A stretch of 64,000 nucleotides of DNA from Escherichia coli (GTDB taxonomy: Bacteria; Pseudomonadota; Gammaproteobacteria; Enterobacterales; Enterobacteriaceae): the NCBI RefSeq assembly GCF_024223415.1, contig NZ_CP100500.1; one strand, 5' to 3'. A model generated the notes under the pieces. It ran no database searches, had not been told where the DNA came from, and saw only the letters and a list, made by a program, of their open reading frames with translations. Both the position numbers and the translations under genes were made by a program. Within the stretch, counting starts at the first letter, position 1. The number at the start of each line of letters is the position of its first letter. Of the stretch, positions 1 to 64,000 are shown in pieces.

Positions 1-72
1 GCGAAGCGCGTAACCGTTGCCCGTCCGGTTGTGTCGCTGTATTCGCCGCCCGTATCCGTCAGGGGGAAACCT

Positions 73-303
73 ATGCACAATAAAACAACACCGGACGCAG
101 CAGAAGAAGCAATGCAAATACTGATACGTGCGCTCGTTGATGTTACCCACATGGTGGAGATTATGGAGAGAAAATCACAGTCGGAGCACGACAAAAGAAA
201 ACTTAAAACAATAAAAATAATTGCCAAAAACTCGCTGATAAAAGTTACAGACATCCTTAATGAGGACATTAAAAGAATCAGGGAGAAAGTGTGTGATGCA
301 TAA
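73..303 (+). CDS. hypothetical small protein of satellite-like element (about 77 aa)
   Basis: ORF 31..303 in track; ATG at 73 preceded by AGGGGG RBS; no recognisable family. Confidence 0.35.
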   Translation: MHNKTTPDAAEEAMQILIRALVDVTHMVEIMERKSQSEHDKRKLKTIKIIAKNSLIKVTDILNEDIKRIREKVCDA

Positions 304-523
304 AATACCTTTTGATGTTCTTATTCATTCTGAAAACGCATTAATCCGTGCAAAGGAAATGGACGCATTACTACTTAAGTTAATTGATGTGCCGGAAAGT
401 GGCGATGAATCTGATTCAATAATGTTTTCTGCCGTGCGTACGCTATTAACGCATGTTATTAATGAATTAAATACAGTGATGGCAATTCACGAGAATAATA
501 AAGCGCAGCACACCGGAGAATAA
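296..523 (+). CDS. hypothetical small protein (about 75 aa)
   Basis: ORF in track; internal ATG at 296 (MHKIPF...) with GGGAGAAAG RBS, overlaps stop of upstream ORF; no recognisable family. Confidence 0.35.
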   Translation: MHKIPFDVLIHSENALIRAKEMDALLLKLIDVPESGDESDSIMFSAVRTLLTHVINELNTVMAIHENNKAQHTGE

Positions 524-528
524 AAACC

Positions 529-828
529 ATGAAAAATAAAAATTCTGGCGTTAATGCCAGCGGCCCCGCTCGGCCTGAATTTATGAACGGCGATATTTAC
601 CGCGACCAGTACGGCGGCACGGTAACGATTAAAGGCGTGGAGGAACGGCGCATCACTTACCGCCGTGAAGGCTACGAATATGATTGCGTGATGCCTGTTT
701 ATCAGTTCCGGCGTGATTTTTCTCTGGTACAGGCAGCGCCCCGCAGTAAACCAACCAGCAGGGAGAAAGCACGCGCCAATATTCAGGAAATAAAAAAGAT
801 GCTTAACGTATTCAGGGGTAAAAAATGA
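529..828 (+). CDS. hypothetical protein (99 aa)
   Basis: ORF in track, stop overlaps start of primase gene (operon-like coupling); no recognisable family. Confidence 0.4.
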   Translation: MKNKNSGVNASGPARPEFMNGDIYRDQYGGTVTIKGVEERRITYRREGYEYDCVMPVYQFRRDFSLVQAAPRSKPTSREKARANIQEIKKMLNVFRGKK

Positions 829-2573
829 AACTGGCACCGAACGTAAAAAAACAGCCGCGTGGAATAAAACACAAAGACACAGAGGTGATTATCTTTGCGG
901 GTAGTGATGCCTGGGCGCACGCGAAACAGTGGCAGGAACAGGACGGCCCCGCATCCGGCGATGATGTGCCGCCTGTGTGGCTCGGGCCAAATCAGCTTGC
1001 TGAACTGGATGCACTGAAAATTGTACCGGAGGGAAAAAAACGCGTAAGGCTGTACAGGGCCGGAGAACTGGATTTGGTGGAGACCAAAAAGATTGGTCAG
1101 AAGCTGGCGGCGGCAGATATTCAGGATGCGAATTTTTACTCTGAAGGAATGCACGGCCAGAAGGTGCAGAACTGGCGGCGCTATCTGAGTGCTGAGCGTG
1201 AAAATATTGCCGCAGGGCTTACCATGCCGGAACAGAAAAAAGCACAACTTTCACAGATGGCAGACAGTGAACGGGCACAGCTTCTTTCTTCCCGCTTTGA
1301 TGGTGTCTGCGTCCATGCAGAAAGTGAAATCGTTCACGTATGGCGCGGCGGGGTATGGTGTCCGGTCAGCACAATGGAACTTAGCCGCGAAATGGTGGCG
1401 ATCTATTCAGAGCACAGGGCCACTTTCAGCAAGCGCGTAATCAATAACGCCGTGGAAGCGTTAAAAGTTATTGCCGAACCAATGGGCGAGCCGTCCGGCG
1501 ATTTGCTGCCGTTCGCCAATGGTGCGCTTGACCTGAAAACGGGGGAATTTTCCCCGCACACGCCGGAGAACTGGATCACCACGCACAACGGCATTGAGTA
1601 CACGCCACCAGCACCAGGGGAGAATATCTGCGACAACGCGCCAAACTTTCATAAATGGCTTGAGCACGCAGCCGGAAAAGACCCGCGCAAGATGATGCGT
1701 ATATGTGCCGCGCTGTACATGATTATGGCGAACCGGTACGACTGGCAGATGTTTATTGAGGCCACCGGAGACGGCGGGAGCGGCAAAAGTACATTCACAC
1801 ACATAGCCAGCCTTCTGGCAGGGAAACAGAACACGGTAAGCGCTGAGATGACATCGCTTGATGATGCTGGTGGGCGTGCGCAGGTTGTCGGGAGTCGGCT
1901 TATTGTCCTGGCAGACCAGCCGAAATATACAGGCGAAGGAACGGGCATCAAGAAAATCACGGGCGGAGACCCCGTGGAAATAAACCCGAAATATGAGAAG
2001 CGTTTTACGGCGGTAATCAGGGCGGTGGTGCTGGCTACCAACAATAACCCGATGATATTCACCGAACGGGCCGGAGGTGTGTCACGTCGTCGCGTAATTT
2101 TCCGTTTCGACAATATCGTCAGTGAGGCTGAAAAAGACAGGGAGCTACCGGAAAAGATTGCGGCTGAAATCCCTGTCATTATCCGCCGCTTGCTGGCGAA
2201 CTTTGCCGACCCTGAAAAGGCACGGGCTTTACTCATTGAACAGCGAGACGGTGATGAAGCTCTGGCAATAAAGCAACAGACGGATCCGGTTATTGAGTTT
2301 TGCCAGTTTCTGAATTTTCTGGAGGAAGCGCGCGGCCTGATGATGGGCGGCGGCGGTGACTCTTCCAGGTACACGACCAGAAACAGCCTTTACCGCGTCT
2401 ATCTGGCGTTTATGGCGTATGCAGGCAGGAGCAAACCGCTAAACGTAAATGACTTTGGCAAGGCTATGAAGCCAGCGGCGAAAGTTTACGGACATGAATA
2501 TATAACGCGCAGGATTAAAGGGTTTACGCAAACCAACGTGACAACAACAGACGACTGCGACGCGTTTTTATAA
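825..2573 (+). CDS. phage/plasmid primase-helicase, P4/D5 family C-terminal domain with P-loop NTPase
   Basis: 582 aa ORF; Walker A motif GDGGSGKST followed by hydrophobic strand plus acidic Walker B-like LIVLADQ; architecture typical of satellite/PICI pri-rep proteins; iteron cluster immediately downstream. Confidence 0.75.
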   Translation: MKLAPNVKKQPRGIKHKDTEVIIFAGSDAWAHAKQWQEQDGPASGDDVPPVWLGPNQLAELDALKIVPEGKKRVRLYRAGELDLVETKKIGQKLAAADIQDANFYSEGMHGQKVQNWRRYLSAERENIAAGLTMPEQKKAQLSQMADSERAQLLSSRFDGVCVHAESEIVHVWRGGVWCPVSTMELSREMVAIYSEHRATFSKRVINNAVEALKVIAEPMGEPSGDLLPFANGALDLKTGEFSPHTPENWITTHNGIEYTPPAPGENICDNAPNFHKWLEHAAGKDPRKMMRICAALYMIMANRYDWQMFIEATGDGGSGKSTFTHIASLLAGKQNTVSAEMTSLDDAGGRAQVVGSRLIVLADQPKYTGEGTGIKKITGGDPVEINPKYEKRFTAVIRAVVLATNNNPMIFTERAGGVSRRRVIFRFDNIVSEAEKDRELPEKIAAEIPVIIRRLLANFADPEKARALLIEQRDGDEALAIKQQTDPVIEFCQFLNFLEEARGLMMGGGGDSSRYTTRNSLYRVYLAFMAYAGRSKPLNVNDFGKAMKPAAKVYGHEYITRRIKGFTQTNVTTTDDCDAFL

Positions 2574-2860
2574 TTTTTTGTAATTGCTGTCTACCCTGTC
2601 TACCTGAGTAAAGAAAAATACATTTAATTCAGTGCATTAAGTTAGGTAGATAGCCTTTTTTTACTGTCTACCCACTATCTACCCTCTCTACCTGATTTTA
2701 CCAGAATCAGACAGGGAGGTAGACACGGGGTAGATAGTGGATAAAAGCACTCTACCCCGCTGAAAGCCGCGCCATTACTGGCATGAGGGCCACTAAGGTA
2801 GGTAAGGTAGACAAGGGGAGGCACAACTCAAAACTTTTTAAACGAGGGGGTAAAAATAAA
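2574..2860. repeat. iteron cluster, putative replication origin (GTCTACC / GGTAGAC repeats)
   Basis: At least ten copies of 7-mer GTCTACC / GGTAGAC (and variants CTCTACC, GGTAGAT) in both orientations within about 290 bp, directly 3' of the primase gene. Confidence 0.6.
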
Positions 2861-2861
2861 A

Positions 2862-3119
2862 ATGCACACATCAGAAAAATTTAACAATCAGAAGAAATCA
2901 CATAACCGCGCCATTGACCTTACAGAGCACTGGCTGAGGGTGGCGATAAAAATCATCGACCGCAACGCGGGAGAAGGATACGCGAAAGCACATCCCGAAC
3001 TGATAAGCGCATTCATGACCACAGCGGCGGCAAACTTTGCCACGTTGACAGAACGGGAGATTGCCGAAGCGGAACAGGTGACAACCATCAATGTTAAAAC
3101 CGGAGAGCAGACAGCATGA
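2862..3119 (+). CDS. hypothetical protein (85 aa)
   Basis: ORF in track with GGGGG RBS upstream; stop overlaps next gene start. Confidence 0.4.
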   Translation: MHTSEKFNNQKKSHNRAIDLTEHWLRVAIKIIDRNAGEGYAKAHPELISAFMTTAAANFATLTEREIAEAEQVTTINVKTGEQTA

Positions 3120-3526
3120 CAGCACAGATAGCGGCTTACGGGCGGCTGGTGGACGACCCGCAGACAAAACAGACCAGCAAGGGAACACCGATGACGCTGG
3201 CACGTATGGCGGTATCGCTGCCATGCAGCCAGGCACAGGATGGACAGGCGACGTTATGGCTATCGGTCATCGCATTTGGTAAGCAGGCCGACTTCCTGGC
3301 TAAACATCAAAAAGGCGACGTTGCCAGCGTATCCGGCACGATGCAGGTCAGCCAGTGGACCGGACAGAACGGGGAAACGCGGCAGGGTTATCAGGTTATT
3401 GCAGACAGCGTAATCAGTGCCCGTGCGGCACGTCCTGGCGGGAACAGACGCAAAACCACAGGCACACAGGGTAATCAGCCACCAGCGGGAGGCGATGACC
3501 CTTACGGTGATGATATTCCGTTCTGA
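3116..3526 (+). CDS. single-stranded DNA-binding protein (SSB-like, OB fold with acidic DDIPF tail)
   Basis: 136 aa; N-terminal OB-fold-like region, Gly/Pro/Gln-rich linker and C-terminal ...DDPYGDDIPF characteristic of SSB tails. Confidence 0.6.
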   Translation: MTAQIAAYGRLVDDPQTKQTSKGTPMTLARMAVSLPCSQAQDGQATLWLSVIAFGKQADFLAKHQKGDVASVSGTMQVSQWTGQNGETRQGYQVIADSVISARAARPGGNRRKTTGTQGNQPPAGGDDPYGDDIPF

Positions 3527-3536
3527 GGGGGTGACG

Positions 3537-3809
3537 ATGGTACATGACCGGATAGCGGAGGAACTGGAGGCGAAAGGATTTTACCGGAGGGCGGCCGCGC
3601 GATGGGGTGAAGTTATGAGGCTGGTGAGCACTGACAAGGAGCGCGAACAGGTGGCAATGCGACGGCTGGAATGTTCACAGAAGGCACAGAGGCCACCGGA
3701 GCCGCCGGATGATTTAGGCGCTCTGAAAAGGTCAGTTAATCGCACTGAAAAACAAATGGGGATAGCTGGTATTGGCAAAGCAATATGGCGCAACTACCCG
3801 CAGAAGTGA
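3537..3809 (+). CDS. PerC-family-like transcriptional regulator (about 90 aa)
   Basis: Internal ATG at 3537 with GAGGGGG RBS; sequence MVHDRIAEELEAKGFYRRAAARWGEVM resembles N-terminal signature I recall for PerC/Pch-like activators; assignment from memory only. Confidence 0.45.
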   Translation: MVHDRIAEELEAKGFYRRAAARWGEVMRLVSTDKEREQVAMRRLECSQKAQRPPEPPDDLGALKRSVNRTEKQMGIAGIGKAIWRNYPQK

Positions 3810-3816
3810 GCACACA

Positions 3817-3839
3817 GCCGGAGCAATCCGGCTTTTTTG
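3817..3839 (+). terminator. rho-independent terminator
   Basis: GCCGGAGCAATCCGGC hairpin followed by TTTTTT. Confidence 0.6.
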
Positions 3840-3844
3840 CACCC

Positions 3845-3890
3845 AAAAAAAGCCCGATAAGTACAGGAGGCATCTTATCGGGCTTTTGCA
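3845..3890. terminator. second hairpin, possibly bidirectional terminator
   Basis: A-run, AGCCCGATAAG ... CTTATCGGGCT inverted repeat, then T-rich. Confidence 0.45.
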
Positions 3891-3966
3891 TATGAGGTTT
3901 TTTTTGGTGCACTGACACACATGATCGGGATAATCATTTCATAATTTGCAACGTAACTCAATATTG

Positions 3967-3994
3967 TTGCGCAAAATGCAATCATGATTATAAT
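3967..3994 (+). promoter_or_regulatory. sigma70-like promoter (-35 TTGCGC, 16 bp spacer, -10 TATAAT) upstream of capsid module
   Basis: Consensus -10 TATAAT at 3989-3994 with -35-like TTGCGC at 3967-3972; followed by perfect 8+2+8 palindrome CTGGATGAACATCCAG at about 4001-4016. Confidence 0.45.
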
Positions 3995-4050
3995 CAGGAC
4001 TGGATGAACATCCAGTTATGATTTTTTAAGTCAAAGAGGAATTTCTGACT

Positions 4051-4257
4051 ATGGCAGAAGAGAAAAAAGGCGGGGTGACGGTCTACATAAGCCCCGACAT
4101 CGTGGAGGCGCTCAAGGAACGCCACCAGCAGAATGTAAAAGCAGGCATTGCGGCAGGACTTGATCCGCTGGCGATGGTTGAGCCGTCAACAGGCTGGCAG
4201 GTGCGTACCTATTTACGTGCGGCGCTGGGTATCAATCAGGTTCACGGAGGTGAATAA
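4051..4257 (+). CDS. hypothetical small protein (68 aa), first gene of capsid module
   Basis: ORF in track with AAGAGGAA RBS; stop overlaps start of major capsid gene. Confidence 0.45.
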   Translation: MAEEKKGGVTVYISPDIVEALKERHQQNVKAGIAAGLDPLAMVEPSTGWQVRTYLRAALGINQVHGGE

Positions 4258-5312
4258 TGACAGGCAAAGCAACGGCACTTACAACTAACCAGCTTTTCGC
4301 GTACCTGAATCGCGGGGATATTTCGGAATTAAAATTCAGTCCGCTGTTTACCACGCTGTTTTTCCCGAACGTGGCGACCTTCAACACCCAAAACATCATG
4401 CTGGACACCCTGGACATTGAAGAGGTTACGATGTCAGCGTTCTGTTCGCCTATGGTGGGTAGTCAGGTCCAGCGCGATAAAGGGTACGAAACCAGCACAA
4501 TCAAACCTGGCTACATGAAGCCAAAGCACGAAATCGATCCAACAAAGACCATCATGCGCATGGCTGGAGAAGATCCGGCACAGCTTAACGACCCAACCTA
4601 TCGCCGTATGCGCCTGATTACTGGCAACATGCGCCGCCAGGTAAACGCCATTAAAGCGCGTGTTGAATGGCTGGCGGTGAATGCGGTAACGACCGGAAAA
4701 AACATCATTGAGGGCGAAGGCATAGAACGCTATGAAATCGACTGGAAAATACCGGAAAACTGCATCATACAGCAGGCCAGTGGTAAAAAATGGTCCCAGC
4801 AGGATAAAGACATGCACGACCCAATCTATGACATCGAGCTTTATGCTGATCAGGCAGGTTGCCCCGCCAACGTCATGATTATGGGCGGTGAGGTATGGCG
4901 CACATTACGCAGCTTTAAAAAATTCCGTGAACTGTACGATCTTTCCCGTGGATCAGAATCCGCCGCCGAGCTGGCCTGTAAAAACCTGGGCGAAGTGGTG
5001 AGCTTTAAAGGCTATCTTGGTGATCTGGCCCTTATCGTCTATTCCGGCAAATACACTGACAGCGACGGCACCGAAAAATATTTCCTTGAGCCTGATTTGC
5101 TGGTCCTGGGTAACACCAATAATAAAGGGCTGGTGGCATATGGTGCGATTATGGATCAGGAAGCGGTAAGAACGGGCGCAACGCAAAACATGTACTACCC
5201 GAAAAACTGGATTGAGGACGGCGATCCGGCGATTGAGTACGTGCAGACGCACAGCGCACCGCAGCCGGTACCGGCAGATATTCGCAAATTTGTTACCGTC
5301 AAAATTGCTTAA
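4257..5312 (+). CDS. major capsid protein, lambda gpE family
   Basis: 351 aa; segments FSPLFTTLFFPN and PGYMKPKHEIDP match lambda gpE (FDPLFLRLFFRES, PGYVKPKHEVNP) as I recall it; similar length (341 aa) and conserved C-terminal block. Confidence 0.8.
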   Translation: MTGKATALTTNQLFAYLNRGDISELKFSPLFTTLFFPNVATFNTQNIMLDTLDIEEVTMSAFCSPMVGSQVQRDKGYETSTIKPGYMKPKHEIDPTKTIMRMAGEDPAQLNDPTYRRMRLITGNMRRQVNAIKARVEWLAVNAVTTGKNIIEGEGIERYEIDWKIPENCIIQQASGKKWSQQDKDMHDPIYDIELYADQAGCPANVMIMGGEVWRTLRSFKKFRELYDLSRGSESAAELACKNLGEVVSFKGYLGDLALIVYSGKYTDSDGTEKYFLEPDLLVLGNTNNKGLVAYGAIMDQEAVRTGATQNMYYPKNWIEDGDPAIEYVQTHSAPQPVPADIRKFVTVKIA

Positions 5313-5323
5313 CGGGGGATTCT

Positions 5324-5659
5324 ATGGACGCTCCATATATTGAGTTATTTGCAGGCAGCCAGCAGGTATCCACGACGCTGGTACATTTTGCCGCTGATGC
5401 TGGCGTTATTCAGGAATTTACCCCGCTGATGCTGGCAGACAATGGCGAGTTTAAGGCGTGGGATGGTCAGGAATCTGGCAAAGCTGTTTATCTGACTTCG
5501 CACCCCGTGGACACGTCAAAGCAGAAATCAGCACAGTGTTACAAAACGGGGATATTCAATATTGCCGCCGTTAACTGGCCTGACAGCGTCGACACCGATG
5601 CGAAAAAATGCGCCGCCTTTGCGGGTTCCGGCGTATCCGTTCAGCCGCTGGCCCGATAA
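5324..5659 (+). CDS. head decoration protein, lambda gpD family
   Basis: 111 aa; TPLMLADNGEFKAWDG and YKTGIFN...AAFAGSGVSV match lambda gpD (TPLMLDTSSRKLVAWDG, YKSGTF...TAFAGTAISIV); same size as gpD. Confidence 0.7.
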   Translation: MDAPYIELFAGSQQVSTTLVHFAADAGVIQEFTPLMLADNGEFKAWDGQESGKAVYLTSHPVDTSKQKSAQCYKTGIFNIAAVNWPDSVDTDAKKCAAFAGSGVSVQPLAR

Positions 5660-5671
5660 GCAGGGGGAACG

Positions 5672-6085
5672 ATGGCAACGAATGAAAGTATCATGACGCT
5701 ACCGCTGGCGAGTAAATTTAAAGCCGAAGCGCGGGCAATGGCTGACAGAGGTTTATCAACCTACGAGGCCATACACCGACTAAACAAACTGGAAGAACAG
5801 GACAAGCCGCGCGCTGATGCGATTATGGCGCTTCATGAATCTGACGACTACCAGCCGCTGTTACGTGCAATGGCTAACGTGCCTTGTATCGATGTTGGTA
5901 CGGCTAAAAGCATCCTTAGCATGACCATAGAGCAGGAACGCCCGAAGGTTGCACCAGAGCTTACTTCAGCCTTTGAAAACTTTATGGACATGCACAGCCC
6001 GAAAGCCGTATCAGCTGGCATGGCATACGATGGCAGAACCCCGTGCGATGACGGCGACATCGACCGCATACTGAAAACCATCTGA
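5672..6085 (+). CDS. hypothetical protein (137 aa) of capsid/packaging module
   Basis: ORF in track with GGGGGA RBS; no family recognised. Confidence 0.45.
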   Translation: MATNESIMTLPLASKFKAEARAMADRGLSTYEAIHRLNKLEEQDKPRADAIMALHESDDYQPLLRAMANVPCIDVGTAKSILSMTIEQERPKVAPELTSAFENFMDMHSPKAVSAGMAYDGRTPCDDGDIDRILKTI

Positions 6086-6091
6086 GACAAG

Positions 6092-6115
6092 GCCGGAGAA
6101 ATCCGGCTTTTTTTG
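6092..6115 (+). terminator. rho-independent terminator
   Basis: GCCGGAGAAATCCGGC hairpin followed by TTTTTTT; same terminator module as at 3817. Confidence 0.6.
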
Positions 6116-6200
6116 CGGGTCCTTTCCGGCATGTGGACCCGTTACGGGGCGTCGACCTCGCACGTTTTCGCTATTTATGACGTTTTTCCGTGAAGGTGAC
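6110..6200 (+). other. lambda-type cos site 1 (cosQ-like, cosN GGGCGTCGACCT at 6147-6158, downstream segment)
   Basis: GGGTCCTTTCCGG...GTTACGGGGCGTCGACCTCGCACGTTTTCGCTATTTATGA closely matches the lambda cos region as I recall it (ACGGGTCCTTTCCGG...GTTACGGGGCGGCGACCTCGCGGGTTTTCGCTATTTATGAAAATTTTCCGG). Confidence 0.7.
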
Positions 6201-6247
6201 ACCACCACCACTTGATTAATATTTAACCATGTAGTTAAGGTAACATT

Positions 6248-6682
6248 ATGATTGATAAAGCTTGTTTTGTAAGTCAGCAGGAAATAGCTGAACATTTCAA
6301 TGTTAACAGAACCACTATTCGCGCATGGACCAAACAGGGGATGCCGTATCTTAATGCGGATCGCGGAAAGTCTGGCGGTTATCACATCGGGCATACATTG
6401 TTTTGGTATTCAGGTAAAAGCCATCTTCAGACCATCGGATATCACGTAGAAACCAGTGCGCTGGAAAAAATTATGTTTGCCAGGCTGCTTTCATCTGAGC
6501 GTGACGAGTACTCCAGTGAAGAAACAGAACATCGATTTGATGAAGGTTTGCAGATTTACGGCTATTCACCGGAAGATGTGAGCAAGGCACGAAATAAAAT
6601 GGCTGGCTTTCTGGCTGGGTGGCGTCATGCCGTAAGCGTTCGCCGTGCCAGCATGGAGCAATCAGCCGATACAGAACAGTAA
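6248..6682 (+). CDS. terminase small subunit, lambda Nu1-like (N-terminal winged HTH)
   Basis: 144 aa; QQEIAEHFNVNRTTIRAWTKQGMPYL...HTLFWYSGK aligns with lambda Nu1 KKQLADIFGASIRTIQNWQEQGMPVL...AVIKWYAER; about 90 bp downstream of cosN-like site as in lambda. Confidence 0.7.
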   Translation: MIDKACFVSQQEIAEHFNVNRTTIRAWTKQGMPYLNADRGKSGGYHIGHTLFWYSGKSHLQTIGYHVETSALEKIMFARLLSSERDEYSSEETEHRFDEGLQIYGYSPEDVSKARNKMAGFLAGWRHAVSVRRASMEQSADTEQ

Positions 6683-6729
6683 AGCCGATAACTTGTTAAT
6701 CACGCGCAGCAATGCGTGTGATTTTTGCA

Positions 6730-6850
6730 CACTTCCGGTTAACGGGTACGATGTCCGGTTTGTTTGTACATTTTTTGCACATGTCCGGTTCGCAGAAAGC
6801 ATGTTTTTATATTTTTCAGATAGTTAACTTGCAGAGAAACCGGACATGGA
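6730..6850. repeat. repeated TGTCCGGTT motifs (putative cosB-like terminase small-subunit binding sites)
   Basis: CACTTCCGGTT (6732), GATGTCCGGTT (6759), CATGTCCGGTT (6790) direct, and AACCGGACATG (6839) inverted. Confidence 0.5.
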
Positions 6851-6935
6851 TCCCGAAAAATTTTCATAAATAGTGAAAACGCGCGGGTTCGACGCCCCGT
6901 AACGGGCCATAATTCCAGAAGGACCCGACGACACC
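6830..6935 (-). other. lambda-type cos site 2, inverted relative to cos site 1
   Basis: Reverse complement reads GGGTCCTTCTGG...CCCGTTACGGGGCGTCGAACCCGCGCGTTTTCACTATTTATGAAAATTTTTCGGG, paralogous to site at 6110-6200 and to lambda cos. Confidence 0.65.
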
Positions 6936-6960
6936 AGACTATCAGAGCGATGGGGGCACA

Positions 6961-7242
6961 ATGACAGAAGCCGAACTACTGGGATTAATCCGCCGCGTTA
7001 CCGGAATCAGCCAGCAGCATGACGAACAGGCCACGCAGCCGGACAGCGTGACCGCCGAAAATTATGTGCGTGTTGTTGCGGAGGTGATGCGCCGTGACGG
7101 TATTGAGCTTAACGGCGTGGATATGCGCGACATACGGATCCGCGTTCTGGAAATGCTGGCATACCGTCGCCGCGTGCAGACGTACAGGGAAAAAGCAAAA
7201 ATAACGTACCACTGGAAGAAGCCGGAACGACTGCGTACGTAA
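6961..7242 (+). CDS. hypothetical protein (93 aa)
   Basis: ORF in track; weak RBS; last ORF of element before repeat-rich end. Confidence 0.3.
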   Translation: MTEAELLGLIRRVTGISQQHDEQATQPDSVTAENYVRVVAEVMRRDGIELNGVDMRDIRIRVLEMLAYRRRVQTYREKAKITYHWKKPERLRT

Positions 7243-7366
7243 TACGTACGGACATCGAGATAACGCAAAATTGCGCTGGCTACATCCCTCACATCTGAGG
7301 ACTGATAACAAGCTGCCTGAAAGACAGTCACAAACTACGAAATTTTCGCAGTTTAATTAATGGTCA

Positions 7367-7670
7367 GCTTAATCGCTAACCCGCTGATATTTTCGGAAAC
7401 ATCAATTTGAGGAAGTCGGCGCGGTAACTCGCTGAACTTAAAGCAAAGCGCAAAATTGCGCTGATTACTGGTTGGAATTGTTCCAGAGTGCAAATTTGCA
7501 CTCTGGCCTAACCCGTTGATTATTTCGAAAACCTGCAATGCAGGAAATCGGGGAAGTAAGCCTAAGCTATTGATTGTTTCGAAAACCACCATTGGGGGAT
7601 GTCGGGAAAGTAAGACTAACCCATTGATTCTTCCACAATCCTCAATGTGAGGAGGCCGGACATCGTGACA
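7367..7670. repeat. four imperfect direct repeats of about 54 bp (CTAACCCNTTGAT...GTAAG), three in tandem
   Basis: Units at about 7373-7427, 7507-7560, 7562-7615, 7616-7670 share CTAACCC(G/A)(C/T)TGAT ... TCGG..AAGTAAG and each contains a short internal inverted repeat. Confidence 0.6.
7483..7506. promoter_or_regulatory. 24-bp perfect palindrome CCAGAGTGCAAATTTGCACTCTGG
   Basis: Perfect dyad symmetry seen directly; nearby related inverted repeats GCGCAA-AA-TTGCGC at 7448-7461 and CGCAA-AA-TTGCG at 7264-7275. Confidence 0.5.
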
Positions 7671-7954
7671 GAGCGTGACAACCAGGTAACTAATCTCGCT
7701 GGTGGGCGTGATGTCGATATGGTGATCCCCATAACGGGTTATCCGTGATCATCCACCAGCTTCATGGCAGATAGCCGGAAAATGATAACGGTTAAGCAAA
7801 ACTGCCAGCAAATTTCCCTTTTGTTTGTTATTGTTCGTCGTTGTTCGTAGAGCTTCAACAAAATGTGTGGTCAGTTGTGTGGTCAGTTTTGAGGTTTTTA
7901 ATTCTTATGTGCTGAAAAACTTATTAATTATCAACTGATAACAAAAATTAGTAA

Positions 7955-8048
7955 GAAATACCCGTATCACCTGATCTGGATAATGCCAGCGTAGGGAAGT
8001 CACGGACCACCAGGTCATTGCTTCTTCACGTTATGGCAGGAGCAAACT
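7955..8048 (+). promoter_or_regulatory. 3' portion of thiM TPP riboswitch (thi-box) and expression platform; 5' half of aptamer absent
   Basis: GAAATACCCGTATCACCTGATCTGGATAATGCCAGCGTAGGGAAGT matches the well-studied E. coli thiM aptamer 3' half from memory; expected upstream GGGGTGCCCTTCTGCGTGAAGGCTGA is replaced by AT-rich unrelated sequence. Confidence 0.6.
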
Positions 8049-8837
8049 ATGCAAGTCGACCTGCTGGGTTCAGCGCAATCTGCGCACGCGTTACACCTTT
8101 TTCACCAACATTCCCCTCTTGTGCACTGCATGACCAATGATGTGGTGCAAACCTTTACCGCCAATACCTTGCTGGCGCTCGGTGCATCGCCAGCGATGGT
8201 TATCGAAACCGAAGAGGCCAGTCAGTTTGCGGCTATCGCCAGTGCCTTGTTGATTAACGTTGGCACACTGACGCAGCCACGCGCTCAGGCGATGCGTGCT
8301 GCCGTTGAGCAAGCAAAAAGCTCTCAAACACCCTGGACGCTTGATCCAGTAGCGGTGGGTGCGCTCGATTATCGCCGCCATTTTTGTCATGAACTTTTAT
8401 CTTTTAAACCGGCAGCGATACGTGGTAATGCTTCGGAAATCATGGCATTAGCTGGCATTGCTAATGGCGGACGGGGAGTGGATACCACTGACGCCGCAGC
8501 TAACGCGATACCCGCTGCACAAACACTGGCACGGGAAACTGGCGCAATCGTCGTGGTCACTGGCGAGATGGATTATGTTACCGATGGACATCGTATCATT
8601 GGTATTCACGGTGGTGATCCGTTAATGACCAAAGTGGTAGGAACTGGCTGTGCATTATCGGCGGTTGTCGCTGCCTGCTGTGCGTTACCAGGCGATACGC
8701 TGGAAAATGTCGCATCTGCCTGTCACTGGATGAAACAAGCCGGAGAACGCGCAGTCGCCAGAAGCGAGGGGCCAGGCAGTTTTGTTCCACATTTCCTTGA
8801 TGCGCTCTGGCAATTGACGCAGGAGGTGCAGGCATGA
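8049..8837 (+). CDS. thiM: hydroxyethylthiazole kinase
   Basis: 262 aa ORF, recognised ThiM sequence; overlaps thiD start. Confidence 0.95.
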
Positions 8838-9634
8838 AACGAATTAACGCTCTGACGATTGCCGGTACTGATCCGAGTGGTGGTGCGGGGATTCAGGCCG
8901 ATCTTAAAACCTTCTCGGCACTTGGCGCTTATGGTTGCTCAGTTATTACTGCACTGGTGGCGCAAAATACCCGTGGCGTACAGTCGGTGTATCGCATTGA
9001 GCCTGATTTTGTCGCCGCCCAGCTCGATTCGGTGTTCAGCGATGTGCGAATCGATACCACTAAAATCGGTATGCTGGCGGAAACCGATATTGTTGAAGCG
9101 GTGGCAGAACGGTTGCAACGTTATCAGATCCAAAACGTGGTACTCGACACCGTTATGCTGGCAAAAAGCGGCGACCCGCTGCTTTCACCTTCGGCGGTTG
9201 CTACGCTGCGCAGTCGATTATTGCCACAGGTTTCATTAATAACGCCAAACTTGCCCGAAGCTGCCGCCTTGCTCGACGCGCCACACGCGCGCACCGAACA
9301 GGAAATGCTGGAACAAGGGCGATCGCTGTTGGCGATGGGCTGTGGCGCAGTGCTAATGAAAGGTGGTCATCTGGATGATGAGCAAAGCCCGGACTGGCTG
9401 TTTACCCGCGAGGGTGAACAACGGTTTACCGCACCGCGCATTATGACCAAAAACACCCACGGCACTGGTTGTACACTCTCTGCGGCGTTGGCTGCACTAC
9501 GCCCGCGCCATACAAACTGGGCTGACACCGTACAGGAGGCAAAAAGCTGGCTTTCATCGGCGTTAGCCCAGGCCGACACGCTGGAAGTTGGTCACGGTAT
9601 TGGTCCGGTTCACCACTTCCACGCCTGGTGGTGA
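8834..9634 (+). CDS. thiD: hydroxymethylpyrimidine / phosphomethylpyrimidine kinase
   Basis: 266 aa ORF, recognised ThiD. Confidence 0.95.
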
Positions 9635-9689
9635 GCACCGTACTATAGCTGCTTTGGTTATTGTCAGCCTTTGGCACTGACATTCAGGG

Positions 9690-10517
9690 ATGAAACCAAT
9701 GCAGCTAAGAATTACCAGTCGAAAAAAACTCACCTCTCTATTATGCGCTCTTGGGCTAATTTCCATCGTTGCAATTTATCCGCGTCAGACGGTGAATTTT
9801 TTCTATTCGACAGCAGTTCAGATTACAGACTACATCCACTTCTACGGTTATCGCCCGGTTAAATCTTTCGCTATTCGCATTCCTGCCAGTTACACCATTC
9901 ACGGAATAGATGTTTCGCGCTGGCAGGAGCGGATCGACTGGCAGCGGGTGGCAAAAATGCGCGACAACGGTATCCGCTTACAGTTTGCTTTTATTAAGGC
10001 GACGGAAGGCGAAAAGCTGGTGGACCCCTATTTTTCGCGTAACTGGCAACTAAGCCGCGAAAATGGCCTGCTGCGTGGGGCGTATCATTATTTCTCCCCG
10101 TCGGTATCCGCTTCAGTTCAGGCGAGATTATTTCTGCAAACGGTGGATTTCTCACAAGGCGATTTCCCTGCCGTGCTGGACGTAGAAGAACGGGGAAAAT
10201 TATCGGCAAAAGAATTACGCAAGCGGGTAAGTCAGTGGCTAAAAATGGTCGAAAAAAGTACGGGGAAAAAGCCGATTATTTACTCAGGAGCCGTTTTTTA
10301 TCACACCAATCTGGCGGGCTATTTCAATGAATATCCGTGGTGGGTGGCTCACTACTATCAACGTCGTCCGGACAATGACGGAATGGCCTGGCGCTTCTGG
10401 CAGCATTCCGACCGTGGACAGGTAGATGGCATCAATGGTCCGGTGGATTTTAATGTATTTAATGGCACGGTGGAGGAGTTGCAGGCATTCGTTGATGGGA
10501 TTAAAGAAACGCCTTAA
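9690..10517 (+). CDS. yegX: glycoside hydrolase family 25 (lysozyme-like) protein
   Basis: 275 aa; N-terminal hydrophobic segment; GH25-like region (IHGIDVSRWQ...); conserved position next to thiD. Confidence 0.8.
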   Translation: MKPMQLRITSRKKLTSLLCALGLISIVAIYPRQTVNFFYSTAVQITDYIHFYGYRPVKSFAIRIPASYTIHGIDVSRWQERIDWQRVAKMRDNGIRLQFAFIKATEGEKLVDPYFSRNWQLSRENGLLRGAYHYFSPSVSASVQARLFLQTVDFSQGDFPAVLDVEERGKLSAKELRKRVSQWLKMVEKSTGKKPIIYSGAVFYHTNLAGYFNEYPWWVAHYYQRRPDNDGMAWRFWQHSDRGQVDGINGPVDFNVFNGTVEELQAFVDGIKETP

Positions 10518-10568
10518 ATAAGAAGCAGTGATATACTCCCACCAGACTCCCCGGCAGGAAAAAGACAA

Positions 10569-11315
10569 ATGGAACAAGCGCATACCCAGCTGATTGCCCA
10601 ACTGAACGAGCGTATTTTAGCGGCGGATAACACGCCGCTTTATATTAAGTTTGCCGAAACGGTAAAAAATGCCGTGCGCAGCGGGGTGCTGGAGCATGGC
10701 AATATTTTGCCCGGTGAGCGTGATTTAAGTCAGTTAACCGGCGTTTCGCGCATTACGGTGCGCAAGGCGATGCAGGCGCTGGAAGAAGAGGGTGTGGTGA
10801 CGCGTTCGCGCGGTTACGGCACGCAGATCAACAACATCTTCGAATACTCGTTGAAAGAAGCGCGAGGTTTTTCTCAGCAGGTGGTATTGCGCGGGAAAAA
10901 GCCCGATACGCTATGGGTTAACAAGCGTGTCGTGAAATGTCCCGAAGAAGTCGCGCAGCAGCTGGCGGTCGAAGCAGGAAGTGATGTCTTTTTGCTTAAG
11001 CGTATTCGCTATGTCGATGAAGAAGCGGTATCGATTGAGGAATCGTGGGTTCCGGCGCATTTAATTCATGATGTTGATGCCATCGGGATTTCACTTTATG
11101 ACTATTTCCGCAGCCAGCACATTTACCCACAACGTACGCGTTCCCGCGTTAGCGCCCGGATGCCAGATGCCGAGTTTCAGTCACATATTCAGTTAGATAG
11201 CAAAATACCGGTGCTGGTGATCAAGCAAGTGGCGCTTGACCAACAGCAACGGCCTATTGAATACAGCATTAGCCACTGTCGCAGCGATCTATACGTTTTT
11301 GTGTGCGAGGAGTAG
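10569..11315 (+). CDS. yegW: GntR-family transcriptional regulator
   Basis: 248 aa; N-terminal GntR-type HTH, UTRA-like C-terminus. Confidence 0.85.
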   Translation: MEQAHTQLIAQLNERILAADNTPLYIKFAETVKNAVRSGVLEHGNILPGERDLSQLTGVSRITVRKAMQALEEEGVVTRSRGYGTQINNIFEYSLKEARGFSQQVVLRGKKPDTLWVNKRVVKCPEEVAQQLAVEAGSDVFLLKRIRYVDEEAVSIEESWVPAHLIHDVDAIGISLYDYFRSQHIYPQRTRSRVSARMPDAEFQSHIQLDSKIPVLVIKQVALDQQQRPIEYSISHCRSDLYVFVCEE

Positions 11316-12254
11316 TTCCTCGCGCGTTGGCGCACAATCACCGCCCCGATGCCCGACAACCCACGACGCCACTGCATTGCCCAGTAATACGGCATCCGCC
11401 AGTGGCAGACCAGAGGCCAGCCCGGCAAGTACGCCACCGGCATGACTGTCGCCCGCCCCAATGGTGTCGACAACTTGCGTTGGAAATGCCGGAATGCAGC
11501 CAGAAGCGTCGTTGCTGAAATACCATGCGCCTTCTTTATCGAGACGAACGATCAACGGCGCGGCAAATTTCTCCTGCCATTGTTTGCCAAGTGTTGTTAT
11601 CTCTGCGGATAAAGCAAAACGTTCGGCGGCAATCTCAGCCTCTTGACGATTGAGCGACACTAAAGGTCGACAGGCCATGATCCGCGCCAGTAATGCATCC
11701 GGGATATCGCCAATACGTGGGCCAAAATCGATAAACGGCGTCACGTCTTGCAGCTTTTCCAGCCATTCCACTAATAATTCGCCGCAGGGCGAGGCCAGTT
11801 GATAACCGGAAAAATAGAGCAGGCTGCCAGGCGCAACGGTTAATCGCGCCAGACACTGGCGATTCCACTGATTTTCCACACCGCTGAATGACATAAAAGT
11901 GCGTTCGCCATCCGGCTCAACCAGCGCCAGACACCAGCCGTTATCACCTTCGGCGTTATCGATCAGGCTGATTAAGCCCTCTTTTGCCATCCGGTTGCGA
12001 ATAATCTCCGCCCACACGCCCTGACCGAGCGGCAAGGCATTACCCGCTTCGATGCCGAGGCGCTTTAACGCCACGGCAATATTCAGTGCGCAGCCGCCAA
12101 CGTTAACGCTCTGCTGTTTCAGTTCGATATCGCACCCACGCCAGGGGAGGGCATAAGCGTCGGCGATCACGTCAATGACCGCCGCGCCGACGACCATCAC
12201 CGACTGACGCGTGGTTAATTCAGGCAGCAGCGTGTGTAATCGAGCGCCGCTCAT
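11289..12254 (-). CDS. yegV: PfkB-family sugar/nucleoside kinase
   Basis: 321 aa; PfkB motifs (GGCALN, DTIGAGD); conserved synteny. Confidence 0.85.
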   Translation of the reverse strand: MSGARLHTLLPELTTRQSVMVVGAAVIDVIADAYALPWRGCDIELKQQSVNVGGCALNIAVALKRLGIEAGNALPLGQGVWAEIIRNRMAKEGLISLIDNAEGDNGWCLALVEPDGERTFMSFSGVENQWNRQCLARLTVAPGSLLYFSGYQLASPCGELLVEWLEKLQDVTPFIDFGPRIGDIPDALLARIMACRPLVSLNRQEAEIAAERFALSAEITTLGKQWQEKFAAPLIVRLDKEGAWYFSNDASGCIPAFPTQVVDTIGAGDSHAGGVLAGLASGLPLADAVLLGNAVASWVVGHRGGDCAPTREELLLAHKNV

Positions 12255-13255
12255 ACCGCCTCCCGTTGTTGACGATATTTCGCCAGCGCTGTGGCATAGC
12301 GGTTGAAATCAAGCTGATTTACCGCATCCAGCTCCGCCTTTAACGCAGGATCGATAGCGTTAATGCCATGCAACGCGCCGCAGATTGCCGTCGCCATAGC
12401 ACCGATGGTGTCTGTATCGCCGCCAAGGTTAGCGCACAGTACGGCGCAACGGTTCGGGTCGGTTTGTGCCAGTTCAACCAGCGCAATGGCGCACGGAACG
12501 GACTCAATAGTGCTGGTACCTGCGCCAACGACCTGGTAAAGCTGTTCGCTGGCGGATTCGGTGCCGTCGGCATTGCGCACAATTTTCAGCGCAATCTCCA
12601 ACCGCGCTGCCAGTGAGGCGCTGAACGTAGTGATGCGTTTTTGCTGTGCATGTCGCGCAATTGAAGGCAGGGAATCAACAATCGCTGACCAGCTTTCTCC
12701 GTCAATGGCACGAGAAATCGCCCATGCGATGACTACCGCGCCTGCAACCGCCAGATCGGATTTATGGGTCGGGCTGGACGCCAGCGCTACATCATCAATA
12801 AAGGAATCAACATCACGCGCCGGAAGCAAACAACCTAATGGCGAGACGCGCATCGCTGCGCCGTTGGTCACGCCGTTGTTTTCCAGTTCAGCAACGGGTT
12901 TACCGTCGCGAATGGCGTTAAGCGCAATCTTCGAGGTCGGACCTAGTACGTTTTTGTTAAAGGCGTCGAAACGCAGCGCCCAGTCGAGAATATTACGCCC
13001 AATCAGATCCGGATCGATCTTGCCTTCACGTTCCAGTAACGCATCCGCCAGACACAGCGCCATCGAGGTATCGTCGGTGAATTCGGCGCGGTTAAAATAA
13101 CAGGCCGCGTTATTCTCCTTTGGTCCAGGAAGAAAACGGTCAATCCAGCCAAAGTGTGCTTTAACGCGGCTGCGTGGCCAAAGCTCGGAGGGCATCCCCA
13201 TCGCATCCCCTAACGCCTGCCCATAAAGAGCACCGAGAATACGTTCTGTTTTCAT
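12251..13255 (-). CDS. yegU: ADP-ribosylglycohydrolase family protein
   Basis: 334 aa; ADP-ribosylglycohydrolase-like sequence; translationally coupled to yegT and yegV. Confidence 0.85.
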   Translation of the reverse strand: MKTERILGALYGQALGDAMGMPSELWPRSRVKAHFGWIDRFLPGPKENNAACYFNRAEFTDDTSMALCLADALLEREGKIDPDLIGRNILDWALRFDAFNKNVLGPTSKIALNAIRDGKPVAELENNGVTNGAAMRVSPLGCLLPARDVDSFIDDVALASSPTHKSDLAVAGAVVIAWAISRAIDGESWSAIVDSLPSIARHAQQKRITTFSASLAARLEIALKIVRNADGTESASEQLYQVVGAGTSTIESVPCAIALVELAQTDPNRCAVLCANLGGDTDTIGAMATAICGALHGINAIDPALKAELDAVNQLDFNRYATALAKYRQQREAV

Positions 13256-14529
13256 TTAACTTCCCCTTGTGTCAACGCAATATCGCGATCATCGACCTTG
13301 ATAGCCGTAATTTCGTTGTCGGATTCGCGGAAAAAAATCATGAACAGCACGGCGATAATGGCAATCATCACCGCGCCGAAAGTCCACATCCCGGACCAGT
13401 TGAAAGTCAGTCCGTTTACCGGTTCCTGATAAGCGAACATCTTTTCCATCATCACACCGCCAAGACGATAGCCGAGCAAACTGCCGAAGCCCTGGCAGCA
13501 GAGCGTGATCAGCCCCTGCGCAGCGGTACGCATATGCACGGGGGCTTTTTTATCGACATAGATGTAAGCGGTAACGTAGTAAAAATCGTAACTTACGCCG
13601 TGAAGCAAAATACCGAGGAACAGTAACGCGTAGGTGAAATATTCATCCGCACTACCGTAAATAAAGAAGCCATAGCGGATCGCAGCGGTGACCAGACCAA
13701 GCAATAATACCTTTTTGATACCAAAGCGTTTAGTGAAAAACGGCAATGCCAGCATAAAGAAGATTTCAGAGAACTGGCCGAGCGTCATCCAGCCGGTGGC
13801 GTTTTTCATGCCAACTTCGGTCAGATAACCGTTGGCAAAGATGTAATAGAACGCTAGTGGCATCGCAAACAGGAATGAACAGAAGAAAAAGACGAGGAAG
13901 TTTTTATCGCGCAGCAGGATCAGCGCATCCAGGCCGAGCATGACTTTAATATCCATTTTGCCGGTGCTTTTTGGTGGCGTGTCGGGCAGGAAAAACGCAA
14001 ACACACCGAGCAGAGCAGAACTTCCGGCGGTAATCAGCAGCGGGATGTTAGTCGGTGAGATATCGGCATACCCCAGTATTTGCGGCAAGAAACCACATGC
14101 CAGACCGGAGGCAATCCAGCCGATAGTGCCCATCACACGAATGCGCGGGAAATCACGCTCAACATCCGGCACGTTGGCAAAAGCGATGCTGTTAGTCAGC
14201 GCAATGGTCGGCATATAGGTTAGCGAGTAGGCCAGCAGTAACGGGAAGAACCCGGCAAAAGTGGTCTGTTGCGCAGCGAAATACATCAGCAGCGCGCCTG
14301 CGAACATCAATACCGCCAGCACTTTCTGCGCCGAGAAAAAGCGGTCAGTGATGGAGCCAACCAGAATTGGCGACAGGATCGCCGCAATGGCGGTACAGGC
14401 ATACGACCAGCCAATTTCTCCGGCACTAAAACCGCTTTTACTTAACCACAACCACAATGGCACAAACCACGCGCCCCAGATAAACCATTCAACAAACATC
14501 ATGAACGACAGCTTTGCTGTTGTTTTCAT
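13252..14529 (-). CDS. yegT: nucleoside:H+ symporter family MFS transporter
   Basis: 425 aa polytopic membrane protein. Confidence 0.85.
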   Translation of the reverse strand: MKTTAKLSFMMFVEWFIWGAWFVPLWLWLSKSGFSAGEIGWSYACTAIAAILSPILVGSITDRFFSAQKVLAVLMFAGALLMYFAAQQTTFAGFFPLLLAYSLTYMPTIALTNSIAFANVPDVERDFPRIRVMGTIGWIASGLACGFLPQILGYADISPTNIPLLITAGSSALLGVFAFFLPDTPPKSTGKMDIKVMLGLDALILLRDKNFLVFFFCSFLFAMPLAFYYIFANGYLTEVGMKNATGWMTLGQFSEIFFMLALPFFTKRFGIKKVLLLGLVTAAIRYGFFIYGSADEYFTYALLFLGILLHGVSYDFYYVTAYIYVDKKAPVHMRTAAQGLITLCCQGFGSLLGYRLGGVMMEKMFAYQEPVNGLTFNWSGMWTFGAVMIAIIAVLFMIFFRESDNEITAIKVDDRDIALTQGEVK

Positions 14530-14785
14530 CTTTTAATTCCTTCATGACAGGTAATGTAAGGTACGCGATGACAATACCACTTAATAATACCTTTTAAATA
14601 CCTTTGCGGTGAAAACTTGACCGCGCTAACATTTTTTCTGATGAATCGAGCCAACAGAAAACGCTGAAAAAACATCCAAAAGATGGAAAAACTCGCCCGT
14701 AACGACCAGGATTATGATTGCCCGCAAAAGGCGGGCCAGGAAAATCCATAGCCGATATCCAATCGGAATTTACGGGAGCATAGTA

Positions 14786-15838
14786 ATGACAGATATTGCG
14801 CAGTTGCTTGGCAAAGACGCCGACAACCTTTTACAGCACCGTTGTATGACTATTCCTTCTGACCAGCTTTATCTCCCCGGACATGACTACGTAGACCGCG
14901 TGATGATTGACAATAATCGCCCGCCTGCGGTGTTACGTAATATGCAGACGTTGTACAACACCGGGCGTCTGGCTGGCACAGGATATCTTTCTATTCTGCC
15001 GGTTGACCAGGGGGTTGAGCACTCTGCCGGAGCTTCATTTGCTGCTAACCCGCTCTACTTTGACCCGAAAAACATTGTTGAACTGGCGATCGAAGCGGGC
15101 TGTAACTGTGTGGCGTCAACTTACGGCGTGCTGGCGTCGGTATCGCGGCGTTATGCGCATCGCATTCCATTCCTCGTCAAACTTAATCACAACGAGACGC
15201 TAAGTTACCCAAACACCTACGATCAAACGCTGTATGCCAGCGTGGAGCAGGCGTTCAACATGGGCGCGGTGGCGGTTGGTGCGACTATCTATTTTGGCTC
15301 GGAAGAGTCACGTCGCCAGATTGAAGAAATTTCTGCGGCTTTTGAACGTGCGCACGAGCTGGGCATGGTGACAGTGCTGTGGGCCTATTTGCGTAACTCC
15401 GCCTTTAAGAAAGATGGCGTTGATTACCATGTCTCCGCCGACCTGACTGGTCAGGCGAACCATCTGGCGGCAACCATAGGTGCAGATATCGTCAAACAAA
15501 AAATGGCGGAAAATAACGGCGGCTATAAAGCGATTAATTACGGTTATACCGACGATCGCGTGTACAGCAAGTTAACCAGCGAAAACCCGATTGATCTGGT
15601 GCGTTATCAGTTAGCTAACTGCTATATGGGCCGGGCTGGGTTGATAAACTCCGGCGGTGCTGCGGGCGGTGAAACTGACCTCAGTGATGCAGTGCGTACT
15701 GCGGTTATCAACAAACGCGCTGGCGGAATGGGGCTGATTCTTGGACGTAAAGCGTTCAAGAAATCGATGGCTGACGGCGTGAAACTGATTAACGCCGTGC
15801 AGGACGTTTATCTCGATAGCAAAATTACTATCGCCTGA
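14786..15838 (+). CDS. fbaB: class I fructose-bisphosphate aldolase
   Basis: Start at internal ATG 14786 ([16 protein letters not shown]) giving 350 aa as in FbaB. Confidence 0.9.
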
Positions 15839-15841
15839 TAC

Positions 15842-15990
15842 GCCTTATACGGACAACACCACCCCGTAGGACGGATAAGGCGTTTACGCTGCATCCGGCA
15901 ACCTATGCCTGATGCGACGCTGAAGCGTCTTATCATGCCTACATAGCACTGCCACGTATGTTTACACCGCATCCGGCATAAAAACACGCG
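15842..15990. repeat. REP/BIME cluster
   Basis: Multiple GCCGGATGCGGCG / CGCATCCGGC-type palindromic units. Confidence 0.7.
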
Positions 15991-16000
15991 CACTTTGCTA

Positions 16001-16029
16001 CGGCTTCCCCCGGGAGGCCGTTTTTTTTG
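16001..16029 (+). terminator. rho-independent terminator
   Basis: CGGCTTCCCCCGGGAGGCCG hairpin followed by TTTTTTTT. Confidence 0.6.
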
Positions 16030-16089
16030 CCTGTCATTCTGGATTAATTTTCACATTGTCGTTTTTGTGATCGTTATCTCGACATTTAA

Positions 16090-18289
<2,200 letters not shown>

Positions 18290-18298
18290 GGACGGTAT

Positions 18299-18751
18299 AT
18301 GACTAACCTGTTTGTTCGTAGCGGAATTTCTTTTGTCGATCGTAGCGAAGTTTTAACCCATATCGGTAATGAGATGCTCGCCAAAGGTGTGGTTCATGAT
18401 ACCTGGCCACAGGCATTAATTGCCAGAGAAGCAGAATTCCCTACCGGGATAATGCTTGAGCAGCACGCTATTGCAATACCGCATTGTGAGGCGATTCATG
18501 CTAAGTCGTCAGCCATTTATCTGTTAAGGCCAACAAATAAAGTTCATTTTCAGCAAGCGGATGATGATAACGACGTGGCGGTATCGTTGGTTATTGCGTT
18601 GATTGTGGAAAATCCGCAGCAGCAATTGAAACTTTTACGCTGTTTATTTGGCAAGTTACAACAGCCCGATATCGTCGAGACACTAATCACTCTTCCTGAA
18701 ACCCAGTTAAAGGAATACTTCACAAAGTATGTTTTAGATTCAGACGAATAA
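18299..18751 (+). CDS. gatA: galactitol PTS EIIA component
   Basis: 150 aa, operon position. Confidence 0.9.
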   Translation: MTNLFVRSGISFVDRSEVLTHIGNEMLAKGVVHDTWPQALIAREAEFPTGIMLEQHAIAIPHCEAIHAKSSAIYLLRPTNKVHFQQADDDNDVAVSLVIALIVENPQQQLKLLRCLFGKLQQPDIVETLITLPETQLKEYFTKYVLDSDE

Positions 18752-18781
18752 ATCCCTCTGTAACAATAAAAAGGACTATTT

Positions 18782-19066
18782 ATGAAACGCAAGATTATTG
18801 TCGCTTGCGGAGGCGCGGTTGCGACCTCTACGATGGCGGCGGAAGAAATTAAAGAGTTGTGTCAGAATCATAATATTCCTGTTGAATTAATCCAGTGTCG
18901 GGTTAATGAAATAGAAACCTATATGGATGGTGTGCATTTGATATGCACCACTGCCAAAGTGGATCGTAGTTTTGGCGATATTCCGTTAGTTCACGGCATG
19001 CCTTTTATTTCTGGTATCGGTATCGAAGCATTACAAAATAAAATTCTGACTATCTTACAGGGGTGA
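18782..19066 (+). CDS. gatB: galactitol PTS EIIB component
   Basis: 94 aa, operon position. Confidence 0.9.
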
Positions 19067-19069
19067 CCT

Positions 19070-20425
19070 ATGTTTTCAGAAGTCATGCGTTATATTCTCG
19101 ACCTCGGCCCTACGGTGATGCTGCCGATTGTCATCATTATTTTTTCTAAAATATTAGGCATGAAGGCAGGCGATTGCTTTAAAGCGGGTCTGCATATCGG
19201 GATTGGCTTTGTTGGCATTGGCCTTGTGATTGGCTTAATGCTGGATTCCATTGGCCCGGCGGCGAAAGCGATGGCGGAAAATTTCGACCTGAATCTGCAT
19301 GTGGTCGATGTTGGCTGGCCGGGCTCTTCACCAATGACCTGGGCGTCGCAAATTGCGCTGGTGGCGATTCCGATTGCGATTCTGGTTAACGTGGCGATGT
19401 TACTGACCCGTATGACGCGGGTGGTAAATGTTGATATCTGGAATATCTGGCATATGACCTTCACCGGCGCGTTGCTGCATCTGGCAACCGGTTCATGGAT
19501 GATAGGGATGGCAGGTGTGGTAATTCACGCGGCGTTTGTTTATAAGCTCGGCGACTGGTTTGCCCGCGATACCCGAAATTTCTTTGAGCTGGAAGGTATT
19601 GCTATTCCGCACGGTACGTCGGCGTATATGGGGCCGATTGCGGTGCTGGTCGATGCTATCATCGAGAAAATCCCAGGCGTTAACCGAATTAAATTTAGCG
19701 CCGACGATATTCAGCGCAAATTTGGTCCATTTGGCGAGCCTGTCACCGTGGGTTTTGTGATGGGGCTGATTATCGGCATCCTCGCGGGTTACGATGTCAA
19801 AGGTGTATTGCAGCTGGCGGTAAAAACGGCGGCAGTGATGCTGCTAATGCCACGGGTGATTAAACCCATCATGGATGGTTTAACGCCCATCGCTAAGCAG
19901 GCTCGTAGTCGTTTACAGGCGAAGTTCGGCGGTCAGGAGTTCCTGATTGGCCTTGATCCGGCGTTGCTGCTGGGACATACGGCGGTGGTATCGGCAAGCC
20001 TGATTTTTATCCCACTCACCATTTTAATTGCTGTTTGTGTGCCGGGTAATCAGGTGCTGCCGTTTGGCGATCTTGCCACCATCGGCTTCTTCGTGGCGAT
20101 GGCGGTCGCCGTGCATCGTGGAAATCTGTTCCGCACCTTAATCTCGGGTGTCATCATTATGAGCATCACCCTGTGGATCGCGACGCAAACTATTGGTTTG
20201 CACACCCAACTGGCGGCTAATGCTGGGGCGTTAAAAGCCGGGGGTATGGTGGCTTCAATGGATCAGGGCGGTTCTCCCATTACCTGGTTACTGATTCAGG
20301 TTTTCTCCCCGCAAAATATTCCCGGTTTCATTATTATCGGTGCAATTTATCTGACCGGTATTTTCATGACCTGGCGTAGAGCGCGTGGCTTTATTAAACA
20401 AGAGAAAGTCGTTCTCGCAGAATAA
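19070..20425 (+). CDS. gatC: galactitol PTS EIIC component
   Basis: 451 aa polytopic membrane protein. Confidence 0.9.
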   Translation: MFSEVMRYILDLGPTVMLPIVIIIFSKILGMKAGDCFKAGLHIGIGFVGIGLVIGLMLDSIGPAAKAMAENFDLNLHVVDVGWPGSSPMTWASQIALVAIPIAILVNVAMLLTRMTRVVNVDIWNIWHMTFTGALLHLATGSWMIGMAGVVIHAAFVYKLGDWFARDTRNFFELEGIAIPHGTSAYMGPIAVLVDAIIEKIPGVNRIKFSADDIQRKFGPFGEPVTVGFVMGLIIGILAGYDVKGVLQLAVKTAAVMLLMPRVIKPIMDGLTPIAKQARSRLQAKFGGQEFLIGLDPALLLGHTAVVSASLIFIPLTILIAVCVPGNQVLPFGDLATIGFFVAMAVAVHRGNLFRTLISGVIIMSITLWIATQTIGLHTQLAANAGALKAGGMVASMDQGGSPITWLLIQVFSPQNIPGFIIIGAIYLTGIFMTWRRARGFIKQEKVVLAE

Positions 20426-20472
20426 TTTTTACCTGAGGGGGAGGTTATCCCCCTTAACAATCAGGAGTTTTT

Positions 20473-21513
20473 ATGAAATCAGTGGTGAATGATACTGATG
20501 GTATCGTGCGCGTTGCAGAAAGCGTCATTCCTGAAATTAAACATCAGGATGAGGTGCGGGTAAAAATTGCCAGCTCGGGCTTATGTGGTTCCGATTTACC
20601 CAGGATATTTAAAAATGGTGCACATTATTATCCAATAACGTTAGGCCATGAATTTAGCGGCTATATTGATGCGGTGGGATCCGGTGTTGATGATTTACAC
20701 CCTGGCGATGCGGTTGCCTGTGTGCCGTTATTACCCTGTTTTACTTGTCCAGAGTGTCTGAAAGGGTTTTATTCCCAGTGCGCAAAATATGATTTTATTG
20801 GCTCGCGGCGTGATGGTGGATTTGCTGAATATATTGTCGTTAAGCGAAAAAATGTCTTTGCTCTACCCACGGATATGCCTATTGAGGATGGGGCTTTTAT
20901 TGAGCCGATTACCGTTGGTCTGCATGCTTTTCATTTAGCGCAAGGTTGTGAGAATAAAAACGTTATTATTATTGGTGCCGGAACCATTGGCCTGCTGGCC
21001 ATTCAGTGCGCTGTCGCGCTGGGAGCAAAGAGTGTGACGGCGATCGACATTAGTTCAGAAAAACTGGCACTGGCAAAATCTTTCGGTGCGATGCAAACAT
21101 TTAACAGTAGCGAAATGAGCGCGCCGCAAATGCAGAGCGTTTTACGCGAACTGCGCTTTAATCAGCTTATCCTCGAGACGGCTGGCGTACCGCAAACTGT
21201 CGAACTGGCGGTAGAGATTGCCGGTCCTCATGCCCAACTGGCGCTGGTGGGCACGTTGCATCAGGATCTGCATTTAACATCGGCAACGTTTGGCAAAATA
21301 TTGCGTAAAGAGCTGACGGTTATCGGCAGTTGGATGAACTACTCCAGCCCTTGGCCGGGGCAGGAGTGGGAAACGGCGAGCCGGTTGCTGACAGAACGTA
21401 AGTTAAGCCTGGAGCCATTAATCGCTCACCGTGGAAGCTTTGAAAGCTTCGCCCAGGCGGTGCGTGACATCGCTCGTAATGCTATGCCGGGCAAAGTGTT
21501 GCTCATTCCCTGA
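20473..21513 (+). CDS. gatD: galactitol-1-phosphate 5-dehydrogenase (Zn-dependent MDR family)
   Basis: 346 aa; zinc ADH motifs (GHEFSG, GAGTIG). Confidence 0.9.
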   Translation: MKSVVNDTDGIVRVAESVIPEIKHQDEVRVKIASSGLCGSDLPRIFKNGAHYYPITLGHEFSGYIDAVGSGVDDLHPGDAVACVPLLPCFTCPECLKGFYSQCAKYDFIGSRRDGGFAEYIVVKRKNVFALPTDMPIEDGAFIEPITVGLHAFHLAQGCENKNVIIIGAGTIGLLAIQCAVALGAKSVTAIDISSEKLALAKSFGAMQTFNSSEMSAPQMQSVLRELRFNQLILETAGVPQTVELAVEIAGPHAQLALVGTLHQDLHLTSATFGKILRKELTVIGSWMNYSSPWPGQEWETASRLLTERKLSLEPLIAHRGSFESFAQAVRDIARNAMPGKVLLIP

Positions 21514-21612
21514 AACCGCGGGCCAGCGTGATGCTGGCCCGGTATTGTGCAAAACAGATCATTCACCAATGGTCCCCCTTCGTTTACACTAGCCACAATT
21601 GAATATGGGTAA

Positions 21613-22392
21613 ATGACGATGAATTCATTCGAGCGAAGGAATAAGATCATCCAATTAGTGAATGAACAGGGAACCGTGCTTGTTCAGGATCTGGCGGGAG
21701 TATTTGCTGCCTCGGAAGCGACAATCCGTGCCGATTTGCGCTTTCTCGAACAAAAAGGCGTGGTTACGCGCTTTCATGGCGGTGCGGCGAAAATAATGTC
21801 TGGTAATAGTGAAACCGAGACCCAGGAAGTCGGGTTTAAAGAGCGATTTCAGCTCGCCAGCGCGCCAAAAAACAGAATAGCGCAGGCGGCAGTCAAAATG
21901 ATCCACGAAGGGATGACCGTTATTCTCGACAGCGGAAGTACGACAATGCTTATCGCCGAAGGATTAATGACCGCCAAAAATATCACGGTGATTACCAACA
22001 GTCTCCCGGCAGCGTTTGCCCTTTCCGAAAATAAAGACATTACTCTGGTCGTCTGTGGTGGCACGGTCCGCCATAAAACGCGCTCGATGCATGGTTCCAT
22101 TGCCGAGCGTTCATTACAGGATATTAATGCCGATTTAATGTTTGTCGGTGCTGATGGTATTGATGCGGTTAATGGTATTACGACCTTTAATGAAGGTTAT
22201 TCTATTAGCGGTGCGATGGTCACAGCCGCTAATAAAGTGATTGCCGTTCTCGATTCATCGAAATTTAACCGTCGCGGTTTTAATCAGGTACTACCAATCG
22301 AAAAAATTGACATTATTATTACCGATGATGCTGTGTCAGAGGTGGATAAACTGGCATTGCAGAAGACGCGGGTAAAATTAATTACGGTGTAG
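21613..22392 (+). CDS. gatR: DeoR-family repressor of gat operon, apparently intact
   Basis: 259 aa DeoR-like HTH plus sugar-binding domain; uninterrupted ORF. Confidence 0.8.
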   Translation: MTMNSFERRNKIIQLVNEQGTVLVQDLAGVFAASEATIRADLRFLEQKGVVTRFHGGAAKIMSGNSETETQEVGFKERFQLASAPKNRIAQAAVKMIHEGMTVILDSGSTTMLIAEGLMTAKNITVITNSLPAAFALSENKDITLVVCGGTVRHKTRSMHGSIAERSLQDINADLMFVGADGIDAVNGITTFNEGYSISGAMVTAANKVIAVLDSSKFNRRGFNQVLPIEKIDIIITDDAVSEVDKLALQKTRVKLITV

Positions 22393-22396
22393 TATT

Positions 22397-22443
22397 GTTC
22401 TGTATGCCGGATAAGGTGTTTACACCGCATCCGGCATTACGGA
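22397..22443. repeat. REP element
   Basis: GCCGGATAAGG ... CGCATCCGGCA palindromic unit. Confidence 0.6.
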
Positions 22444-22473
22444 TTCTCCCTGGTTCAAGAGAGAATAGTTTGA

Positions 22474-23373
22474 TTAACGCAACAGTGGACAATCTGGTGG
22501 CAGACGGCAACGCAACGCTGCCGGAAGTATTTCAATATGAAAATTTTGCCCACTCAACGGTTCGCCATCAAGATTAAAGGTGATGTCGTGTGGTGCCTGA
22601 ATATCAAACCACGACGAAGCGCCTTCGATAATATTCGGGTTATCTTCGTCAGATTTTAAGGTTGATACGAGAGCCGGAAGTATTTCATCGCCGGTAAAAA
22701 TGCGCAGTTGCAGCAAGCCATCGTTAATTAACGCGTTCGGACACAATTGCTGACCGCCACCGGCCTGACGCCCGTTACCAATACCAATGACCAGGGCGTC
22801 ACCTTGCCAGTGAAAGTTTTCACCGCGGATTTCACAACGGTCCGGTTGCAGAGTATCCATGCGCATTAAGCCATGAATGATGTAAGAGACGCCACCCAGC
22901 GCGGCTTTTAATTTTTCCGGCGTTTCTGTGGTAATACGCGTCCCAAATCCGCCTGTCGCCATATTAATAAAACAGGTTTGTTTGTTGACCTGCGCCATAT
23001 CTATCGCAATGGCGTTACCGGCAATTGCCAGTTTCAGCGCCTTATCCAGTGCCTCAGGAATCCCTACACTGGTGGCAAAATCATTGGCGGTTCCTAATGG
23101 CAAAATTCCCAGCGCGGGTATGTCATCCCCCTCACACTGAATCAACGCCGTAGAAACTTCATTAATGGTGCCATCGCCACCACCGGCAATCACCGTTGCG
23201 ACGCCCAACTTCCGGGCCTCCTCTACATATCGTGCGGCATCGCCTTTCTCCCAGGTGACCCGCACATGGATCGTCATTCCTTCCTCACGCAACAGCATAA
23301 TTGCTTCGCGCAAGGGTAAATTGTCAGTACTTTTGCCATTAAGAATCAGTAAGCTGGCGGGAAATTCTGCCAT
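22474..23373 (-). CDS. yegS: lipid kinase (diacylglycerol kinase catalytic-domain family)
   Basis: Start at [15 protein letters not shown] (ATG at 23373) giving 299 aa; the 355 aa track ORF is an upstream in-frame extension. Confidence 0.9.
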
Positions 23374-23777
23374 GATCGTATGTGCCTTTATGATTGGTCT
23401 GTAGATAGTGTAGAGCAGAAAAGAAAAGGTGGAGTCAGAACAGGATGAAAGTCGGAGGATAAAAGTCAGTTCAAGTATGGAGGATTCAGTGGTTACCACC
23501 AGGAGCTTGCAATGGGGACAGCGAATACTAACGGCAGCCACCGATAAATTTCAAAAAAGAGAATATACCTAATATTCAACTAAACGGTGGCATCTTCAAT
23601 ATAATATATTAAAGCCCTCATGGAGTTACCCGGAAGGGCCTCCATGTCCGTAATTCCTACTTATGTAGGAAATGTTGTACAGAACATTTATTATAATCCT
23701 ATTCAATTATAATAATCATGCCATTATTATATTTAAACACTAGAGAGTGTCGTTGGTATTTAATGGGGGAAGGTGAG

Positions 23778-24095
23778 ATGAAAAAGATAGCTGCTATATC
23801 ATTAATTAGTATTTTTATTATGTCTGGTTGTGCTGTGCATAATGATGAGACAAGTATCGGTAAATTTGGTCTTGCATATAAAAGTAATATTCAGCGTAAA
23901 CTCGATAACCAATACTACACCGAAGCCGAAGCTTCTTTAGCCAGGGGTAGAATATCTGGTGCAGAAAATATAGTAAAAAATGATGCAACTCATTTCTGTG
24001 TTACTCAGGGCAAAAAAATGCAAATAGTTGAGCTGAAGACAGAAGGTGTAGGATTACATGGTGTCGCTCGTCTGACATTCAAATGTGGAGAGTGA
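23778..24095 (+). CDS. yegR: putative lipoprotein (105 aa)
   Basis: Start at MKKIAAISLISIFIMSGCAV (lipobox SGC) with GGAAGGTGAG RBS; AT-rich surroundings. Confidence 0.65.
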   Translation: MKKIAAISLISIFIMSGCAVHNDETSIGKFGLAYKSNIQRKLDNQYYTEAEASLARGRISGAENIVKNDATHFCVTQGKKMQIVELKTEGVGLHGVARLTFKCGE

Positions 24096-24425
24096 GAATA
24101 TTTTTTGGTAAGCGTCAAATATGCGCTTTCTGGCTGTGCGTAGCCGGAACCTGTGGGAGCACGATGCCGATAAGTGAAAGGCATCGTGCTATGAAGGAGG
24201 ATTCTATCGATGTGGTCAATGGAAGACGGTTACCAGAGATAGGGCTTATGCATAAAAAAATAAGCCCGTGTAAGGGAGATTACACAGGCTAAGGAGGTGG
24301 TTCCTGGTACAGCTAGCATTTTATGGGTTATGTTTTTCAGCGAAACGGATGATAACCTTAATAAATGCAGCTGTATGTGATCGGTTTCTAAGAATTTTCC
24401 ATCCGGGAAAAATAATCGAAATTAA

Positions 24426-25787
24426 TCACTTACCGTGTGGGTTACGCGTGGTTTCCCCGGAGAAATTACGCATCAGCAGAGCGTAATTGAGCTCAAGATC
24501 CTGCGGGACCGGGAGCCACACAGTATAACCATCGCCTGGTGCGACCGGCATCGCTTCACCTTTGGCGTTTTCCATGTGCTCAAGGGTAAAGTTAATGTTG
24601 CCTTGCGGCGTCATCAGCTCAAGGCTGTCGCCAACGGAGAATTTATTTTTCACCGCTACCGCCGCGAGGTCCCCCTTGCGCTCACCGGTAAACTCACCAA
24701 CAAACTGCTGGCGGTCAGAAACTGAATAACCGTATTCGTAGTTCTGATAATCGTCGTGAGTATGACGACGCAGGAAACCTTCGGTATAGCCACGATGCGC
24801 CAGACCTTCCAGAGTTTCCAGCAGGCTGGTATCGAACGGTTTGCCCGCAGCGGCGTCATCGATAGCTTTACGGTAAACCTGTGCGGTGCGTGCGCAATAG
24901 TAGAAAGATTTAGTACGGCCTTCGATTTTCAGCGAATGCACGCCCATTTTGGTCAGGCGTTCTACATGGGCGATGGCGCGCAGATCTTTCGAGTTCATGA
25001 TGTAAGTGCCGTGCTCATCTTCAAACGCGGTCATATACTCGCCCGGACGCTGGGCTTCTTCGATCATAAACACTTTGTCGGTTGGCGCGCCGATACCCAG
25101 CGTCGGCTCAACATTTTGCACCGGAATCGGCTCGTACTTGTGTACGATGTTGCCAACGTCATCTTCTTTCCCTTCCTGGACGTTGTACTCCCAGCGGCAG
25201 GCGTTGGTGCAGGTACCCTGGTTCGGATCGCGCTTGTTGATATAGCCAGAGAGCAGGCAGCGACCGGAGTAGGCCATGCACAGTGCGCCGTGAACGAAGA
25301 TCTCGATCTCCATATCCGGCACCTGATTGCGGATCTCTTCAATCTCTTCCAGCGACAGCTCGCGAGAGAGGATCACGCGGGTCAGGCCCATTTGCTGCCA
25401 GAATTTCACCGTCGCCCAGTTTACGGCGTTAGCCTGCACCGAGAGGTGGATCGGCATTTCAGGGAAGTGCTCACGCACCAGCATAATCAGCCCTGGATCG
25501 GACATAATCAGCGCATCCGGCCCCATTTCCACCACCGGTTTCAGGTCACGGATAAAGGTTTTCAGCTTGGCGTTGTGCGGTGCAATGTTGACCACGACAT
25601 AAAACTTTTTCCCCAGCGCGTGGGCTTCATTGATGCCGAGCTGAAGATTTTCGTGGTTGAATTCGTTGTTGCGCACACGCAGGGAGTAACGCGGCTGGCC
25701 CGCATAAACAGCATCTGCGCCATAAGCGAAAGCGTAACGCATATTTTTCAGCGTTCCCGCCGGGGAAAGGAGTTCCGGTTTAAACAT
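24426..25787 (-). CDS. yegQ: peptidase U32 family protein
   Basis: 453 aa, recognised U32 collagenase-like sequence. Confidence 0.9.
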   Translation of the reverse strand: MFKPELLSPAGTLKNMRYAFAYGADAVYAGQPRYSLRVRNNEFNHENLQLGINEAHALGKKFYVVVNIAPHNAKLKTFIRDLKPVVEMGPDALIMSDPGLIMLVREHFPEMPIHLSVQANAVNWATVKFWQQMGLTRVILSRELSLEEIEEIRNQVPDMEIEIFVHGALCMAYSGRCLLSGYINKRDPNQGTCTNACRWEYNVQEGKEDDVGNIVHKYEPIPVQNVEPTLGIGAPTDKVFMIEEAQRPGEYMTAFEDEHGTYIMNSKDLRAIAHVERLTKMGVHSLKIEGRTKSFYYCARTAQVYRKAIDDAAAGKPFDTSLLETLEGLAHRGYTEGFLRRHTHDDYQNYEYGYSVSDRQQFVGEFTGERKGDLAAVAVKNKFSVGDSLELMTPQGNINFTLEHMENAKGEAMPVAPGDGYTVWLPVPQDLELNYALLMRNFSGETTRNPHGK

Positions 25788-25933
25788 AATTCTCTCGTTC
25801 TGATGACAGGTCAGATCCGCTTCACCTGATGAAGCGGTTAGGGGAGTGCCCCCACTTTAAGGGCGGGCATTGTAGCGCTGTGGGGGGATCTGGTAAAGCG
25901 CCGGACGCCAACAACCCACGCCCGGCATCGTAA

Positions 25934-26266
25934 TTACGTATTGTCTTTCACCGTCTGGCTTGTGCCATTGGCTTTAACGGAGGCAATTCCGGTTTCACGA
26001 GATTGCGCGGTGGCGTACATCTGGCTGGAGCCGATAATTTGATGATTAGCGGCTTTCAGATTGAAATAGAATTTGCCGTTACTTGCCGTTTTTTTCTCAT
26101 AGCGTTCTTCTTGCGGGCTGTTGCTACGCACCGACGCGATGCCCTTTTCCGCAGAGGCTTTTGAGGTATAAAGCTCGCTGGTGAGGATAGTCTCACCATT
26201 GCCCGCTTTTAGCACAAACCGGAACTGATTATCACTGCTCTTACTGAGTTCAAACCAACCAGCCAT
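25934..26266 (-). CDS. yegP: UPF0339 family protein (110 aa)
   Basis: Start at MAGWFELSKSS; tandem duplicated motif; track ORF has 13-codon upstream extension. Confidence 0.8.
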   Translation of the reverse strand: MAGWFELSKSSDNQFRFVLKAGNGETILTSELYTSKASAEKGIASVRSNSPQEERYEKKTASNGKFYFNLKAANHQIIGSSQMYATAQSRETGIASVKANGTSQTVKDNT

Positions 26267-26456
26267 AATGACTCCTTGATTGAAATTGTGTATCGAAAAC
26301 AGCATCTAAAGGTGCTGTTTACCGATTAAAGTATGAGCGATTTTCTGATGCCTGCCAGGGCGGAGAGATAATGTCAGTTTGCTGACCATGCGTGGGATAA
26401 TGTTGCCGGATCTGGTCTGAACGCCATCTCCGGCTAACAAAATAATGTCGCTAAAA

Positions 26457-27179
26457 CTAAACGATGCGGCAGGCGTCGGCTTCCCAGCGGTAACCGACGC
26501 CATAAACGGCGCGGATAAATGACTGTTCGGCGTCGAGAGATTCCAGCTTGCGGCGCAGGTTTTTAATGTGGCTGTCGATGGTGCGGTCGGTTACTACGCG
26601 GTAGTCGTCATAAAGATGATTGAGCAATTGCTCGCGGGAGAACACTTTTCCTGGTTCGTGAGAGAGCGTTTTCAGCAGACGAAATTCCGCAGGCGTCAGG
26701 TCAAGCATTTTACCGCGCCATGAAGCCTGAAAACGACCTTCGTCGATAATCAACGGGCTTTCAGCATCCTGTTGCTGCAACTCGCGCTGCGGTTTGCAAC
26801 GGCGCAAAATGGTTTTGACGCGCGCTACCACTTCCCGTGGGCTGTACGGCTTACAGATATAATCATCTGCGCCAATCTCCAGCCCCAGCAGGCGATCGAT
26901 CTCTTCGATTTTTGCCGTCACCATCACGATCGGAATGTCAGAAAAACGACGAATTTCCCGGCACAGCGTCAGGCCATCGGTGCCAGGGAGCATCAGATCT
27001 AACAGGATCAGATCCGGTGGTGTCTGGCGCACATACGGCAGTACCTGATCGCCGTGGCTGATAAGCGTCGGCGCATAGCTCGCAGCACGCAGATAATCAA
27101 TGAGCAACTGCCCCAGCTTCGGTTCATCTTCCACGATCAAAATACGCGGTGTGTTTTCGTCGATTGGTAACTCGGTCAT
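26457..27179 (-). CDS. baeR: two-component response regulator (OmpR family)
   Basis: 240 aa; receiver domain plus winged helix. Confidence 0.95.
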
Positions 27180-28579
27180 ACTTCTCTCTGTAAATCCCGT
27201 TCCAGCGGTAACTCTACTGTAATGCTTACCCCGCCAAAAGGCGAATGGGCAGCAATAATGCGACCATTATGTGCTTCAACAATGTTCAGGCAAATCGCCA
27301 GCCCCAGCCCGGAACCGCCGCTGGCACGGTTGCGGGAACCTTCGGTGCGATAAAAACGTTCAAACAATTTTTGTAGCTGATCGTCACTGACACCTGGCGC
27401 ACTGTCGGCAAAGGTCAGGCGCACCGTTTTGTCGCGCTGCCCGGCAGAGATTTGCAGGCTGCCGCCGCTGTCAGTGTAGCGCAGGCTGTTTTCCAGTAAG
27501 TTATTGAATAACTGCATTAAACGGTCGCGATCGCCAAATACGGTAATACTGTCTGGCAGGGAAAATTGCAGTTTCAGGCCACGACTGGCGAATCGTTCGC
27601 GAAATGCGCCGCCCGCCACTTCCAGCAGTGGGATCAAATCTACCGGTGCTTTTTGATAGGCGAGAGCGCCTTCATCAGACATCGACAACTGATGGAGATC
27701 GTCAACCAGTTTGGTCAGTGTACCGACCTCCGCCTGTAAAGACGCCACCGTCTCCGGCGTGAATTTACGCACGCCATCCTGAATGGCTTCCAGTTCACCG
27801 CGCAGCACCGCTAATGGCGTACGCAGTTCGTGAGAAATATCGGCCATAAAATCGCGCCGCATTTGCTGGTTTTTCTCCAGTGTGCTGGCAAGCTGGTTGA
27901 AGTCTTGCGCCAGTTTGCCCAGTTCATCTTCACTGGTGGGCGTTACGCGGGTAGTGAAATCGCCCGCCGCCAGTTTGTGCGTGCCATCGACAAGTCGTTT
28001 TACCGGTGCCAGTAAACCGCGCGCCAGCAGAAAAGTGGCAAGTGCCGCGAGTAACGTTGCCAGGGCGACAATCAACCAGCTGGTTTGCCGCTGTTGTTTA
28101 TCGAAATTGATATCAGTATTGCGCGTTAACCGCTCAACGGGGGAGGCGATCACCGCGCCAACTTCCGCACCGTTGACCAGAATGGGTCGCCGTGTACCGT
28201 CAGGTGGAATCGGCGCTCGCGGACCAACCAGCACTTTGTTGTTTTGATCAACCACCCAGAACTGGGTACGCCAGCCGTGCGGTGGCATACCCGGGCCGGG
28301 TTTATCTTCCGAATTATCGTGTTCAAATGAACGCAGGATCTGAAAGACAAAGCGATCATTGTTGCGCAGGAAGCGCCAGTTGCCATGCTGCGCATACTGC
28401 TCGCCAAGCGCATCACTTAACAGTTGTAATCGCTGTTCATTACCATGCTTGATGTAATCAATAAAGCCACGCTCAAAACTGATACGCACCGCCCAGTGCA
28501 TACTGATCAGCAAGACAATGCAGGTGGCGAAAATCGCCAGAAACAGTTTGCCGGTAATACCGGGTCGCCAGAACTTCAT
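27176..28579 (-). CDS. baeS: envelope-stress sensor histidine kinase
   Basis: 467 aa; HAMP, HisKA (HELRTP) and HATPase domains. Confidence 0.95.
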
Positions 28580-29991
28580 TGCGCGCTCCTTTTTCGCCGC
28601 GAAATAGCTACATTTTGATGCGTATCGTTCGGCACTCTGGCAAAGATGAACGCCGGAAGGGCGATGATCAACGCCATGCTAAGCCAGGTGTACATAAAGA
28701 CGGTTTGTGTGGTGCCGCTGTCGACGCTGACATGCTGTGAACCAAAAAGTCCCAGCAACAGCCCGGCGATAGTGACGCCGATACTCATCGACAATTGCAT
28801 AATCATCGACAGCAGGCTGTTGCCGCTGCTCGCCAGATTGTCCGGGAGATCTTTCAGCGTCAGGGTGTTCATGGAGGAGAAACGCGTCGAGTTGACCATC
28901 CCTTGTAAAAACAGGACGAACGGCAAAACGTAGTACCAGCCCAGCAGGGCGGTAGTCATAAACAACAGGGTGACCAGCGACAGACCCAGCGTGGTCGCTA
29001 CCAGTACCCGACGATAACCAAAGCGATTCACCACCTGTACCACAATTCGCTTCATTCCCATGCTGCCAAGCACCATCGGGATCATCATCAGTCCGGCATG
29101 AAACGGCGAGAAACCGAGGCCAATTTGCAGGAAAACCGGTGTCATAAAGGGCAACATGCCACTGCCAATACGTCCGGCAAAGCTCCCCGCCAGGCCCAGC
29201 GAAAAGGTACGAGTACGGAACAGTTTCAGACTGAACAGGGCACGGTTGTTATTTCTGGCGTGCAGCAGATAAAGCACCAGTGCCACCACGCCAACTGCGA
29301 CCAGGCCTGCAATCGTCAGCGGCGATAAACCTGTACCTTTACTGCCGTCCAGCGCCAGGGTTAATACCGCCATGCCAACCGCCAGCAATAAAAATCCGGA
29401 GAGATCAAAGCGCCGCGTCTGCATGGTGTAGTTTGGCATTAACAGCAATGTGGCGATCGCACCGATAATCCCCACCGGAATGTTGATCAAAAAGATACAG
29501 TGCCACGATGCGTACTCCACCAGCAGACCGCCGAGCGCCGGACCGAGCAGCGGACCGACCTGACCGGGTAACGTGACAAAGGTCATCGCCGCCATATATT
29601 GCTCGCGCGGTACGATTTTCATCACCGTCAATCTGCCGACCGGCACCATCATCGCGCCGCCAACGCCCTGTAACGCGCGTGCCAGCAACAGTTCGTTCAG
29701 CGTGCCGGAAAGCGCGCAAAACAGTGAACCGAGAGTAAACAGCACGATGGCGGTAAAGAAAATATTGCGCACGCCGACTTTGTCCGCCAGCCAGCCGCTG
29801 GCGGGCAGCATCACCGCCACGGTCAGCACATAAGAGACAATGACCATGTGCATATGCAACGGACTTTCCCCGAGGCTTTGCGCCATTGAGGGAAGGGCGG
29901 TGTTTACGATGGTGGTGTCCAGCGACTGCATAAAGAAGCCGAAAGCCACAATCCACAATTGCCAACGGGTGCTGTCGGGAAGATCTGTCAT
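28576..29991 (-). CDS. mdtD: MFS efflux transporter
   Basis: 471 aa, 14-TMS MFS-like. Confidence 0.95.
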
Positions 29992-32900
29992 TTACTCGGT
30001 TACCGTTTGTTTAGGTTTACGCGAAAAACGCAGCCGCAGACGGTCGAAAAAGAGATACACCACCGGCGTGGTATACAGCGTAAGGAGCTGGCTCATTACC
30101 AGTCCGCCGACAATGGTGATCCCCAGGGGTTGCCGCAGCTCCGAGCCGTCGCCGCCCGACAATACCAGCGGCAGCGCACCAAACAGCGCCGCCAGGGTAG
30201 TCATCATAATCGGGCGAAAACGCAGCAGACAGGCCTGGAAAATAGCTTCCTGCGGCGTCAGGTTACCGTGCCGTTGGGCTTCAAGCGCAAAATCGACCAT
30301 CATAATGGCGTTTTTCTTCACGATGCCGATTAATAGCATGATCCCTATCAGGGCGATTAGGCTGAACGGGGCATTGAACAGCTCCAGCGCCAACAGCGCT
30401 CCAACGCCCGCCGAGGGCAGGGTGGAGAGAATCGTCAGCGGATGTACGTAACTCTCGTAAAGGATACCCAGCACGATATACACCGTGGCGATGGCGGCGA
30501 TAATCAGGATCACCTGCGAGTTCATCGTCTCCTGGAACACCTGCGCCGTGCCGGCAAAACTGCCGCGCACCGTCGAAGGCACACCAAGCTGGGTCATTGC
30601 GCGATCGATCGCCGCACTGGCGTCCGAGAGCGATTTTCCGGTCGGCAGGTTAAACGAAATGGTCGAGGCCGCCGATAATCCCTGATGATTCACCGATAGT
30701 GGGGCATTCGCCGGTTGCCATTTAGCGAAATACGACAGCGGGATCGCTTTGCCTTCGTTATTGATAACGAACATTTTTTCCAGCGCACTGATGTCCTGGG
30801 TATAGCGCGGATCCACTTCCATCACCACTTTATACTGGTTCATCGGCTGGTAAATGGTCGAGATTTGCCGCTGACCGAAGGCGTTATTTAACAGACTGTT
30901 GGCGGCTTGTACGTCGATTCCCAGCCGTGCCATGGTGTCGCGGTCGTAAACCAGATTCATCTCCGCGCCGTTATCCTGCTGATCGGAGTTCACGTCCGCC
31001 AGTTCCGGCAACGTCGCCAGTTTTTTGCGGATTTTCGGCTCCCATTCTCGCAGTGCCGCCAGGTCGTCGGATAACAACGTGTACTGGTAGCTGGCGTTCG
31101 ACTGACGCCCACCAACGCGAATATCCTGTACCGCCATCAGGAACAGATTCGCCCCCGGTTCTTTCGCCAGTTTTACGCGCAGACGGTCGATAATTTGCTG
31201 CGCCGTTTCGCTGCGTTCGTCGCGTGGCTTGAGGGTGATAAACATCATCCCGCTGTTCACTCGCGAACCGCCTGTAAAGCCGGTGACATTATCCACTGCC
31301 GGATCGTCACGGATAATTTTCATGAAATCCTGCAACTTACCGCGCATCGCCTGAAACGAAATACTCTGATCCGCCTGAATCCCGCCCATCAACACGCCAG
31401 TGTCCTGCTCCGGGAAGAAGGTTTTCGGGATCGAGATATACAGCCAGATATTCAGCGCAATGGTGCCAAGCAGCACCACGCCCACCAGACGGGTATGATT
31501 GAGCACCCATTTCAGTGACTTGCCGTAGCCTTGTTGCAGGGCTACCAACATGCGACCAAAACCACGCAGTCGCTTTTGCTCGCGCGGCTTGCTGGCTTTC
31601 AGCATCCAGCCACACATCATTGGCGTTAATGTCAGAGAAACCAGCAACGATATACCAATGGCGACAGAAAGCGTCACGGCAAATTCGCGTAACAGTCGGC
31701 CCGGCAATCCGCCCATCAACAGCAGCGGCAGGAACACCGCCACCAGTGACAGACTCATCGACAGCACCGTAAAACCGACTTCGCGAGTACCTTGCAGTGC
31801 GGCTTGCAACGGTTTCATTCCCGCTTCCAGATGACGTGCAATGTTTTCCAGCACCACGATGGCGTCATCCACCACGAAACCAGTAGCGATGGTGAGCGCC
31901 ATTAACGAAAGGTTATTGAGACTGAATCCGCACAGGTACATCGCCGCAAACGTACCAATCAGCGAAACCGGCACCGAAACGGCGGGAATAATAGTGGCGC
32001 GACCCGAGCGCAGGAATAAAAACACCACCAGAATCACCAGCGCCACCGAGATAATCAGCGTTTGCTCGACTTCTTCCAGCGAGGCGCGAATGGTGGGGGA
32101 GCGATCCTGGGCAATTTGCAGATCAATCGCCGCCGGAATGGTTTCCTGCAACTCCGGTAATTTTGCCCGGATGCTGTCAACCGTCTGGATAATATTGGCT
32201 TCCGGCAGTTTGCGGATCATCAGTAAAATAGCCGGTTTGGCGTTGGTCATCCCGGCGTTGCGCACATCCTGCACTGAGTCGGTCACCGTCGCCACATCGC
32301 CCAGACGAACCGCGCCGCCGTTGTTGTAGTGAATAATCAACGGCTGATATTCAGCGGCGGTTTTTAGCTCATCATTGGTCTGGATCTGCCAGCGGTGAGT
32401 GCCATCTTCCAGCGCGCCCTGCGGTTTACGCACGTTGGCATTGCTGACGGCGGTGCGTACGTCGTCCAGCGACACGCCCTGATTAAACAGCGCCTGCGGA
32501 TTCAGCCCGACGCGTACGGCGGGCAGTGAGCTGCCTCCGACATCGACATCACCAACACCGTCGATTTGCGAAATCGTCGGAGCCAGCTGCGTCGAGGCGA
32601 AATCGTACAGTTCACCCTGCGAATAAGTATCGGACGTCAGCGTGAGGATCATAATTGGTGCATCCGACGGGTTCGCTTTGCGATAGGTCGGGCGGCTGGG
32701 CATCCCACTGGGCAGCAAACTTTGTGCAGCGTTGATCGCCGCCTGCACATCACGCGCTGCGCCGTTGATATCCCGGTCAAAATCAAACTGCAAAATAATA
32801 CGCGTGCTGCCGAGCGAACTGCTGGAGGTCATTTCACTGACTCCGGCAATGCGCCCAAGTGAGCGCTCCAGCGGCGTGGCAACGGAAGACGCCATTGTTT

Positions 32901-33069
32901 CTGGTGACGCACCGGGCAGCGAGGCGCTGACCATAATCACCGGAAAATCGACCTGCGGCAGCGGGGCGACCGGCAGCATACGGAAGCCCAGTATGCCGCA
33001 CAGGGTAATGGCAACCGACAGTAAAATCGTCGCCACCGGACGGTAAATGAAGAGGGCAAAAAACTTCAC
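29992..33069 (-). CDS. mdtC: RND multidrug efflux pump subunit
   Basis: 1025 aa RND permease. Confidence 0.95.
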
Positions 33070-36000
33070 TTACGCCTCCTCTTCATGACGGGCAAAGCGG
33101 CTTTTGGTCCACAATGCCAGGCGGTCGAACAGCAGATAAATCACCGGCGTGGTGAACAGCGTCAGCACCTGGCTGACAATCAGGCCGCCGACCATGCCGA
33201 TACCTAACGGACGACGCAGTTCCGCGCCGACCCCGGTACTCAACATCAGCGGCAGCGCGCCAAGCAGAGCCGCCAGGGTGGTCATCAGGATCGGACGAAA
33301 ACGCAACAGACAAGCCTGGTAGATTGCCTCGCGCGGCGACATGCCTTGCTCGCGCTCGGCAGCCAGCGCGAAGTCGATCATCATGATGGCGTTCTTCTTC
33401 ACGATACCGATCAGCAAAATAATGCCGATAATCGCAATCACATCCAGTTCGCTACCAGCAATCAGCAACGCCAGCAGTGCGCCAACCCCTGCGGTGGGTA
33501 GCGTCGAGAGAATGGTGATCGGGTGAATAAAGCTCTCGTACAGAATGCCGAGCACGATATACATCGCCACCACCGCCGCGACAATCAGCCAGACAGTGCT
33601 GCCCAGCGCCGACTGGAAGGCGAGGGTGCTGCCCTGGAACTGCGTGGTGATATCCACCGGCAGATTCAGCGTCTTTTCGGTGTCCATAATCGCCTGCACC
33701 GCATCGCCCAGCGAATAGTTATCCGGCACGTTAAAGGAGATGGTCGTTACCGGGAACTGATCCAGATGGTTGATGGAGAGCGGCGCAAAACGCTGCTCAA
33801 TTTTGGCAATTGAGCTTAGCGGCACCACGCCGCCGTCGCTGCTGGTCAGGCGAATGGTATCCAGCGCCGCGAGGCCTGGGGTATTTTCGGTGTTGTGCTC
33901 CAGCACCACGCGATACTGGTTGGCCTGAGTATAAATAGTGGAAATCAGCCGCTGACCAAACGCGTTGTACAGGGCGTTATCGACATCCGCCATGCTGATC
34001 CCCAGACGGCTGGCGCTGTCGCGATCAACATTGACATACGCCACCAGCCCTTTGTCCTGCCAGTCGCTGGAGACATCAGAAAGCTGTGGCAGTTGCTGGA
34101 GTTTTTCCATCAACTGTGGCACCCAGGTACTGAGCGCATCCAGTGACGTGGCCTGCAAGGTAAACTGGTACTGGGTGCGGCTGACCTGAGTATCAATAGT
34201 CAGATCCTGCGTTGGTTGCAGGAAGAGATCGACGCCCGGCACTTTATCTACCGCCGTTTGCAGACGGGCGATGACTTTTTGCACCCGATCATCACGTTCA
34301 TCCAACGGTTTGAGGTTGATTTGTAAACGTGCACTGTTCAGCGACGGGTTAGTGCCATCAACGCCAACAAATGAGGTCAGGCTTTGCACTGCCGGATCCT
34401 GCAAAATCACGTCCGCGACCTGGCGTTGTCGCTGGGCCATATTGGCAAAGGAGCTGGATTGCGGTGCCTGCAAAGTGCCCTGAATAATGCCATTGTCCTG
34501 TACCGGGAAGAAACCTTTCGGAATGAACACCCACAGCAGCACGCTAAGCAGCAGCGTGCTGAGTGCCACGCTTAAGGTCAGCCACGGATGATTCAGCACT
34601 TTCGCCAGTCCACGACCATAGGCGGCGATTATCCTGTCGAACATTTTTTCCGAGGCACGGGAGAAGCGGTTCTGTTTACGCAACGACTCCTGGCTGAGCA
34701 TCCGCGCGCACATCATCGGTGTCAGGGTCAGCGACACCACCGCTGAGATCAAAATCGCTACCGCCAGGGTAATAGCAAATTCGCGGAACAGTCGCCCGAC
34801 GATATCGCCCATAAACAGCAGTGGGATCAACACCGCAATCAGCGAGAAGGTCAGCGAGATAATGGTAAAGCCGATTTCACCTGCGCCCTTGAGCGCCGCC
34901 GCCAACGGTTTTTCGCCTTTTTCGATATAGCGGGAAATGTTTTCGATCACTACGATGGCGTCATCGACCACGAATCCGGTGGCGATAGTTAACGCCATCA
35001 GTGTCAGGTTATTGATTGAAAAATCGAGAAACACCATAACCGCAAAAGTGCCGATTAACGACAGCGGTACAGCAACACCGGGAATGATGGTCGCCGGAAT
35101 ATTGCGCAAAAACAGGTAGATAATCATGACTACCAGCGCGATAGCCATCATCAATTCAAACTGAGTATCATCGACGGATGCGCGGATATTGGTGGTGCGA
35201 TCGGAAAGCACTGTCACCTTCACCGATTTCGGCAGACTCTCAGTGAGCTGTGGCAGCATCTGCCGAATGCTGTCGGCGGTGGAGATAATGTTAGCACCGG
35301 GCTGGCGCTGAACATTCATCACAATGGCCTGTTCTTTGTTCGCCCACGCGCCGAGCCAGCTGTTTTCTGCACCTTGCTCTACAGTTGCGACATCGCCCAG
35401 ACGAATTGGCGCGCCGTTCTGGTAGGCGATGATTAGCTGGCGATACTCTTCGGCGGATTGCATCTGGTCGTTCGCGGAAAGCGTGACCGCACGGGAAGGG
35501 CCGTCGAGGCTACCTTTTGCCGAGTTAACGTTAGCGCCGGTAATGGCGGTGCGCACGGTTTCGCTGGTCAGGCCGAGGGCGGCAATCGCCTGAGCGTTAA
35601 GTTTGACGCGAACAGCCGGACGCTGACCGCCGGAAAGCGTCACCAGGCCGACGCCGGAAATCTGCGAGATTTTCTGCGCGACGCGGGTTTCCACCATATC
35701 TTCCACTTGCGTCATCGGCATGGCGGTTGAGGTGACGGCGAGCGTCATGATCGGCGGATCTGCCGGGTTCACTTTGCTGTAAACCGGCGGGTTAGGCAGA
35801 TCGCTCGGTAGCAGGTTAGTGGCGGCGTTAATCGCGGCCTGCACTTCCTGCTCGGCGACATCGAGCGGTAATGTTAGCTGGAACTGTAAGGTGATAACTG
35901 ACGCACCGCCGGAACTTTGCGACGACATCTGTTTCAGGCCAGACATCTGCCCGAACTGGCGCTCGAGCGGCGCGGTAACGGCAGAGGTCATGACATCCGG

Positions 36001-36192
36001 GCTTGCACCTGGGTAAAGCGTGACTACCTGAATGGTCGGATAGTCCACTTCCGGCAGCGCCGAAACGGGCAGGGCGCGATAACCGATAATCCCGGCGAGT
36101 AAGATCGCCACCATCAGCAGCGTGGTGGCGACAGGACGCATAATAAACAGGCGAGACGGGCCGCCTGTGCTGCTCGGGGGTAACACCTGCAT
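33070..36192 (-). CDS. mdtB: RND multidrug efflux pump subunit
   Basis: 1040 aa RND permease. Confidence 0.95.
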
Positions 36193-37439
36193 CAGGAGCG
36201 TGCTCCTTTTTTCGCGTATTCGCGGCTGGTGGCTTTCTCTTCTGGAGTGGTGGCGCTCTGGGCTTCCACCACTTCCACTTTCGCCCCTTCGGTCAGGCGA
36301 TCAATGCCGTCTGTCACCACGCGATCGCCCGCAGAAATACCTGCACGGATCACCACTTTCTGACTGTCCTGAATGCCCGGCGTCACCAGATGTTTGCTGA
36401 CCTTGTTTTCACTATTCAGCACCCAGACAAAATGGCCTTCATTGCCCATTTGCAGGGCGGCTGATGGGATCACTACGGCGTTTTGTTCGGTGTCGACTAA
36501 CATGCGCGCGTTAACAAACTGATTGGGAAACAGCGCATCATCCTGATTATTAAAGCGTGCTTTCACTTTAATCGTACCGGTTGTGGCATCGATTTGGTTA
36601 TCGAGACTTAACAGCGTGCCTTCACTTAATTTCTTCGAGTTGGTGCGATCCCAGGCTTCTACCACCAGCGGTTTTCCGGCTTTCTGCGCCTGCACTACGG
36701 TAGCGATATCGCTTTCCGGCAGGGTAAAGACTAAATCGATAGGATGCGTCTGGGTGATCACCACGATCCCGGTGGTATCACCACTGGAGATTTGGTTACC
36801 AACATCAACCTGCTTGAGACCAACGCGACCATCGACTGGTGCGGTAATCCGGCTCCAGTCGAGTTGCAGCTGCGCGCTGGCAACGCTTGCTTCATCAGCC
36901 TTAATGGTGCCTTCGGTTTCACTGACCAGCGCCTGTTGGGCATCCAGCTCCTGGCGGGAAACGAGATTGGTTTTTGCCAGTTGTTGATAACGCGCCAGGT
37001 CACGGCGGGCGTTGGCAAGCGTGGCTTTATCTTTTGCCAGTTGGCCCTGGGCTTGTGCTAATGCAACTTTGAACTGGCTGGGGTCAATTTCTGCCAGTAA
37101 ATCGCCTGCTTTGACCTGCTGGCCTTCCTGGAAATGTAACGCTATCAGTTGGCCGTCCACGCGGCTGCGCACCGTAACGGTATTAGCGGCGGTAATGGTG
37201 CCAAGCCCGGTGAGGTAACGCGGAACTGCCTGTTCTACGGCGGTCGCCGCCTGAACCGGGGCTAATGGGCCGGAACGCATACCACGGCGACCACCCGCTG
37301 GCGATTGCTGCGCTTGTTTCGTCGCCCCTGGGGCTGCACTCCGGGAGTCATTGCGGCCTTGCCAGAACCAGAATGCGGCGATGGCGGCGATAACCACCAC
37401 GATTACGATTACCCAACGGGATTTATAACTGCCTTTCAT
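36192..37439 (-). CDS. mdtA: RND efflux membrane fusion protein
   Basis: Start at [12 protein letters not shown] (ATG at 37439) giving 415 aa; track ORF is an upstream extension. Confidence 0.9.
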
Positions 37440-37669
37440 CGTTAAGAGTTTCTCTTCCTGAAACGTTTCGCGGAATGATACTAGTGTAGCCAGCCAATAA
37501 GGGAGAAAAATGGAGGAATTATGAAACACTATCGGGAATCGTCTGAATGGCGGGCACATTTGCGAGCACGCATCCAGTAATAACACAGGAAACTATTTTA
37601 TCTACGCGTTAGCGATAGACTGCATACAGGGCGAAAGGAGGTAAGCCGCAGATTTCAGCCGGATGCTGA

Positions 37670-37810
37670 AACGGGAAAGCCCCTCCCGAGGAAGGGGCCT
37701 TAAATAAGGAAAGGGTCATGATGAAGCTACTCATCATCGTGGTGCTCTTAGTGATTAGCTACCCAGCATACTAAGACTACCAGGGCGGGGGAAACCCCGC
37801 TCTACCCTCA
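37670..37810 (-). ncRNA. Sib-family antisense sRNA (antitoxin), copy 1, approximate bounds
   Basis: On minus strand: -35 TTGACA (rc of 37839-37844) and -10-like CATACT downstream of ibs stop; hairpin GCCCCTCCCGAGGAAGGGGC at 37679-37699 as terminator; bounds inferred. Confidence 0.45.
37718..37774 (+). CDS. Ibs-family type I toxin peptide (MMKLLIIVVLLVISYPAY)
   Basis: 18-codon hydrophobic ORF with AAGG RBS, below six-frame track length cutoff; resembles IbsA-E peptides. Confidence 0.7.
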   Translation: MMKLLIIVVLLVISYPAY

Positions 37811-37997
37811 CTCCTGAAAGTATGCCTTCACGATAAGATTGTCAATCCGCAGGATTTGCCGTCTGCGATCCTGCCAGCAAAAATTCTTTGCGAGACGTTA
37901 CGCAATAATCACACTGGAAACTATTTTATCTGCAAGTCAGCGATAGACTAAGTGCATGGCGAAAGGAGGTAAGCCGACGATTTCAGCGGGACGCTGA

Positions 37998-38138
37998 AAC
38001 GGGAAAGCCCCTCCCGAGGAAGGGGCCTTAAATAAGGAAAGGGTCATGATGAAGCTACTCATCATCGTGGTGCTCTTAGTCATAAGCTTCCCCGCTTACT
38101 AAGACTACCAGGGCGGGGGAAACCCCGCTCTACCCTCA
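37998..38138 (-). ncRNA. Sib-family antisense sRNA, copy 2, approximate bounds
   Basis: Same promoter and hairpin elements as copy 1 within repeat 2. Confidence 0.45.
38046..38102 (+). CDS. Ibs-family type I toxin peptide (MMKLLIIVVLLVISFPAY)
   Basis: Second repeat copy, 18-codon hydrophobic ORF. Confidence 0.7.
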   Translation: MMKLLIIVVLLVISFPAY

Positions 38139-38327
38139 CTCCTGAAAGTATGCCTTCACGATAAGATTGTCAATCCGCAGGCTTTGTAGTCTGCGATCCT
38201 GCCAGCAAATATTCTTTGCGAGTCGTTACGCAATAATCACAGAGGAAACTATTTTATTCACGCGTTAGCGATAGCCTGCATTCAGGGCGAAAGGAGGTAA
38301 GCCGATGATTTCAGCGGGACGCTGAAA

Positions 38328-38470
38328 CGGGAAAGCCTCTCCCGGAGAAGAGGGCTTTTAATAAGGAAAGGGTTATGATGAAGCACGTCATCATACTGGT
38401 GATACTCTTAGTGATTAGCTTCCAGGCTTACTAAGAACACCAGGGGGAGGGGGAAACCTCTCCCTAACCC
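38328..38470 (-). ncRNA. Sib-family antisense sRNA, copy 3, approximate bounds
   Basis: Divergent copy; hairpin AGCCTCTCCCGGAGAAGAGGGCTTT at about 38335-38358. Confidence 0.4.
38375..38434 (+). CDS. Ibs-family type I toxin peptide (MMKHVIILVILLVISFQAY)
   Basis: Third, more divergent repeat copy, 19-codon hydrophobic ORF. Confidence 0.7.
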   Translation: MMKHVIILVILLVISFQAY

Positions 38471-38654
38471 TCACTCCTGAAATTATGTCACTCCGCCCTT
38501 AGTGTCAATCGACGGCTCTCCGTTCTTGCGAGGCGAATAGCAAAATTTTCTGCGCCGCCGGGCCTAATTCTGAAAGTTTCTTCGTTTGCTCTTATTTCAT
38601 TATTGCAGTCGGTATGATACCGGACCTCAATAATTCTCTAAGAAAGGATTTCTT

Positions 38655-39314
38655 ATGAGCGAACAAATCACGTTTGCCACCAGCGATTTTGCCAGTAACC
38701 CGGAACCACGTTGCCCCTGCATTTTGCTGCTGGATGTTTCTAGCTCGATGAGCGGCAGACCCATTAATGAACTTAACGCCGGATTGGTTACCTTTCGCGA
38801 TGAGCTGCTTGCCGATTCGCTGGCCTTAAAAAGAGTGGAACTCGGTATTGTGACGTTCGGCCCGGTGCATGTGGAACAACCCTTTACCAGCGCCGCTAAC
38901 TTTTTCCCGCCCATCCTGTTTGCCCAGGGGGATACGCCAATGGGGGCCGCCATTACCAAAGCCCTGGATATGGTTGAAGAGAGGAAACGTGAGTACCGCG
39001 CAAATGGTATTTCGTATTATCGCCCGTGGATTTTCCTGATCACCGATGGCGCTCCAACCGATGAGTGGCAGGCTGCCGCCAACAAAGTGTTTCAGGGGGA
39101 AGAAGATAAGAAATTTGCCTTCTTTTCCATCGCTGTTCAGGGGGCGGATATGAAGACGCTGGCACAAATCAGCGTTCGTCAGCCTTTGCCTCTGCAAGGA
39201 TTACAATTCCGTGAACTGTTTAGCTGGTTATCCAGTTCGCTGCGTTCGGTTTCCCGCTCCACGCCGGGAACGGAAGTTGTGCTGGAAGCGCCAAAAGGCT
39301 GGACGTCAGTGTGA
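38655..39314 (+). CDS. yegL: von Willebrand factor A (vWA / TerY-like) domain protein
   Basis: 219 aa; MIDAS motif [11 protein letters not shown]; overlaps start of next gene. Confidence 0.85.
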
Positions 39315-40072
39315 GCTGGCGTCTGGTTTATGCATCCGCTGTTGGAACGTCGCACATTAGCGCTGATTTACCTTGTCAGGATGCCTGCCAGATGCAGGTT
39401 GCCTGGTTAAACGATCAGCAACCATTACTGGTGATGTTTCTTGCTGATGGTGCAGGCAGCGTCTCGCAGGGTGGCGAAGGCGCGATGCTCGCCGTCAATG
39501 AAGCGATGGCTTATATGTCGCAAAAAGTGCAGGGTGGGGAATTGGGGCTTAATGATATCCTCGCCACGGATATTGTGCTGACTATTCGTCAGCGACTTTT
39601 TGCCGAGGCGGAAGCCAAAGAATTAGCAGTTCGCGATTTTGCCTGCACGTTTCTGGGATTGATTTCATCGGCTAATGGCACCTTGATTATGCAGATTGGC
39701 GATGGCGGCGTGGTGGTGGATTTTGGTCACGGTCTGCAATTGCCGCTTACGCCGATGGTGGGTGAATATGACAATATGACGCACTTCATTACCGATGAAG
39801 ATGCCGTTTCCAGACTGGAAACTTTCACCAGCACTGAGCGTGTGCATAAAGTTGCAGCATTTACGGATGGTATCCAGCGACTGGCGTTAAATATGCTGGA
39901 TAATTCTCCTCATGTACCTTTCTTTACCCCGTTTTTCAATGGACTGGCGTCAGCAACGCAGGAACAACTCGATTTATTACCTGAATTGTTAAAGCAGTTT
40001 TTGTCCAGCCCGGCGGTAAACGAGCGTACGGATGATGATAAAACGTTGGCACTGGCGCTGTGGTTACCATGA
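39311..40072 (+). CDS. yegK: PP2C-family Ser/Thr protein phosphatase
   Basis: 253 aa; PP2C-like acidic metal-binding motifs ([14 protein letters not shown]); overlaps kinase start. Confidence 0.8.
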
Positions 40073-42009
40073 AACCCACTTTATATACTGCTACTGGTGA
40101 GTGCGTTACGCCAGGCCGTGAACTGGGCAAAGGCGGTGAAGGCGCGGTTTATGATATCAATGAGTTTGTCGATAGCGTCGCCAAGATTTATCACACGCCG
40201 CCACCCGCCTTAAAACAGGACAAACTTGCCTTTATGGCTGCGACAGCTGACGCGCAATTGTTGAATTATGTCGCCTGGCCGCAGGCAACGCTTCACGGTG
40301 GACGAGGCGGAAAAGTTATCGGTTTTATGATGCCAAAAGTTTCTGGTAAAGAACCGATTCATATGATCTATAGCCCGGCACATCGTCGTCAACGTTACCC
40401 TCATTGTGCGTGGGATTTTCTACTCTATGTTGCGCGCAATATTGCTTCATCTTTTGCTACGGTTCACGAGCACGGGCACGTCGTGGGTGACGTAAACCAG
40501 AACAGTTTTATGGTAGGTCGCGACAGCAAAGTGGTACTGATTGATAGCGACTCCTTTCAGATTAACGCCAATGGCACACTGCATTTATGCGAAGTCGGCG
40601 TGTCGCATTTTACGCCGCCAGAGCTACAAACCTTGTCGTCATTTGTCGGCTTTGAACGCACAGAAAATCACGATAATTTTGGCCTTGCGTTGCTGATTTT
40701 TCACGTCTTGTTTGGTGGCCGGCATCCTTATTCTGGTGTGCCGCTTATCTCTGATGCGGGTAATGCGCTGGAGACGGATATTACCCATTTCCGTTATGCC
40801 TACGCGTCAGATAATCAGCGACGTGGTTTAAAACCGCCGCCACGATCGATTCCGCTATCGATGTTACCGAGTGATGTTGAAGCCATGTTTCAGCAGGCAT
40901 TCACGGAAAGTGGCGTGGCAACCGGGCGTCCGACGGCTAAAGCGTGGGTAGCGGCACTTGATTCTCTGCGCCAACAGTTAAAGAAATGTCCCGTTTCGGC
41001 AATGCATGTTTATCCCGCTCATTTGACCGACTGCCCGTGGTGTGCGCTGGATAATCAAGGCGTTATCTATTTTATTGATCTCGGCGAAGAGGTCATTACC
41101 ACCGGCGGGGATTTTGTGCTGGCAAAAGTCTGGGCGATGGTGATGGCGTCAGTAGCACCGCCAGCATTGCAACTGCCATTACCCGATCATTTCCAACCGA
41201 CTGGCAGGCCGCTTCCTTTAGGCCTGTTACGGCGCGAATACATCATTCTGCTTGAGATCGCACTGTCAGCATTATCGCTGCTGCTTTGCGGCCTTCAGGC
41301 AGAACCGCGTTATATTATTTTGGTTCCTGTGCTGGCGGCTATCTGGATTATTGGCAGTCTGACAAGCAAAGCGTACAAAGCAGAAGTTCAGCAACGCCGT
41401 GAGGCATTTAATCGTGCGAAAATGGACTATGACCATTTAGTCCGCCAGATCCAGCAGGTAGGCGGCCTGGAAGGTTTTATCGCCAAACGGACGATGCTCG
41501 AAAAAATGAAGGACGAAATTCTCGGGTTACCGGAAGAAGAGAAACGCGCTCTGGCAGCACTTCATGACACTGCAAGGGAACGGCAGAAGCAGAAGTTTCT
41601 GGAGGGATTTTTTATTGATGTTGCCTCTATTCCCGGCGTTGGCCCTGCGCGTAAAGCGGCGTTACGGTCTTTTGGTATTGAAACAGCCGCAGATGTTACC
41701 CGTCGTGGCGTTAAGCAAGTGAAAGGGTTTGGCGACCATCTGACCCAGGCGGTTATCGACTGGAAAGCGAGCTGTGAACGCCGTTTTGTGTTCAGGCCGA
41801 ATGAAGCGATAACGCCAGCAGACAGACAAGCGGTAATGGCGAAAATGACCGCCAAACGACATCGGCTGGAATCGACGTTGACTGTCGGCGCGACAGAGTT
41901 GCAGCGATTCCGCCTTCATGCTCCAGCACGGACCATGCCGTTGATGGAACCTTTACGTCAGGCGGCAGAAAAACTGGCTCAGGCGCAGGCAGATTTAAGC
42001 CGCTGCTGA
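40060..42009 (+). CDS. yegI: Ser/Thr protein kinase-like protein with C-terminal helix-hairpin-helix region
   Basis: 649 aa; glycine-rich loop GKGGEGAVY, VAKIY lysine, HGHVVGDVNQNS catalytic loop, predicted TM segments, HhH-like GxG repeats near C-terminus. Confidence 0.85.
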   Translation: MVTMKPTLYTATGECVTPGRELGKGGEGAVYDINEFVDSVAKIYHTPPPALKQDKLAFMAATADAQLLNYVAWPQATLHGGRGGKVIGFMMPKVSGKEPIHMIYSPAHRRQRYPHCAWDFLLYVARNIASSFATVHEHGHVVGDVNQNSFMVGRDSKVVLIDSDSFQINANGTLHLCEVGVSHFTPPELQTLSSFVGFERTENHDNFGLALLIFHVLFGGRHPYSGVPLISDAGNALETDITHFRYAYASDNQRRGLKPPPRSIPLSMLPSDVEAMFQQAFTESGVATGRPTAKAWVAALDSLRQQLKKCPVSAMHVYPAHLTDCPWCALDNQGVIYFIDLGEEVITTGGDFVLAKVWAMVMASVAPPALQLPLPDHFQPTGRPLPLGLLRREYIILLEIALSALSLLLCGLQAEPRYIILVPVLAAIWIIGSLTSKAYKAEVQQRREAFNRAKMDYDHLVRQIQQVGGLEGFIAKRTMLEKMKDEILGLPEEEKRALAALHDTARERQKQKFLEGFFIDVASIPGVGPARKAALRSFGIETAADVTRRGVKQVKGFGDHLTQAVIDWKASCERRFVFRPNEAITPADRQAVMAKMTAKRHRLESTLTVGATELQRFRLHAPARTMPLMEPLRQAAEKLAQAQADLSRC

Positions 42010-42020
42010 GCCATTTTCTT

Positions 42021-43373
42021 TTAACGAAACACCACTTCCGCCCAGCGTGCCAGCCCGGCGGTGACGGAGCCAAAGTCATCGCCGCCTGCAATCGGAATTC
42101 CCGGCAACTGTTCTGCCAGCGCTTTTTTAATCAGCGGCGAACGGGCGCTACCGCCGGTCAGGTAGATAACGTCCGGTTTTTCCTGGGCGTTATCCAGGGC
42201 CAGTTGCACCTGTTCCAGAATCCGCGCCAGTGGCTGGCTGAGGGCGCTTTCCAGCCCTTGCTGGCTAATCAGCGTAGCCAGTTCATCGCTGATAAACGGC
42301 AGTGAGGCGCGGGTTTCCGCTACGCTTGAAAGAGCAATTTTGCACTCTTCTGCGCTACGCACCAGGCGATAGCTTAAACGCTGACGCCAGACTTTCTGTA
42401 GCAGGGCCACTTTTTCCGGTTCGCGGGCATCGCGTACCAGATCGTTAAGCAGACGACCGTTGGCACTACTGTAGAAATCACTCTGCGCAGGTACGTCGTT
42501 GATGGCAACCGCATTCCACCACGGCAGAATCGGCAGGGCGATGCCTTTTTCGGTTTCGCCACCCATGCCCAGTAACGGCATCAGGTTTTTAAACGCCAGT
42601 GCGATGTCCAGATCGTTACCGCCAATACGGCAACCACTGTGACCCAGCAGGCTGGCTTCACGATCGAGACGCGAACGCCACTGCGGCCCCATCAGCAGCA
42701 ATGAACAGTCAGTCGTACCACCGCCGATATCCACCACCAGCACCCGTTTTTCTTCCTGCAAGGTGGCTTCGTAATCCAGCCCAGCCGCGACCGGCTCGTA
42801 CTGGAATACCACGTCCCTGAATCCGGCACGCTTCGCCGCGCGTTCCAGAATCCCTTGCGCCTGGGCGTTTGCTTCATCGCCGCCCAGCCCCTGGAAGTTG
42901 ATCGGGCGACCAATCACCGCCTGAGTAATCGCTTCTGGCAGCTGCGCCTGCGCCTGCTGGCGAATGTGCAACATCATTGCGCAGACCAGATCCTCAAACA
43001 GCGCTACCTGCTGCGGTTTTAAGCCGCTGGCACCGAGGAACGATTTTGGTGATTTCACAAACCACACTTCTTCTGGATCATCAATGTACTGTGCCAGTGA
43101 GGAAAGACCGAACTGCACGCTTTTCGCCGTAACATCGATATCTTCTTCGCGGTTATAACGAATCGCCCGACGTAACAGCGCCTGCGTTTCATCGTCGTCT
43201 GCCGGAACATCATGATGGCGGTACAGCCATTCACTTACTGCTTCACGCGTTGGCGCGCAAAGCATTGAAGGCAGCAGCGTGCTGTCGTTTTCCATTTTCA
43301 GTAATTGCGGTTTACCGTCACGCATGACCGCCACTGAACAGTTTGCTGTACCGTAATCAAAACCAATAAACAC
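42021..43373 (-). CDS. yegD: Hsp70/actin-like ATPase chaperone
   Basis: 450 aa; Hsp70-family NBD motifs (IGFDYGTAN, DIGGGTTD). Confidence 0.9.
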   Translation of the reverse strand: MFIGFDYGTANCSVAVMRDGKPQLLKMENDSTLLPSMLCAPTREAVSEWLYRHHDVPADDDETQALLRRAIRYNREEDIDVTAKSVQFGLSSLAQYIDDPEEVWFVKSPKSFLGASGLKPQQVALFEDLVCAMMLHIRQQAQAQLPEAITQAVIGRPINFQGLGGDEANAQAQGILERAAKRAGFRDVVFQYEPVAAGLDYEATLQEEKRVLVVDIGGGTTDCSLLLMGPQWRSRLDREASLLGHSGCRIGGNDLDIALAFKNLMPLLGMGGETEKGIALPILPWWNAVAINDVPAQSDFYSSANGRLLNDLVRDAREPEKVALLQKVWRQRLSYRLVRSAEECKIALSSVAETRASLPFISDELATLISQQGLESALSQPLARILEQVQLALDNAQEKPDVIYLTGGSARSPLIKKALAEQLPGIPIAGGDDFGSVTAGLARWAEVVFR

Positions 43374-43506
43374 GAATTAATCCCCATGCCGGTGAAGAAG
43401 GGGCGTGACTTTAGCGAAATGTTGCCGTCGCGACAACCGGAATATGAAAGCAAAGCGTAGCGTCTGAATAACGTTTATGCTGAAAGCGGATGAATAAGGA
43501 GATGCG

Positions 43507-44355
43507 ATGTATACCCTGAACTGGCAGCCGCCGTATGACTGGTCGTGGATGTTGGGATTTCTCGCCGCCCGTGCGGTGAGTGGTGTGGAAACGGTCGCTG
43601 AGGATTATTATGCCCGTAGTCTGGCGGTGGGCGAATATCGCGGCGTGGTGACTGCTATTCCGGATATAGCCCGCCATACTCTGCACATAAATTTAAGTGC
43701 AGGTTTAGAACCCGTTGCCGCTGAGTGTCTGGCGAAAATGAGCCGCCTGTTTGATCTGCAATGTAACCCGCAGATTGTTAACGGTGCGTTGGGCAAGTTA
43801 GGCGCGGCGCGGCCCGGATTGCGTTTACCCGGCTGTATTGATGCTTTTGAGCAGGGTGTGCGGGCGATTTTAGGCCAACTGGTGAGCGTGGCGATGGCGG
43901 CAAAATTGACTGCCAAAGTTGTACAGCTTTATGGCGAACGGCTGGATGATTTTCCGGAGTATATCTGCTTCCCCACGCCTCAGCGGCTGGCAGCAGCCGA
44001 CCCGCAGGCATTAAAAGCGTTAGGCATGCCGTTGAAACGGGCAGAGGCACTGATTCATCTGGCAAATGCGGCGCTGGAGGGCAGCTTACCAATGACAATT
44101 CCGGGCGATGTGGAGCAGGCGATGAAAACGCTGCAAACTTTTCCGGGTATCGGGCGCTGGACGGCGAATTATTTCGCTTTGCGTGGCTGGCAGGCGAAAG
44201 ATGTTTTTCTGCCGGATGATTATCTGATTAAACAGCGATTTCCGGGGATGACACCGGCACAAATCCGCCGTTATGCCGAGCGCTGGAAGCCCTGGCGTTC
44301 TTATGCGCTGTTGCATATCTGGTATACGGAAGGCTGGCAACCAGACGAAGCATGA
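43507..44355 (+). CDS. alkA: 3-methyladenine DNA glycosylase II
   Basis: 282 aa, recognised AlkA with HhH-GPD region. Confidence 0.95.
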   Translation: MYTLNWQPPYDWSWMLGFLAARAVSGVETVAEDYYARSLAVGEYRGVVTAIPDIARHTLHINLSAGLEPVAAECLAKMSRLFDLQCNPQIVNGALGKLGAARPGLRLPGCIDAFEQGVRAILGQLVSVAMAAKLTAKVVQLYGERLDDFPEYICFPTPQRLAAADPQALKALGMPLKRAEALIHLANAALEGSLPMTIPGDVEQAMKTLQTFPGIGRWTANYFALRGWQAKDVFLPDDYLIKQRFPGMTPAQIRRYAERWKPWRSYALLHIWYTEGWQPDEA

Positions 44356-44359
44356 CGTT

Positions 44360-44445
44360 GGTCGCCGGATGCGGTGCGAGCGCCTTATCCGGCCTGGGGA
44401 ATGAGCGATTTGTAGGCATGATAAGACGCGTTAGCGTCGCATCAG
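44360..44445. repeat. REP elements
   Basis: GCCGGATGCGG / GACGCATCAGGC-type palindromic units. Confidence 0.65.
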
Positions 44446-44463
44446 GCGATGGGGAAGCACGCC

Positions 44464-47400
44464 TCAGTTAATCGCGAAATAACTACTATTCACCAGCAAA
44501 TCCAGCGGTTGGGCATCGGCAATCACCTCACCATAAATCAGATCGACGCCGATGCCAGAAAGCGTATCCATCACTAAGGGTAAAACGACTGGCCCGGCGA
44601 TGGTTTTCATCCCGAGTCGCTGAGCGTGCCCCTGAATAATCGTAATCAGCATCTCATCCATCAAATTACCCTGCACGTTGGCGCATAACTCACCATCAAG
44701 TAGCAGGTAATCTGCCATATTCGCTTTCAGCGAGTTGAAGATTTGCAGATCGCGGCCCACCTGGCTGAGCACTATCCGACATCCCGCCAGCCGCAGTTTT
44801 TGCACGCTTTCTGCGTGATCTAAAATCGCTTCAGCCGGAATAATCAGATGTAATAACCGTGGTGGTAGAGGGCTATTTTCCAGCTGCTCAAGCAGATCAT
44901 TCACCAGCGTGGCGCTACTCAAACCGGCAACGGAAAGGGGGAGGGAGATGCTTATGCCTTTACTGGCAACCGCTTTTGCGGCCTGCTGGAAAAATTCGTG
45001 GAATACCCGGCGGTCAAGAGCATGGCTAAGCGCCGGATCGCTGAAGCTACGACGAAATGTTTGTTCATCAATAATCTCGCCTTCGCAACTCCAGAGCTTA
45101 AGTGAAATCAGCCACAAATTACGCGCTTCCGGGATCCGTGGCGAAGCGACACCGTGGGCGAGCATCATCAACTGATTCTCTTTAATCATCCGCCACTGTT
45201 CATCAAGCGACATCGCCGCCCGTTCGCTATGTGCGGCAGCTTGCTGCGGTTCGTAAACCGTCACCCGGCCCCGGCCACCATTTTTGGAGGCATAACAGGC
45301 GATATCAGCCTGCGACATCACTTCTGCCGCCTGATGATTGTTGTCATCAATCAAGGTAATCCCGGCACTGGCACCTACCCGATGCACACGGCCTTCCCAT
45401 ATAAAGTGATAGTCATTCACGGCACTGATAATGCGTGTAGCGATAAAACGCGCGCTTTCAACATTACAGTCTGGTAGCAGCAGACCAAATTCATCCCCAC
45501 CGAGTCGCGCCAGCACGTCGCTGGAACGCAGCATACTCAGCATTAACGACGCCAGTTCGCGCAGCAAAGCGTCACCCGCCGCATGCCCGGCGCTGTCATT
45601 CACCGCTTTAAAGCGATCAAGATCGATAAACACCAGGGCATGTCGCTGATGTGTACTGTTTACCGTTTGCAGCAGGATACGCAGTTGTTTCTCAAAACTG
45701 GCGCGGTTGGCGAGATGCGTCAGTGCATCATGGGAGGCGCTGTAGCTCAGCTGGCGCAGCATTTTGCGTGATTCGGTAACGTCCTGAATCACCAGAACCG
45801 AACCAATATTGCTGCCGTCCAGAGTACTTAACGGCGTAATACAGTAATGCACGTCGTAACTGCCGCCGCTCCGACAGTGCAACACCACATCTTGCTCGAT
45901 CGCGGAACGTGAGGTGTCGGCACTGTAAATGTTCTCCATTAATGGTCCGTTGTCGCCAAAAGTAATATGCAACACCGTCAGGAGCGGAACACCTAACGCT
46001 TCTTCCTGCGTCCAGCCGCTCATCTTCTCCGCCACTGGATTCATAAAGGTAATTTTCATCGCCATATCAATACAGACCACGGCTTCACCGATGGAATCAA
46101 GCGTAATGTGCAGGCGCTCTTTTTCCTGAAACAATGCCTCGTTAAGCTGTTTAACCTCAGTCATATCCATATTAATGCCGAGCAGGCGTTCGACTTCGCC
46201 TTCTTTATTCAGTACCCGGTTGGCGAGGGCGCGGATATGGCGGATGCCATCTTTCACGGCAATGCGAAATTCCAGCTTAAAGGGCGAGCGTGATTGCAAC
46301 GAATCACGAATCACTTTTTCGGCGTGTTGGCGATCTTCCGGCAATACACACTCGTACCACACCTGCCAGTTCGGTTTGATATGCGGAGGAATTTCATACA
46401 GCTCGAACATCCGCTTATCCCAGCTAAAAATATTCGGCTTCAACTCCCACTCCCAGATGCCAATCCCGCCCGCTTCGTTAGCCAGCGTGATGCGCTCCAT
46501 CAGTTGCTGATTGACCTGTTCGGTGCGTTTTAGCTCGTTAATGTCTTCAATCTGAGCGATAAAATAGAGCGGCGTGCCATCCGTGTGGCGCACCAGTGAG
46601 ACGGCAAGCAACGCCCAGACAACATCGCCATTGCGGTTGTAGTAGCGTTTTTCCATTGAATAGGTGTTTATTTCACCGCTTATCAGCTTTTCAACCTGTT
46701 GGAGATCTTTATTGAGATCCTCCGGCCAGGTCAGTTGCTGAAAGGTGAGTCCGCGCAGCTCTTCCTGACTGTACCCGAGAAACTGGCAGAGCGCTTTGTT
46801 GGTTTGCAGCCATTGTCCCTCGGTGCCCACTAACGCCATACCGATAGCGGAATATTCCATCGCGTTCCGAAAGTGGGTTTCGCTTTCGGAAATGTGTTTG
46901 CGTTCCGCACGAAAGGCATACATCACCATGGTCATGATGTTGGCGGGCAGCAGGATCAGCAAAAACGGTAGCCACGGCATATGGCTCATCAGGTACGTAC
47001 GCGGCGTAGCAAGCAGGGAGGGATCCGCGGCCATCATCAGCGACACCATCATCACCGTGGTAAGGAAGATCAAAAAGGCTTCCATTCGTGGCAGACGCAC
47101 GGCGCTCCACATCAACAGCACAATAATGAAAGTAAAAGGCCACGGCAGATACAGCATCGAAAGCCAGCTTAACGTCAGTGTGATGGCTAACGTGAGCAGC
47201 GACTCAAAAAGCAACCGTGGGTTGCGATGGCGCAGCAGATAGTGTGGTTTAAATAACAATCCCAGCGGCACCAGTGCCAGAGCGCCGATGGATTCTGACA
47301 GTACCCATATCAAAAATGCCCTGAGAGGATCGTCTCCGGGCGTCAGCAGGACAACCAGAACACCCCCCAACAGAGGCGGAACAATGGCGCTGCCGAGTGC

Positions 47401-47781
47401 CAGACGCAGCCAGTCAGCCAGATTTTGCAAGGGGTTATACCACGGCAGCAATTTACGTAGCAGCACTGCCCCGACCACGGCTTCAACAATATTGATGGTC
47501 GTCCAGGTCATGTTCAGCGAGCTGGTGGAAAAAAGCAGGATGGATGCGGCGATATTTCCCAGCGAACAGCTCAGCGCAATTCCCGGCCACATGCGCCCGG
47601 CATGGCGATAAAACGCCACCATCATGATGGACGTCGGGAACCACAGTGGGGCGAGTTGGGTGCCAAACTGCGAAAGCTCAAGCGAGAAAAGGGTAAAGAT
47701 AAACGAGACTAAACCTAAACTGACCAGGTGAAGCAGCGGGTGGGGCAGGGCAATTAATACATGCTGTGATTGTTTGCTCAT
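44464..47781 (-). CDS. dgcE: multidomain diguanylate cyclase (MASE1 - PAS - GGDEF - EAL)
   Basis: 1105 aa; N-terminal polytopic domain, PAS region, GGDEF motif (RLGGDEFGLL), C-terminal EAL-like domain. Confidence 0.9.
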   Translation of the reverse strand: MSKQSQHVLIALPHPLLHLVSLGLVSFIFTLFSLELSQFGTQLAPLWFPTSIMMVAFYRHAGRMWPGIALSCSLGNIAASILLFSTSSLNMTWTTINIVEAVVGAVLLRKLLPWYNPLQNLADWLRLALGSAIVPPLLGGVLVVLLTPGDDPLRAFLIWVLSESIGALALVPLGLLFKPHYLLRHRNPRLLFESLLTLAITLTLSWLSMLYLPWPFTFIIVLLMWSAVRLPRMEAFLIFLTTVMMVSLMMAADPSLLATPRTYLMSHMPWLPFLLILLPANIMTMVMYAFRAERKHISESETHFRNAMEYSAIGMALVGTEGQWLQTNKALCQFLGYSQEELRGLTFQQLTWPEDLNKDLQQVEKLISGEINTYSMEKRYYNRNGDVVWALLAVSLVRHTDGTPLYFIAQIEDINELKRTEQVNQQLMERITLANEAGGIGIWEWELKPNIFSWDKRMFELYEIPPHIKPNWQVWYECVLPEDRQHAEKVIRDSLQSRSPFKLEFRIAVKDGIRHIRALANRVLNKEGEVERLLGINMDMTEVKQLNEALFQEKERLHITLDSIGEAVVCIDMAMKITFMNPVAEKMSGWTQEEALGVPLLTVLHITFGDNGPLMENIYSADTSRSAIEQDVVLHCRSGGSYDVHYCITPLSTLDGSNIGSVLVIQDVTESRKMLRQLSYSASHDALTHLANRASFEKQLRILLQTVNSTHQRHALVFIDLDRFKAVNDSAGHAAGDALLRELASLMLSMLRSSDVLARLGGDEFGLLLPDCNVESARFIATRIISAVNDYHFIWEGRVHRVGASAGITLIDDNNHQAAEVMSQADIACYASKNGGRGRVTVYEPQQAAAHSERAAMSLDEQWRMIKENQLMMLAHGVASPRIPEARNLWLISLKLWSCEGEIIDEQTFRRSFSDPALSHALDRRVFHEFFQQAAKAVASKGISISLPLSVAGLSSATLVNDLLEQLENSPLPPRLLHLIIPAEAILDHAESVQKLRLAGCRIVLSQVGRDLQIFNSLKANMADYLLLDGELCANVQGNLMDEMLITIIQGHAQRLGMKTIAGPVVLPLVMDTLSGIGVDLIYGEVIADAQPLDLLVNSSYFAIN

Positions 47782-48098
47782 TACCGCTTTATCCGCAAGA
47801 CCTGGTCGCCAGTATTCGTTTCTGTGTTTATGCTAGTACAAAAGTTTTACATTTTATATGCGAATTGCTCATAAAGTGACGTAAAGGCGGATAATTTGCG
47901 CAACTGCGTATAACATTTTTTACCTTACATAAAACTGATCAACGTAATTTGCCCCCGGGAATTCTTTGTCAACAATTAACTCTGAGCGCGCGGCAACGCT
48001 ATTCGACTGGTATCAGACGGATGAAATCCCTATAATTGCCGCGTTTGGCGCTTCGTCGCCCCCTTCCTAACATCCAGGTTAATCAGGTCGCTAAATAT

Positions 48099-48740
48099 AT
48101 GACTGATCAGTCTCATCAGTGCGTCATTATCGGTATCGCTGGCGCATCGGCTTCCGGCAAGAGTCTTATTGCCAGTACCCTTTATCGTGAATTGCGTGAG
48201 CAAGTCGGTGATGAACACATCGGCGTAATTCCCGAAGACTGCTATTACAAAGATCAAAGCCATCTGTCGATGGAAGAACGCGTTAAGACCAACTACGACC
48301 ATCCCAGCGCGATGGATCACAGTCTGCTGCTTGAGCATTTACAAGCGTTGAAACGCGGCTCGGCAATTGACCTGCCGGTTTACAGCTATGTTGAACATAC
48401 GCGTATGAAAGAAACGGTGACGGTTGAGCCGAAGAAGGTCATCATTCTCGAAGGCATTTTGTTGCTGACGGATGCGCGTTTGCGTGACGAACTTAACTTC
48501 TCCATTTTCGTTGATACCCCGCTGGATATCTGCCTGATGCGCCGCATCAAGCGTGACGTTAACGAGCGTGGGCGTTCAATGGATTCAGTGATGGCGCAAT
48601 ATCAAAAAACCGTGCGCCCGATGTTCCTGCAATTCATTGAGCCTTCTAAACAATATGCGGACATTATCGTGCCGCGCGGCGGGAAAAACCGCATCGCGAT
48701 CGATATATTGAAAGCGAAAATAAGTCAGTTCTTTGAATAA
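48099..48740 (+). CDS. udk: uridine/cytidine kinase
   Basis: Start at [22 protein letters not shown] (213 aa, P-loop). Confidence 0.95.
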
Positions 48741-48831
48741 GCTTGATAAATTGTGTACCGTTCAGTGATAACCTGGTATGCCCTTGACGTAATTGGCGTT
48801 AAGGGAGTGATGCGCGAAAGGAGAAAATGCC

Positions 48832-49413
48832 ATGCGTCTGTGTGACCGAGATATTGAAGCCTGGCTTGATGAAGGCCGTTTGTCGATCAACCCACGTCCG
48901 CCAGTGGAGCGTATTAACGGCGCGACGGTGGATGTACGCCTGGGCAATAAATTTCGTACCTTCCGTGGTCACACGGCAGCGTTTATCGATCTGAGCGGTC
49001 CCAAAGATGAAGTGAGCGCCGCGCTTGACCGCGTGATGAGCGATGAGATCGTTCTCGACGAGGGCGAGGCGTTCTATCTTCACCCAGGAGAGCTGGCGCT
49101 GGCGGTGACGCTGGAGTCGGTGACGCTGCCAGCCGATCTGGTGGGCTGGCTGGACGGGCGTTCCTCACTGGCGCGTCTGGGGCTGATGGTGCACGTCACC
49201 GCGCACCGCATCGATCCGGGCTGGTCTGGTTGCATTGTGCTGGAGTTCTACAACTCCGGTAAGCTGCCGCTGGCGCTGCGTCCGGGCATGTTAATTGGTG
49301 CGCTGAGCTTTGAGCCGCTTTCCGGCCCGGCGGCGCGACCTTACAACCGCCGTGAAGATGCGAAATATCGCAACCAGCAGGGCGCGGTAGCCAGCCGAAT
49401 CGATAAAGACTAA
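48832..49413 (+). CDS. dcd: dCTP deaminase
   Basis: 193 aa, recognised Dcd. Confidence 0.95.
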
Positions 49414-49434
49414 TTCAGGCCCATTGAGGATACC

Positions 49435-51288
49435 ATGAGACGATTTCTGACGACGCTGATGATACTCCTGGTCGTGCTGGTGGCCGGGTTATCTGCGTTA
49501 GTGTTGCTGGTGAATCCGAATGATTTCCGCGACTATATGGTCAAGCAAGTTGCTGCACGTAGCGGTTATCAATTGCAGCTCGACGGGCCACTGCGTTGGC
49601 ACGTCTGGCCGCAGCTTAGTATCCTCTCCGGGCGAATGTCTCTCACCGCCCAGGGCGCAAGCCAGCCACTGGTTCGCGCCGACAACATGCGTCTGGACGT
49701 GGCGCTTTTACCACTACTGAGTCATCAACTGAGCGTTAAGCAGGTGATGCTAAAAGGGGCAGTGATCCAACTGACGCCGCAGACGGAAGCGGTGCGCAGT
49801 GAAGACGCTCCGGTTGCACCGCGCGACAATACCTTGCCGGATCTGTCAGACGATCGCGGATGGTCGTTTGATATATCCAGTCTTAAGGTGGCGGACAGCG
49901 TTCTGGTGTTCCAGCATGAAGATGACGAGCAGGTGACAATCCGCAATATCCGCCTGCAAATGGAACAAGATCCCCAACATCGTGGCTCATTTGAGTTTTC
50001 TGGGCGGGTTAATCGCGATCAGCGCGATCTCACGATATCCCTTAACGGTACGGTAGATGCTTCTGATTATCCGCATGATTTAACGGCGGCTATTGAACAA
50101 ATTAACTGGCAGTTGCAGGGTGCCGATTTACCAAAACAAGGTATTCAGGGGCAGGGGAGTTTCCAGGCCCAGTGGCAGGAGTCACATAAACGCCTTTCAT
50201 TTAACCAAATCAGCTTGACCGCCAATGACAGTACGCTGAGCGGGCAAGCACAGGTTACGCTGACAGAGAAACCGGAATGGCAGCTGAGGCTGCAATTCCC
50301 GCAACTGAATCTTGACAACCTCATCCCGCTTAATGAAACAGCGAATGGTGAAAACGGTGCCGCGCAGCAGGGGCAGAGCCAATCAACGTTGCCGCGCCCG
50401 GTTATTTCTTCGCGTATTGATGAACCGGCCTATCAGGGACTGCAAGGCTTTACGGCTGATATTTTGTTGCAGGTCAGTAACGTGCGCTGGCGCGGAATGA
50501 ATTTTACAGATGTTGCCACGCAAATGACCAACAAGTCGGGTTTGCTGGAAATTACTCAACTGCAGGGCAAGCTTAACGGTGGACAGGTTTCACTGCCGGG
50601 CACGCTGGACGCGACATCAATAAATCCGCGGATAAACTTCCAGCCACGGCTGGAAAACGTTGAGATTGGTACCATTCTGAAGGCGTTTAACTATCCGATT
50701 TCGTTGACCGGAAAAATGTCACTGGCTGGTGATTTCTCCGGTGCTGACATAGATGCCGACGCATTCCGCCACAACTGGCAAGGACAGGCACATGTCGAAA
50801 TGACCGACACGCGCATGGAAGGGATGAACTTCCAGCAGATGATTCAGCAAGCGGTAGAGCGTAATGGCGGTGATGTGAAGGCCGCTGAAAACTTTGATAA
50901 CGTGACGCGGCTTGACCGCTTTACCACCGATTTGACGTTGAAGGATGGCGTCGTGACGTTAAACGACATGCAAGGTCAATCGCCTGTGCTGGCGCTGACA
51001 GGGGAAGGCATGTTGAATCTGGCAGATCAAACCTGCGACACCCAGTTTGATATTCGGGTCGTGGGTGGCTGGAACGGGGAAAGCAAACTGATTGATTTCC
51101 TGAAAGAAACGCCAGTACCGCTGCGGGTTTATGGCAACTGGCAGCAACTCAATTACAGCCTGCAAGTGGATCAGTTACTGCGCAAACATCTACAGGACGA
51201 AGCGAAACGTCGCCTGAATGACTGGGCCGAGCGGAATAAAGATTCCCGTAATGGCAAAGATGTGAAGAAGTTGCTTGAGAAGATGTAG
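49435..51288 (+). CDS. asmA: outer-membrane assembly protein AsmA
   Basis: 617 aa, N-terminal TM anchor. Confidence 0.95.
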   Translation: MRRFLTTLMILLVVLVAGLSALVLLVNPNDFRDYMVKQVAARSGYQLQLDGPLRWHVWPQLSILSGRMSLTAQGASQPLVRADNMRLDVALLPLLSHQLSVKQVMLKGAVIQLTPQTEAVRSEDAPVAPRDNTLPDLSDDRGWSFDISSLKVADSVLVFQHEDDEQVTIRNIRLQMEQDPQHRGSFEFSGRVNRDQRDLTISLNGTVDASDYPHDLTAAIEQINWQLQGADLPKQGIQGQGSFQAQWQESHKRLSFNQISLTANDSTLSGQAQVTLTEKPEWQLRLQFPQLNLDNLIPLNETANGENGAAQQGQSQSTLPRPVISSRIDEPAYQGLQGFTADILLQVSNVRWRGMNFTDVATQMTNKSGLLEITQLQGKLNGGQVSLPGTLDATSINPRINFQPRLENVEIGTILKAFNYPISLTGKMSLAGDFSGADIDADAFRHNWQGQAHVEMTDTRMEGMNFQQMIQQAVERNGGDVKAAENFDNVTRLDRFTTDLTLKDGVVTLNDMQGQSPVLALTGEGMLNLADQTCDTQFDIRVVGGWNGESKLIDFLKETPVPLRVYGNWQQLNYSLQVDQLLRKHLQDEAKRRLNDWAERNKDSRNGKDVKKLLEKM

Positions 51289-51305
51289 GTTACCAGGTGA
51301 CCAGT

Positions 51306-51346
51306 CCTGTAGGCCTGATAAGACACGTAAAGCGTCGCATCAGGCG
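51306..51346. repeat. REP element
   Basis: GCCTGATAAGAC ... GCGTCGCATCAGGC palindrome. Confidence 0.65.
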
Positions 51347-51580
51347 TTCGTGGCGGCATCATTATATTCTGAATATGTAAGATCGAAGGCTGTGCCGTTC
51401 ACTTGATGTTCCTCGTTACTATGGAACGCTCAAGCCGGTGAACGTGCCAGGGTGGCTCAATCGCCACCACCCTGGCAACCCGGGCCCACACCCCCGCTGT
51501 GATGTCCATGTACCACAGACAACGCTTCATTGCTGAAGTTATAAGGCGTTACGCAGCATCGGGTAAAATGACCGATACCA

Positions 51581-53164
51581 TCACACCTCGTACTCCATCT
51601 CGCCATCCTTACGCAGCGGTATAATCTGCACCTTCTGCACGCGATGGCTTTCTACCTGCAACGTTTTAAGCAAATAATCCCCCACCTGAACTTCTTCGCC
51701 AGGTTTTGGAATACGCTGCAAATACTCCATCAACAGCCCGGCAATGGTGTGATATTCACGTTTTTCATCCAGCGGCAGCGGCACATATTGCACCAGATCC
51801 TCCAGCGGCATATGACCATTCGCCGTCCAGGAACCGTCCGCATTCTTCTGAATATCATGGCGGGCGTCGATCTCTTCCACTTCGTTCGGTAAGTTACCGG
51901 CAATGGTTTCAGTGACGTCACTTAATGTCACAATCCCTTCCACCGAGCCAAACTCATCCACCACAAAAGCAAAGTGCGTGCGGGCATTACGGAACTGCTC
52001 CAGGGCAGGTAACAACGGCAAGGTTTCCGGGAACACCAGCGGCTGGCGAATCAACACCCGCAGGTTGAGCGGTTCGCCGCGCAGAGACTGTTGTAGCAGG
52101 TCGATAACGTGAACAACACCGAGCAAATCTTCTGCGTCATCACCGTCGGTAACCACCAGCCGCGTATGCTGATTTCGCTCCAGCAACTGGCGGATCTCGT
52201 CTTCCGGCGCGTTGAGATCGATATGCTCAATATCGTGGCGCGACGTCATAATGCTGCTGACGGTACGCTGGTTAAGATTTAGTACCCGCTCAATCATCCG
52301 CCGTTCCTGCGGATTAAAGATCTGCTGGTTACCATGATCCACCAGCATGGACGCGGTTTCGGCGTCCAGTTCCGCATCTTCTTTTTGCCCGCTAAGCAGG
52401 CGCATTACCGCTTCGGTAGTCCGCTGGCGCAGCGTCTGGTTAGCGGAAAGAAAACGTCGCCGGTTAAAGATAGCCAACTGATTGAGCGCCTCGATCATCA
52501 CCGAGAAACCAATGGCAGCGTACAGGTAGCCTTTCGGAATGACGAAGCCGAAACCTTCTGCCACCAGGCTAAAGCCAATCATCAACAGGAAGCTTAAGCA
52601 GAGAATAACGATCGTCGGGTGACTGTTAACAAATTGCGTTAACGGCTTGCTGGCCATCAACATCAGGCTGATAGCGATAACCACGGCGGCCATCATGACC
52701 AGTAAATGGTCGACCATCCCGACGGCGGTAATCACTGAGTCGAGTGAGAAAATGGCGTCCAGTACCACAATTTGCGTCACCACGCCCCAGAACTTCGCAC
52801 CTTTGCGTTGTGTGGGATTATTGCTGTCTTTCCCTTCCAGCCGTTCGTTCAGCTCCATCGTGGCTTTGAACAACAGGAAGAAACCACCAAACAGCATGAT
52901 TAAGTCGCGGGCGCTAAAGGTAAACGAGCGGAAGCTGAACAGCGGTTGAGTCAGGGTGACCAGCCAGGAGATTGACGCCAGCAGTAACAGGCGCATTAAC
53001 ATTGCCAGCAGCAGCCCGGTAACCCGTGCGCGGTCACGCTGCTTCGGCGGTAGTTTTTCGGCGAGGATGGCAATAAAGACCAGGTTATCAATGCCGAGGA
53101 CCAGTTCGATCACAATCAGCGTGATTAACCCGGCCCAGATAGACGGATCGGCAATCCATTCCAT
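51581..53164 (-). CDS. yegH: TerC-family membrane protein with CBS and CorC domains
   Basis: Start at [13 protein letters not shown] giving 527 aa. Confidence 0.9.
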
Positions 53165-53632
53165 AGTAAGTACAAAACCTATTCGTTGTATGACAAATGT
53201 CACAATTCGATCATGGATAAATCGGGGCAAAAATGCAATGTTGCAGCACTATTTATCTCATATTATTTGAGGGTAATAACCTCACATTATCCCTGAATTA
53301 AAAGTGGTAATAATAAAACATTATTTAAGAAATATCGCATGTGGAGGCGCAATATTAAATATTGTCAACCTAAAGAAACTCCTAAAAACCATATTGAATG
53401 ACACTTAATATAATTCTTAAAAATAGCCAATTGCCGAATTGTTACCTTGCCTGCTATTCCGTTAGCTGTAACACTTCCTCCTGCATTATTGGAGAGCCAA
53501 TATTCAATTACCATAATGTCACCTTATATTCGGAAGTTAATTTCCGCAATAACCCTTTCTCATCAACGATTGTATGCAGAGAGGGTTTGAAAAATTAAGC
53601 TAAATCAGTGTATTGGTAGCTAAAAAGCCAGG

Positions 53633-53644
53633 GGCGGTAGCGTG
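53633..53644 (+). promoter_or_regulatory. ops element (GGCGGTAGCGTG) / JUMPstart, RfaH recruitment site in cps leader
   Basis: Exact ops consensus in long AT-rich leader about 180 bp upstream of wza. Confidence 0.75.
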
Positions 53645-53822
53645 TCTGGATGCCTGAAAGACCAGTCTGAATTATTCTGTCAATAGCCTGCGGATGAAAT
53701 CAATTTTTTTAGGACTGATGCCAGTTAAATTTGTATTCAATTAACTGCAAGGTAAATGTGCATGGCGACATTGCTATTAATAGTGCACAGGATAATTACT
53801 CTGCCAAAGTGATAAATAAACA

Positions 53823-54962
53823 ATGATGAAATCCAAAATGAAATTGATGCCATTATTGGTGTCAGTAACCTTGATAAGCGGTTGCACAGTACTTCCGGGC
53901 AGCAATATGTCGACGATGGGCAAAGACGTCATCAAACAGCAGGACGCTGATTTCGATCTCGACAAAATGGTGAATGTTTATCCGCTGACCCCGCGCCTGA
54001 TTGACCAATTACGCCCACGCCCGAATGTAGCGCGCCCCAATATGACGCTGGAAAGTGAGATCGCGAATTACCAGTATCGCGTCGGGCCGGGCGACGTTCT
54101 GAATGTCACCGTCTGGGATCACCCGGAACTCACCACGCCAGCCGGTCAGTACCGCAGCTCCAGCGACACCGGCAACTGGGTACAGCCTGACGGCACTATG
54201 TTTTACCCGTATATCGGCAAGGTCCACGTAGTCGGGAAAACGCTCGCTGAAATCCGCAGTGATATTACCGGGCGCTTAGCGACGTACATCGTTGACCCGC
54301 AGGTGGATGTTAATATCGCCGCCTTCCGCTCGCAAAAGGCCTATATCTCAGGTCAGGTGAATAAATCCGGTCAACAGGCGATCACCAACGTACCACTGAC
54401 CATTCTCGACGCCATCAACGCCGCAGGTGGCCTGACCGACACCGCTGACTGGCGCAACGTGGTGCTAACACACAATGGTCGTGAAGAACGCATTTCTTTG
54501 CAGGCGCTGATGCAAAACGGCGACCTCAATCAGAACCGACTGCTTTACCCCGGCGATATTCTCTACGTGCCGCGTAATGATGATCTGAAAGTGTTTGTGA
54601 TGGGTGAAGTGAAGAAACAGAGCACCCTGAAAATGGACTTTAGCGGCATGACCCTGACTGAAGCCCTGGGCAATGCCGAAGGTATCGACATGACCACCTC
54701 CAACGCCAGCGGCATCTTTGTCATTCGTCCGCTGAAAGGCGAGGGCGGGCGTAACGGCAAGATTGCCAATATCTACCAGCTGGATATGTCCGATGCCACG
54801 TCGCTGGTGATGGCGACAGAATTCCGCCTGCAACCTTATGACGTGGTGTATGTCACCACCGCCCCGGTTTCCCGCTGGAACCGTCTGATCAATCAGTTGC
54901 TGCCAACTATTAGCGGTGTCCGTTACATGACGGATACAGCCAGCGACATTCATAACTGGTAA
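53823..54962 (+). CDS. wza: outer-membrane polysaccharide export lipoprotein
   Basis: 379 aa; lipobox ISGC. Confidence 0.95.
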
Positions 54963-54967
54963 TCGTC

Positions 54968-55411
54968 ATGTTTAACAACATCTTAGTTGTCTGTGTCGGC
55001 AATATTTGCCGTTCCCCGACGGCGGAACGCTTACTGCAACGTTATCACCCGGAGCTGAAAGTGGAGTCCGCTGGACTCGGCGCGCTGGTCGGTAAGGGCG
55101 CTGATCCTACCGCTATCAGCGTCGCCGCAGAACATCAACTGTCTCTGGAAGGTCACTGTGCCCGTCAAATCAGCCGCCGTCTGTGTCGCAACTACGACCT
55201 GATTTTGACCATGGAAAAGCGCCATATCGAACGCTTATGCGAGATGGCACCGGAGATGCGCGGCAAAGTGATGCTGTTTGGTCACTGGGATAACGAATGT
55301 GAAATCCCCGATCCGTATCGCAAAAGCCGGGAAACGTTTGCAGCGGTGTACACATTACTTGAACGGTCTGCCCGCCAGTGGGCGCAGGCATTGAACGCAG
55401 AGCAGGTATAA
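54968..55411 (+). CDS. wzb: low-molecular-weight protein-tyrosine phosphatase
   Basis: 147 aa; CVGNICRS P-loop. Confidence 0.95.
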   Translation: MFNNILVVCVGNICRSPTAERLLQRYHPELKVESAGLGALVGKGADPTAISVAAEHQLSLEGHCARQISRRLCRNYDLILTMEKRHIERLCEMAPEMRGKVMLFGHWDNECEIPDPYRKSRETFAAVYTLLERSARQWAQALNAEQV

Positions 55412-55413
55412 GA

Positions 55414-57576
55414 ATGACAGAAAAAGTAAAACAACATGCCGCTCCGGTAACGGGCAGTGATGAAATCGATATTGGTCGCCTGGTCGGCACCGTCATTGAA
55501 GCGCGCTGGTGGGTGATTGGCATCACCACCGTATTCGCCCTCTGTGCCGTGGTTTACACCTTCTTCGCCACGCCGATTTATAGTGCCGACGCACTGGTAC
55601 AAATCGAGCAAAACAGCGGCAATTCGTTAGTGCAGGACATTGGTTCGGCATTAGCCAACAAACCGCCTGCATCGGACGCCGAGATCCAGTTGATTCGTTC
55701 GCGTCTGGTGCTTGGTAAAACGGTGGACGATCTCGACCTCGATATTGCAGTGAGCAAAAACACGTTCCCGATTTTCGGTGCGGGCTGGGATCGCCTGATG
55801 GGACGTCAGAACGAGACGGTGAAAGTGACCACCTTTAACCGCCCGAAAGAGATGGCGGATCAGGTGTTTACGCTTAATGTGCTGGACAACAAAAACTACA
55901 CCCTGAGCAGCGACGGCGGCTTTAGCGCCCGGGGGCAAGCGGGCCAGATGCTGAAAAAAGAAGGCGTCACGCTGATGGTTGAAGCCATTCACGCCAGCCC
56001 GGGCAGTGAGTTTACCGTCACCAAATACTCCACGCTGGGGATGATCAACCAACTGCAAAACAGCCTGACGGTAACGGAGAACGGCAAAGACGCTGGCGTT
56101 TTGAGCCTGACTTATACCGGTGAAGATCGTGAACAGATCCGCGACATTCTTAACAGCATCGCCCGTAACTATCAGGAACAAAATATTGAGCGCAAATCGG
56201 CGGAAGCGTCGAAAAGCCTCGCCTTCCTCGCGCAACAGTTACCGGAAGTACGTAGCCGCTTGGATGTTGCCGAAAACAAACTGAATGCCTTCCGTCAGGA
56301 TAAAGATTCTGTTGATCTGCCGCTGGAAGCAAAAGCGGTGCTCGATTCGATGGTGAACATCGATGCGCAGTTGAACGAACTGACCTTTAAAGAGGCGGAA
56401 ATCTCCAAGCTGTACACCAAAGTTCACCCGGCGTACCGCACGCTGCTGGAGAAACGTCAGGCGCTGGAAGACGAAAAAGCCAAACTTAACGGTCGCGTAA
56501 CGGCGATGCCGAAAACCCAGCAGGAGATTGTCCGTCTGACCCGCGATGTCGAGTCTGGTCAGCAGGTCTATATGCAACTGCTGAATAAAGAGCAGGAGCT
56601 GAAAATCACCGAGGCCAGCACCGTCGGCGATGTGCGCATTGTTGACCCGGCAATCACTCAGCCTGGCGTGCTGAAACCGAAGAAAGGGCTGATTATCCTT
56701 GGGGCGATTATTCTTGGCCTGATGCTCTCTATCGTGGGTGTGCTGCTGCGCTCGTTGTTTAATCGTGGCATCGAAAGCCCGCAGGTGCTGGAAGAACACG
56801 GTATCAGCGTCTATGCCAGCATCCCGTTGTCGGAATGGCAGAAAGCGCGCGATAGCGTCAAAACCATCAAAGGAGTTAAACGCTATAAACAGAGCCAGCT
56901 ACTGGCGGTGGGGAATCCAACCGATCTGGCGATTGAAGCCATCCGCAGTCTTCGTACCAGTTTGCACTTCGCGATGATGCAGGCGCAGAACAATGTGTTG
57001 ATGATGACCGGGGTTAGCCCGTCAATCGGTAAAACCTTTGTCTGCGCCAACCTGGCGGCGGTGATCAGCCAGACCAATAAACGGGTGTTGTTGATCGACT
57101 GCGATATGCGCAAAGGCTACACCCACGAGCTGTTGGGCACCAATAACGTCAATGGCCTGTCGGAAATTCTGATTGGTCAGGGCGATATTACTACCGCTGC
57201 TAAACCCACTTCGATTGCCAAATTTGACCTGATCCCGCGCGGTCAGGTACCGCCAAATCCTTCTGAACTGTTGATGAGCGAACGCTTTGCCGAACTGGTG
57301 AACTGGGCGAGTAAAAACTACGACCTGGTGTTGATTGATACGCCGCCGATTCTGGCAGTGACCGATGCGGCAATTGTTGGTCGTCATGTCGGAACCACGT
57401 TAATGGTGGCGCGTTATGCGGTCAACACATTGAAAGAAGTGGAAACCAGTCTGAGCCGCTTTGAGCAAAATGGTATTCCGGTGAAAGGGGTGATTCTGAA
57501 CTCCATCTTCCGCCGCGCCAGCGCGTATCAGGATTATGGCTATTACGAATACGAATATAAGTCGGATGCGAAATAA
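55414..57576 (+). CDS. wzc: tyrosine autokinase / polysaccharide co-polymerase
   Basis: Start MTEKVKQHAAP (720 aa); Walker A and C-terminal Tyr-rich tail YYEYEY. Confidence 0.95.
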   Translation: MTEKVKQHAAPVTGSDEIDIGRLVGTVIEARWWVIGITTVFALCAVVYTFFATPIYSADALVQIEQNSGNSLVQDIGSALANKPPASDAEIQLIRSRLVLGKTVDDLDLDIAVSKNTFPIFGAGWDRLMGRQNETVKVTTFNRPKEMADQVFTLNVLDNKNYTLSSDGGFSARGQAGQMLKKEGVTLMVEAIHASPGSEFTVTKYSTLGMINQLQNSLTVTENGKDAGVLSLTYTGEDREQIRDILNSIARNYQEQNIERKSAEASKSLAFLAQQLPEVRSRLDVAENKLNAFRQDKDSVDLPLEAKAVLDSMVNIDAQLNELTFKEAEISKLYTKVHPAYRTLLEKRQALEDEKAKLNGRVTAMPKTQQEIVRLTRDVESGQQVYMQLLNKEQELKITEASTVGDVRIVDPAITQPGVLKPKKGLIILGAIILGLMLSIVGVLLRSLFNRGIESPQVLEEHGISVYASIPLSEWQKARDSVKTIKGVKRYKQSQLLAVGNPTDLAIEAIRSLRTSLHFAMMQAQNNVLMMTGVSPSIGKTFVCANLAAVISQTNKRVLLIDCDMRKGYTHELLGTNNVNGLSEILIGQGDITTAAKPTSIAKFDLIPRGQVPPNPSELLMSERFAELVNWASKNYDLVLIDTPPILAVTDAAIVGRHVGTTLMVARYAVNTLKEVETSLSRFEQNGIPVKGVILNSIFRRASAYQDYGYYEYEYKSDAK

Positions 57577-57597
57577 CGACGCCTGCATTCGCACCGC

Positions 57598-57636
57598 CCC
57601 GTAGGCCGGATAAGGCGCTCACGCCGCATCCGGCAA
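57598..57636. repeat. REP element
   Basis: GCCGGATAAGGCG ... CGCATCCGGC palindrome. Confidence 0.65.
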
Positions 57637-57668
57637 GTAAACCAGCTCATAAGCCGGGAGTACAACCT

Positions 57669-58508
57669 ATGAAAGACAATCCGCTGATCTCAATCTATAT
57701 GCCAACCTGGAACCGCCAACAACTGGCGATTCGGGCAATAAAATCGGTTTTGCGCCAGGACTACAGCAACTGGGAGATGATCATCGTGGATGATTGCTCC
57801 ACCTCCTGGGAACAACTGCAACAGTACGTCACCACCCTCAACGATCCGCGTATCACTTACATTCACAACGACATTAACAGCGGGGCGTGCGCGGTACGTA
57901 ACCAGGCGATTATGCTGGCGCAAGGGGAATACATCACCGGGATCGATGATGATGATGAATGGACACCCAACCGTCTGAGCGTCTTCCTCGCCCATAAACA
58001 GCAACTGGTCACTCACGCCTTTTTGTACGCTAACGACTACGTTTGCCAGGGCGAAGTCTATTCCCAACCAGCAAGTTTGCCGCTGTATCCCAAATCGCCG
58101 TATTCACGCCGCCTGTTCTATAAACGCAATATCATTGGCAATCAGGTCTTTACCTGGGCGTGGCGTTTCAAAGAGTGTTTGTTCGATACCGAACTGAAAG
58201 CGGCACAGGATTACGACATCTTCCTGCGGATGGTGGTGGAGTATGGCGAACCGTGGAAAGTGGAAGAGGCGACGCAGATCCTGCATATCAATCACGGTGA
58301 AATGCAGATCACCTCGTCACCGAAAAAATTCTCCGGATACTTCCACTTTTACCGCAAGCACAAAGACAAATTCGACCGCGCCAGCAAAAAATATCAGCTG
58401 TTTACCCTCTACCAGATCCGCAATAAACGCATGACCTGGCGCACTTTGCTGACGCTGCTGTCGGTGCGTAACGGCAAACGTCTGGCTGATGGTATTCGGG
58501 GGCGCTAA
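57669..58508 (+). CDS. wcaA: colanic acid glycosyltransferase (GT2)
   Basis: 279 aa, operon position. Confidence 0.9.
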   Translation: MKDNPLISIYMPTWNRQQLAIRAIKSVLRQDYSNWEMIIVDDCSTSWEQLQQYVTTLNDPRITYIHNDINSGACAVRNQAIMLAQGEYITGIDDDDEWTPNRLSVFLAHKQQLVTHAFLYANDYVCQGEVYSQPASLPLYPKSPYSRRLFYKRNIIGNQVFTWAWRFKECLFDTELKAAQDYDIFLRMVVEYGEPWKVEEATQILHINHGEMQITSSPKKFSGYFHFYRKHKDKFDRASKKYQLFTLYQIRNKRMTWRTLLTLLSVRNGKRLADGIRGR

Positions 58509-58510
58509 AG

Positions 58511-58999
58511 ATGCTGGAAGATCTGCGCGCCAACAGCTGGAGTTTACGCCCGTGCTGCATGGTTCTTGCCTATCGCGTCGCTCATTTTTGTTCGGTGTGG
58601 CGCAAAAAGAACGTCCTCAACAATCTGTGGGCGGCCCCGCTGCTGGTGCTGTATCGCATTATCACCGAATGCTTTTTCGGTTATGAAATCCAGGCTGCCG
58701 CGACCATTGGCCGCCGCTTTACTATCCATCACGGTTACGCCGTAGTGATCAATAAAAACGTGGTAGCGGGGGATGATTTTACCATTCGCCACGGCGTCAC
58801 TATCGGCAATCGTGGTGCCGATAACATGGCATGTCCACACATTGGCAACGGCGTCGAACTCGGTGCCAACGTCATTATTCTTGGTGATATCACGCTTGGT
58901 AACAACGTCACCGTGGGCGCGGGTAGCGTGGTGCTCGACTCTGTCCCGGACAACGCGCTGGTGGTGGGAGAAAAAGCGCGAGTGAAGGTAATTAAATGA
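58511..58999 (+). CDS. wcaB: colanic acid acetyltransferase (hexapeptide repeat)
   Basis: 162 aa left-handed beta-helix repeats. Confidence 0.9.
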   Translation: MLEDLRANSWSLRPCCMVLAYRVAHFCSVWRKKNVLNNLWAAPLLVLYRIITECFFGYEIQAAATIGRRFTIHHGYAVVINKNVVAGDDFTIRHGVTIGNRGADNMACPHIGNGVELGANVIILGDITLGNNVTVGAGSVVLDSVPDNALVVGEKARVKVIK

Positions 59000-60213
59000 A
59001 TATTTTGCAATTTAATGTGCGACTGGCGGAAGGCGGGGCAGCAGGTGTGGCGTTAGATCTCCACCAGCGTGCGCTGCAACAGGGGCTGGCGTCACATTTT
59101 GTCTACGGTTACGGCAAAGGCGGCAAAGAGAGTGTCAGCCATCAAAACTATCCGCAGGTCATCAAACATACGCCGCGGATGACTGCAATGGCGAATATTG
59201 CCCTGTTTCGTCTGTTTAATCGCGATCTGTTTGGCAATTTCAATGAGTTATATTGCACCATTACTCGTACACCGGGTCCGGTGGTCCTGCATTTTCATGT
59301 GCTGCACAGCTACTGGCTAAATCTTAAGAGCGTGGTGCGCTTTTGCGAAAAGGTGAAAAACCACAAACCGGATGTCACTCTGGTCTGGACGCTGCACGAC
59401 CACTGGAGTGTAACCGGACGCTGCGCCTTTACCGACGGTTGCGAAGGCTGGAAAACGGGCTGCCAGAAATGCCCGACCTTAAATAACTATCCGCCGGTGA
59501 AGATTGATCGGGCGCACCTGCTGGTGGCGGGCAAACGCCAGTTATTCCGTGAGATGCTGGCGCTGGGCTGTCAGTTTATTTCCCCCAGCCAGCATGTGGC
59601 TGACGCTTTCAATAGCCTGTACGGTCCAGGGCGTTGCCGGATTATCAATAACGGTATTGATATGGCAACCGAAGCGATTCTGGCGGATCTGCCTCCGGTG
59701 CGCGAAACTCAGGGCAAGCCGAAAATCGCGGTGGTGGCGCATGACCTGCGTTACGACGGCAAGACTAACCAGCAACTGGTGCGTGAGATGATGGCGCTGG
59801 GCGACAAAATTGAACTGTATACCTTTGGTAAGTTCTCGCCGTTCACCGCTGGCAACGTGGTTAATCACGGCTTTGAAACTGACAAGCGCAAGTTGATGAG
59901 CGCGCTCAATCAGATGGATGCGCTGGTGTTCAGTTCTCGCGTCGATAACTACCCGCTGATTTTGTGTGAGGCGTTATCAATTGGCGTGCCGGTGATTGCC
60001 ACCCATAGCGACGCGGCGCGTGAAGTGTTGCAAAAATCCGGCGGTAAAACCGTCAGCGAAGAAGACGTGCTGCAACTGGTCCAGTTAAGCAAACCGGAAA
60101 TCGCGCAGGCGATATTTGGTACCACGCTGGCTGAGTTCAGCCAACGCAGCCGCGCGGCCTACAGTGGACAACAGATGCTGGAGGAGTATGTCAACTTCTA
60201 TCAGAATCTGTAG
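58996..60213 (+). CDS. wcaC: colanic acid glycosyltransferase (GT1)
   Basis: 405 aa. Confidence 0.9.
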   Translation: MNILQFNVRLAEGGAAGVALDLHQRALQQGLASHFVYGYGKGGKESVSHQNYPQVIKHTPRMTAMANIALFRLFNRDLFGNFNELYCTITRTPGPVVLHFHVLHSYWLNLKSVVRFCEKVKNHKPDVTLVWTLHDHWSVTGRCAFTDGCEGWKTGCQKCPTLNNYPPVKIDRAHLLVAGKRQLFREMLALGCQFISPSQHVADAFNSLYGPGRCRIINNGIDMATEAILADLPPVRETQGKPKIAVVAHDLRYDGKTNQQLVREMMALGDKIELYTFGKFSPFTAGNVVNHGFETDKRKLMSALNQMDALVFSSRVDNYPLILCEALSIGVPVIATHSDAAREVLQKSGGKTVSEEDVLQLVQLSKPEIAQAIFGTTLAEFSQRSRAAYSGQQMLEEYVNFYQNL

Positions 60214-61405
60214 CTACCTGCTGCTGCCGCTGATCTACCTGCTGGTTAACGTCAAAATCGCCCAGCTTGGCGAAAGTTTTCCCATCACCATCGTCACTTT
60301 TTTACCTGTCTTGTTACTGCTGTTTTTAGAACGCATCAGCGTTAAAAAATTGATGATTGCCTTAGGGATTGGCGCGGGACTCACGGCGTTTAACTACCTG
60401 TTTGGTCAGTCGTTGGATGCCAGTAAATACGTCACTTCAACCATGCTGTTTGTCTATATTGTGATCATTATTGGCATGGTGTGGAGTATTCGCTTTAAAA
60501 CGATTTCGCCACACAACCATCGTAAGATATTACGTTTCTTTTATCTGGTGGTCGGGCTGGTGGTGGCGCTGGCGGCGGTGGAGATGGCGCAAATTATCCT
60601 CACCGGTGGCAGCAGTATTATGGAGTCGATTTCGAAATATCTGATTTACAGCAATAGCTATGTGCTGAATTTCATCAAATTCGGCGGCAAGCGCACGACA
60701 GCACTTTATTTCGAACCGGCATTTTTCGCTCTGGCATTAATCTCAATTTGGCTCAGCATCAAACAGTTTGGTATCAAAACGCCTAAAACCGATGCTATGA
60801 TTCTCGCAGGGATAATATTATCCGGATCGTTTTCAGGGGTTATGACCTTTATCCTGTTTTATTTGCTGGAGTGGGCATTTCAATATCTGAATAAAGAGGC
60901 GATTAAGAAAAAGTTACCGTTAGCATTGATTTCTCTGGCTGTATTCCTGGTTGGTGTGGTAATCGCGTTTCCTTATATTTCCACCCGTCTGGGCGATTTA
61001 GGTACGGAAGGATCGTCATCGTATTATCGTATTGTCGGTCCGCTGGTGATGGTCGGTTATTCTTTGACCCATATTGACGGTGTAGTCAGATTTGGCTCAC
61101 TTTATGAATATGTTGCATCATTCGGAATATTTAACGGTGCGGATGTCGGAAAAACCATAGACAATGGTTTGTATCTGCTGATTATTTATTTTTCCTGGTT
61201 CGCGGTGTTTTTATCGCTGTGGTACATGGGGAAAGTGATAAAAATGATGATCAACGCTTTTGGTGATAACCGCAATTTTCGCGTGCAATTATATCTTTTT
61301 ACTCCGGTATCGCTGTTTTTTACCGGTTCGATATTTAGCCCGGAATATGCATTTTTAATCGTCTGTCCGTTTATTTTTCGAAAAGCGTTAAATATTACGA
61401 GGTAA
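60188..61405 (+). CDS. wcaD: colanic acid polymerase
   Basis: Start at [19 protein letters not shown]; polytopic membrane protein. Confidence 0.85.
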
Positions 61406-61415
61406 GAATAAGAAC

Positions 61416-62162
61416 ATGTTGCTTAGCATAATCACTGTCGCGTTTCGTAACCTCGAAGGGATAGTCAAAACACATGCCTCGCTGGCGCATCTGGCGCAGG
61501 CGGACGATATCAGCCTCGAATGGATTGTTGTCGATGGCGGTTCCAACGACGGTACCCGTGAGTATCTGGAAAATCTCAATGGTATCTATAATCTACGCTT
61601 TGTCAGCGAGCCAGATAACGGTATCTACGACGCCATGAACAAAGGCATTGCGATGGCACAAGGCAAGTTCGCGTTGTTTCTCAACTCGGGCGATATTTTT
61701 CATCAGGATGCCGCAAATTTTGTCCGTAAGTTAAAAATGCAAAAAGATAACGTGATGATCACCGGCGATGCGCTGCTGGATTTTGGCGACGGGCATAAAA
61801 TTAAGCGTAGCGCCAAACCGGGTTGGTATATTTATCACAGCCTGCCCGCCAGTCATCAGGCGATATTTTTCCCGGTATCCGGCTTGAAGAAATGGCGTTA
61901 TGACCTGGAATATAAAGTTTCTTCCGACTACGCGCTGGCGGCCAAAATGTATAAAGCCGGTTATGCATTTAAAAAACTCAATGGCCTGGTGTCTGAATTT
62001 TCCATGGGTGGGGTATCTACCACCAATAATATGGAATTGTGTGCTGACGCGAAAAAAGTCCAACGGCAAATATTACATGTGCCTGGCTTTTGGGCTGAAT
62101 TATCCTGGCATTTACGCCAACGTACTACCTCAAAGACGAAAGCCTTATATAACAAAAGCTGA
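61416..62162 (+). CDS. wcaE: colanic acid glycosyltransferase (GT2)
   Basis: 248 aa. Confidence 0.9.
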
Positions 62163-62177
62163 ATATAAGGGAAAACG

Positions 62178-62726
62178 ATGCAAGATTTAAGCGGTTTCTC
62201 GGTGCCGAAAGGGTTCCGGGGTGGCAACGCTATTAAAGTGCAATTGTGGTGGGCAGTACAGGCAACATTATTTGCCTGGTCGCCACAAGTATTGTATCGC
62301 TGGCGGGCATTTTTATTACGTTTATTCGGGGCAAAAATAGGAAAAAACGTAGTTATTCGTCCGTCAGTAAAAATTACCTATCCGTGGAAATTAAACTTAG
62401 GTGATTACGCGTGGGTCGGCGATGAGGTCAATTTATATACCCTCGGTGAAATAACCATTGGCGCACATTCGGTGATATCGCAAAAAAGTTATTTATGCAC
62501 CGGGAGCCACGACCATGCAAGTCAACATTTCACCATTAACGCCACGCCTATTGTGATTGGCGAGAAATGCTGGCTGGCAACCGATGTCTTTGTTGCCCCA
62601 GGCGTCACAATCGGCGACGGCACCGTCGTGGGTGCACGAAGCAGTGTTTTTAAATCGCTTCCGGCAAATGTGGTTTGCCGGGGGAATCCCGCAGTGGTGA
62701 TACGCGAACGCGTTGAAACTGAATAA
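62178..62726 (+). CDS. wcaF: colanic acid acetyltransferase (hexapeptide repeat)
   Basis: 182 aa. Confidence 0.9.
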   Translation: MQDLSGFSVPKGFRGGNAIKVQLWWAVQATLFAWSPQVLYRWRAFLLRLFGAKIGKNVVIRPSVKITYPWKLNLGDYAWVGDEVNLYTLGEITIGAHSVISQKSYLCTGSHDHASQHFTINATPIVIGEKCWLATDVFVAPGVTIGDGTVVGARSSVFKSLPANVVCRGNPAVVIRERVETE

Positions 62727-62752
62727 ATTCAAAAAATACAGAGGAATAAGAC

Positions 62753-63874
62753 ATGTCAAAAGTCGCTCTCATCACCGGTGTAACCGGACAAGACGGTTCT
62801 TACCTGGCAGAGTTTCTGCTGGAAAAAGGTTACGAGGTGCATGGTATTAAGCGTCGCGCATCGTCATTCAACACCGAACGCGTGGATCACATTTATCAGG
62901 ATCCGCACACCTGCAACCCGAAATTCCATCTGCATTATGGCGACCTGAGTGATACCTCCAACCTGACGCGCATTTTGCGTGAAGTGCAGCCGGATGAAGT
63001 CTACAACCTGGGCGCAATGAGCCACGTTGCGGTTTCTTTTGAGTCACCGGAATATACCGCTGACGTCGACGCGATGGGTACGCTGCGCCTGCTCGAGGCG
63101 ATCCGCTTCCTCGGTCTGGAAAAGAAAACCCGTTTCTATCAGGCTTCCACCTCTGAACTGTATGGTCTGGTGCAGGAAATTCCGCAGAAAGAAACCACGC
63201 CGTTCTACCCGCGATCTCCGTATGCGGTCGCCAAACTGTACGCCTACTGGATCACCGTTAACTACCGCGAATCCTACGGCATGTACGCCTGCAACGGTAT
63301 TCTCTTCAACCATGAATCCCCGCGCCGTGGCGAAACCTTCGTTACCCGCAAAATTACCCGCGCAATCGCCAACATCGCCCAGGGGCTGGAGTCGTGCCTG
63401 TACCTCGGCAATATGGATTCCCTGCGTGACTGGGGCCATGCCAAAGACTACGTAAAAATGCAGTGGATGATGCTGCAACAGGAACAGCCAGAAGATTTCG
63501 TTATCGCGACCGGCGTTCAGTACTCCGTACGTCAGTTCGTGGAAATGGCGGCGGCACAGCTGGGCATCAAACTGCGCTTTGAAGGCACGGGCGTTGAAGA
63601 GAAGGGCATTGTGGTTTCCGTCACCGGACATGACGCGCCGGGCGTTAAACCGGGTGATGTGATTATCGCCGTTGACCCGCGTTACTTCCGTCCGGCTGAA
63701 GTTGAAACGCTGCTCGGCGACCCGACCAAAGCGCACGAAAAACTGGGCTGGAAACCAGAAATCACCCTCAGAGAGATGGTGTCTGAAATGGTGGCTAATG
63801 ACCTCGAAGCGGCGAAAAAACACTCTCTGCTGAAATCTCACGGCTACGACGTGGCGATCGCGCTGGAGTCATAA
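62753..63874 (+). CDS. gmd: GDP-mannose 4,6-dehydratase
   Basis: 373 aa; SDR Rossmann motif [10 protein letters not shown]. Confidence 0.95.
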
Positions 63875-63876
63875 GC

Positions 63877-64000
63877 ATGAGTAGACAACGCATTTTTATT
63901 GCTGGCCATCGTGGGATGGTCGGTTCTGCCATCAGGCGGCAGCTCGAACAGCGCGGTGATGTGGAACTGGTATTACGCACCCGCGACGAGCTGAACCTGC
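63877..64000 (+). CDS. fcl: GDP-L-fucose synthase, 5' partial (runs off window end)
   Basis: MSRQRIFIAGHRGMVGSAIRRQLEQRGDVELVLRTRDELNL matches Fcl N-terminus. Confidence 0.9.
   Translation, partial: MSRQRIFIAGHRGMVGSAIRRQLEQRGDVELVLRTRDELNL

Follow-up and report, generated by a model that had tools for sequence, protein, structure and literature searches.

A phage-type second cos site in the packaging module of an EcCICFT073-family PICI

Positions 1 to about 7950 of the window (the whole 64,000-nucleotide stretch of E. coli DNA that was analyzed) make up the right-hand portion of a phage-inducible chromosomal island (PICI) of the EcCICFT073 family, integrated beside thiM, and the arrangement cos1 (plus strand), rppA (plus strand), cos2 (minus strand) is its packaging module. 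This module has already been described: cos1, cos2 and RppA (c1503) of EcCICFT073 were characterized by genetics and structure (Fillol-Salom 2018 ISME J, 2019 Mol Cell), and the inverted layout of the two sites is implied by the sequences published there. What is new here is that cos2 is recognizable as a phage cos belonging to one defined group of TerS specificity. Taking the identity of the module and the role of cos2 as one explanation, we consider it likely that cos2 provides the island with a second, Rpp-independent packaging specificity.

Two convergent cos sites and the features of the module

The module was annotated by position in the window, as follows.

6089-6114, plus strand: hairpin and T-run AAGGCCGGAGAAATCCGGCTTTTTTT on the left flank of the cos1 slot, ending a Nu3/scaffold-like gene (5672-6085)
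6117-6180, plus strand: cos1 core, with cosQ-like GGGTCCTTTCCGG, cosN GGGCGTCGACCT at 6147-6158 and an I2-like segment ending ...CGCTATTTATGA
6188-6328, plus strand: cosB of cos1, the RppA-responsive segment, overlapping the first 81 nt of rppA
6200-6211, plus strand: R3-PICI CACCACCACCAC, bp 54-65 from cosN, inside cosB of cos1
6248-6682, plus strand: rppA, 144 aa, with a Nu1-like winged-HTH N-terminus and without the TerL-binding C-terminus
6701-6727, plus strand: terminator-like hairpin and T-run after rppA, a pattern match only, from a consensus scan
6730-6848, minus strand: cosB of cos2, R-box array CATGTCCGGTT, assigned from motif copies and lambda-like positions
6838-6848: R3-like box, direct, +50-60 from cosN (this and the next three boxes relative to the minus-strand reading from cosN)
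6780-6790: R2-like box, inverted, +108-118
6750-6760: R1-like box, inverted, +138-148
6730-6740: degenerate fourth copy, inverted, +158-168
6864-6926, minus strand: cos2 core, with cosQ-like GGGTCCTTCTGG (6915-6926), cosN GGGCGTCGAACC (6897-6886), then ...CACTATTTATGA
6961-7242, plus strand: 93-aa ORF (PHROG 1561, E=1.6e-56) on the right flank of the cos2 slot

The sequence-only reading had placed a pair of oppositely oriented lambda-type cos sites on either side of a Nu1-like gene, and this was borne out by the cores at 6117-6180 and 6864-6926 and by a 70-nt inverted repeat, 79% complementary, that pairs 6124-6193 with 6851-6920. When the 64-kb window was scanned with the lambda 21-nt cosN core GTTACGGGGCGGCGACCTCGC, two matches were found, at 6141-6161 (plus strand, 1 mismatch) and 6883-6903 (minus strand, 3 mismatches), against none expected (100 shuffles); the scan returned no further cos core. 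Alignment to lambda cos (NC_001416) gave 55/65 identical columns for the cos1 core and 49/64 for the cos2 core. The lambda cosN 12-mer, GGGCGGCGACCT, agrees with that of cos1 at 11 of 12 positions and with that of cos2 at 9 of 12. Both sites share with lambda the cosQ sequence (GGGTCCTT), the cosN 12-mer and the ...TTTTC.CTATTTATGA segment, and when aligned to lambda, 21 and PhiR12 cos, both have cosQ, the 12-nt cosN and I2 in lambda order and spacing. Cleavage at cosN is known from transfer assays on the CFT073 orthologues of the two sites only. At both sites cosB lies inward, and the sites converge.

The pair is not an assembly artefact, as it is also present in CFT073 and in 56 loci. These loci reduce to 31 distinct cassette sequences, all convergent cos pairs by construction, and were used as the island sample below. 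In the related islands the slots have conserved flanks: an equivalent hairpin and T-run precedes the site in the cos1 slot, and the 93-aa ORF adjoins cos2 in all of them. Wholesale gene conversion between cos1 and cos2 was considered and rejected because each site is nearer its orthologue in other islands than its partner. Short-tract conversion could lie behind the G6T cosN variant that both sites share in the window and in one other island (L025). The cos2 cosN of the window was found in no other of the 31 cassettes, and its three changes may have weakened this copy of the site.

The sequence-only reading had also proposed that the opposed sites would drive outward packaging in both directions in situ and so transduce flanking chromosome, with thiMD on one side. 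It is true that cos1 is directed at thiM and that plasmid tests show both sites to be cleavable. The two face each other, however, and a terminase starting at cos1 would meet cos2 and the right arm of the island before thiM. To finish, cos packaging requires a second cos in the same orientation, and because the 64-kb window holds no other cos core, packaging of the thiMD flank is unsupported. The features of lateral (in-situ) transduction are likewise absent, as the sites are cos-type rather than pac and inward-facing, with no further cos core in 64 kb. Published island transfer moreover needs int and excision. We regard flank packaging as exceedingly unlikely.

The gene between the sites encodes RppA

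The gene had been read as a small terminase. Its product is instead RppA, being 95.1% identical to RppA (c1503) of CFT073/EcCICFT073 and matching the RppC structure (PDB 6HLK, E=1.6e-33). The TerS profile PHROG 57 covers no more than residues 7-54, and a profile search gave no match to PHROG 1790, the C-terminal TerS profile. Aligned with Nu1, phage 21 gp1, PhiR12 TerS and the Nissle-island TerS, Rpp is 30-40 residues shorter and dissimilar at its C-terminus. A true small terminase, with full-length PHROG 57, was rejected for this gene, the TerL-binding C-terminal domain being absent; an Rpp of about 139-154 aa with a winged HTH and no such C-terminus describes it. The region is about 94% identical to the CFT073 island, and its primase (825-2573), ssb, capsid-like, decoration-like and rpp genes are co-linear with CFT073; int and alpA would fall to the left of position 1. 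Promoter and terminator scans gave matches at consensus level only, and no RNA family was detected in 5900-8200 (Rfam, gathering thresholds).

In published work on EcCICFT073, Rpp acts as a heterodimer with the helper TerS, which is required, rather than by engaging TerL itself. The earlier proposal that the element's own TerS redirects the helper large terminase thus holds in that the island does redirect helper packaging; it fails in that RppA is no terminase subunit, and acts with the helper TerS and at cos1.

Site 1 matches the published EcCICFT073 cos1. Homology to the primers used for the phi80 chimeras in Fillol-Salom 2019 gave the bounds of its cosB. An R3-PICI element at bp 55-63 has been proposed for PICI cosB (Murialdo & Feiss 2022), and in the window a lambda-like cosQ and cosN with ACCACCACC at bp 55-63 lie directly 5' of rpp. 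Both this element and the block GTGACACCACCACCACTTGATTAA of the cos1 cosB are kept in RppA, RppB and RppC islands. The scan of the 64-kb window found no TGTCCGGTT repeat array after cos1, where there is the one R3-type element.

The cos2 repeats are those of PhiR12-type phages

Site 2 is recognizable as the published EcCICFT073 cos2, on the strand opposite to rpp. As first noticed from the sequence, an R-box-like array follows this site only: three exact copies of TGTCCGGTT, at 6752 (plus), 6782 (plus) and 6838 (minus), lie within 95 bp, vs. a chance expectation of 0.46 per 64 kb, and their positions are close to those of lambda R3, R2 and R1. Both cosB regions differ from lambda as noted, cos2 in its R sequence and cos1 in having a single R3-type element. 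Putative R elements for a cognate TerS are therefore present at both sites, as an array and as a single element, respectively. Between R3 and R2 of cos2 there is also a weak IHF-like match (6814-6826), which was not relied on.

Over 178 nt, the cosQ-cosN-cosB of the window's cos2 shares 86% identity with those of PhiR12_1, _2, _2_star, _4 and _5, five phage records in which the cognate TerS lies about 150 nt downstream. The same type of array (type A) adjoins, in an E. coli prophage remnant, a TerS that is 98.8% identical to the PhiR12-type TerS. Among the IMG/VR matches listed, a PhiR12-type TerS follows the TGTCCGGTT-type motif in at least 55 of 71 cos-context copies, these counts being lower bounds. 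By these comparisons the cos2 repeats are identified as the cosB R-boxes of PhiR12-type lambdoid phages, and the PhiR12-type TerS as a Nu1-family protein with a different DNA-binding N-terminus.

Other islands carry a different cosB (type B) at cos2. Its phage counterparts surfaced only by an exact-motif scan of IMG/VR, where it precedes a different full-length TerS in 43/76 matches; some of these contigs are phage-sized (41-51 kb). A BLAST search of the phage collection with a type-B cos2 (L027) gave one short match only, in a PICI-like record, and Megablast of complete E. coli genomes with the type-B cosB gave 31 matches, all 100% identical, several of them in genomes that had also given island matches. 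Across lambda, 21, A, B and Nissle-island types, the R motif co-varies with the recognition-helix region of TerS.

The sequence-only reading had assigned the TGTCCGGTT repeats to the island itself, as binding sites of its TerS-like protein that would bring helper TerL to cos2. Their lambda R3/R2/R1-like positions and the adjoining gene with a Nu1-like winged HTH are compatible with that assignment. Published experiments on EcCICFT073 argue otherwise: RppA boosts the transfer of cos1 plasmids only, all responsive chimeras carry the cos1 cosB (6188-6328 in the window), and in cosB swaps no other cosB works, so that the response is confined to cos1. Rpp also lacks the C-terminus with which TerL would be bound. 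Contrary to the claim, the array belongs to PhiR12-type phages, upstream of their own TerS, and the phage-context arrays counted above adjoin this different TerS, without rpp. In addition, type B replaces type A at cos2 in islands with near-identical RppA. The assignment is already largely refuted, and we consider it very unlikely.

The second site is exchanged between islands and conserved as a unit

The cosB architectures of the 31 cassettes (first slot/second slot) were Rpp1/A in 10, Rpp1/B in 11, A/B in 4, B/A in 2, Rpp1/D in 1, N/21-like in 1, and untyped in 2. Across related islands the cos1 cosB is constant, whereas at cos2 at least four phage-like types of cosB replace one another. In 31/31 cassettes the second site is a full cosQ-cosN-I2 unit, with a recognizable R-box array in 28/31, and cos2 itself reads as a complete phage-type cos. 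In RppB and RppC islands the cosN type shifts jointly at both sites. Islands without rpp carry two phage-type cosBs, and there the inter-cos cassette occurs in both orientations; this inversion is confined to cassettes without rpp, and no flipped rppA-containing segment was seen among Rpp-containing loci (22 distinct cassettes). In one island (L145) the PhiR12 cosB and the first nine TerS codons are fused to rpp, a junction that reads as a direct trace of island-phage recombination. By these comparisons cos2 is exchanged modularly between islands, and they suggest that in islands without rpp such a site is enough alone.

Transfer of EcCICFT073 is supported by both sites: deletion of cos1 lowers it, deletion of cos2 raises it and the double deletion abolishes it. 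The rise on deletion of cos2 was seen for lambda- and phi80-mediated transfer, and it raises the question of whether cos2 might lack a function, being a remnant from recombination with helper phages that is tolerated or slightly harmful and persists only by linkage. The degenerate cosN of the window's cos2 points the same way, L145 shows that phage-cos recombination occurs, and an island and a phage contig of type B were found together in no isolate genome among the type-B scan matches, IMG/VR prophage calling being incomplete. Against a mere leftover stand the conservation of the second site in the cassettes, the repeated replacement of its cosB by intact phage arrays in place of decay, the cosN type of cos2, which follows that of cos1, and the dependence of rpp-less islands on two such sites. 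Moreover, in EcCICFT073 some transfer remains when cos2 is the only site, and a plasmid carrying cos2 can be transduced. A passenger cos2 is in our judgment rather unlikely.

We also considered cos2 as a decoy that absorbs helper terminase, for interference rather than for island transfer. In its favor, cos2 copies phage cosQ-cosN-cosB faithfully, and interference with helper packaging is a known trait of PICIs. That interference is already supplied by Rpp, and a terminase starting at a complete cos on a concatemer would package the island, for which reason decoy and packaging site are hard to tell apart. A decoy role appears to us very unlikely, on a par with island-directed repeats.

Proposed role of cos2

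We favor the reading in which cos2 is a packaging site of its own. By the sequence and by the experiments published on the 94-95% identical EcCICFT073, RppA pairs with the helper TerS, which then no longer recognizes the phage cosB, and steers the terminase to the cos1 cosB with its single R3-type element. TerL nicks the lambda-type cosN, and island concatemers are packaged rightwards from cos1. At cos2, a helper TerS that reads its cosB, here of PhiR12 type, could start packaging leftwards independently of Rpp, which would widen the helper range to phages that Rpp may not capture. Termination in lambda is polar, with cosQ upstream of cosN. Because of this polarity, two specificities could coexist in the inverted layout: a terminase coming from one site would meet the other backwards and make no cut, leaving the whole island in each packaged unit.

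With lambda or phi80 as helper, cos2 would be nearly useless or slightly costly. Since deletion of cos2 raises transfer with both, any selected function of cos2 lies with other helpers. The helper of CFT073 itself, phage 4, has a 21-type cosB and not type A, which counts against the proposed role of cos2.

A broader proposal, to which we give about an even chance, is that paired inward cos sites form a dual-specificity cassette. One slot would be used through Rpp or an island TerS, and the other would hold a captured helper cos (A, B, 21-like or D) that is Rpp-independent; inversion would block cross-termination, and the segment between the sites could flip at cosN, either through recombination or when two like cohesive ends are re-ligated.

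The cos1-rppA-cos2 observation itself adds nothing new, the module having been characterized in 2018-2019, when both cos sites and the divergent cosB that had been taken here for novel motifs were published (Fillol-Salom). The authors of the EcCICFT073 work called the island cosB completely divergent and did not settle why a second cos site is present in some islands, and our literature search found no paper on the nature of cos2 or on the motif CATGTCCGGTT. A phage-type cos2 may account for the presence of a second cut site in such islands. We suggest the type of cos2 as a readout of the helper range of an island, which bears on predicting the spread of islands that carry virulence genes.

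Comparison with known systems

The nearest relative is EcCICFT073, which shares the gene order (primase, ssb, c1499-like capsid, c1500-like decoration, c1501-like, rppA, 93-aa ORF) and the positions, orientation and cosB sequences of cos1 and cos2. The window island differs in lying at thiM, whereas EcCICFT073 is next to phoQ, and in its cosN sequences, with G6T at both sites and two further changes in cos2.

PhiR12-type phages (PhiR12_1, PV340549; the E. coli 2014C-3011 prophage remnant) resemble cos2 in carrying CATGTCCGGTT at +50, with AACCGGACATG near +108 and +138. The phage array precedes the cognate 169-aa Nu1-family TerS and TerL, whereas the island array extends into the 3' end of rppA, which lies on the opposite strand, and the island encodes no such TerS. 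The R-element layout of phage 21 and lambda (R3-I1-R2-R1) and its spacing from cosN match cos2, and CATGTCGG, the R-box of phage 21, resembles CATGTCCGG closely. Unlike in lambda and 21, the R sequence and the DNA-binding domain of the TerS are of another kind, and R1 is inverted in cos2 but direct in lambda.

The single R3 of phage N15, and R3-PICI, are comparable to cos1, in which a single R3-type element lies at bp 55-63 and repeats are absent. This likeness is limited to cos1, and the cos1 element is recognized through Rpp-TerS, not by phage TerS alone. Finally, SaPIbov5 and SaPIbov4 also copied a helper cos for packaging, and SaPIbov4 has two putative cos sites; these staphylococcal islands differ in that their sequences and hosts are unrelated and Rpp is absent.

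The island and its genes

A 1.25-kb region of the window was about 94% identical to E. coli CFT073, with the same gene order as the prototype island EcCICFT073, and the 144-aa Nu1-like protein was 95.1% identical to RppA, the c1503 product of that strain. Together these likenesses show that the window covers the right-hand part of a PICI of the EcCICFT073 family. The int and alpA of this island would be expected left of position 1.

Genes flanking the two cos sites
825-2573, primase, left of cos1
ssb-like gene, left of cos1
4257-5312, gpE-like major capsid protein
5324-5659, gpD-like decoration protein
5672-6085, scaffold-like protein
6961-7242, conserved 93-aa ORF, right of cos2, with thiM and thiD beyond

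The gpE-like, gpD-like and scaffold-like proteins (4257-6085) have their homologues in c1499, c1500 and c1501. In published work, neither interference nor transfer was altered when c1499 and c1500 were deleted.

Two lambda-type cos sites in inverted orientation

Both sites were aligned with the authentic lambda cos (NC_001416) as the standard. The lambda 21-nt cosN core was matched twice in the whole 64-kb window, with no match expected from shuffles, and a 70-nt inverted repeat (79% complementary) pairs 6124-6193 with 6851-6920.

Elements of cos1 and cos2
6141-6161, plus strand, cosN core match of cos1, 1 mismatch to lambda
6147-6158, plus strand, cosN 12-mer of cos1, GGGCGTCGACCT
6200-6211, R3-PICI element CACCACCACCAC, as proposed by Murialdo & Feiss 2022
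6730-6740, degenerate fourth copy of the cos2 repeat TGTCCGGTT
6883-6903, minus strand, cosN core match of cos2, 3 mismatches to lambda
6897-6886, minus strand, cosN 12-mer of cos2, GGGCGTCGAACC

The cosQ element (GGGTCCTT), the cosN 12-mer and the ...TTTTC.CTATTTATGA segment are common to cos1 and cos2. Three exact copies of TGTCCGGTT lie within 95 bp (6752, 6782 and 6838), as against 0.46 expected per 64 kb. Relative to the cos2 cosN the repeats stand at +50-60 (direct) and at +108-118, +138-148 and +158-168 (inverted), near the offsets of lambda R3, R2 and R1, and no comparable array follows cos1. Alignment, core scan and repeat count thus confirmed what the sequence-only reading had described, namely two inverted lambda-type cos sites with a repeat cluster after the second only.

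The cosN variant G6T (GGGCGTCGA...) was present at both window sites (6152 and 6892) and likewise at both sites of another island, L025; no cassette compared (a cos pair plus the DNA between) had it at one site only. Islands encoding RppB or RppC, variants of the redirecting-phage-packaging protein, carry an alternative cosN type, again at both sites. This sharing suggests that the two sites may change in concert, through conversion or through matching to one TerL.

cos1 and RppA in published work

The feature is the known cos1-rppA-cos2 module, real and close to the prototype. Fillol-Salom et al. found that a plasmid with either site was transducible by lambda and phi80, and that island transfer was lowered by deletion of cos1, raised by deletion of cos2 and abolished by deletion of both. 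The sequences of "cos.1" and "cos.2" are both printed in their Fig. S5. The former reaches the rpp start codon and equals site 1 of the window. The latter carries CATGTCCGGTT...AACCGGACATG and closes with the 3' end of rpp as its reverse complement, and hence equals the minus-strand site 2; the inverted layout is thus implicit in the published data. The words "inverted" and "orientation" are absent from both Fillol-Salom papers.

RppA heterodimerises with the helper TerS, preventing recognition of the phage cosB; only cos1 transfer is stimulated by RppA, and in cosB swaps the cosB of cos1 alone responds (Fillol-Salom et al. 2019). That functional cosB corresponds to window 6188-6328, with bounds taken from the Fillol-Salom phi80-chimera primers. 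Murialdo & Feiss 2022 proposed for cos1 an R3-PICI spanning bp 48-65, with identity at bp 55-63, and described cos1 as lacking repeats, like phage N15; cos2 is not mentioned there. The site of Rpp-TerS redirected packaging is cos1 with RppA.

The 144-aa protein matched a TerS profile at residues 7-54 only, and it matched the RppC crystal structure (6HLK) with E=1.6e-33. Its gene had been read as a small terminase, but RppA was ruled out as a terminase subunit, as the TerL-binding C-terminus is missing and the helper's TerS is needed. What was right, and already established by Fillol-Salom et al., was the broad notion of an island that diverts helper packaging towards its own cos. Overall, the sequence-only interpretation was partly supported: it stood for redirected packaging, failed for the nature of the protein and the partner of the repeats, and found no support for flank packaging.

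The cos2 repeats are phage-type R-boxes

A BLAST search of cos2 against phage genomes matched five PhiR12-series records (PhiR12_1, _2, _2_star, _4 and _5) at 86% over 178 nt, a span that includes cosQ, cosN and the repeat array. The array is in its canonical place in PhiR12_1, with a 169-aa Nu1-family TerS about 150 nt on and TerL next; the C-terminal half of this TerS is lambda-like and its N-terminal DNA-binding region is different. E. coli 2014C-3011 has a prophage remnant in which the same array adjoins a TerS with 98.8% identity, and phage 21 has closely related R-boxes (CATGTCGG). Because of the PhiR12 match, the adjoining cognate TerS and the 21-like R-boxes, the repeats are read as R-boxes that go with a type of phage TerS and not with the island protein, a reading supported by the co-variation of R motif and TerS N-terminus across lambda, 21, types A and B and the Nissle type. 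They had been taken for the island protein's own sites, which does not fit a cluster belonging to cos2, the site unresponsive to RppA.

IMG/VR was scanned for the R3-type motif of this cosB (type A), with at least 71 matches in cos context. Among the 71 matches listed, 55 were followed by a PhiR12-type TerS in the same orientation, seven were cos2 sites of islands, where rppA lies on the other strand, and one lay in a chimera. The eight with no TerS or Rpp match downstream were mostly rpp-less island cassettes; one of them, L058, was a phage-flank site interrupted by the contig end. By these comparisons the cos2 sequence is shown to be a complete cos of phage type, belonging to the PhiR12 specificity group.

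cosB types across islands

We compared 25 Rpp loci from IMG/VR with CFT073, Nissle, O157 and the RppC island, giving 56 loci and 31 distinct cassettes, all chosen for having two cos sites that converge, each cosB facing inward. The cosB of cos1 (GTGACACCACCACCACTTGATTAA...) was kept across RppA, RppB and RppC islands, even with differing cosN type. That of cos2 is modular among islands, and islands with near-identical RppA had either type A or type B.

cosB types at cos2
Type A: CATGTCCGGTT; window
Type B: GGTTGTTGT; R3 direct, R2 inverted, R1 direct
21-like type: Nissle island, with a full-length TerS encoded instead of Rpp
Type D: RppC island

Type B also belongs to real phages. In 43 of 76 cos-context matches in IMG/VR it preceded a full-length TerS whose N-terminus is different again, in some cases on contigs of 41-51 kb, and one type-B phage-context site (L172) carries the alternative cosN type found at both sites of RppB islands.

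Sister islands in Nissle 1917 (L003, 9067-10006) and O157:H7 (L033) encode a full-length 180-aa Nu1-family TerS and no Rpp. A triple R-box of its own (GGTTGGTGTATT) marks the cos1 of the Nissle island, whose cos2 cosB is phage-21-like; L033 has the same cos1-slot class.

Cassette flips and chimeras

In some islands, where rpp is reduced to 70 nt, one cos is of type A and its partner of type B. Between flanks that do not change, the 0.6-kb inter-cos segment of these rpp-less islands is found either way round (one way in L050, L085, L204 and L207, the other in L057, L097, L103, L150 and L193). The L057 cassette matched the reversed L050 cassette at 96.7% over its full length, with both flanks co-linear and the switch point within the shared cosN stretch. 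Single-piece matches in complete genomes had the A/B form in eight (H167-H174) and the B/A form in three (H192-H194), and strain GF4 (NZ_CP172217) carries one island of each form at separate loci. No flipped cassette was found among Rpp-containing loci (22 distinct cassettes). Two inverted cosN, once cut, would free a fragment whose cohesive ends are alike and could be re-ligated either way; we speculate that such re-ligation, in place of homologous recombination, could account for the flips.

An island close to that of the window (L116; capsid 98.7%, decoration gene 100%, cosB-A 99.3%, same G6T cosN) has no rpp, and cosB-A occupies its cos1 slot. In L145 (9725-10160) the cos1-slot core is followed by a PhiR12-type cosB-A, the nine first TerS codons and the rpp 3' half in frame. 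This chimera is direct evidence of island recombination with a PhiR12-type phage at cos.

Flank packaging and the right arm

Packaging from cos finishes at a second, co-oriented cos. In the window, cos1 and cos2 face each other and the 64 kb hold no further cos core. Published island transfer requires integrase. For these reasons packaging towards thiMD, also proposed earlier, found no support.

The thiM TPP riboswitch aptamer is reduced to its 3' half (7880-8048), with island DNA in place of the 5' half, and the Rfam TPP match at thiM scored 36.4 bits, under the gathering score of 54.3. Since island DNA replaces the 5' half, the island's right junction (near 7953) seems to fall within the riboswitch, with a possible effect on thiMD regulation.

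The stretch 7374-7659 contains four direct repeats, each 44-54 nt long and 70-78% alike. Related islands at other insertion sites have these repeats in their right arm, together with the DNA around them (7259-7792), which identifies 7259-7792 as island DNA. The right arm also holds a perfect 24-nt palindrome, CCAGAGTGCAAATTTGCACTCTGG (7483-7506), and two copies of the palindromic CGCAAAATTGCGCT (7264-7277 and 7447-7460).

Proposed role of cos2

We infer that cos2 may provide a second, Rpp-independent specificity for helpers whose TerS reads its cosB. Termination in lambda needs cosQ upstream of cosN, and because termination is polar in this way the inverted layout makes sense: a terminase started at one site would pass the other backwards and leave it uncut, and with two direct-oriented sites the intervening DNA would be deleted. 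Alternatively, cos2 may have no selected role, in keeping with the improved lambda and phi80 transfer when it is deleted, the 21-type cosB of CFT073's own helper, and the finding that no genome in the IMG/VR sample had both a type-B island and a type-B phage contig; the window cos2 cosN variant, unique among compared cassettes, may also be weakened.

As to its origin, the comparisons show cos2 to be a captured phage cos, exchanged modularly and able to flip in rpp-less islands, a description not found in the literature searched. This result offers a testable answer to the published open question of why some islands have two cos sites. Compared with the prototype EcCICFT073, the island in the window is a close relative, but inserted elsewhere.

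Follow-up and report, generated by a model that had tools for sequence, protein, structure and literature searches.

A PICI-like element ends inside the TPP riboswitch aptamer of thiM in Escherichia coli

Gene content of the locus and the residual thiM leader

The window, which is the whole stretch of 64,000 nucleotides of Escherichia coli DNA that we analyzed, opens inside an element of phage-satellite type that runs directly into the leader of thiM, followed by thiD (Table 1). All of the element genes in the window are co-oriented with thiM. The lengths of thiM and thiD are those of the annotated genes in strain Z1323CEC0013 (locus L001), which carries a complete related element, and in strain D9 (locus L002), where the site is empty. 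Because the window starts inside the element, the other element end was not found in it: the window holds no 5′ half of the riboswitch aptamer, no second attachment core and no second doubled 12-mer. A scan of the whole window at the Rfam gathering threshold finds SIB, CyaR, naRNA4 and JUMPstart.

Table 1 Positions of the element features and of the thiM region in the window
Feature	Position	Strand	Remarks
Right-hand ~8 kb of PICI	1–7953	+	Left end (int, alpA region, attL) beyond window
PICI primase / replication initiator	825–2573	+	582 aa; phrog_864 DNA primase, E 7.8e-168
Single-stranded DNA-binding protein (SSB)	3116–3526	+	phrog_44, E 1.7e-40
Major head protein homologue, c1499-like	4257–5312	+	phrog_29, E 3.1e-109
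Head decoration protein homologue, c1500-like	5324–5659	+	phrog_49, E 1.5e-27
cos site region	6110–6215	.	cosN-like GGGCGTCGACCT at 6147–6158, by pattern match
Rpp (redirecting phage packaging protein) homologue	6248–6682	+	144 aa; PDB 6HLK RppC, E 1.6e-33
Non-coding right-end region	7243–7800	.	54-nt repeat units at 7374–7427, 7506–7559, 7560–7613
P-arm block of attachment site	7819–7891	+	TTGTTCGT-type repeats 7831–7848, doubled 12-mer 7864–7887
att core AGAAATACCCGTAT, attR copy	7954–7967	+	14 bp, single occurrence in window
Residual thiM leader	7954–8048	+	P2 3′ strand, J2/4, P4/P5 arm, P1 3′ strand, anti-SD, SD
thiM	8049–8837	+	Intact ORF, 262 aa
thiD	8834–9634	+	Intact ORF, 266 aa

The element carries a replication module within a rightward, unidirectional set of genes, as PICIs do by the criterion of Fillol-Salom et al. 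2018, and the ORFs tested against PHROGs all lie on the + strand. No tail or lysis families were found among the ten ORFs tested. At the sequence level the packaging functions expected of a PICI are represented by the cos-like region, which closely resembles the string ‘CFT073 cos.1’ in the supplement of PMC6092414, and by the Rpp homologue, whose protein also weakly matches the terminase small subunit family phrog_57. The capsid and decoration homologues have counterparts in c1499 and c1500, which are encoded by EcCICFT073 (PMC6092414). Based on nucleotide alignment, window 498–7235 is ~91.6% identical to EcCICFT073 in strain CFT073, and this homology ends at 7226–7235. The non-coding region beyond it includes a perfect 24-bp palindrome at 7483–7506 as well as two copies of CGCAAAATTGCGCTG, and pieces of the region recur in unannotated DNA of 981 out of 5,426 E. 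coli genomes. Gene content and alignment identify window 1–7953 as the right-hand portion of a phage satellite, a cos-type PICI resembling EcCICFT073.

An earlier note on this DNA had placed the end of an element at about 7955, inside the thiM TPP riboswitch, with the 5′ half of the aptamer missing and AT-rich element-side sequence in its place. When window 7300–8200 was compared by megablast with 5,426 complete E. coli genomes, the match to the thiM leader set in at query base 655 (window position 7954), at up to 100% identity and within one base of the proposed junction. Nearly all of the 5,426 genomes align solely from this base on, through the leader into thiM, and none of them (0 of 5,426) matches at least 80% of the query in one aligned place. 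The element side is unrelated to the aptamer and is AT-rich as described, with a GC content of 0.33 over 7825–7974 vs 0.53–0.56 within thiM.

The whole-window scan at the Rfam gathering threshold finds no TPP riboswitch. In a permissive scan of 7600–8150, the TPP model RF00059 matches at 7880–8014 with 36.4 bits, below the gathering score of 54.3 bits that is required for membership as a TPP riboswitch; the uninterrupted thiM leader of strain D9 reaches 71.2 bits. True alignment in the window match is confined to P4/P5 and the 3′ strands of P2 and P1; its P3 pairs are all flagged as non-canonical, with no CUGAG motif. The pyrophosphate-sensor arm P4/P5 (aligned with high posterior probability) and the expression platform with its anti-SD and SD are thus retained, and the pyrimidine-sensor arm, which consists of the P2 5′ strand, the P3 hairpin and the CUGAGA junction, is not. 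Missing from the residual leader are the 5′ strands of P1 and P2, P3, the 5′ CUG belonging to the CUGAGA junction, and the native thiM promoter. The missing 5′ half (GACTCGGGGTGCCCTTCT..GTGAAGGCTGAG) is absent from the entire 64-kb window when up to three mismatches are allowed. The covariance-model check for a complete aptamer upstream of thiM was negative, and the loss of the 5′ half described in the earlier note is borne out by both searches. We conclude that the element junction (attR) interrupts the thiM TPP aptamer, whose 5′ half is absent.

The same data bear on whether the element might bring a working substitute for the missing half, so that thiM would still be regulated by TPP. Such substitution does occur in a second, unrelated island at the same site, which carries an 82-bp aptamer copy (see below), and a T two positions before the core is present in both attR and the uninterrupted site attB. 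The covariance-model result already contradicts it for the window element, in which all P3 pairs are broken, the CUGAG motif is missing and the flanking DNA bears no relation to the aptamer. We therefore consider a substitute 5′ half extremely improbable.

Attachment sites, integrase and arm-type repeats

The left end of the element was searched for in related genomes. In strain Z1323CEC0013 the gene order is rcnR, tyrosine integrase, HTH regulator, Icd-like, primase, SSB, capsid, decoration, terS, thiM, and the element measures ~11 kb with int at L001 6150–7370. This agrees with the PICI criteria of Fillol-Salom et al. 2018, by which an integrase lies at the left end beside a specific att site and the element spans about 10–15 kb. 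The attL of the Z1323CEC0013 element, which consists of the 5′ aptamer half and the core, lies between rcnR and int, and its attR, which consists of the core and the 3′ half, precedes thiM. The PGAP annotation of this locus contains no riboswitch. At the empty site of strain D9 the order is rcnR, TPP riboswitch, thiM. The missing aptamer half and a repeated core, which had been predicted for the other element end, are thus found there in the relatives.

The three att sequences were compared side by side. The attL site reads thiM promoter region, GACTCGGGGTGCCCTTCT..GTGAAGGCTG, AGAAATACCCGTAT, element; attR reads element, AGAAATACCCGTAT, CACCTGATCTGGATAATGCCAGCG..., thiM; and attB has both flanks joined via a single copy of the core. 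The 14-bp core is identical in L001 attL, L001 attR, L002 attB and the window attR. Based on the Rfam alignment of the intact leader, it extends from the final 4 nt of J3/2 across the P2 3′ strand into the beginning of J2/4. The attL fragment scores 20.5 bits against RF00059, and since both this and the score of the window attR fall below the gathering score, neither end has a working aptamer. The attP of the element accordingly supplies no functional replacement for the severed part of its target, as is the case for elements of the regulated-gene-integrity type.

Using window 7800–8060 as query and a coverage of at least 80%, the window-type attR junction is seen in 74 (~1.4%) of the 5,424 complete E. 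coli genomes, among them O157:H7, ST131, ST648, ETEC and animal isolates. With the other end lying outside the window, the junction could in principle stem from deletion, rearrangement or misassembly rather than from site-specific integration. The probability of this is practically nil: the same junction recurs in 74 independent complete genomes, attL, attR and attB have a precise common 14-bp core with an adjacent integrase, and the att site was mapped independently by two published catalogues (discussed below), so that this reading is contradicted on all three counts.

The integrase of the relatives is a P4-family tyrosine recombinase (PF13356 + PF00589), and its 99%-identity cluster comprises 588 E. 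coli sequences. A scan for the integrase using one genome per species gave 13 pattern matches, of which 0 were confirmed. For the copy in the window, whose left end lies outside it, we infer int and attL from these relatives. The P4-family integrase would have recombined the element attP with the core AGAAATACCCGTAT inside the thiM TPP aptamer, and since the element brings no substitute for the severed segment, the aptamer would be split. The 5′ strands of P1 and P2 would remain at attL together with P3 and the thiM promoter, pointing into int and, in complete relatives, ~11 kb away. Of the leader, thiMD would retain no more than the P4/P5 arm, the 3′ strands of P1 and P2 and the expression platform. 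Precise excision would quite likely restore the riboswitch.

The AT-rich DNA next to the junction had also been described as containing two kinds of short repeat, each present twice, that resemble recombinase arm sites. The 12-mer tandem reported at about 7866–7889 corresponds to TGTGTGGTCAGT ×2 in exact tandem at 7864–7887, which was matched in 0 of 100 shuffles, and the second repeat to the TTGTTCGT-type repeats at 7831–7848. Alignment places a ~73-bp block, in which the TTGTTCGT repeats lie together with the doubled 12-mer, on the P arm of the window and on each of the two arms of L001. The doubled 12-mer is centered 84–85 bp upstream of the core center on the P arm (85 in the window) and, by computation, 147 bp downstream of it on the P′ arm, just before int. 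The repeat also co-varies with the integrase, as seen in loci L005, L006 and L007: GTGTGGTCAGTT ×2 lies beside a 76%-identical Salmonella integrase, GTGAGGTCAGTT ×2 beside a 71%-identical Salmonella integrase, and GGTGTAGTTAAT ×2 beside a 67%-identical E. coli integrase that is located at a different site. Because of the shuffling result, the presence on both arms and the co-variation with the integrase, the repeats exceed what is expected by chance, and the resemblance to arm sites holds as far as the DNA itself can tell. The doubled 12-mers flanking the core on both arms probably serve as arm-type sites to which the integrase N-terminal domain or AlpA binds.

A comparable arrangement is known from HE-PICIs, in which two co-oriented copies of a doubled motif lie 81 bp upstream and 132 bp downstream of the attP center, and Mageeney et al. 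2023 suggested that this motif is bound by integrase arm domains or AlpA (PMC10111431). The spacing is similar to the 84–85 and 147 bp found here, and HE-PICIs and the other regulated-gene-integrity elements (Mageeney et al. 2020, 2023) likewise integrate without a replacement sequence. However, the HE-PICI motif is TGTATTGC rather than TGTGTGGTCAGT, and the HE-PICI target is a prophage late gene whereas the target here is a host riboswitch. P4-family integrases acting at tRNA and protein genes resemble the present one in being tyrosine recombinases with an arm-binding N-terminal domain (PF13356 + PF00589) and in using a conserved target that encodes a structured RNA, with a core flanked by arm motifs. 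Unlike the window element, they carry a replacement segment in attP; the target here is a 5′ UTR riboswitch aptamer, which would be non-functional for as long as the element stays integrated. According to Mageeney et al., a replacement of this kind is the norm for integrases that target gene interiors, exceptions being classed under regulated gene integrity, and PICIs are prone to damage their targets (PMC10111431). The thiM case fits this target-damaging pattern, with a riboswitch as the target.

The element kind and its att core have been catalogued before. EcCI224 is listed in Table S1 of Fillol-Salom et al. 2018 as Ecol_224 (CP018948.1 1961620–1972242, 10.6 kb, AGAAATACCCGTAT, frmR-thiM; PMC6092414), and the att alignments of Mageeney et al. 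2023 include ‘rcnR_thiM.EcCI224’, with a core identical to AGAAATACCCGTAT (PMC10111431). The att core and flanking genes of EcCI224 are identical to those of the window element, and the Ecol_224 attR is 98.1% identical to window 7800–8060. The body of the window element, in contrast, is closer to EcCICFT073, the model Gram-negative cos-type PICI, with which it has the primase, SSB, capsid and decoration homologues, cos and Rpp in common, although the integration module and chromosomal site of EcCICFT073 are unlike its own. An EcCI224 integration module joined to an EcCICFT073-like body makes the window element a mosaic. Taking these observations together, it is highly likely that window 1–7953 belongs to the right side of an EcCICFT073-like PICI, that this PICI has the EcCI224 integration module and splits the thiM aptamer without replacing it, and that TPP sensing by thiMD is lost.

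Both catalogues enter the EcCI224 site as intergenic, whereas we place it in the interior of an aptamer. The word riboswitch is absent from the main texts and the searched supplements of PMC6092414 and PMC10111431, and thiamin is absent from the main text of PMC6092414. In a literature search of incomplete coverage we found no paper on integration into the thiM riboswitch, and the core only in supplementary tables. The new point is modest: the catalogued core is located within the TPP aptamer, which is split there, in Salmonella as well as repeatedly in E. coli.

Distribution of the site and a second island family at the same aptamer

A 201-bp probe centered on the core is contiguous in 4,728 out of 5,424 E. 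coli genomes, and the leader is interrupted or replaced in the other ~696 (13%). The elements at the thiM site are mosaic, as illustrated by strain A34, which carries waaB and waaO as cargo. The 76%- and 71%-identical integrases come from two Salmonella assemblies, where they lie beside rcnB, and in the Salmonella attL the identical 5′ aptamer half leads into GAAATACCCGTAT, with element DNA beyond. Since both integrases are found at the same aptamer half, the riboswitch-splitting site is conserved across genera.

In strain PCN033 (locus L003), an island of ~8 kb lies between two annotated TPP riboswitches. Its 435-aa tyrosine integrase has no BLASTP similarity to the PICI integrase. The attL and attR of this island have in common an 82-bp identity block, CAACCAAACGACTCGGGG...GCCAGCGTAGGG, which is almost the whole aptamer, so that thiM keeps a complete aptamer, though behind element DNA and not behind its own promoter. 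The second aptamer copy scores 61.3 bits and is situated 67 nt upstream of the island int. The PCN033-type junction was found in 465 genomes, and its variants include an E. coli B-type lab strain. The island of E. coli B that carries EcoBLMcrX, described as ‘adjacent to thiM’ (PMC5487053), probably belongs to this family. Islands of the PCN033/EcoBLMcrX type use the same thiM aptamer as their attachment site but are not PICIs, and their integrase is unrelated. Junctions at leader positions 53 and 62 were considered as further PICI types and rejected, because they represent this unrelated island family and its variants. With unrelated PICI and PCN033 integrases acting at one aptamer, the same target has been used twice; one element destroys it and the other rebuilds it.

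Predicted consequences for thiMD and their meaning

The TPP aptamer requires the P2/P3 pyrimidine-sensor arm and the P4/P5 pyrophosphate-sensor arm together with P1 for ligand binding and signaling, as the 2006 structures of Serganov and of Edwards and Ferre-D'Amare reportedly show. Because the pyrimidine-sensor helix and P1 are gone, the truncated leader in all probability cannot sense TPP. Bastet et al. 2017 (PMC5499598) show that TPP, once bound, prevents translation of thiM, and that a Rho site within the first 34 codons is thereby uncovered. From the numbering used in that study (RBS at G142, AUG at U152; PMC5499598), it follows that transcription starts 150 nt upstream of the AUG, at L002 2946. 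This is 7 nt downstream of a promoter-like TTTACA-N17-TACCAT (equivalent position in a scan of L001), and it places the core at about +56 to +69 of the transcript. The thiMD genes of a lysogen are without their own promoter and the first ~55 nt of their leader. At attL, the same promoter-like sequence faces int, with no terminator-like site in between.

Translation of the truncated leader was evaluated against the TPP-free ON state described by Rentmeister et al. 2007, in which nt 71–86 pair with nt 108–125 (the anti-SD) and the SD is freed (PMC1920254). The residual leader keeps both partners, which are located 3′ of the core, and the ON-state helix is present in the MFE folds of either leader, intact or truncated. 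In ensemble calculations with varied transcript ends, the probability that the SD is unpaired ranges over 0.04–0.67 in the truncated leader vs 0.12–0.54 in the intact apo leader. Because these ranges overlap across transcript ends, equilibrium folding cannot decide the SD state.

As regards transcription, the search for a strong promoter on the element side gave none. No σ70-like promoter of at least 9/12 was found in 6900–8100, and the best relaxed candidates, at 7495–7523 and 7361–7391, reach 8/12. Between the last PICI genes and thiM, no intrinsic terminator is predicted on the + strand in 6900–8100. Because the PICI genes are co-oriented with thiM and the last 1.1 kb contains no + strand terminator, we lean slightly toward the view that thiMD would now be transcribed only weakly, or by read-through from the PICI right end, at a low, TPP-independent level that rises on induction of the PICI.

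A serious rival to weak read-through expression, given the same anatomy, is near-silencing of thiMD by polar inactivation, with the native promoter removed and none supplied by the element. Lysogens would then depend on imported thiamine, since thiD is required in de novo thiamine synthesis. The weakness of the promoter candidates, the low GC content (0.33) of the last 130 bp and the several truncated-leader folds in which the SD is sequestered all speak for it. We nevertheless consider it doubtful, because 74 genomes from many lineages, and Salmonella as well, carry the insertion, thiM is annotated as hydroxyethylthiazole kinase in 60 of the 60 records listed, and thiM and thiD are intact in two PICI-type loci examined (L001 among them). 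The lack of a + strand terminator separating the PICI genes from thiM and the retention of the ON-state helix partners also weigh against silencing. Very little ThiD suffices for vitamin-level demand, which we count as a further point on this side. Low read-through expression thus remains our preferred reading, and the suggestion made in the earlier note, that thiMD may be uncoupled from TPP control or driven by the element, appears plausible from the structure of the locus.

The split might, furthermore, be adaptive in the sense of regulated gene integrity, such that the interruption itself, or the capture of the thiM promoter for int, serves regulation of the PICI or its host and excision restores TPP control. 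This would be consistent with an attP that lacks a replacement sequence, with a thiM promoter that faces int across a terminator-free interval, with a site conserved across genera despite 24–29% integrase divergence, and with the known tendency of PICIs to damage or disrupt their targets (PMC10111431). However, the conservation of the aptamer's own sequence explains the conservation of the site equally well and only 1.4% of the genomes carry the insertion, so that we regard an adaptive role as very unlikely. The physiological effect of the split may be small.

Irrespective of any such role, a PICI att site that was catalogued as “intergenic” is re-labelled as the interior of a well-studied riboswitch. 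The structured-RNA targets of integrases so far are tRNA, tmRNA and ffs, a short list that a riboswitch aptamer now joins. With the aptamer split, ~1.4% of complete E. coli genomes and some Salmonella would be natural knock-outs of the TPP feedback on thiMD, and in ~13% of E. coli genomes some element interrupts or replaces the upstream part of the thiM leader. Riboswitch annotation and thiamine-regulon models fail silently in split strains, and these natural strains can be used to ask what the thiM riboswitch contributes to fitness.

More broadly, riboswitch-aptamer DNA may be a tRNA-like landing pad that unrelated integrases have found independently and with opposite outcomes, the PICI splitting the aptamer and the other island rebuilding it. 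We consider this generalization unlikely. If it is true, the presence of the satellite would amount to a heritable, reversible switch that removes TPP feedback from thiMD and ties their transcription to the satellite, with int placed behind the thiM promoter, and the near-complete aptamer of the other island may put its integrase under the control of thiamine.

Other occupants of the thiM aptamer, and variants of its P3 loop

The TPP aptamer of thiM serves as the attachment site not only of the window PICI (a phage satellite) but also of a second integrative island, unrelated to the PICI, in E. coli PCN033 (L003). An identity block of 82 bp in this island restores a complete aptamer ahead of thiM, and a further aptamer copy (61.3 bits) lies 67 nt upstream of the island's integrase gene. 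The junction of the PCN033 island was found in 465 of 5,424 E. coli genomes, and E. coli B-type strains carry variants of it. In E. coli A34 (L004), the same thiM att site as in the window is occupied by a PICI that is a decayed variant bearing cargo (waaB and waaO), decayed because its primase is frameshifted and its terS truncated.

The thiM aptamer varies by locus in its P3 loop (L001 5930-5945 and L005 2780-2795 versus L002 2985-2995). The form CTTCTTTGTGAAGG is present in the PICI-bearing E. coli Z1323CEC0013 (L001) and in Salmonella, whereas CTTCTGCGTGAAGG is present in strains D9 (L002, empty site) and PCN033 and in the attL of the published PICI EcCI224. This difference is probably a strain polymorphism.

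Feature coordinates in the window and comparison loci
Feature	Locus	Position	Strand	Rfam score
Second integrative island	L003, NZ_CP006632 (outside window)	7090-15100		
waaB, waaO (LPS core glycosyltransferase genes), PICI cargo	L004	8577-10672		
54-nt repeat units (n=3), small hairpin in each	window	7374-7427, 7506-7559, 7560-7613		
Perfect 24-bp palindrome CCAGAGTGCAAATTTGCACTCTGG	window	7483-7506		
CGCAAAATTGCGCTG, two copies	window	7264-7283, 7449-7468		
SIB RNA (Sib antitoxin), three tandem copies	window	37703-38508	-	141.6-149.5 bits
CyaR sRNA	window	24258-24343	-	above gathering score
naRNA4/REP-like element	window	15869-15939	+	above gathering score
JUMPstart element	window	53606-53644	+	above gathering score
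Doubled 12-mer	L001	6090-6113, 16908-16931		
Doubled 12-mer	L005 (Salmonella)	2944-2967		
Doubled 12-mer	L006 (Salmonella)	2919-2942		
Doubled 12-mer	L007 (E. coli, different site)	2953-2978		

Non-coding PICI end and RNA features of the window

The 54-nt repeats, the palindrome and both copies of CGCAAAATTGCGCTG all fall within the non-coding right end of the window PICI (7243-7700). Among 5,426 E. coli genomes, 981 contain pieces of this region in DNA that carries no annotation. No Rfam family reached its gathering threshold there in the whole-window scan; the permissive scan was confined to 7600-8150.

Elsewhere, the CyaR, naRNA4/REP-like and JUMPstart hits fit a K-12-like neighbourhood of thiM, gat, cyaR, sib and the polysaccharide cluster. 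At the SIB locus K-12 has two copies, sibA and sibB, so the copy number differs from the three of the window.

The doubled 12-mer across the integrase clade

Across the P4-family clade, the integrase sequence and the doubled 12-mer located just upstream of int co-vary, the 12-mer taking the forms GTGTGGTCAGTT, GTGAGGTCAGTT and GGTGTAGTTAAT. Fillol-Salom 2018 (Table S1, PMC6092414) gives the last form as the 'att' for a different PICI, placed in the gene of an IS110 transposase. Since GGTGTAGTTAAT is of the doubled 12-mer type found upstream of int, this entry may represent an arm motif rather than the crossover core.

Follow-up and report, generated by a model that had tools for sequence, protein, structure and literature searches.

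The segment at positions 9,690–14,529 of the window (the whole 64,000-nucleotide stretch of Escherichia coli DNA that was analysed) is the yegX-yegW-yegVUT locus, already known from E. coli, and is mostly ordinary; it holds two unrelated things, a conserved four-gene module (yegTUV with yegW) and yegX, and the enzymes of yegTUV probably break down a ribose-linked compound. With little more than even confidence, we read the whole as a riboside uptake-kinase-hydrolase module under the repressor GgaR (YegW), beside which an unrelated muramidase gene, yegX, was inserted. New here are a conserved GGTAT-box operator candidate, the adjacency or fusion of YegU and PfkB kinases, the exchange of transporters and the comparative context.

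Five ORFs make up the segment (Table 1), named in RefSeq, in order, yegX, yegW, yegV, yegU and yegT; ORFs, RefSeq and Pfam agree with the genes and families given by an earlier reading made from the letters alone (the sequence-only reading). A 6.5-kb stretch is carried by 5424 of 5426 complete E. coli genomes, the region belongs to the E. coli core genome, and E. coli chromosomes match the window at 95–100% identity. What is seen here is thus the published yegTUV-ggaR locus of E. coli K-12, with the same regulator, transcript and binding region and no sequence difference (PMC10819704, PMC11979927). ATGA stop/start overlaps at the yegT-yegU (13252–13255) and yegU-yegV (12251–12254) junctions bear out the proposed translational coupling, and one 3.3-kb yegTUV transcript has been published (PMC10819704). 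The operon had also been described as divergent from its regulator, which the coordinates contradict: yegW and yegV are convergent, with no terminator-like site between their 3' ends in the scan, and it is from fbaB that yegT diverges. Most of the 80 related loci that were compared (81 with the source strain) retain the yegW/yegV overlap, and the pair, with its convergent genes, overlapping 3' ends and overlapping transcripts, is among the excludons defined by RNA-seq (PMC12288877). Furthermore, yegTUV-yegW is syntenic across Enterobacteriaceae and yegX alone is lineage-specific, thus the locus is not the single island it had been taken for. None of the five proteins matched the PADLOC defence models at E ≤ 0.001.

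Table 1. Features of the yegX-yegT segment (positions in the window)
Feature	Position	Strand	Description
yegX	9699..10517	+	membrane-anchored GH25 muramidase-like protein, 272 aa; anchor predicted
YegX residues 11-27 (LTSLLCALGLISIVAIY), codons	9729..9779	+	predicted N-in signal anchor
yegW (ggaR)	10569..11315	+	GntR/HutC-type repressor: winged helix and UTRA effector domain
yegW/yegV convergent 3' ends	11289..11315		27-bp overlap from coordinates; no intervening terminator
yegV	11289..12254	-	PfkB/ribokinase-superfamily kinase, 321 aa; Pfam PfkB 1.7e-56, 192 bits
yegU	12251..13255	-	ADP-ribosylglycohydrolase-fold hydrolase, 334 aa
yegT	13252..14529	-	nucleoside:H+ symporter (NHS) family MFS transporter, 425 aa
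Candidate auxiliary GgaR site TTTGGTATC-AAAAAGGTATTATT	13703..13725	-	in yegT, ORF nt about 805-827
Candidate GgaR operator AAAGGTATTT-AAAAGGTATTATT-AAGTGGTATT	14560..14605	-	three direct GGTAT boxes, then inverted GTACC
Predicted sigma-70 yegTUV promoter	14584..14613	-	-35 TTCACC (14613-14608), 18-bp spacer, -10 TATTAT (14589-14584)
Conserved upstream element TGTTA-N6-TCAA	14617..14631	-	columns TG..A....G.TCA conserved in 90% or more of the 78 upstream regions

An indication of function comes from the company that YegU keeps in other genomes. A PfkB gene is adjacent or fused in ten of the eleven neighbourhoods of YegU relatives (31–72% identity), and in the eleventh the contig ends at the hydrolase gene. 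Moreover, ARH-PfkB fusions account for eight of ten long YegU-related proteins (449–758 aa), four in each domain order. The partner transporter varies between these loci (NHS, NCS1, ECF or ABC), a GntR/UTRA regulator recurs, and PNP_UDP_1, DeoC and phosphopentomutase-like genes occur in addition; it is such nucleoside and pentose genes, not glg genes, that accompany the hydrolase-kinase module in these neighbourhoods. The recurrent fusion and the importer linkage point to small-molecule metabolism. YegU itself carries the ADP_ribosyl_GH domain in full (PF03747, 2e-66, 225 bits against a cut-off of 26.2, residues 8–302), and its closest solved relatives are MJ1187 (1.5e-29) and then ARH3 (2e-16). 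The ARH3 motifs GDCVGSFYE, YTDDT and GGDTDT, which in this family supply the catalytic Glu and the di-metal ligands, have aligned counterparts in E24, T60-D61-D62 and D280-T281-D282-T283 of YegU. The adenine-stacking F143 and Y149 of ARH3 are unmatched in YegU, in a pairwise stretch that is gapped and of low confidence. All known ARH substrates bear a 5''-phosphate on the cleaved ribose, and YegU may act on a riboside phosphate ester.

The features of YegV and YegT are compatible with such a substrate. YegV has the G53-G54 pair and the anion hole G266-A267-G268-D269 with the catalytic Asp of the PfkB superfamily, and it aligns over its full length to E. coli RbsK, keeping D28 and N58 as well, with V26, C55 and A154 at the positions of RbsK N14, K43 and E143. 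In the RbsK structure 1RKD, N14, K43 and E143 are ribose ligands, and the D28 equivalent is the Asp for the ribose 2',3'-OH. All 14 ARH-linked PfkB kinases keep D28, the GG pair, N58 and GAGD, and in all of them the positions of RbsK N14 and K43 hold residues other than Asn and Lys, a pattern which suggests that YegV may act on a C1-substituted ribose; since its best PDB and NCBIfam matches are ribokinases, free ribose is a possible substrate too. A 2025 paper still lists YegV among uncharacterised sugar kinases. YegT belongs to the NHS family (Nuc_H_symport PF03825, 3.5e-184; TIGR00889, 654.9 bits against a cut-off of 446.1), and its crystal structure was solved by Xiao et al. in 2025; in ITC none of U, A, C and G bound to it significantly, and four uridine-contact residues of NupG are not conserved (PMC11979927); its substrate is presumably non-canonical. 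The sequence-only reading had called substrate and role poorly defined. This still holds for YegU, YegV and YegX, whose RefSeq names remain at family level, which have no equivalog model in NCBIfam (June 2026) and for which the full-text literature to mid-2026 gives no biochemical assignment, so that the published definitive substrate named there as its refutation is absent from the searchable literature; it is out of date for the regulator, now GgaR (PMC10819704), and for YegT with its structure (PMC11979927).

YegW has the layout of the HutC subfamily, an N-terminal winged helix (GntR PF00392, 3e-16, 59 bits, residues 29–87) and a C-terminal UTRA domain (PF07702, 2e-36, 125 bits, residues 108–242). 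The GntR/UTRA control read from these domains agrees with published work, in which ChIP-chip, with gel shift, identifies GgaR as a repressor that has yegTUV as its single target, and yegTUV is derepressed about 30-fold in a ggaR deletion mutant; binding was strongest on a 190-bp upstream probe and weaker on probe 5 (ORF 571–869) (PMC10819704). The candidate operator falls within the 190-bp probe, and its GGTAT boxes are spaced by 11 and 13 bp. In 78 distinct enterobacterial upstream regions its columns are at least 90% conserved and its flanks diverge, and we infer that this array may be the GgaR operator. The predicted -10 sits within the second box and is conserved in the same regions, while the -35 is not; the sigma-70 consensus scan was overall not above chance, thus the promoter call rests on position. 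The candidate auxiliary site in yegT consists of two boxes 11 bp apart within probe 5; its conservation at synonymous positions is only partial, and Enterobacter and its related genera have lost it. Separately, the TGTTA-N6-TCAA element has CRP-like half-sites, its likeness to the CRP consensus being judged by eye only.

In the reading that we favour, GgaR would be made at a low, constant level and bind the GGTAT array, and since the array lies over the predicted -10 in front of yegT, transcription of yegT-yegU-yegV would be blocked. An effector would release GgaR and permit one translationally coupled yegTUV mRNA, YegT would import an uncharged, non-canonical riboside, YegV would add phosphate at its 5'-OH, and YegU, as a di-metal enzyme, would cleave the ribose C1' bond of the riboside 5'-phosphate, giving the free aglycone and ribose-5-phosphate for the pentose-phosphate pathway. 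In addition, derepressed yegTUV transcription into the overlapping yegW 3' end may reinforce induction. This scheme builds on data for the gene families, the operon structure, the repression by GgaR, its single binding region and the lack of binding of U, A, C and G by YegT; the order of kinase before hydrolase and the riboside nature of the substrate are suggested by the comparison of sequences. The logic resembles that of psuT-psuK-psuG (yeiM-yeiC-yeiN), in which a nucleoside transporter works with a 5'-phosphate-forming PfkB kinase and a glycosidase that yields ribose-5-phosphate and the base, the E. coli pathway of pseudouridine catabolism reportedly described by Preumont et al. in 2008. 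Likewise yegTUV pairs a transporter, a PfkB kinase and a candidate glycosidic hydrolase, but PsuG is indigoidine-synthase-A-like and YegU has the ARH fold, and YegV matches the pseudouridine kinase model with E = 4e-4 and 19.5 bits against a cut-off of 540. A yegTUV-like three-part architecture is also found in Salmonella stm4065-4066-4067 (permease, aminoimidazole-riboside kinase and putative ADP-ribosylglycohydrolase), presumably controlled by the GntR-type repressor stm4068 and with a permease that we take to be of a different family from YegT. The two are no orthologues: between YegV and the STM4066 structure 1TYY the match has E = 4e-5 and only 26 bits, and besides the hydrolase of that cluster a separate YegU orthologue (83–88% identity) is present in Salmonella. 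The kinase of the cluster phosphorylates the non-canonical riboside AIRs, as cited in PMC3161100.

The two enzymes could also work in the reverse order, YegU freeing ribose and aglycone from the riboside and YegV serving as a second ribokinase on that ribose, which we consider unlikely, as E. coli already possesses RbsK and the known ARH substrates all carry the 5''-phosphate. Moreover, YegV scores far below the RbsK equivalog cut-offs (TIGR02152 and NF008353, 82.6 against 299.65 and 61.2 against 341 bits), and the ARH-linked kinases lack the Asn and Lys mentioned above. On the side of the reverse order are the full-length alignment of YegV with ribokinase, its best matches, and the ribose-utilisation loci of Bacteroidetes, in which ADP-ribosylglycohydrolases and nucleoside hydrolases occur together with ribokinases (bioRxiv 10.1101/574913). 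If YegU were instead a true de-ADP-ribosylase acting on protein, nucleic acid or O-acetyl-ADP-ribose like DraG, ARH1/3 or Tri1, kinase and transporter would merely be co-located. Like ARH3, DraG and Tri1 it has the ARH fold, with every catalytic and metal-binding motif intact, and it gives weak NCBIfam matches to DraG and Tri1, but these lie far below the cut-offs (TIGR02662, 79 against 337 bits; NF041672, 68.5 against 490 bits). The locus encodes no ADP-ribosyltransferase partner and gave no PADLOC match, and unlike those enzymes YegU and its relatives are repeatedly fused or linked to sugar kinases of the PfkB type and to importers, which makes this role very improbable.

An H+ symporter carrying a dianionic nucleotide sugar would be unusual, and this counts against a direct role in ADP-glucose and glycogen metabolism, in which GgaR senses ADP-glucose and YegTUV import, make or spare it. 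Such a role, which follows Saito et al. (PMC10819704), has experimental results in its favour: ADP-glucose at 10–100 µM frees GgaR from DNA in vitro and glucose and ADP do not, glycogen rises two- to three-fold in the ggaR deletion, the yegV deletion is among the listed reduced-glycogen mutants, and yegTUV mRNA is about 3-fold higher at high glucose. Against our own reading it counts that ADP-glucose, and no riboside 5'-phosphate, is the sole effector shown for GgaR, and that glycogen accumulation is the sole published phenotype. However, three compounds only were tried as effectors, the 3-fold induction by glucose stands against the 30-fold derepression in the mutant, and the published account has no enzymatic link and leaves the functions of the yegTUV genes to future study (Saito et al. 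2024, PMC10819704). The module is found elsewhere with NCS1, ECF and ABC importers and nucleoside/pentose genes, not with glg. Furthermore, growth in minimal glucose medium is markedly poorer in the ggaR mutant (PMC10819704), so the glycogen phenotype may be indirect. We hold the direct role to be quite unlikely, and the published link to glycogen may be less direct than proposed. As for yegX, it directly precedes yegW on one strand, only 51 bp and no terminator separating the two, which would suit a YegX that frees a cell-wall-derived substrate for YegTUV; but GH25 products are muropeptides, not ribosides, none of the non-Escherichia species examined has the gene at its yegTUVW locus, and one Salmonella-like contig has yegX elsewhere, across thiMD on the other side. 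A domesticated phage endolysin of the SAR type is suggested by the PHROG endolysin families that match YegX and by an N-terminal segment rich in small residues, as in a signal-anchor-release domain; this assignment was rejected, the phage matches being at most 41% identical and the flanking genes thiD and yegW, with no phage genes. We give either idea hardly any credence.

In the preferred reading, yegX would be a later Escherichia insertion between thiD and yegW, and YegX would be an inner-membrane-anchored periplasmic GH25 muramidase functionally separate from the yegTUV-yegW module. The longest ORF begins at 9690, the start used in the sequence-only reading, but RefSeq places it at 9699, which the spacing of an AGGGA Shine-Dalgarno-like motif favours. 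YegX matches the full GH25 profile (1–180; 9.5e-55, 186 bits), its PDB relatives are GH25 lysozymes (1e-33 to 1e-27), and D71, D161, E163 and D250, including the N-terminal Asp and the D-x-E motif of the family, are invariant in an alignment of 10 homologues. The hydrophobic N-terminus noticed earlier is real: residues 11–27 are the sole strongly hydrophobic segment (mean Kyte-Doolittle value 2.28, the highest over 17 residues, from residue 11) and follow the basic residues R4, R8, K9 and K10, and no lipobox or signal-peptidase motif was seen there by eye. With the GH25 muramidases (Cellosyl 1JFX, Cpl-1-type enzymes, Clostridium autolysins and phage endolysins) YegX shares the full domain and the acidic residues; unlike them, it has a predicted N-terminal membrane anchor and a conserved linker of about 35–40 residues, and it is a core gene product of a Gram-negative species, without cell-wall-binding repeats or phage context. 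The same layout of basic N-terminus, transmembrane helix and linker is found in membrane-anchored GH25 enzymes of Sphingobacteriales, which are its closest named full-length relatives outside Escherichia (45–53% identity). Among the 80 related loci, yegX lies between thiD and yegW in those of Escherichia only; it is missing at the yegTUV-yegW locus in more than 70 other enterobacterial species, which speaks against a functional part for it in the module. In the thiD/yegX spacer, an in vitro RNA-polymerase binding site has been reported.

Of 5426 complete E. coli genomes, 5424 match bases 9000-15500 of the window, with 95-100% identity; the window is E. coli chromosome, and RefSeq gives this stretch the gene order thiM, thiD, yegX, yegW, yegV, yegU, yegT and fbaB. 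The locus is already annotated and partly characterised in E. coli, and the sequence-only reading had recognised it correctly: the genes, families and coordinates that it gave agree with the open reading frames (ORFs), RefSeq and Pfam. The Pfam families of all five proteins are unambiguous. In NCBIfam (June 2026), only YegT reached a curated cut-off, that of a nucleoside-permease subfamily, while YegU, YegV and YegW missed all equivalog models by a wide margin and YegX had no model match. The translational coupling claimed for yegTUV is supported by ATGA stop/start overlaps at both junctions, each preceded by a purine-rich stretch, and the operon has been shown to give one 3.3-kb transcript. 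The operon had also been described as divergent from its regulator, which the coordinates contradict, as yegW and yegTUV converge, with 27 bp of coding sequence shared at their 3' ends (11289-11315). The divergent partner of yegT is fbaB, across a spacer of 256 bp; RefSeq places the fbaB start at 14786, the longest fbaB ORF begins 72 bp further upstream, at 14714, and this extension (14714-14785) would enter the yegT-fbaB regulatory spacer. A defence-system reading of the locus was ruled out, as PADLOC gave no defence-system match for the five proteins. The Rfam scan of 7000-16500 found no RNA family within the interval of the locus. Just 3' of fbaB, it matched naRNA4 (nucleoid-associated noncoding RNA 4 / CssrE) at 15869-15939 (+) with 64.5 bits against a gathering score of 59.5. 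The RefSeq-annotated thiM TPP riboswitch at 7880-8014 (+) scores 36.4 bits against the Rfam 15 gathering score of 54.3 and is therefore missed by a default gathering-threshold scan.

Coordinates of the five genes in the window and of features in related loci and contigs
Feature	Position	Strand	Basis
yegX	9690/9699-10517	+	ORF; Pfam GH25
yegW	10569-11315	+	ORF; Pfam GntR + UTRA
yegV	11289-12254	-	ORF; Pfam PfkB
yegU	12251-13255	-	ORF; Pfam ADP_ribosyl_GH
yegT	13252-14529	-	ORF; Pfam Nuc_H_symport
yegW/thiD junction variant, related locus L002	6650-14150		
yegW/thiD junction variant, related locus L006	2870-6889		
yegW/thiD junction variant, related locus L021	12700-17150		
PfkB-ARH fusion 3' of ECF-type genes, L087	1424-5719		
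PfkB-ARH fusion 3' of ECF-type genes, L098	3759-8923		
Enlarged or second ARH, YegU-related protein P0161			
Enlarged or second ARH, L097	1916-4063		
Enlarged or second ARH, L092	1815-3209		
Features of Salmonella-like contig L100	6001-6807 and 11434-12748		

The proteins of the window were compared by tblastn with 80 related loci and the source-strain locus. Among the loci retrieved, the order fbaB / yegT-yegU-yegV / yegW / thiD-thiM is kept throughout the Enterobacteriaceae, and in Pectobacterium yegTUV-yegW is present without fbaB and thiD-thiM as neighbours. A yegX gene between thiD and yegW was found only in the Escherichia loci of this set; outside Escherichia, thiD usually adjoins yegW with a gap of 40-55 bp. 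Thus, yegTUV-yegW is an old unit that has been vertically kept, and yegX a later insertion. The idea of the whole locus as one island does not hold, since a conserved module stands beside a lineage-specific yegX, and membership of yegX in the module was ruled out by the synteny in the 80 related loci. The 27-bp overlap of yegV and yegW, without a terminator, is retained in most of these loci, and the pair is in the ExcludonFinder list of overlapping convergent pairs defined by RNA-seq (PMC12288877); it can therefore be hypothesised, and only that, that full induction of yegTUV could reduce yegW expression through transcriptional interference.

The search for relatives of YegU, the hydrolase with the ADP-ribosylglycohydrolase (ARH) fold, returned 234 at E <= 1e-30 among 1.84 billion cluster representatives. 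Fusions of ARH and PfkB domains were present in 8 of the 10 long relatives scanned (449-758 aa), four in each domain order. That the two domains have been fused independently in either order argues strongly for YegU and YegV acting in consecutive steps. Moreover, a PfkB gene is adjacent or fused in 10 of 11 neighbourhoods of YegU relatives (31-72% identity), the 11th contig stopping at the gene. A metagenomic locus has a nucleoside:H+ symporter and, as in E. coli, a convergent GntR/UTRA gene; other transporter partners differ by locus (NCS1, ECF, ABC permeases), and a GntR/UTRA regulator is recurrent. Occasional neighbours are a phosphorylase of the PNP/UDP family, an isochorismatase-family protein, and DeoC with a phosphopentomutase-like enzyme. 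This pattern points to import and breakdown or salvage of what would be a small ribose-containing molecule, and does not point to protein de-ADP-ribosylation or glycogen metabolism. Gene sets of this type occur in Proteobacteria, in loci whose gene context is of Gram-positive type, and in further metagenomic lineages. In two loci, a PfkB-ARH fusion gene lies directly 3' of ECF-type transporter genes (EcfT/CbiQ and ATPases). The usual cargo of ECF transporters is vitamins and micronutrients, and this linkage hints that the substrate may be scarce and not a bulk carbon source. Some YegU relatives are enlarged: one of 692 aa contains two ARH stretches, and in one of 715 aa a single ARH domain is accompanied by about 400 residues without a Pfam match. 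Some loci have a second, longer ARH paralogue next to the kinase-ARH pair.

In the alignment with ARH3, YegU retains the catalytic Glu and all metal-ligand motifs (E24, T60-D61-D62 and D280-T281-D282-T283), and the adenine-sandwiching aromatics of ARH3 have no match, in a part of the alignment that is weak. To our knowledge, all characterised ARH enzymes cut the C1'' bond of a ribose bearing a 5''-phosphate, and the minimal substrate of an ARH-type enzyme would be a riboside 5'-phosphate. Over its whole length, YegV can be aligned with the ribokinase of E. coli (RbsK), and it retains the GG pair, N58, the GAGD catalytic motif and D28, which we take to be the Asp binding the ribose 2',3'-hydroxyls. 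At the positions of RbsK N14, K43 and E143, which in the ribokinase-ribose structure presumably contact the anomeric end of free ribose, YegV has V26, C55 and A154, and none of 14 aligned ARH-linked kinases has Asn or Lys at the N14 and K43 positions. The consistent loss of these residues would agree with a substrate that bears an aglycone at C1. On the transporter side, the structure of YegT has been solved (Xiao et al. 2025, PMC11979927), four uridine-contacting residues of NupG are not conserved in it, and isothermal titration calorimetry gave no significant signal with uridine, adenosine, cytidine or guanosine (PMC11979927).

We favour an order in which YegT would import a non-canonical riboside, YegV would phosphorylate it at the 5' position, and YegU would hydrolyse the riboside 5'-phosphate to ribose-5-phosphate and the aglycone, because of the retained ARH motifs, the 5''-phosphate rule, the residues lost from YegV and the failure of YegT to bind the four common nucleosides. 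The variant in which the YegU step comes before the YegV step is rather unlikely. The same logic as in the proposed route is known from pseudouridine catabolism by PsuT, PsuK and PsuG, whose glycosidase fold is unrelated to that of YegU. In addition, the Salmonella operon stm4065-4067 (PMC3161100) shares the architecture of yegTUV, with genes for a permease, for a kinase of aminoimidazole riboside and for a putative ADP-ribosylglycohydrolase. The two are not orthologous, because 1TYY matches YegV at E = 4e-5 only, and orthology of YegV with the Salmonella kinase STM4066 was ruled out.

YegW, renamed GgaR, has one genomic target by ChIP-chip (Saito et al. 2024, PMC10819704), with strong binding at the fbaB/yegT spacer and weak binding within yegT (ORF 571-869), and is present at about 20-30 molecules per cell; its deletion derepresses yegTUV about 30-fold and leaves fbaB unaffected (PMC10819704). 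In gel shifts, GgaR is released by ADP-glucose at 10-100 uM and not by glucose or ADP, and the mutant has 2-3 times higher glycogen stores and grows more poorly in minimal glucose medium (PMC10819704). The release by ADP-glucose is real evidence for a direct function of the system in glycogen metabolism and is not explained by the riboside model. However, only three effector compounds were tried, glucose induced yegTUV 3-fold against the 30-fold derepression in the mutant, the paper shows no enzymatic link to ADP-glucose, and the slower growth of the mutant could alone raise glycogen, whose synthesis is inversely related to growth rate (PMC10819704). A direct glycogen function is quite improbable. 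We tentatively assume, as a possibility short of a probable one, that YegT-YegV-YegU represents in E. coli a pathway that is widespread and so far uncharacterised, in which an ARH-fold phosphoribohydrolase would act on a riboside 5'-phosphate made by a dedicated PfkB kinase. The riboside would then be non-canonical, such as a modified nucleoside or one related to a vitamin or cofactor, ADP-glucose would only cross-react with GgaR, and the glycogen phenotype would be a secondary effect.

The chance that these enzymes stand for a use of the ARH fold that is new is moderate. The phosphoribohydrolase reading, if true, would give this fold a catalytic role beyond ADP-ribose, provide a function for the thousands of ARH-family and PfkB genes whose annotation stops at the family, and clarify whether the glycogen role of GgaR is direct. 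The sequence-only reading was right that substrate and role are poorly defined, as YegU, YegV and YegX are without biochemical characterisation in the literature searched, and a 2025 paper still calls YegV an uncharacterised sugar kinase. Searches with yegU, yegV or yegX, and with ARH together with PfkB, ribokinase or riboside, gave only papers on GgaR, YegT and Bacteroides ribose utilisation, and no substrate assignment. This core and tightly repressed operon, of which the regulator and transporter have been studied, is a remaining blind spot of E. coli K-12 metabolism, and the comparative data replace the loose term 'nucleoside-like' by a pathway hypothesis that can be tested.

Upstream of yegT, the minus strand at 14605-14560 reads AAAGGTATTT AAAAGGTATTATT AAGTGGTATT GTCATCGC GTACC, a candidate GgaR operator with three direct GGTAT boxes at spacings of 11 and 13 bp and, after them, one box in inverted orientation. 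In an alignment of 78 distinct upstream regions (Escherichia, Citrobacter, Salmonella, Enterobacter, Klebsiella/Raoultella, Kluyvera, Buttiauxella, Cedecea, Pectobacterium and others), no less than 90% of the sequences agree in each column of this block, while its flanks drift. The consensus scans for promoters and terminators gave counts not above shuffled expectation and were used for position only. The best sigma-70-like match has its -10 element TATTAT (14589-14584) within the second GGTAT box, so that bound repressor would exclude RNA polymerase. The 64-kb window contains 9 copies of the heptamer AGGTATT, where 4.3 would be expected; two lie in the yegT promoter and a third within yegT at 13706-13712. 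An intragenic candidate site, TTTGGTATC-AAAAAGGTATTATT, has two boxes 11 bp apart and lies within the published weak-binding probe; we treat it as a probably auxiliary, lineage-variable site because its conservation at synonymous positions is partial and it is lost in several genera, Enterobacter and relatives. Upstream of the predicted yegT promoter, a TGTTA-N6-TCAA element (14617-14631, minus strand) is conserved across the 78 enterobacterial sequences, and its half-sites are CRP-like by eye.

As for yegX, the RefSeq start is 9699, and an AGGGA about 9 nt upstream suits this start better than 9690. The hydrophobic N-terminus noted before is present at residues 11-27 (mean hydropathy 2.28), after four basic residues. 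Beyond Escherichia/Shigella, the closest species-named homologues are from Sphingobacteriales (Solitalea, Pedobacter, Pseudopedobacter and Anseongella), with 45-53% identity over nearly the full length, and share with YegX a basic N-terminus, a transmembrane helix, a conserved linker of about 35-40 residues and then the GH25 domain. D71, D161, E163 and D250 are invariant in the aligned homologues. YegX would thus be a muramidase anchored in the inner membrane and acting in the periplasm. An origin as prophage remnant was rejected, as phage proteins reach 41% identity at most and flanking phage genes are absent. The GC content of yegX (0.48-0.50, neighbours 0.51-0.59) shows a slight drop that is not decisive for horizontal transfer. 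This lysozyme-like gene of the E. coli core is a lineage-specific acquisition with its nearest named relatives in Bacteroidota, which bears on catalogues of E. coli cell-wall hydrolases and weighs less than the enzyme result. Many YegX clusters are truncated (160-240 aa), in Shigella flexneri, S. sonnei and some E. coli, which suggests repeated pseudogenisation. An RNA-polymerase binding site has been reported in vitro in the thiD/yegX spacer. The consensus scan found no terminator-like site between yegX and yegW, so the two genes may be co-transcribed. A yegX homologue with 67% identity sits between rcnB and thiM, on the opposite side of thiMD, in the Salmonella-like contig L100 (YegU 83%, YegW 92% identity). 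In the same contig, yegT is split into ORFs of 116 and 340 aa and is likely a pseudogene.

The yegW/thiD junction is a variable spot among the related loci. Escherichia sp. MOD1-EC7003 has, from yegW to yegX, an insert of about 7.4 kb with SUKH-1, a SWIM zinc-finger protein and two DUF6493/DUF7824/DUF7825 proteins, and E. albertii has SWIM and DUF6493/DUF7824 genes beyond yegW at the same junction. In Pseudocitrobacter, the junction contains genes for a LysR regulator, an adenine deaminase and a purine permease, and in Superficieibacter about 870 additional bp.

Follow-up and report, generated by a model that had tools for sequence, protein, structure and literature searches.

The closest described counterpart of the region considered here is the galactitol (gat) locus of Escherichia coli K-12, whose repressor gene, gatR, is not intact. 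In strain MG1655 an insertion inactivates gatR, leaving the gat operon constitutive, and regulation of gat was restored by an intact gatR from E. coli HS; gatR also acquires new IS insertions in the mouse gut (PMC5850726). In one passage the paper names the MG1655 element as IS1, while the RefSeq record gives IS3E. In this record (NC_000913.3) a segment of 1,258 bp at positions 2170171-2171428, annotated as "insertion sequence IS3E" with insE5/insF5, divides gatR into two pieces. A second segment of 611 bp at positions 2167201-2167811, between yegQ and yegR, is annotated as "cryptic prophage PR-X" and contains ogrK and the pseudogene yegZ, a fragment of the P2 gene for gpD. Both K-12 features are mentioned in a preliminary description of the DNA analyzed here, which agrees with the record on both.

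PR-X lies at the end of the small RNA gene cyaR, a site known as locI, the preferred site of phage P2, empty in E. coli C and holding a P2 remnant in K-12. The occupied site is the reason that P2 integrates elsewhere in K-12. Our literature searches for cyaR together with the P2 attachment site, and for PR-X, ogrK or yegZ, returned nothing specific.

The stretch of DNA that we analyzed, hereafter the window, comprises 64,000 nucleotides of an E. coli chromosome, in the reverse orientation relative to K-12 MG1655 and collinear with it at about 99% identity by BLASTN. Read along the plus strand, the gene order is gatZ, gatA, gatB, gatC, gatD and gatR, followed by yegS, yegR, yegQ (trhP), yegP, baeR, baeS and mdtD-A. 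BLASTN comparison with NC_000913.3 around gatR and yegR resolved three collinear blocks with identities of 99.2-99.6%: window 16001-21917 corresponds to K-12 2177349-2171429, window 21915-24272 to K-12 2170170-2167812, and window 24255-30000 to K-12 2167200-2161455. The first two blocks share 3 bp in the window (21915-21917) at the point where K-12 has the additional IS3E segment, and the second and third share 18 bp (24255-24272) where K-12 has the additional PR-X segment. The arrangement of the window therefore differs from that of K-12 by two segments present only in the latter, as had been proposed from the unaligned sequence.

The window gatR is a single open reading frame on the plus strand. 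The preliminary description had reported it as uninterrupted with 259 amino acids; the absence of any interruption is correct, but the size refers to the longest open reading frame (21613-22392), and both the RefSeq and K-12 annotations place the start two codons further in, at 21619, which gives a protein of 257 amino acids (21619-22392). Both domains of a DeoR-family repressor were found in the one polypeptide, an N-terminal helix-turn-helix (HTH) domain (Pfam HTH_DeoR, residues 6-58, E = 1.3e-16, 60.5 bits against a cutoff of 21) and a C-terminal sensor domain (Pfam DeoRC, residues 83-236, E = 2.5e-51, 174.2 bits against a cutoff of 31.8). The collinear alignment and the position directly downstream of gatYZABCD identify the gene as the ortholog of K-12 gatR, annotated as the DeoR-family repressor of the gat operon, and taking IS3E together with one target-duplication copy out of the K-12 gene yields a protein identical to that of the window.

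In MG1655 (gatR::IS3E, b4498) the IS3 copy follows gatR nucleotide 299 and is flanked by a 3-bp GAC duplication, the junctions reading GAAGGGATGAC followed by TGATCC at one end of the element and AGATCA followed by GACCGTTATTC at the other. The window carries neither the element nor the duplication: the GAC is present once, unoccupied, at 21915-21917, in codon 100. The two strains also differ in gatC, which encodes the PTS galactitol IIC component. The window copy (19070-20425, plus strand; 1,356 bp, 451 amino acids) is open and intact according to the open reading frame list and the RefSeq annotation of strain 181.1, which is identical here, whereas the MG1655 copy has 1,358 bp, with an additional GG after nucleotide 914 that shifts the frame and makes it a pseudogene. 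Between gatC and gatR, gatD (20473-21513, plus strand) encodes galactitol-1-phosphate 5-dehydrogenase, as assigned from the open reading frame list and the annotation of the 100% identical region of strain 181.1. With GatR whole, and going by the literature on K-12 and HS (PMC5850726), the window strain is predicted to repress its gat operon and to induce it on galactitol, with galactitol or its phosphate relieving the repression. In having an uninterrupted gatR the window resembles other natural isolates with a functional gene, as well as E. coli HS, for which the likeness is taken from its description in the literature.

Downstream of gatR are yegS (22474-23373, minus strand), annotated as a lipid kinase of 299 amino acids (Pfam DAGK_cat, 5.2e-29; YegS_C, 1.1e-10), and yegR (23778-24095, plus strand; longest open reading frame from 23718), a small protein of 105 amino acids and unknown function, annotated in K-12 and 181.1, to which no Pfam family could be matched. 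Beyond these lies yegQ/trhP (24426-25787, minus strand), assigned from the open reading frame list and annotation to a tRNA U34 hydroxylation protein of 453 amino acids. The preliminary description had found no open reading frame for an Ogr-like zinc-finger protein or a gpD fragment between yegQ and yegR, and this result held: the 611 bp with the Ogr zinc-finger gene and the C-terminal gpD fragment that define PR-X, between cyaR and yegR, are absent from the alignment, and TBLASTN searches of the entire 64-kb window with P2 Ogr, OgrK, YegZ and the 366 C-terminal amino acids of P2 gpD, allowing E values up to 10, gave only hits expected by chance, the best with E = 1.6.

The gap between yegR and yegQ is not featureless, however, as it contains two elements that had been overlooked. 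The first is cyaR (ryeE; 24258-24343, minus strand), which is annotated in K-12 and matched the Rfam family RF00112 over its full length, scoring 100.7 bits where the gathering score is 47. It ends in an intrinsic terminator, in which the hairpin GCCUGUGUAA-UCUCCC-UUACACGGGC is followed by a run of U residues. The second is an unoccupied P2 attB core of 27 bp (24255-24281, minus strand; AATCTCCCTTACACGGGCTTATTTTTT in the minus-strand reading), identical at 27 of 27 positions to P2 sequence AF063097 24356-24382, which is annotated as "attP" and "Int attP core". The core spans the loop, the 3' stem arm and the U-tract of the cyaR terminator. Integration of P2 would regenerate the 3' end of cyaR because the core is duplicated. 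K-12 shows this arrangement, with a complete core beside cyaR and P2-like DNA after it. The cyaR sequence of the window is the same as that of K-12 except for the length of the U-tract; the terminator is followed by phage DNA in K-12 and by the chromosomal yegR side in the window. That the site is used in nature is indicated by K-12 PR-X itself and by two further strains, H1827/12 with a prophage and BS-01 with a remnant, at exactly the cyaR-side position. Based on the perfect core, the window strain should be lysogenizable by P2 at this site.

The structure of PR-X bears on which of the two states came first. On its left side a complete core adjoins cyaR and is followed by P2-like DNA, 96.7% identical to that of the phage, which takes in ogr and the final 219 bp of gene D. 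At its right edge the gene D sequence directly abuts the final 17 of the 27 core bases (17-18 bp are shared), so that this edge marks an illegitimate deletion rather than a normal attR. The same chromosomal position that is empty in the window is thus filled in K-12 by ogrK and the D fragment, with a truncated core on the right. PR-X cannot excise because it has no integrase and its attR is truncated, and therefore the empty site of the window is original rather than the product of a secondary loss. The opposite history, in which a K-12-like ancestor of the window lost IS3E by precise excision and also lost the P2 remnant, could draw on the seamless junctions, since one GAC and one att core are what a precise excision would leave. 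However, excision by Int from a right att site of 17 of 27 bases could not restore a perfect 27-bp attB, which effectively refutes this history, and the substitutions (0.4-1.5%) and several other indels that separate the window from K-12 also speak against it. We consider it very improbable, also in view of how the two states are distributed.

To place the window among other strains, we counted both states in 5,426 complete E. coli genomes, a set that over-represents laboratory and clinical strains, so that the percentages given here are not natural frequencies. An 8-kb query (window 19000-27000) matched 5,424 of these genomes. The gatR gene was matched in 5,109 and had no match in 317; it was covered to at least 80% in one place in 4,756 (about 88%), counts of this kind being slight overestimates as they take in a few small inserts, such as the IS1 in gatR of BLR(DE3) and the 0.4-kb remnant of BS-01. 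The att site, as a segment of 160 bp centered on the core, was uninterrupted in 4,207 (about 78%). The empty state is therefore found in about 78-88% of the genomes, with identities as low as about 95-97%, whereas the exact K-12 gatR::IS3E junction was fully covered in only 345 (about 6%). The K-12 PR-X remnant was matched at 99% identity or more in 364 records; matches of weaker identity are P2-like prophages at various sites. Carriers of the K-12 junction and remnant are largely K-12 and its laboratory derivatives. A widespread empty state and a junction confined to 345 genomes are difficult to reconcile with a secondary loss in the window, and we conclude that the window has the majority arrangement and that K-12 is the derived exception.

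The same comparisons address the concern that the missing IS element and remnant reflect repeats that were collapsed or skipped during assembly. Assemblies are well known to go wrong at IS elements, but such elements usually break contigs and seldom vanish leaving exactly one copy of the target, and PR-X is not repetitive. In addition, the 8-kb segment is 100% identical to that of finished genomes, e.g., strains 181.1 and Combat11I9, and the same arrangement is present in thousands of complete genomes. An assembly artifact is accordingly the least credible of the explanations considered, with next to no probability.

No evidence was found that contradicts an ancestral empty state, and the window almost certainly represents the ancestral, unoccupied order gatD-gatR-yegS-yegR-cyaR-yegQ, from which K-12 would be derived by two unrelated events. 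In one, a copy of IS3 (IS3E) would have transposed into codon 100 of gatR, duplicating GAC and cutting the DeoR-type repressor between its HTH and sensor domains, which makes the gat operon constitutive. In the other, a P2-like phage would have used its tyrosine integrase to enter the 27-bp attB overlapping the cyaR terminator; a later deletion from inside gene D into the right-hand att core would then have removed nearly all of the prophage, leaving ogrK and 219 bp of D.

The proposal that this region has been a recurrent target for mobile DNA is borne out by other strains and by published work. BLR(DE3) has IS1A in gatR at about nucleotide 237, a position that differs from that of IS3E in K-12 (nucleotide 299), and NCTC9080 has IS1A in gatD. 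In WCHEC025985, ISKpn26 of the IS5 family is located between yegS and yegR, and in EH10-18-47 an IS3 is located between yegR and yegQ, on the yegR-cyaR side. The annotation table lists an IS3-family transposase inside the 8-kb match in three further strains. As for phages, H1827/12 carries a degraded P2-like prophage of about 15 kb at the cyaR site, with the integrase adjoining yegR and ogr adjoining yegQ, and the remnant of BS-01 at the same site is a 0.4-kb piece of the gpD gene; P2-like prophages also occur elsewhere. The original proposal lumped together two mechanisms that are distinct: site-specific integration at a dedicated attB, and independent IS insertions of three families at scattered positions.

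For the IS insertions, several of which, in different strains, lie in a span of about 5 kb, an intrinsic preference of the elements for the target sequence or DNA structure of the gat-yegR segment might be envisaged in place of selection. The gat locus has indeed been termed an IS "hotspot" in K-12 lineages (PMC9997739), and some target bias is possible in view of the intergenic insertions, for which there is no obvious selective explanation. Yet the three IS families involved (IS1, IS3 and IS5/ISKpn26) follow different target rules, and their positions differ (gatR at about nucleotide 237 and at nucleotide 299, gatD, yegS-yegR and yegR-cyaR). Moreover, in experimental evolution in the mouse gut both gat-constitutive and gat-negative mutants were strongly selected (PMC5850726). 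An intrinsic hotspot without a role for selection is therefore unlikely, although less so than the alternatives discussed above, and the scattered pattern together with the mouse-gut experiments probably points to selection on galactitol metabolism over target preference. Recurrent mobile DNA at this locus would then reflect a dedicated phage attachment site on the one hand and, on the other, IS insertions in and around gat that have probably been kept by selection on galactitol metabolism.

The suggestion that the DNA comes from a non-K-12 background was also correct. The window lacks the K-12 gatR junction and the PR-X remnant (345 of 5,426 genomes and 364 records, respectively) and differs from K-12 by the above substitutions over 56 kb; further differences are the intact gatC, the absence of yegJ, a third copy of the Sib/Ibs locus (SIB RNA; K-12 has two), and a satellite island beside thiM. 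The difference at gatR and at the P2 site is real but ordinary, and it was already known, as RefSeq annotates the K-12 features and published work covers the gatR insertion with its effects. Beyond strain typing it matters little: it marks the source as a natural E. coli other than K-12, whose galactitol operon is presumably regulated and whose P2 site beside cyaR is free. K-12 is the unusual strain at the gat/P2 locus, where constitutive gat expression shapes gut-colonization experiments, and the population counts quantify how atypical it is.

The satellite island, 14 kb from gatR, is a separate matter. The window from position 1 to about 7953 has no K-12 counterpart and contains genes for a P4-type primase, SSB, a major head protein, a head decoration protein, a connector-like protein and a small terminase. 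Similar elements are annotated in CFT073, among other strains. Strain PKF11 has a related element of about 11.5 kb, encoding an integrase and AlpA, in the interval from rcnR to thiM. The island is a PICI-type phage satellite. Its integration point is a 14-bp block of identity, AGAAATACCCGTAT, and in PKF11 the same 14 bp are repeated at both ends of the element.

The right end of the island in the window (at about 7953) is inside the aptamer of the thiM TPP riboswitch. While the K-12 riboswitch scores 71.2 bits with the Rfam model RF00059, the window sequence scores 36.4 bits, under the gathering score of 54.3, and the 5' strands of P1 and P2, all of P3 and most of the CUGAGA motif are replaced by island DNA. 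The island brings no replacement for these parts, so that the riboswitch is split and thiMD retains only its 3' half. The other half can be seen at the attL of PKF11, where the integrase is preceded by the thiM promoter together with the 5' half of the aptamer; the window itself starts inside the island. A simple scan for sigma-70 promoters over window 6900-8100 found no promoter-like site. The predicted fold of the truncated thiM leader is like the ligand-free form in which the ribosome-binding site is open, and from this model thiMD would probably lose TPP control while the satellite is resident. Literature searches on thiM together with PICI or cf-PICI elements turned up no paper that connects them. 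We tentatively raise the possibility that the riboswitch serves as an attachment site for satellites, which would affect regulation in the host and perhaps in the satellite as well. The thiM-side junction is present in 75 of the 5,426 genomes.

The right boundary of PR-X, the cryptic P2 remnant that K-12 MG1655 carries between cyaR and yegR (ogrK and the gpD fragment yegZ), lies at L001 7813-7830 of the K-12 locus, as against 24255-24281 in the window, where the P2 attachment site is unoccupied. This boundary is a deletion junction: gene D sequence is fused there to a shortened att core that retains its final 17 bases out of 27, and the remnant is therefore fixed in K-12 and cannot excise. At the same cyaR site, E. 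coli H1827/12 has a degraded P2-like prophage that includes genes for an AAA ATPase and an "ABC-three component system" (L004 29340-33029 of that strain's locus). These genes are flanked by the portal gene and a replication gene, and the arrangement resembles the hotspot for anti-phage genes already known in P2-like phages (cf. PMC9122126). The gat operon has a further K-12-specific lesion: gatC is an open frame of 451 aa in the window (19070-20425), whereas it is a pseudogene in MG1655 owing to a frameshift caused by an extra GG after nucleotide 914.

The right-hand portion of a PICI-type phage satellite occupies window positions 1-7967, and encodes a P4-type primase (825-2573), an SSB (3116-3526), a major head protein (4257-5312), a head decoration protein (5324-5659), a connector-like protein (5672-6085) and a small terminase (6248-6682). 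The satellite insertion point is inside the aptamer of the thiM TPP riboswitch, at a 14-bp identity block (AGAAATACCCGTAT), with the satellite/thiM junction at 7954-7967 and the thiM ATG at 8049. In the window, island DNA stands in place of the 5' half of the aptamer, and the Rfam TPP score is 36.4 bits versus 71.2 bits in K-12 (gathering score, 54.3). In strain PKF11, which has a related satellite between rcnR and thiM, the island integrase is preceded by the thiM promoter and the 5' half-aptamer. This thiM-side junction was found in 75 of the 5,426 complete E. coli genomes. We predict that TPP control over thiMD is probably lost in the satellite carrier.

Elsewhere, the window lacks (at ~40060-40114) a K-12 segment of about 790 bp (2150934-2151720) that comprises yegJ (DUF2314) with its flanking sequence; here yegI (40060-42009) directly adjoins or overlaps pphC (39311-40072), as is also the case in H1827/12. 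The SIB RNAs (Sib/Ibs type I toxin-antitoxin) are present in three tandem copies at 37703-38508, compared to two in K-12 (sibA and sibB) and four Ibs genes in H1827/12, which shows that the repeat varies in copy number. Two other RNA matches, the REP-derived element naRNA4 downstream of fbaB/gatY (15869-15939; Rfam, 64.5 bits) and the JUMPstart element upstream of the colanic-acid wza operon (53606-53644; 57.3 bits), are features expected in E. coli.

Follow-up and report, generated by a model that had tools for sequence, protein, structure and literature searches.

The closest described system is the chromosomal sibA/sibB locus of Escherichia coli K-12 MG1655, in which two units, sibB/ibsB and sibA/ibsA, occupy the gap between yegL and mdtA and each sib gene wholly covers its ibs partner. 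How Ibs/Sib pairs work has been described (PMC2943612, PMC4147584, PMC8309996); the same three papers cite Fozo 2008 for the toxicity of overproduced K-12 Ibs peptides and its relief by the cognate Sib RNA. SibC carries two recognition domains, TRD1 at +46..+68, opposite the ORF, and TRD2 at +99..+115, opposite the translation-initiation region (Han et al., PMC2943612). Either domain alone is enough for repression, and repression and specificity are lost only when both are changed; changing 3 nt of TRD1 contributes to a switch in specificity, and the K-12 Sib RNAs repress only their cognate targets, ibsA excepted (PMC2943612). Expression of ibsA in an ibsA/sibA deletion strain had no effect on survival (Han et al., PMC2943612), and not every unit therefore need be a strong toxin. 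The number of Ibs genes was given in 2010 as five in K-12, six to seven in EHEC, and seven in S. boydii, S. sonnei, and E. fergusonii, the duplications being described as evolutionarily stable (PMC2887945).

For toxicity, repression, and the TRD rules, we rely by analogy on this literature on the K-12 paralogs; repeat structure, ORFs, Sib family match and fold, orthology to K-12, and copy-number frequencies come from the sequences analyzed here. Applied to the locus considered here, the family model would have an abundant Sib RNA of ~136 to 144 nt made constitutively from the minus strand, using a sigma-70 promoter, a G start, and an intrinsic terminator hairpin. This RNA would be fully antisense to a plus-strand ibs mRNA of ~155 to 160 nt, encoding a hydrophobic peptide of 18 to 19 residues that is expected to depolarize the inner membrane when made. 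Pairing would begin at two independent domains, of which TRD1 faces the 3' half of the ORF and TRD2 the Shine-Dalgarno sequence and start, and would then spread, blocking translation and exposing the duplex to cleavage by RNase III.

The window analyzed here is a stretch of 64,000 nucleotides of E. coli DNA (RefSeq assembly GCF_024223415.1, contig NZ_CP100500.1). We conclude, with a probability of roughly 95%, that its region 37578-38562 represents the chromosomal sibA/sibB (ibsA/ibsB) type I toxin-antitoxin locus in a three-unit allelic form. Tandem Repeats Finder returned a sole array, at 37578-38487 (period 328, 2.8 copies, 88% matches, score 1405), and the start codons of the ibs ORFs, on which we anchored the unit boundaries, are spaced 328 and 329 bp apart. 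The array occupies the mdtA-yegL intergenic region, matching the position of the conserved chromosomal sibA/sibB locus, and is laid out as follows.

36192-37439, minus strand: mdtA, flanking gene.
37578-38562, no strand assigned: whole tandem array of three head-to-tail ibs/sib units (328 + 328 + 329 bp), from Tandem Repeats Finder and unit alignment.
37578-37905, no strand assigned: unit 1, Y15 type, extra relative to K-12; 92.4% identity to unit 2 and 94.5% to the K-12 sibB unit.
37906-38233, no strand assigned: unit 2, ortholog of the K-12 sibB/ibsB unit; 97.0% identity, identical peptide (WP_001386899.1).
38234-38562, no strand assigned: unit 3, ortholog of the K-12 sibA/ibsA unit; 99.1% identity, identical peptide (WP_010723109.1).
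38655-39314, plus strand: yegL, flanking gene.

Units 1 and 2 are separated by 25 substitutions and no indels over 328 bp, a divergence of 7.6%, and unit 3 is ~71 to 73% identical to both of them (unit 1 versus unit 3, ~73%). The first-pass annotation, made from the letters of the window, had proposed three tandem repeats of ~328 bp between mdtA and yegL, which the array and the spacing of the ibs genes bear out, and had given two copies for K-12, in agreement with the K-12 record, where sibA, ibsA, sibB, and ibsB are all annotated in the gap. Its description of copies 1 and 2 as nearly identical was overstated: identity is 92.4% per unit and 131 of 136 positions over the Sib transcript, and one residue differs in the peptide.

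Each unit contains a short hydrophobic ORF which, together with its Shine-Dalgarno sequence, lies wholly inside the Sib RNA of the opposite strand. The ORFs and the predicted starts of their mRNAs are as follows.

37718-37774, plus strand: ibs ORF 1, 18 amino acids, MMKLLIIVVLLVISYPAY, by translation; annotated by PGAP as "type I toxin-antitoxin system Ibs family toxin".
38046-38102, plus strand: ibs ORF 2, IbsB, 18 amino acids, MMKLLIIVVLLVISFPAY, by translation; identical to K-12 IbsB.
38375-38434, plus strand: ibs ORF 3, IbsA, 19 amino acids, MMKHVIILVILLVISFQAY, by translation; identical to K-12 IbsA.
37655, plus strand: predicted start of ibs-1 mRNA, from alignment to the mapped +1 of ibsC; weak promoter consensus.
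Near 37983 and 38311, plus strand: predicted starts of ibs-2 and ibs-3 mRNAs, from alignment to ibsC.

These translations match exactly the three Ibs-like peptides of 18 to 19 codons reported in the first pass. The peptides were assigned through their identity to RefSeq proteins, their 18 to 19 residues being fewer than the 20-residue minimum of the NCBIfam and Pfam profile libraries. The product of ORF 1 differs from IbsB only by F15Y and is RefSeq WP_001386901.1, an "Ibs family toxin" annotated across many genomes. The K-12 record calls IbsB only a "putative toxic peptide". ORF 1 and ORF 2 show five coding differences, four of them synonymous (V12, I13, P16, and A17) and one conservative (Y15F); this pattern is compatible with purifying selection on both peptides, five sites being too few to demonstrate it. 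The 5' end of ibsC has been mapped to 18 nt outside the 3' end of SibC (PMC2943612), and the start sites given above are transferred from ibsC, the promoters of all three ibs genes matching the sigma-70 consensus poorly.

On the minus strand, the Rfam family RF00113 (SIB_RNA) has three full-length matches in the window (model positions 1 to 147). The gathering score of the family is 56; the matches reach 141.6, 142.0, and 149.5 bits and have E values of ~1e-30. The ends of the RNAs were transferred from the K-12 annotation (NC_000913.3: sibA, 144 nt; sibB, 136 nt), and the first base thus placed is a G in all three, which agrees with the +1 G of sibA and sibB (PMC12956327). The RNAs and their signals are listed here.

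37674-37809, minus strand: Sib-1 antisense RNA, 136 nt, +1 G at 37809; 141.6 bits; fold of -59.6 kcal/mol, z -3.9.
38002-38137, minus strand: Sib-2 (SibB) antisense RNA, 136 nt; 142.0 bits; fold z -4.4.
38329-38472, minus strand: Sib-3 (SibA) antisense RNA, 144 nt; 149.5 bits; fold z -4.4.
37840-37845, minus strand: Sib-1 promoter, -35 box TTGACA, with -10 box TACTTT at 37817-37822 and a 17-nt spacer; from the sequence and Rfam model positions 1-6 and 24-29.
38168-38173, minus strand: Sib-2 promoter, -35 box TTGACA; from the sequence and the Rfam model.
38503-38508, minus strand: Sib-3 promoter, -35 box TTGACA, with -10 box TAATTT at 38480-38485; from the sequence and the Rfam model.
37676-37701, minus strand: Sib-1 terminator hairpin (Sib +109..+134), from the fold; equivalents in units 2 and 3.

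Every unit carries a perfect TTGACA box 36 nt upstream of the +1, followed by a 17-nt spacer and a weak -10 box (TACTTT or TAATTT). The three RNAs share a common fold, with a closing stem, three hairpins, an unpaired anti-Shine-Dalgarno stretch, and the hairpin of the terminator (minimum free energies of -55 to -62 kcal/mol, z scores of -3.9 to -4.4), and Sib-3 is identical to K-12 SibA in the alignment. A generic scan for sigma-70 promoters and terminators scored none of the Sib promoters and saw the hairpin of the Sib-3 terminator on the wrong strand only. The promoters were absent from that scan because their -10 boxes fall below its threshold, and since it had missed them, we relied on the Rfam alignment, the K-12 annotation, and the folds to position the promoters and terminators. 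Of the promoter and terminator signals claimed for the Sib RNAs in the first pass, the -35 boxes and the terminator hairpins can be made out in the sequence and the folds, and its identification of the repeats as an ibs/sib type I toxin-antitoxin system is upheld by the RF00113 matches, the ORFs, and the position between mdtA and yegL. No observation speaks against this family assignment.

The presence of two similar antitoxins side by side raises the question of cross-talk between them. To find the recognition domains in the window, we aligned its Sib RNAs with SibC and confirmed the numbering at G49CU51 and C107UCCUUC113 (PMC2943612).

37746-37768, minus strand: TRD1 equivalent of Sib-1, Sib +42..+64 (aligned with SibC +46..+68), by alignment.
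38074-38096, minus strand: TRD1 equivalent of Sib-2, by alignment.
37700-37718, minus strand: TRD2 equivalent of Sib-1, Sib +92..+110, in the anti-Shine-Dalgarno and translation-initiation region; identical in Sib-2 at 38028-38046.

As the pairs are cis-encoded, TRD1 and TRD2 are by construction perfectly complementary to the cognate ibs mRNA. The differences between Sib-1 and Sib-2 lie at +42, +45, +49, +54, and +57, and all five fall within the 23-nt TRD1 equivalent, which would happen with a probability of 9e-5 if they were scattered at random over the 136 nt. A non-cognate TRD1 duplex has an energy of -21 or -24 kcal/mol, compared with -41 or -42 kcal/mol for the cognate ones, so that about half is kept. 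One could thus argue that Sib-1 and Sib-2 are fully orthogonal, the divergence of TRD1 stopping any cross-talk and making the array three separate modules with no partly redundant pair among them; the published specificity switch through three TRD1 nucleotides and the restriction of K-12 Sib RNAs to cognate targets other than ibsA speak in the same direction. However, the two RNAs are identical over +1..+41 and +58..+136, TRD2 included, and under the published rules repression is lost only when both domains have changed, which makes full orthogonality unlikely. Since TRD2 is identical and either domain suffices by those rules, we predict instead that Sib-1 and Sib-2 discriminate at TRD1 yet cross-repress through TRD2, each acting on the target of the other. 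The first-pass annotation was right to raise cross-talk as a legitimate question; the published TRD1/TRD2 rules largely answer it (PMC2943612). Among 13 sibB-type units from eight strains, variation in the transcript clusters in the TRD1 region and at +80..+83 (ibs codons 4 and 5), with one further polymorphic site at +110, in TRD2.

How common such an array is can be read from complete E. coli genomes. The whole haplotype of 1.2 to 1.3 kb is present at an identity of at least 99% in 1,003 to 1,006 of the 5,422 matching records. Copy-number frequencies were obtained from two systematic samples taken down the match ranking (100 genomes), with ambiguous rows settled by fetching the loci.

Sample of 40 genomes: three units in 18, two in 16, four in 3, five in 1, one in 1, and none in 1.
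Sample of 60 genomes: three units in 24, two in 25, four or more (not split) in 7, one in 3, and none in 1.

Pooled over the 100 genomes, ~42% have three units, ~41% two, ~11% four or more, and ~4% one. Having three copies in most E. coli was the observation that the first-pass annotation had named as counting against its own reading, and with three or more units in ~53% of the sampled genomes, that reading is about half refuted. Nor is a third copy an unusual feature, three units being as frequent as two, the haplotype occurring in ~1,000 records, and its genes being annotated by PGAP.

The units are also reshuffled in type between strains, in arrays of one to five. A Y15-type unit is present in O157:H7, O145:H28, F138, MS20657, ST131 MNCRE44, and JNU. 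In JNU, the Y15 peptide is the only ibs product at the locus; in ST131 it occupies the yegL-proximal position, the site of ibsA in K-12; ST131 and MS20657 have two sibB-type peptides without IbsA; and E67 has five units. Among the matches listed for a 16-base pattern searched against genome contigs, a single mdtA-adjacent unit occurs in E. albertii, several Citrobacter, and Kluyvera, and Pseudocitrobacter has two units at mdtA. E. fergusonii, E. marmotae, and Salmonella were absent among the matches listed in this 16-base outgroup scan, most of which are chance matches in unrelated phyla. Because units flank mdtA in these other lineages, the mdtA-adjacent site is older than the genus. Taken with the divergence of the units, the haplotype counts, the range of one to five units, and the reshuffled types, it follows that the locus is an old, dynamic tandem array, of which the two units of K-12 are merely one state. 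Unit 1 is an old sibB-type paralog (Y15), missing from K-12 and kept in many lineages, and the copy-number polymorphism of one to five units presumably arises from unequal recombination between units.

A more ambitious proposal would extend this picture. If the sibB-type pair is partly cross-reactive, with either Sib RNA silencing both toxins, then the polymorphism of one to five units with reshuffled TRD1 alleles might reflect selection on antitoxin specificity or redundancy rather than neutral unequal crossing-over. We consider this proposal, taken as a whole, decidedly doubtful; if it were true, the cross-reactive pair would be a natural test bed for the insulation of cis-antisense paralogs.

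A reading of unit 1 as a decaying, silent relic, persisting because little time has passed or because it is converted by unit 2, is very improbable. It could appeal to the weak consensus of the ibs promoter and to the free variation in copy number from one to five, from which individual units would seem dispensable. Yet unit 1 looks intact, with its ORF, Shine-Dalgarno sequence, TTGACA -35 box, and terminator, and it scores as high as unit 2 against the Rfam model. Of the five coding differences, four are synonymous, the 136-nt Sib-1 region has a best match of at least 99% identity in 1,987 of 5,353 records, and the Y15 peptide stands as the sole ibs product in JNU and in the place of IbsA in ST131, all of which argue against decay. 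The Y15 peptide is predicted to be toxic, and unit 1 to be expressed.

Hardly tenable is the origin proposed in the first pass, a recent duplication of copies 1 and 2 in this strain or a narrow lineage from a K-12-like two-copy state: K-12 does have two units, units 1 and 2 (92.4%) are far closer to each other than either is to unit 3, and outgroup genera mostly have one unit beside mdtA, so that a duplication occurred at some point, but the 25 substitutions in 328 bp exceed the difference between lineages in orthologous units (those of O157:H7, O145:H28, and F138 are 95 to 97% identical to the units of the window), Y15-type units are found in those lineages and in ST131 MNCRE44, MS20657, and JNU, Nissle 1917 (98.5%) and UTI89 (97.1%) have closer matches to Sib-1 than K-12-like strains, whose best match (95.6%) is sibB, and the exact haplotype and the three-unit state are as widespread as described above. 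As the single sibB-type body of K-12 matches unit 2 and the Y15 type is missing there, a loss in K-12 fits as well as a gain elsewhere. We also considered whether the K-12 sibB unit, in which the first ~45 bp resemble unit 1 and the remainder unit 2, is a recombinant of the two that proves a deletion. This candidate was rejected; the pattern gives no direction of events, because those ~45 bp are the mdtA-flank version common to every first unit.

The locus is thus already known: it is a textbook type I toxin-antitoxin system, and the window carries one of the two most frequent allelic states. The three-unit form is annotated in thousands of RefSeq genomes and the strain-variable number of Ibs genes was published in 2010 (PMC2887945), so that our analysis has little import beyond annotation hygiene. 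The two-unit state of K-12 is not the norm of the species, and the K-12 names sibA and sibB leave the extra unit uncovered. The natural pair of Sib-1 and Sib-2, differing in TRD1 only, offers a clean test of the rule that either domain suffices.

Among other named systems, ldr/rdl and zorO-orzO/zorP-orzP likewise combine toxins that are small and hydrophobic with RNA antitoxins, the copies lying together in a single intergenic region and their number varying between strains (PMC2887945). Their sequences are unrelated to ibs/sib. Orz and Rdl act by pairing to the 5' untranslated region of the toxin mRNA and do not span the whole ORF. The sibC/ibsC pair, from which the mechanism was transferred, shares family and fold with the units of the window, and its TRD1 and TRD2 align cleanly with theirs; in contrast to them, it is a single copy at the fau-serA locus, with a sequence diverged throughout. 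In addition, sibC begins with an A and bears an NAD cap, features that sibA and sibB lack (PMC12956327).

Closer still are the alleles at the same locus in other strains. Over 1,221 bp, Combat11I9 shows 100% identity to the window, and PGAP annotates each of its three ibs genes; O45:H2 FWSEC0003 carries a three-unit allele as well. O157:H7 FRIK2533 matches the window in its three-unit layout; O157:H7 encodes MMKILIIVVLLVISYPAY and MMKWIIIVVLLVISFPAY as its first two peptides, and there the TRD2 position +110 is a further site that distinguishes unit 1 from unit 2. At this position of the Sib RNA, the window has a U and K-12 SibB an A. With the sibA/ibsA and sibB/ibsB units of K-12, known as SIB or QUAD repeats, the array of the window shares its locus, flanking genes, Sib architecture, and +1 G, and it is set apart from them by an additional unit of the sibB type at its mdtA end, with Y15 in place of F15 in the peptide and five TRD1 changes in the RNA.

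Within the segment of the Sib RNA that corresponds to the second target-recognition domain (TRD2), a single site varies, Sib +110 (window 37700 in the first sibB-type unit and 38028 in the second). Each of the window's two sibB-type units carries U there, whereas K-12 SibB and the O157:H7 first unit have A; the TRD2 identity of the adjacent units is therefore particular to the haplotype of the window.

At the same mdtA-yegL locus, strain E67 (L133, NZ_CP121155.1, 687-2059) carries five tandem ibs units, two of which encode an identical peptide (WP_100792650.1), making this the largest array seen among the E. coli genomes of our two samples (n=40 and n=60). In two further strains with three units, the array edge nearest mdtA is disrupted:

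L131 (NZ_CP024056.1, strain SMN197SH3), 1-1200: interrupted array edge, equivalent to window ~37440-37700
L132 (NZ_CP081711.1, strain AH21), 1-1200: interrupted array edge, equivalent to window ~37440-37700

In these loci, similarity to the window begins only at query position ~260. One of the pair has a frameshifted gene for the type III secretion effector EspJ on an element at the edge, and the other has IS150 directly upstream of the first ibs. The mdtA-proximal edge may be an insertion hot spot.

Among the matches listed, sib/ibs units also adjoin mdtA outside E. coli: Escherichia albertii, Citrobacter, and Kluyvera carry a single unit each, and Pseudocitrobacter has a pair. These loci include the following:

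L016 (E. albertii NBRC 107761), ~1494-1813: sib/ibs unit
L085 (Pseudocitrobacter faecalis), ~8717-9166: sib/ibs units
L021, L030, L064, L068, L099, and L128 (Citrobacter): sib/ibs units

Since no yegL homolog was detected at E < 1e-20 across all the sib/ibs loci fetched outside E. coli, the association with mdtA may predate that with yegL.

Elsewhere in the window, three further Rfam matches were found:

24258-24343, minus strand: CyaR/RyeE small RNA (100.7 bits)
15869-15939, plus strand: naRNA4 (64.5 bits, slightly over the gathering score of 59.5)
53606-53644, plus strand: JUMPstart element

The annotation of strain Combat11I9 suggests that the operon downstream of the JUMPstart element is the wza colanic acid operon. 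Two genes concern the order beyond the array:

39311-40072: pphC, same strand as yegI
40060-42009: yegI, same strand as pphC

The remaining neighborhood matches a K-12-like gene order. In both the window and Combat11I9, pphC overlaps the start of yegI on one strand. In K-12, pphC is followed by yegJ on the opposite strand, whereas here it runs into yegI, and the window appears to lack yegJ at the equivalent position.
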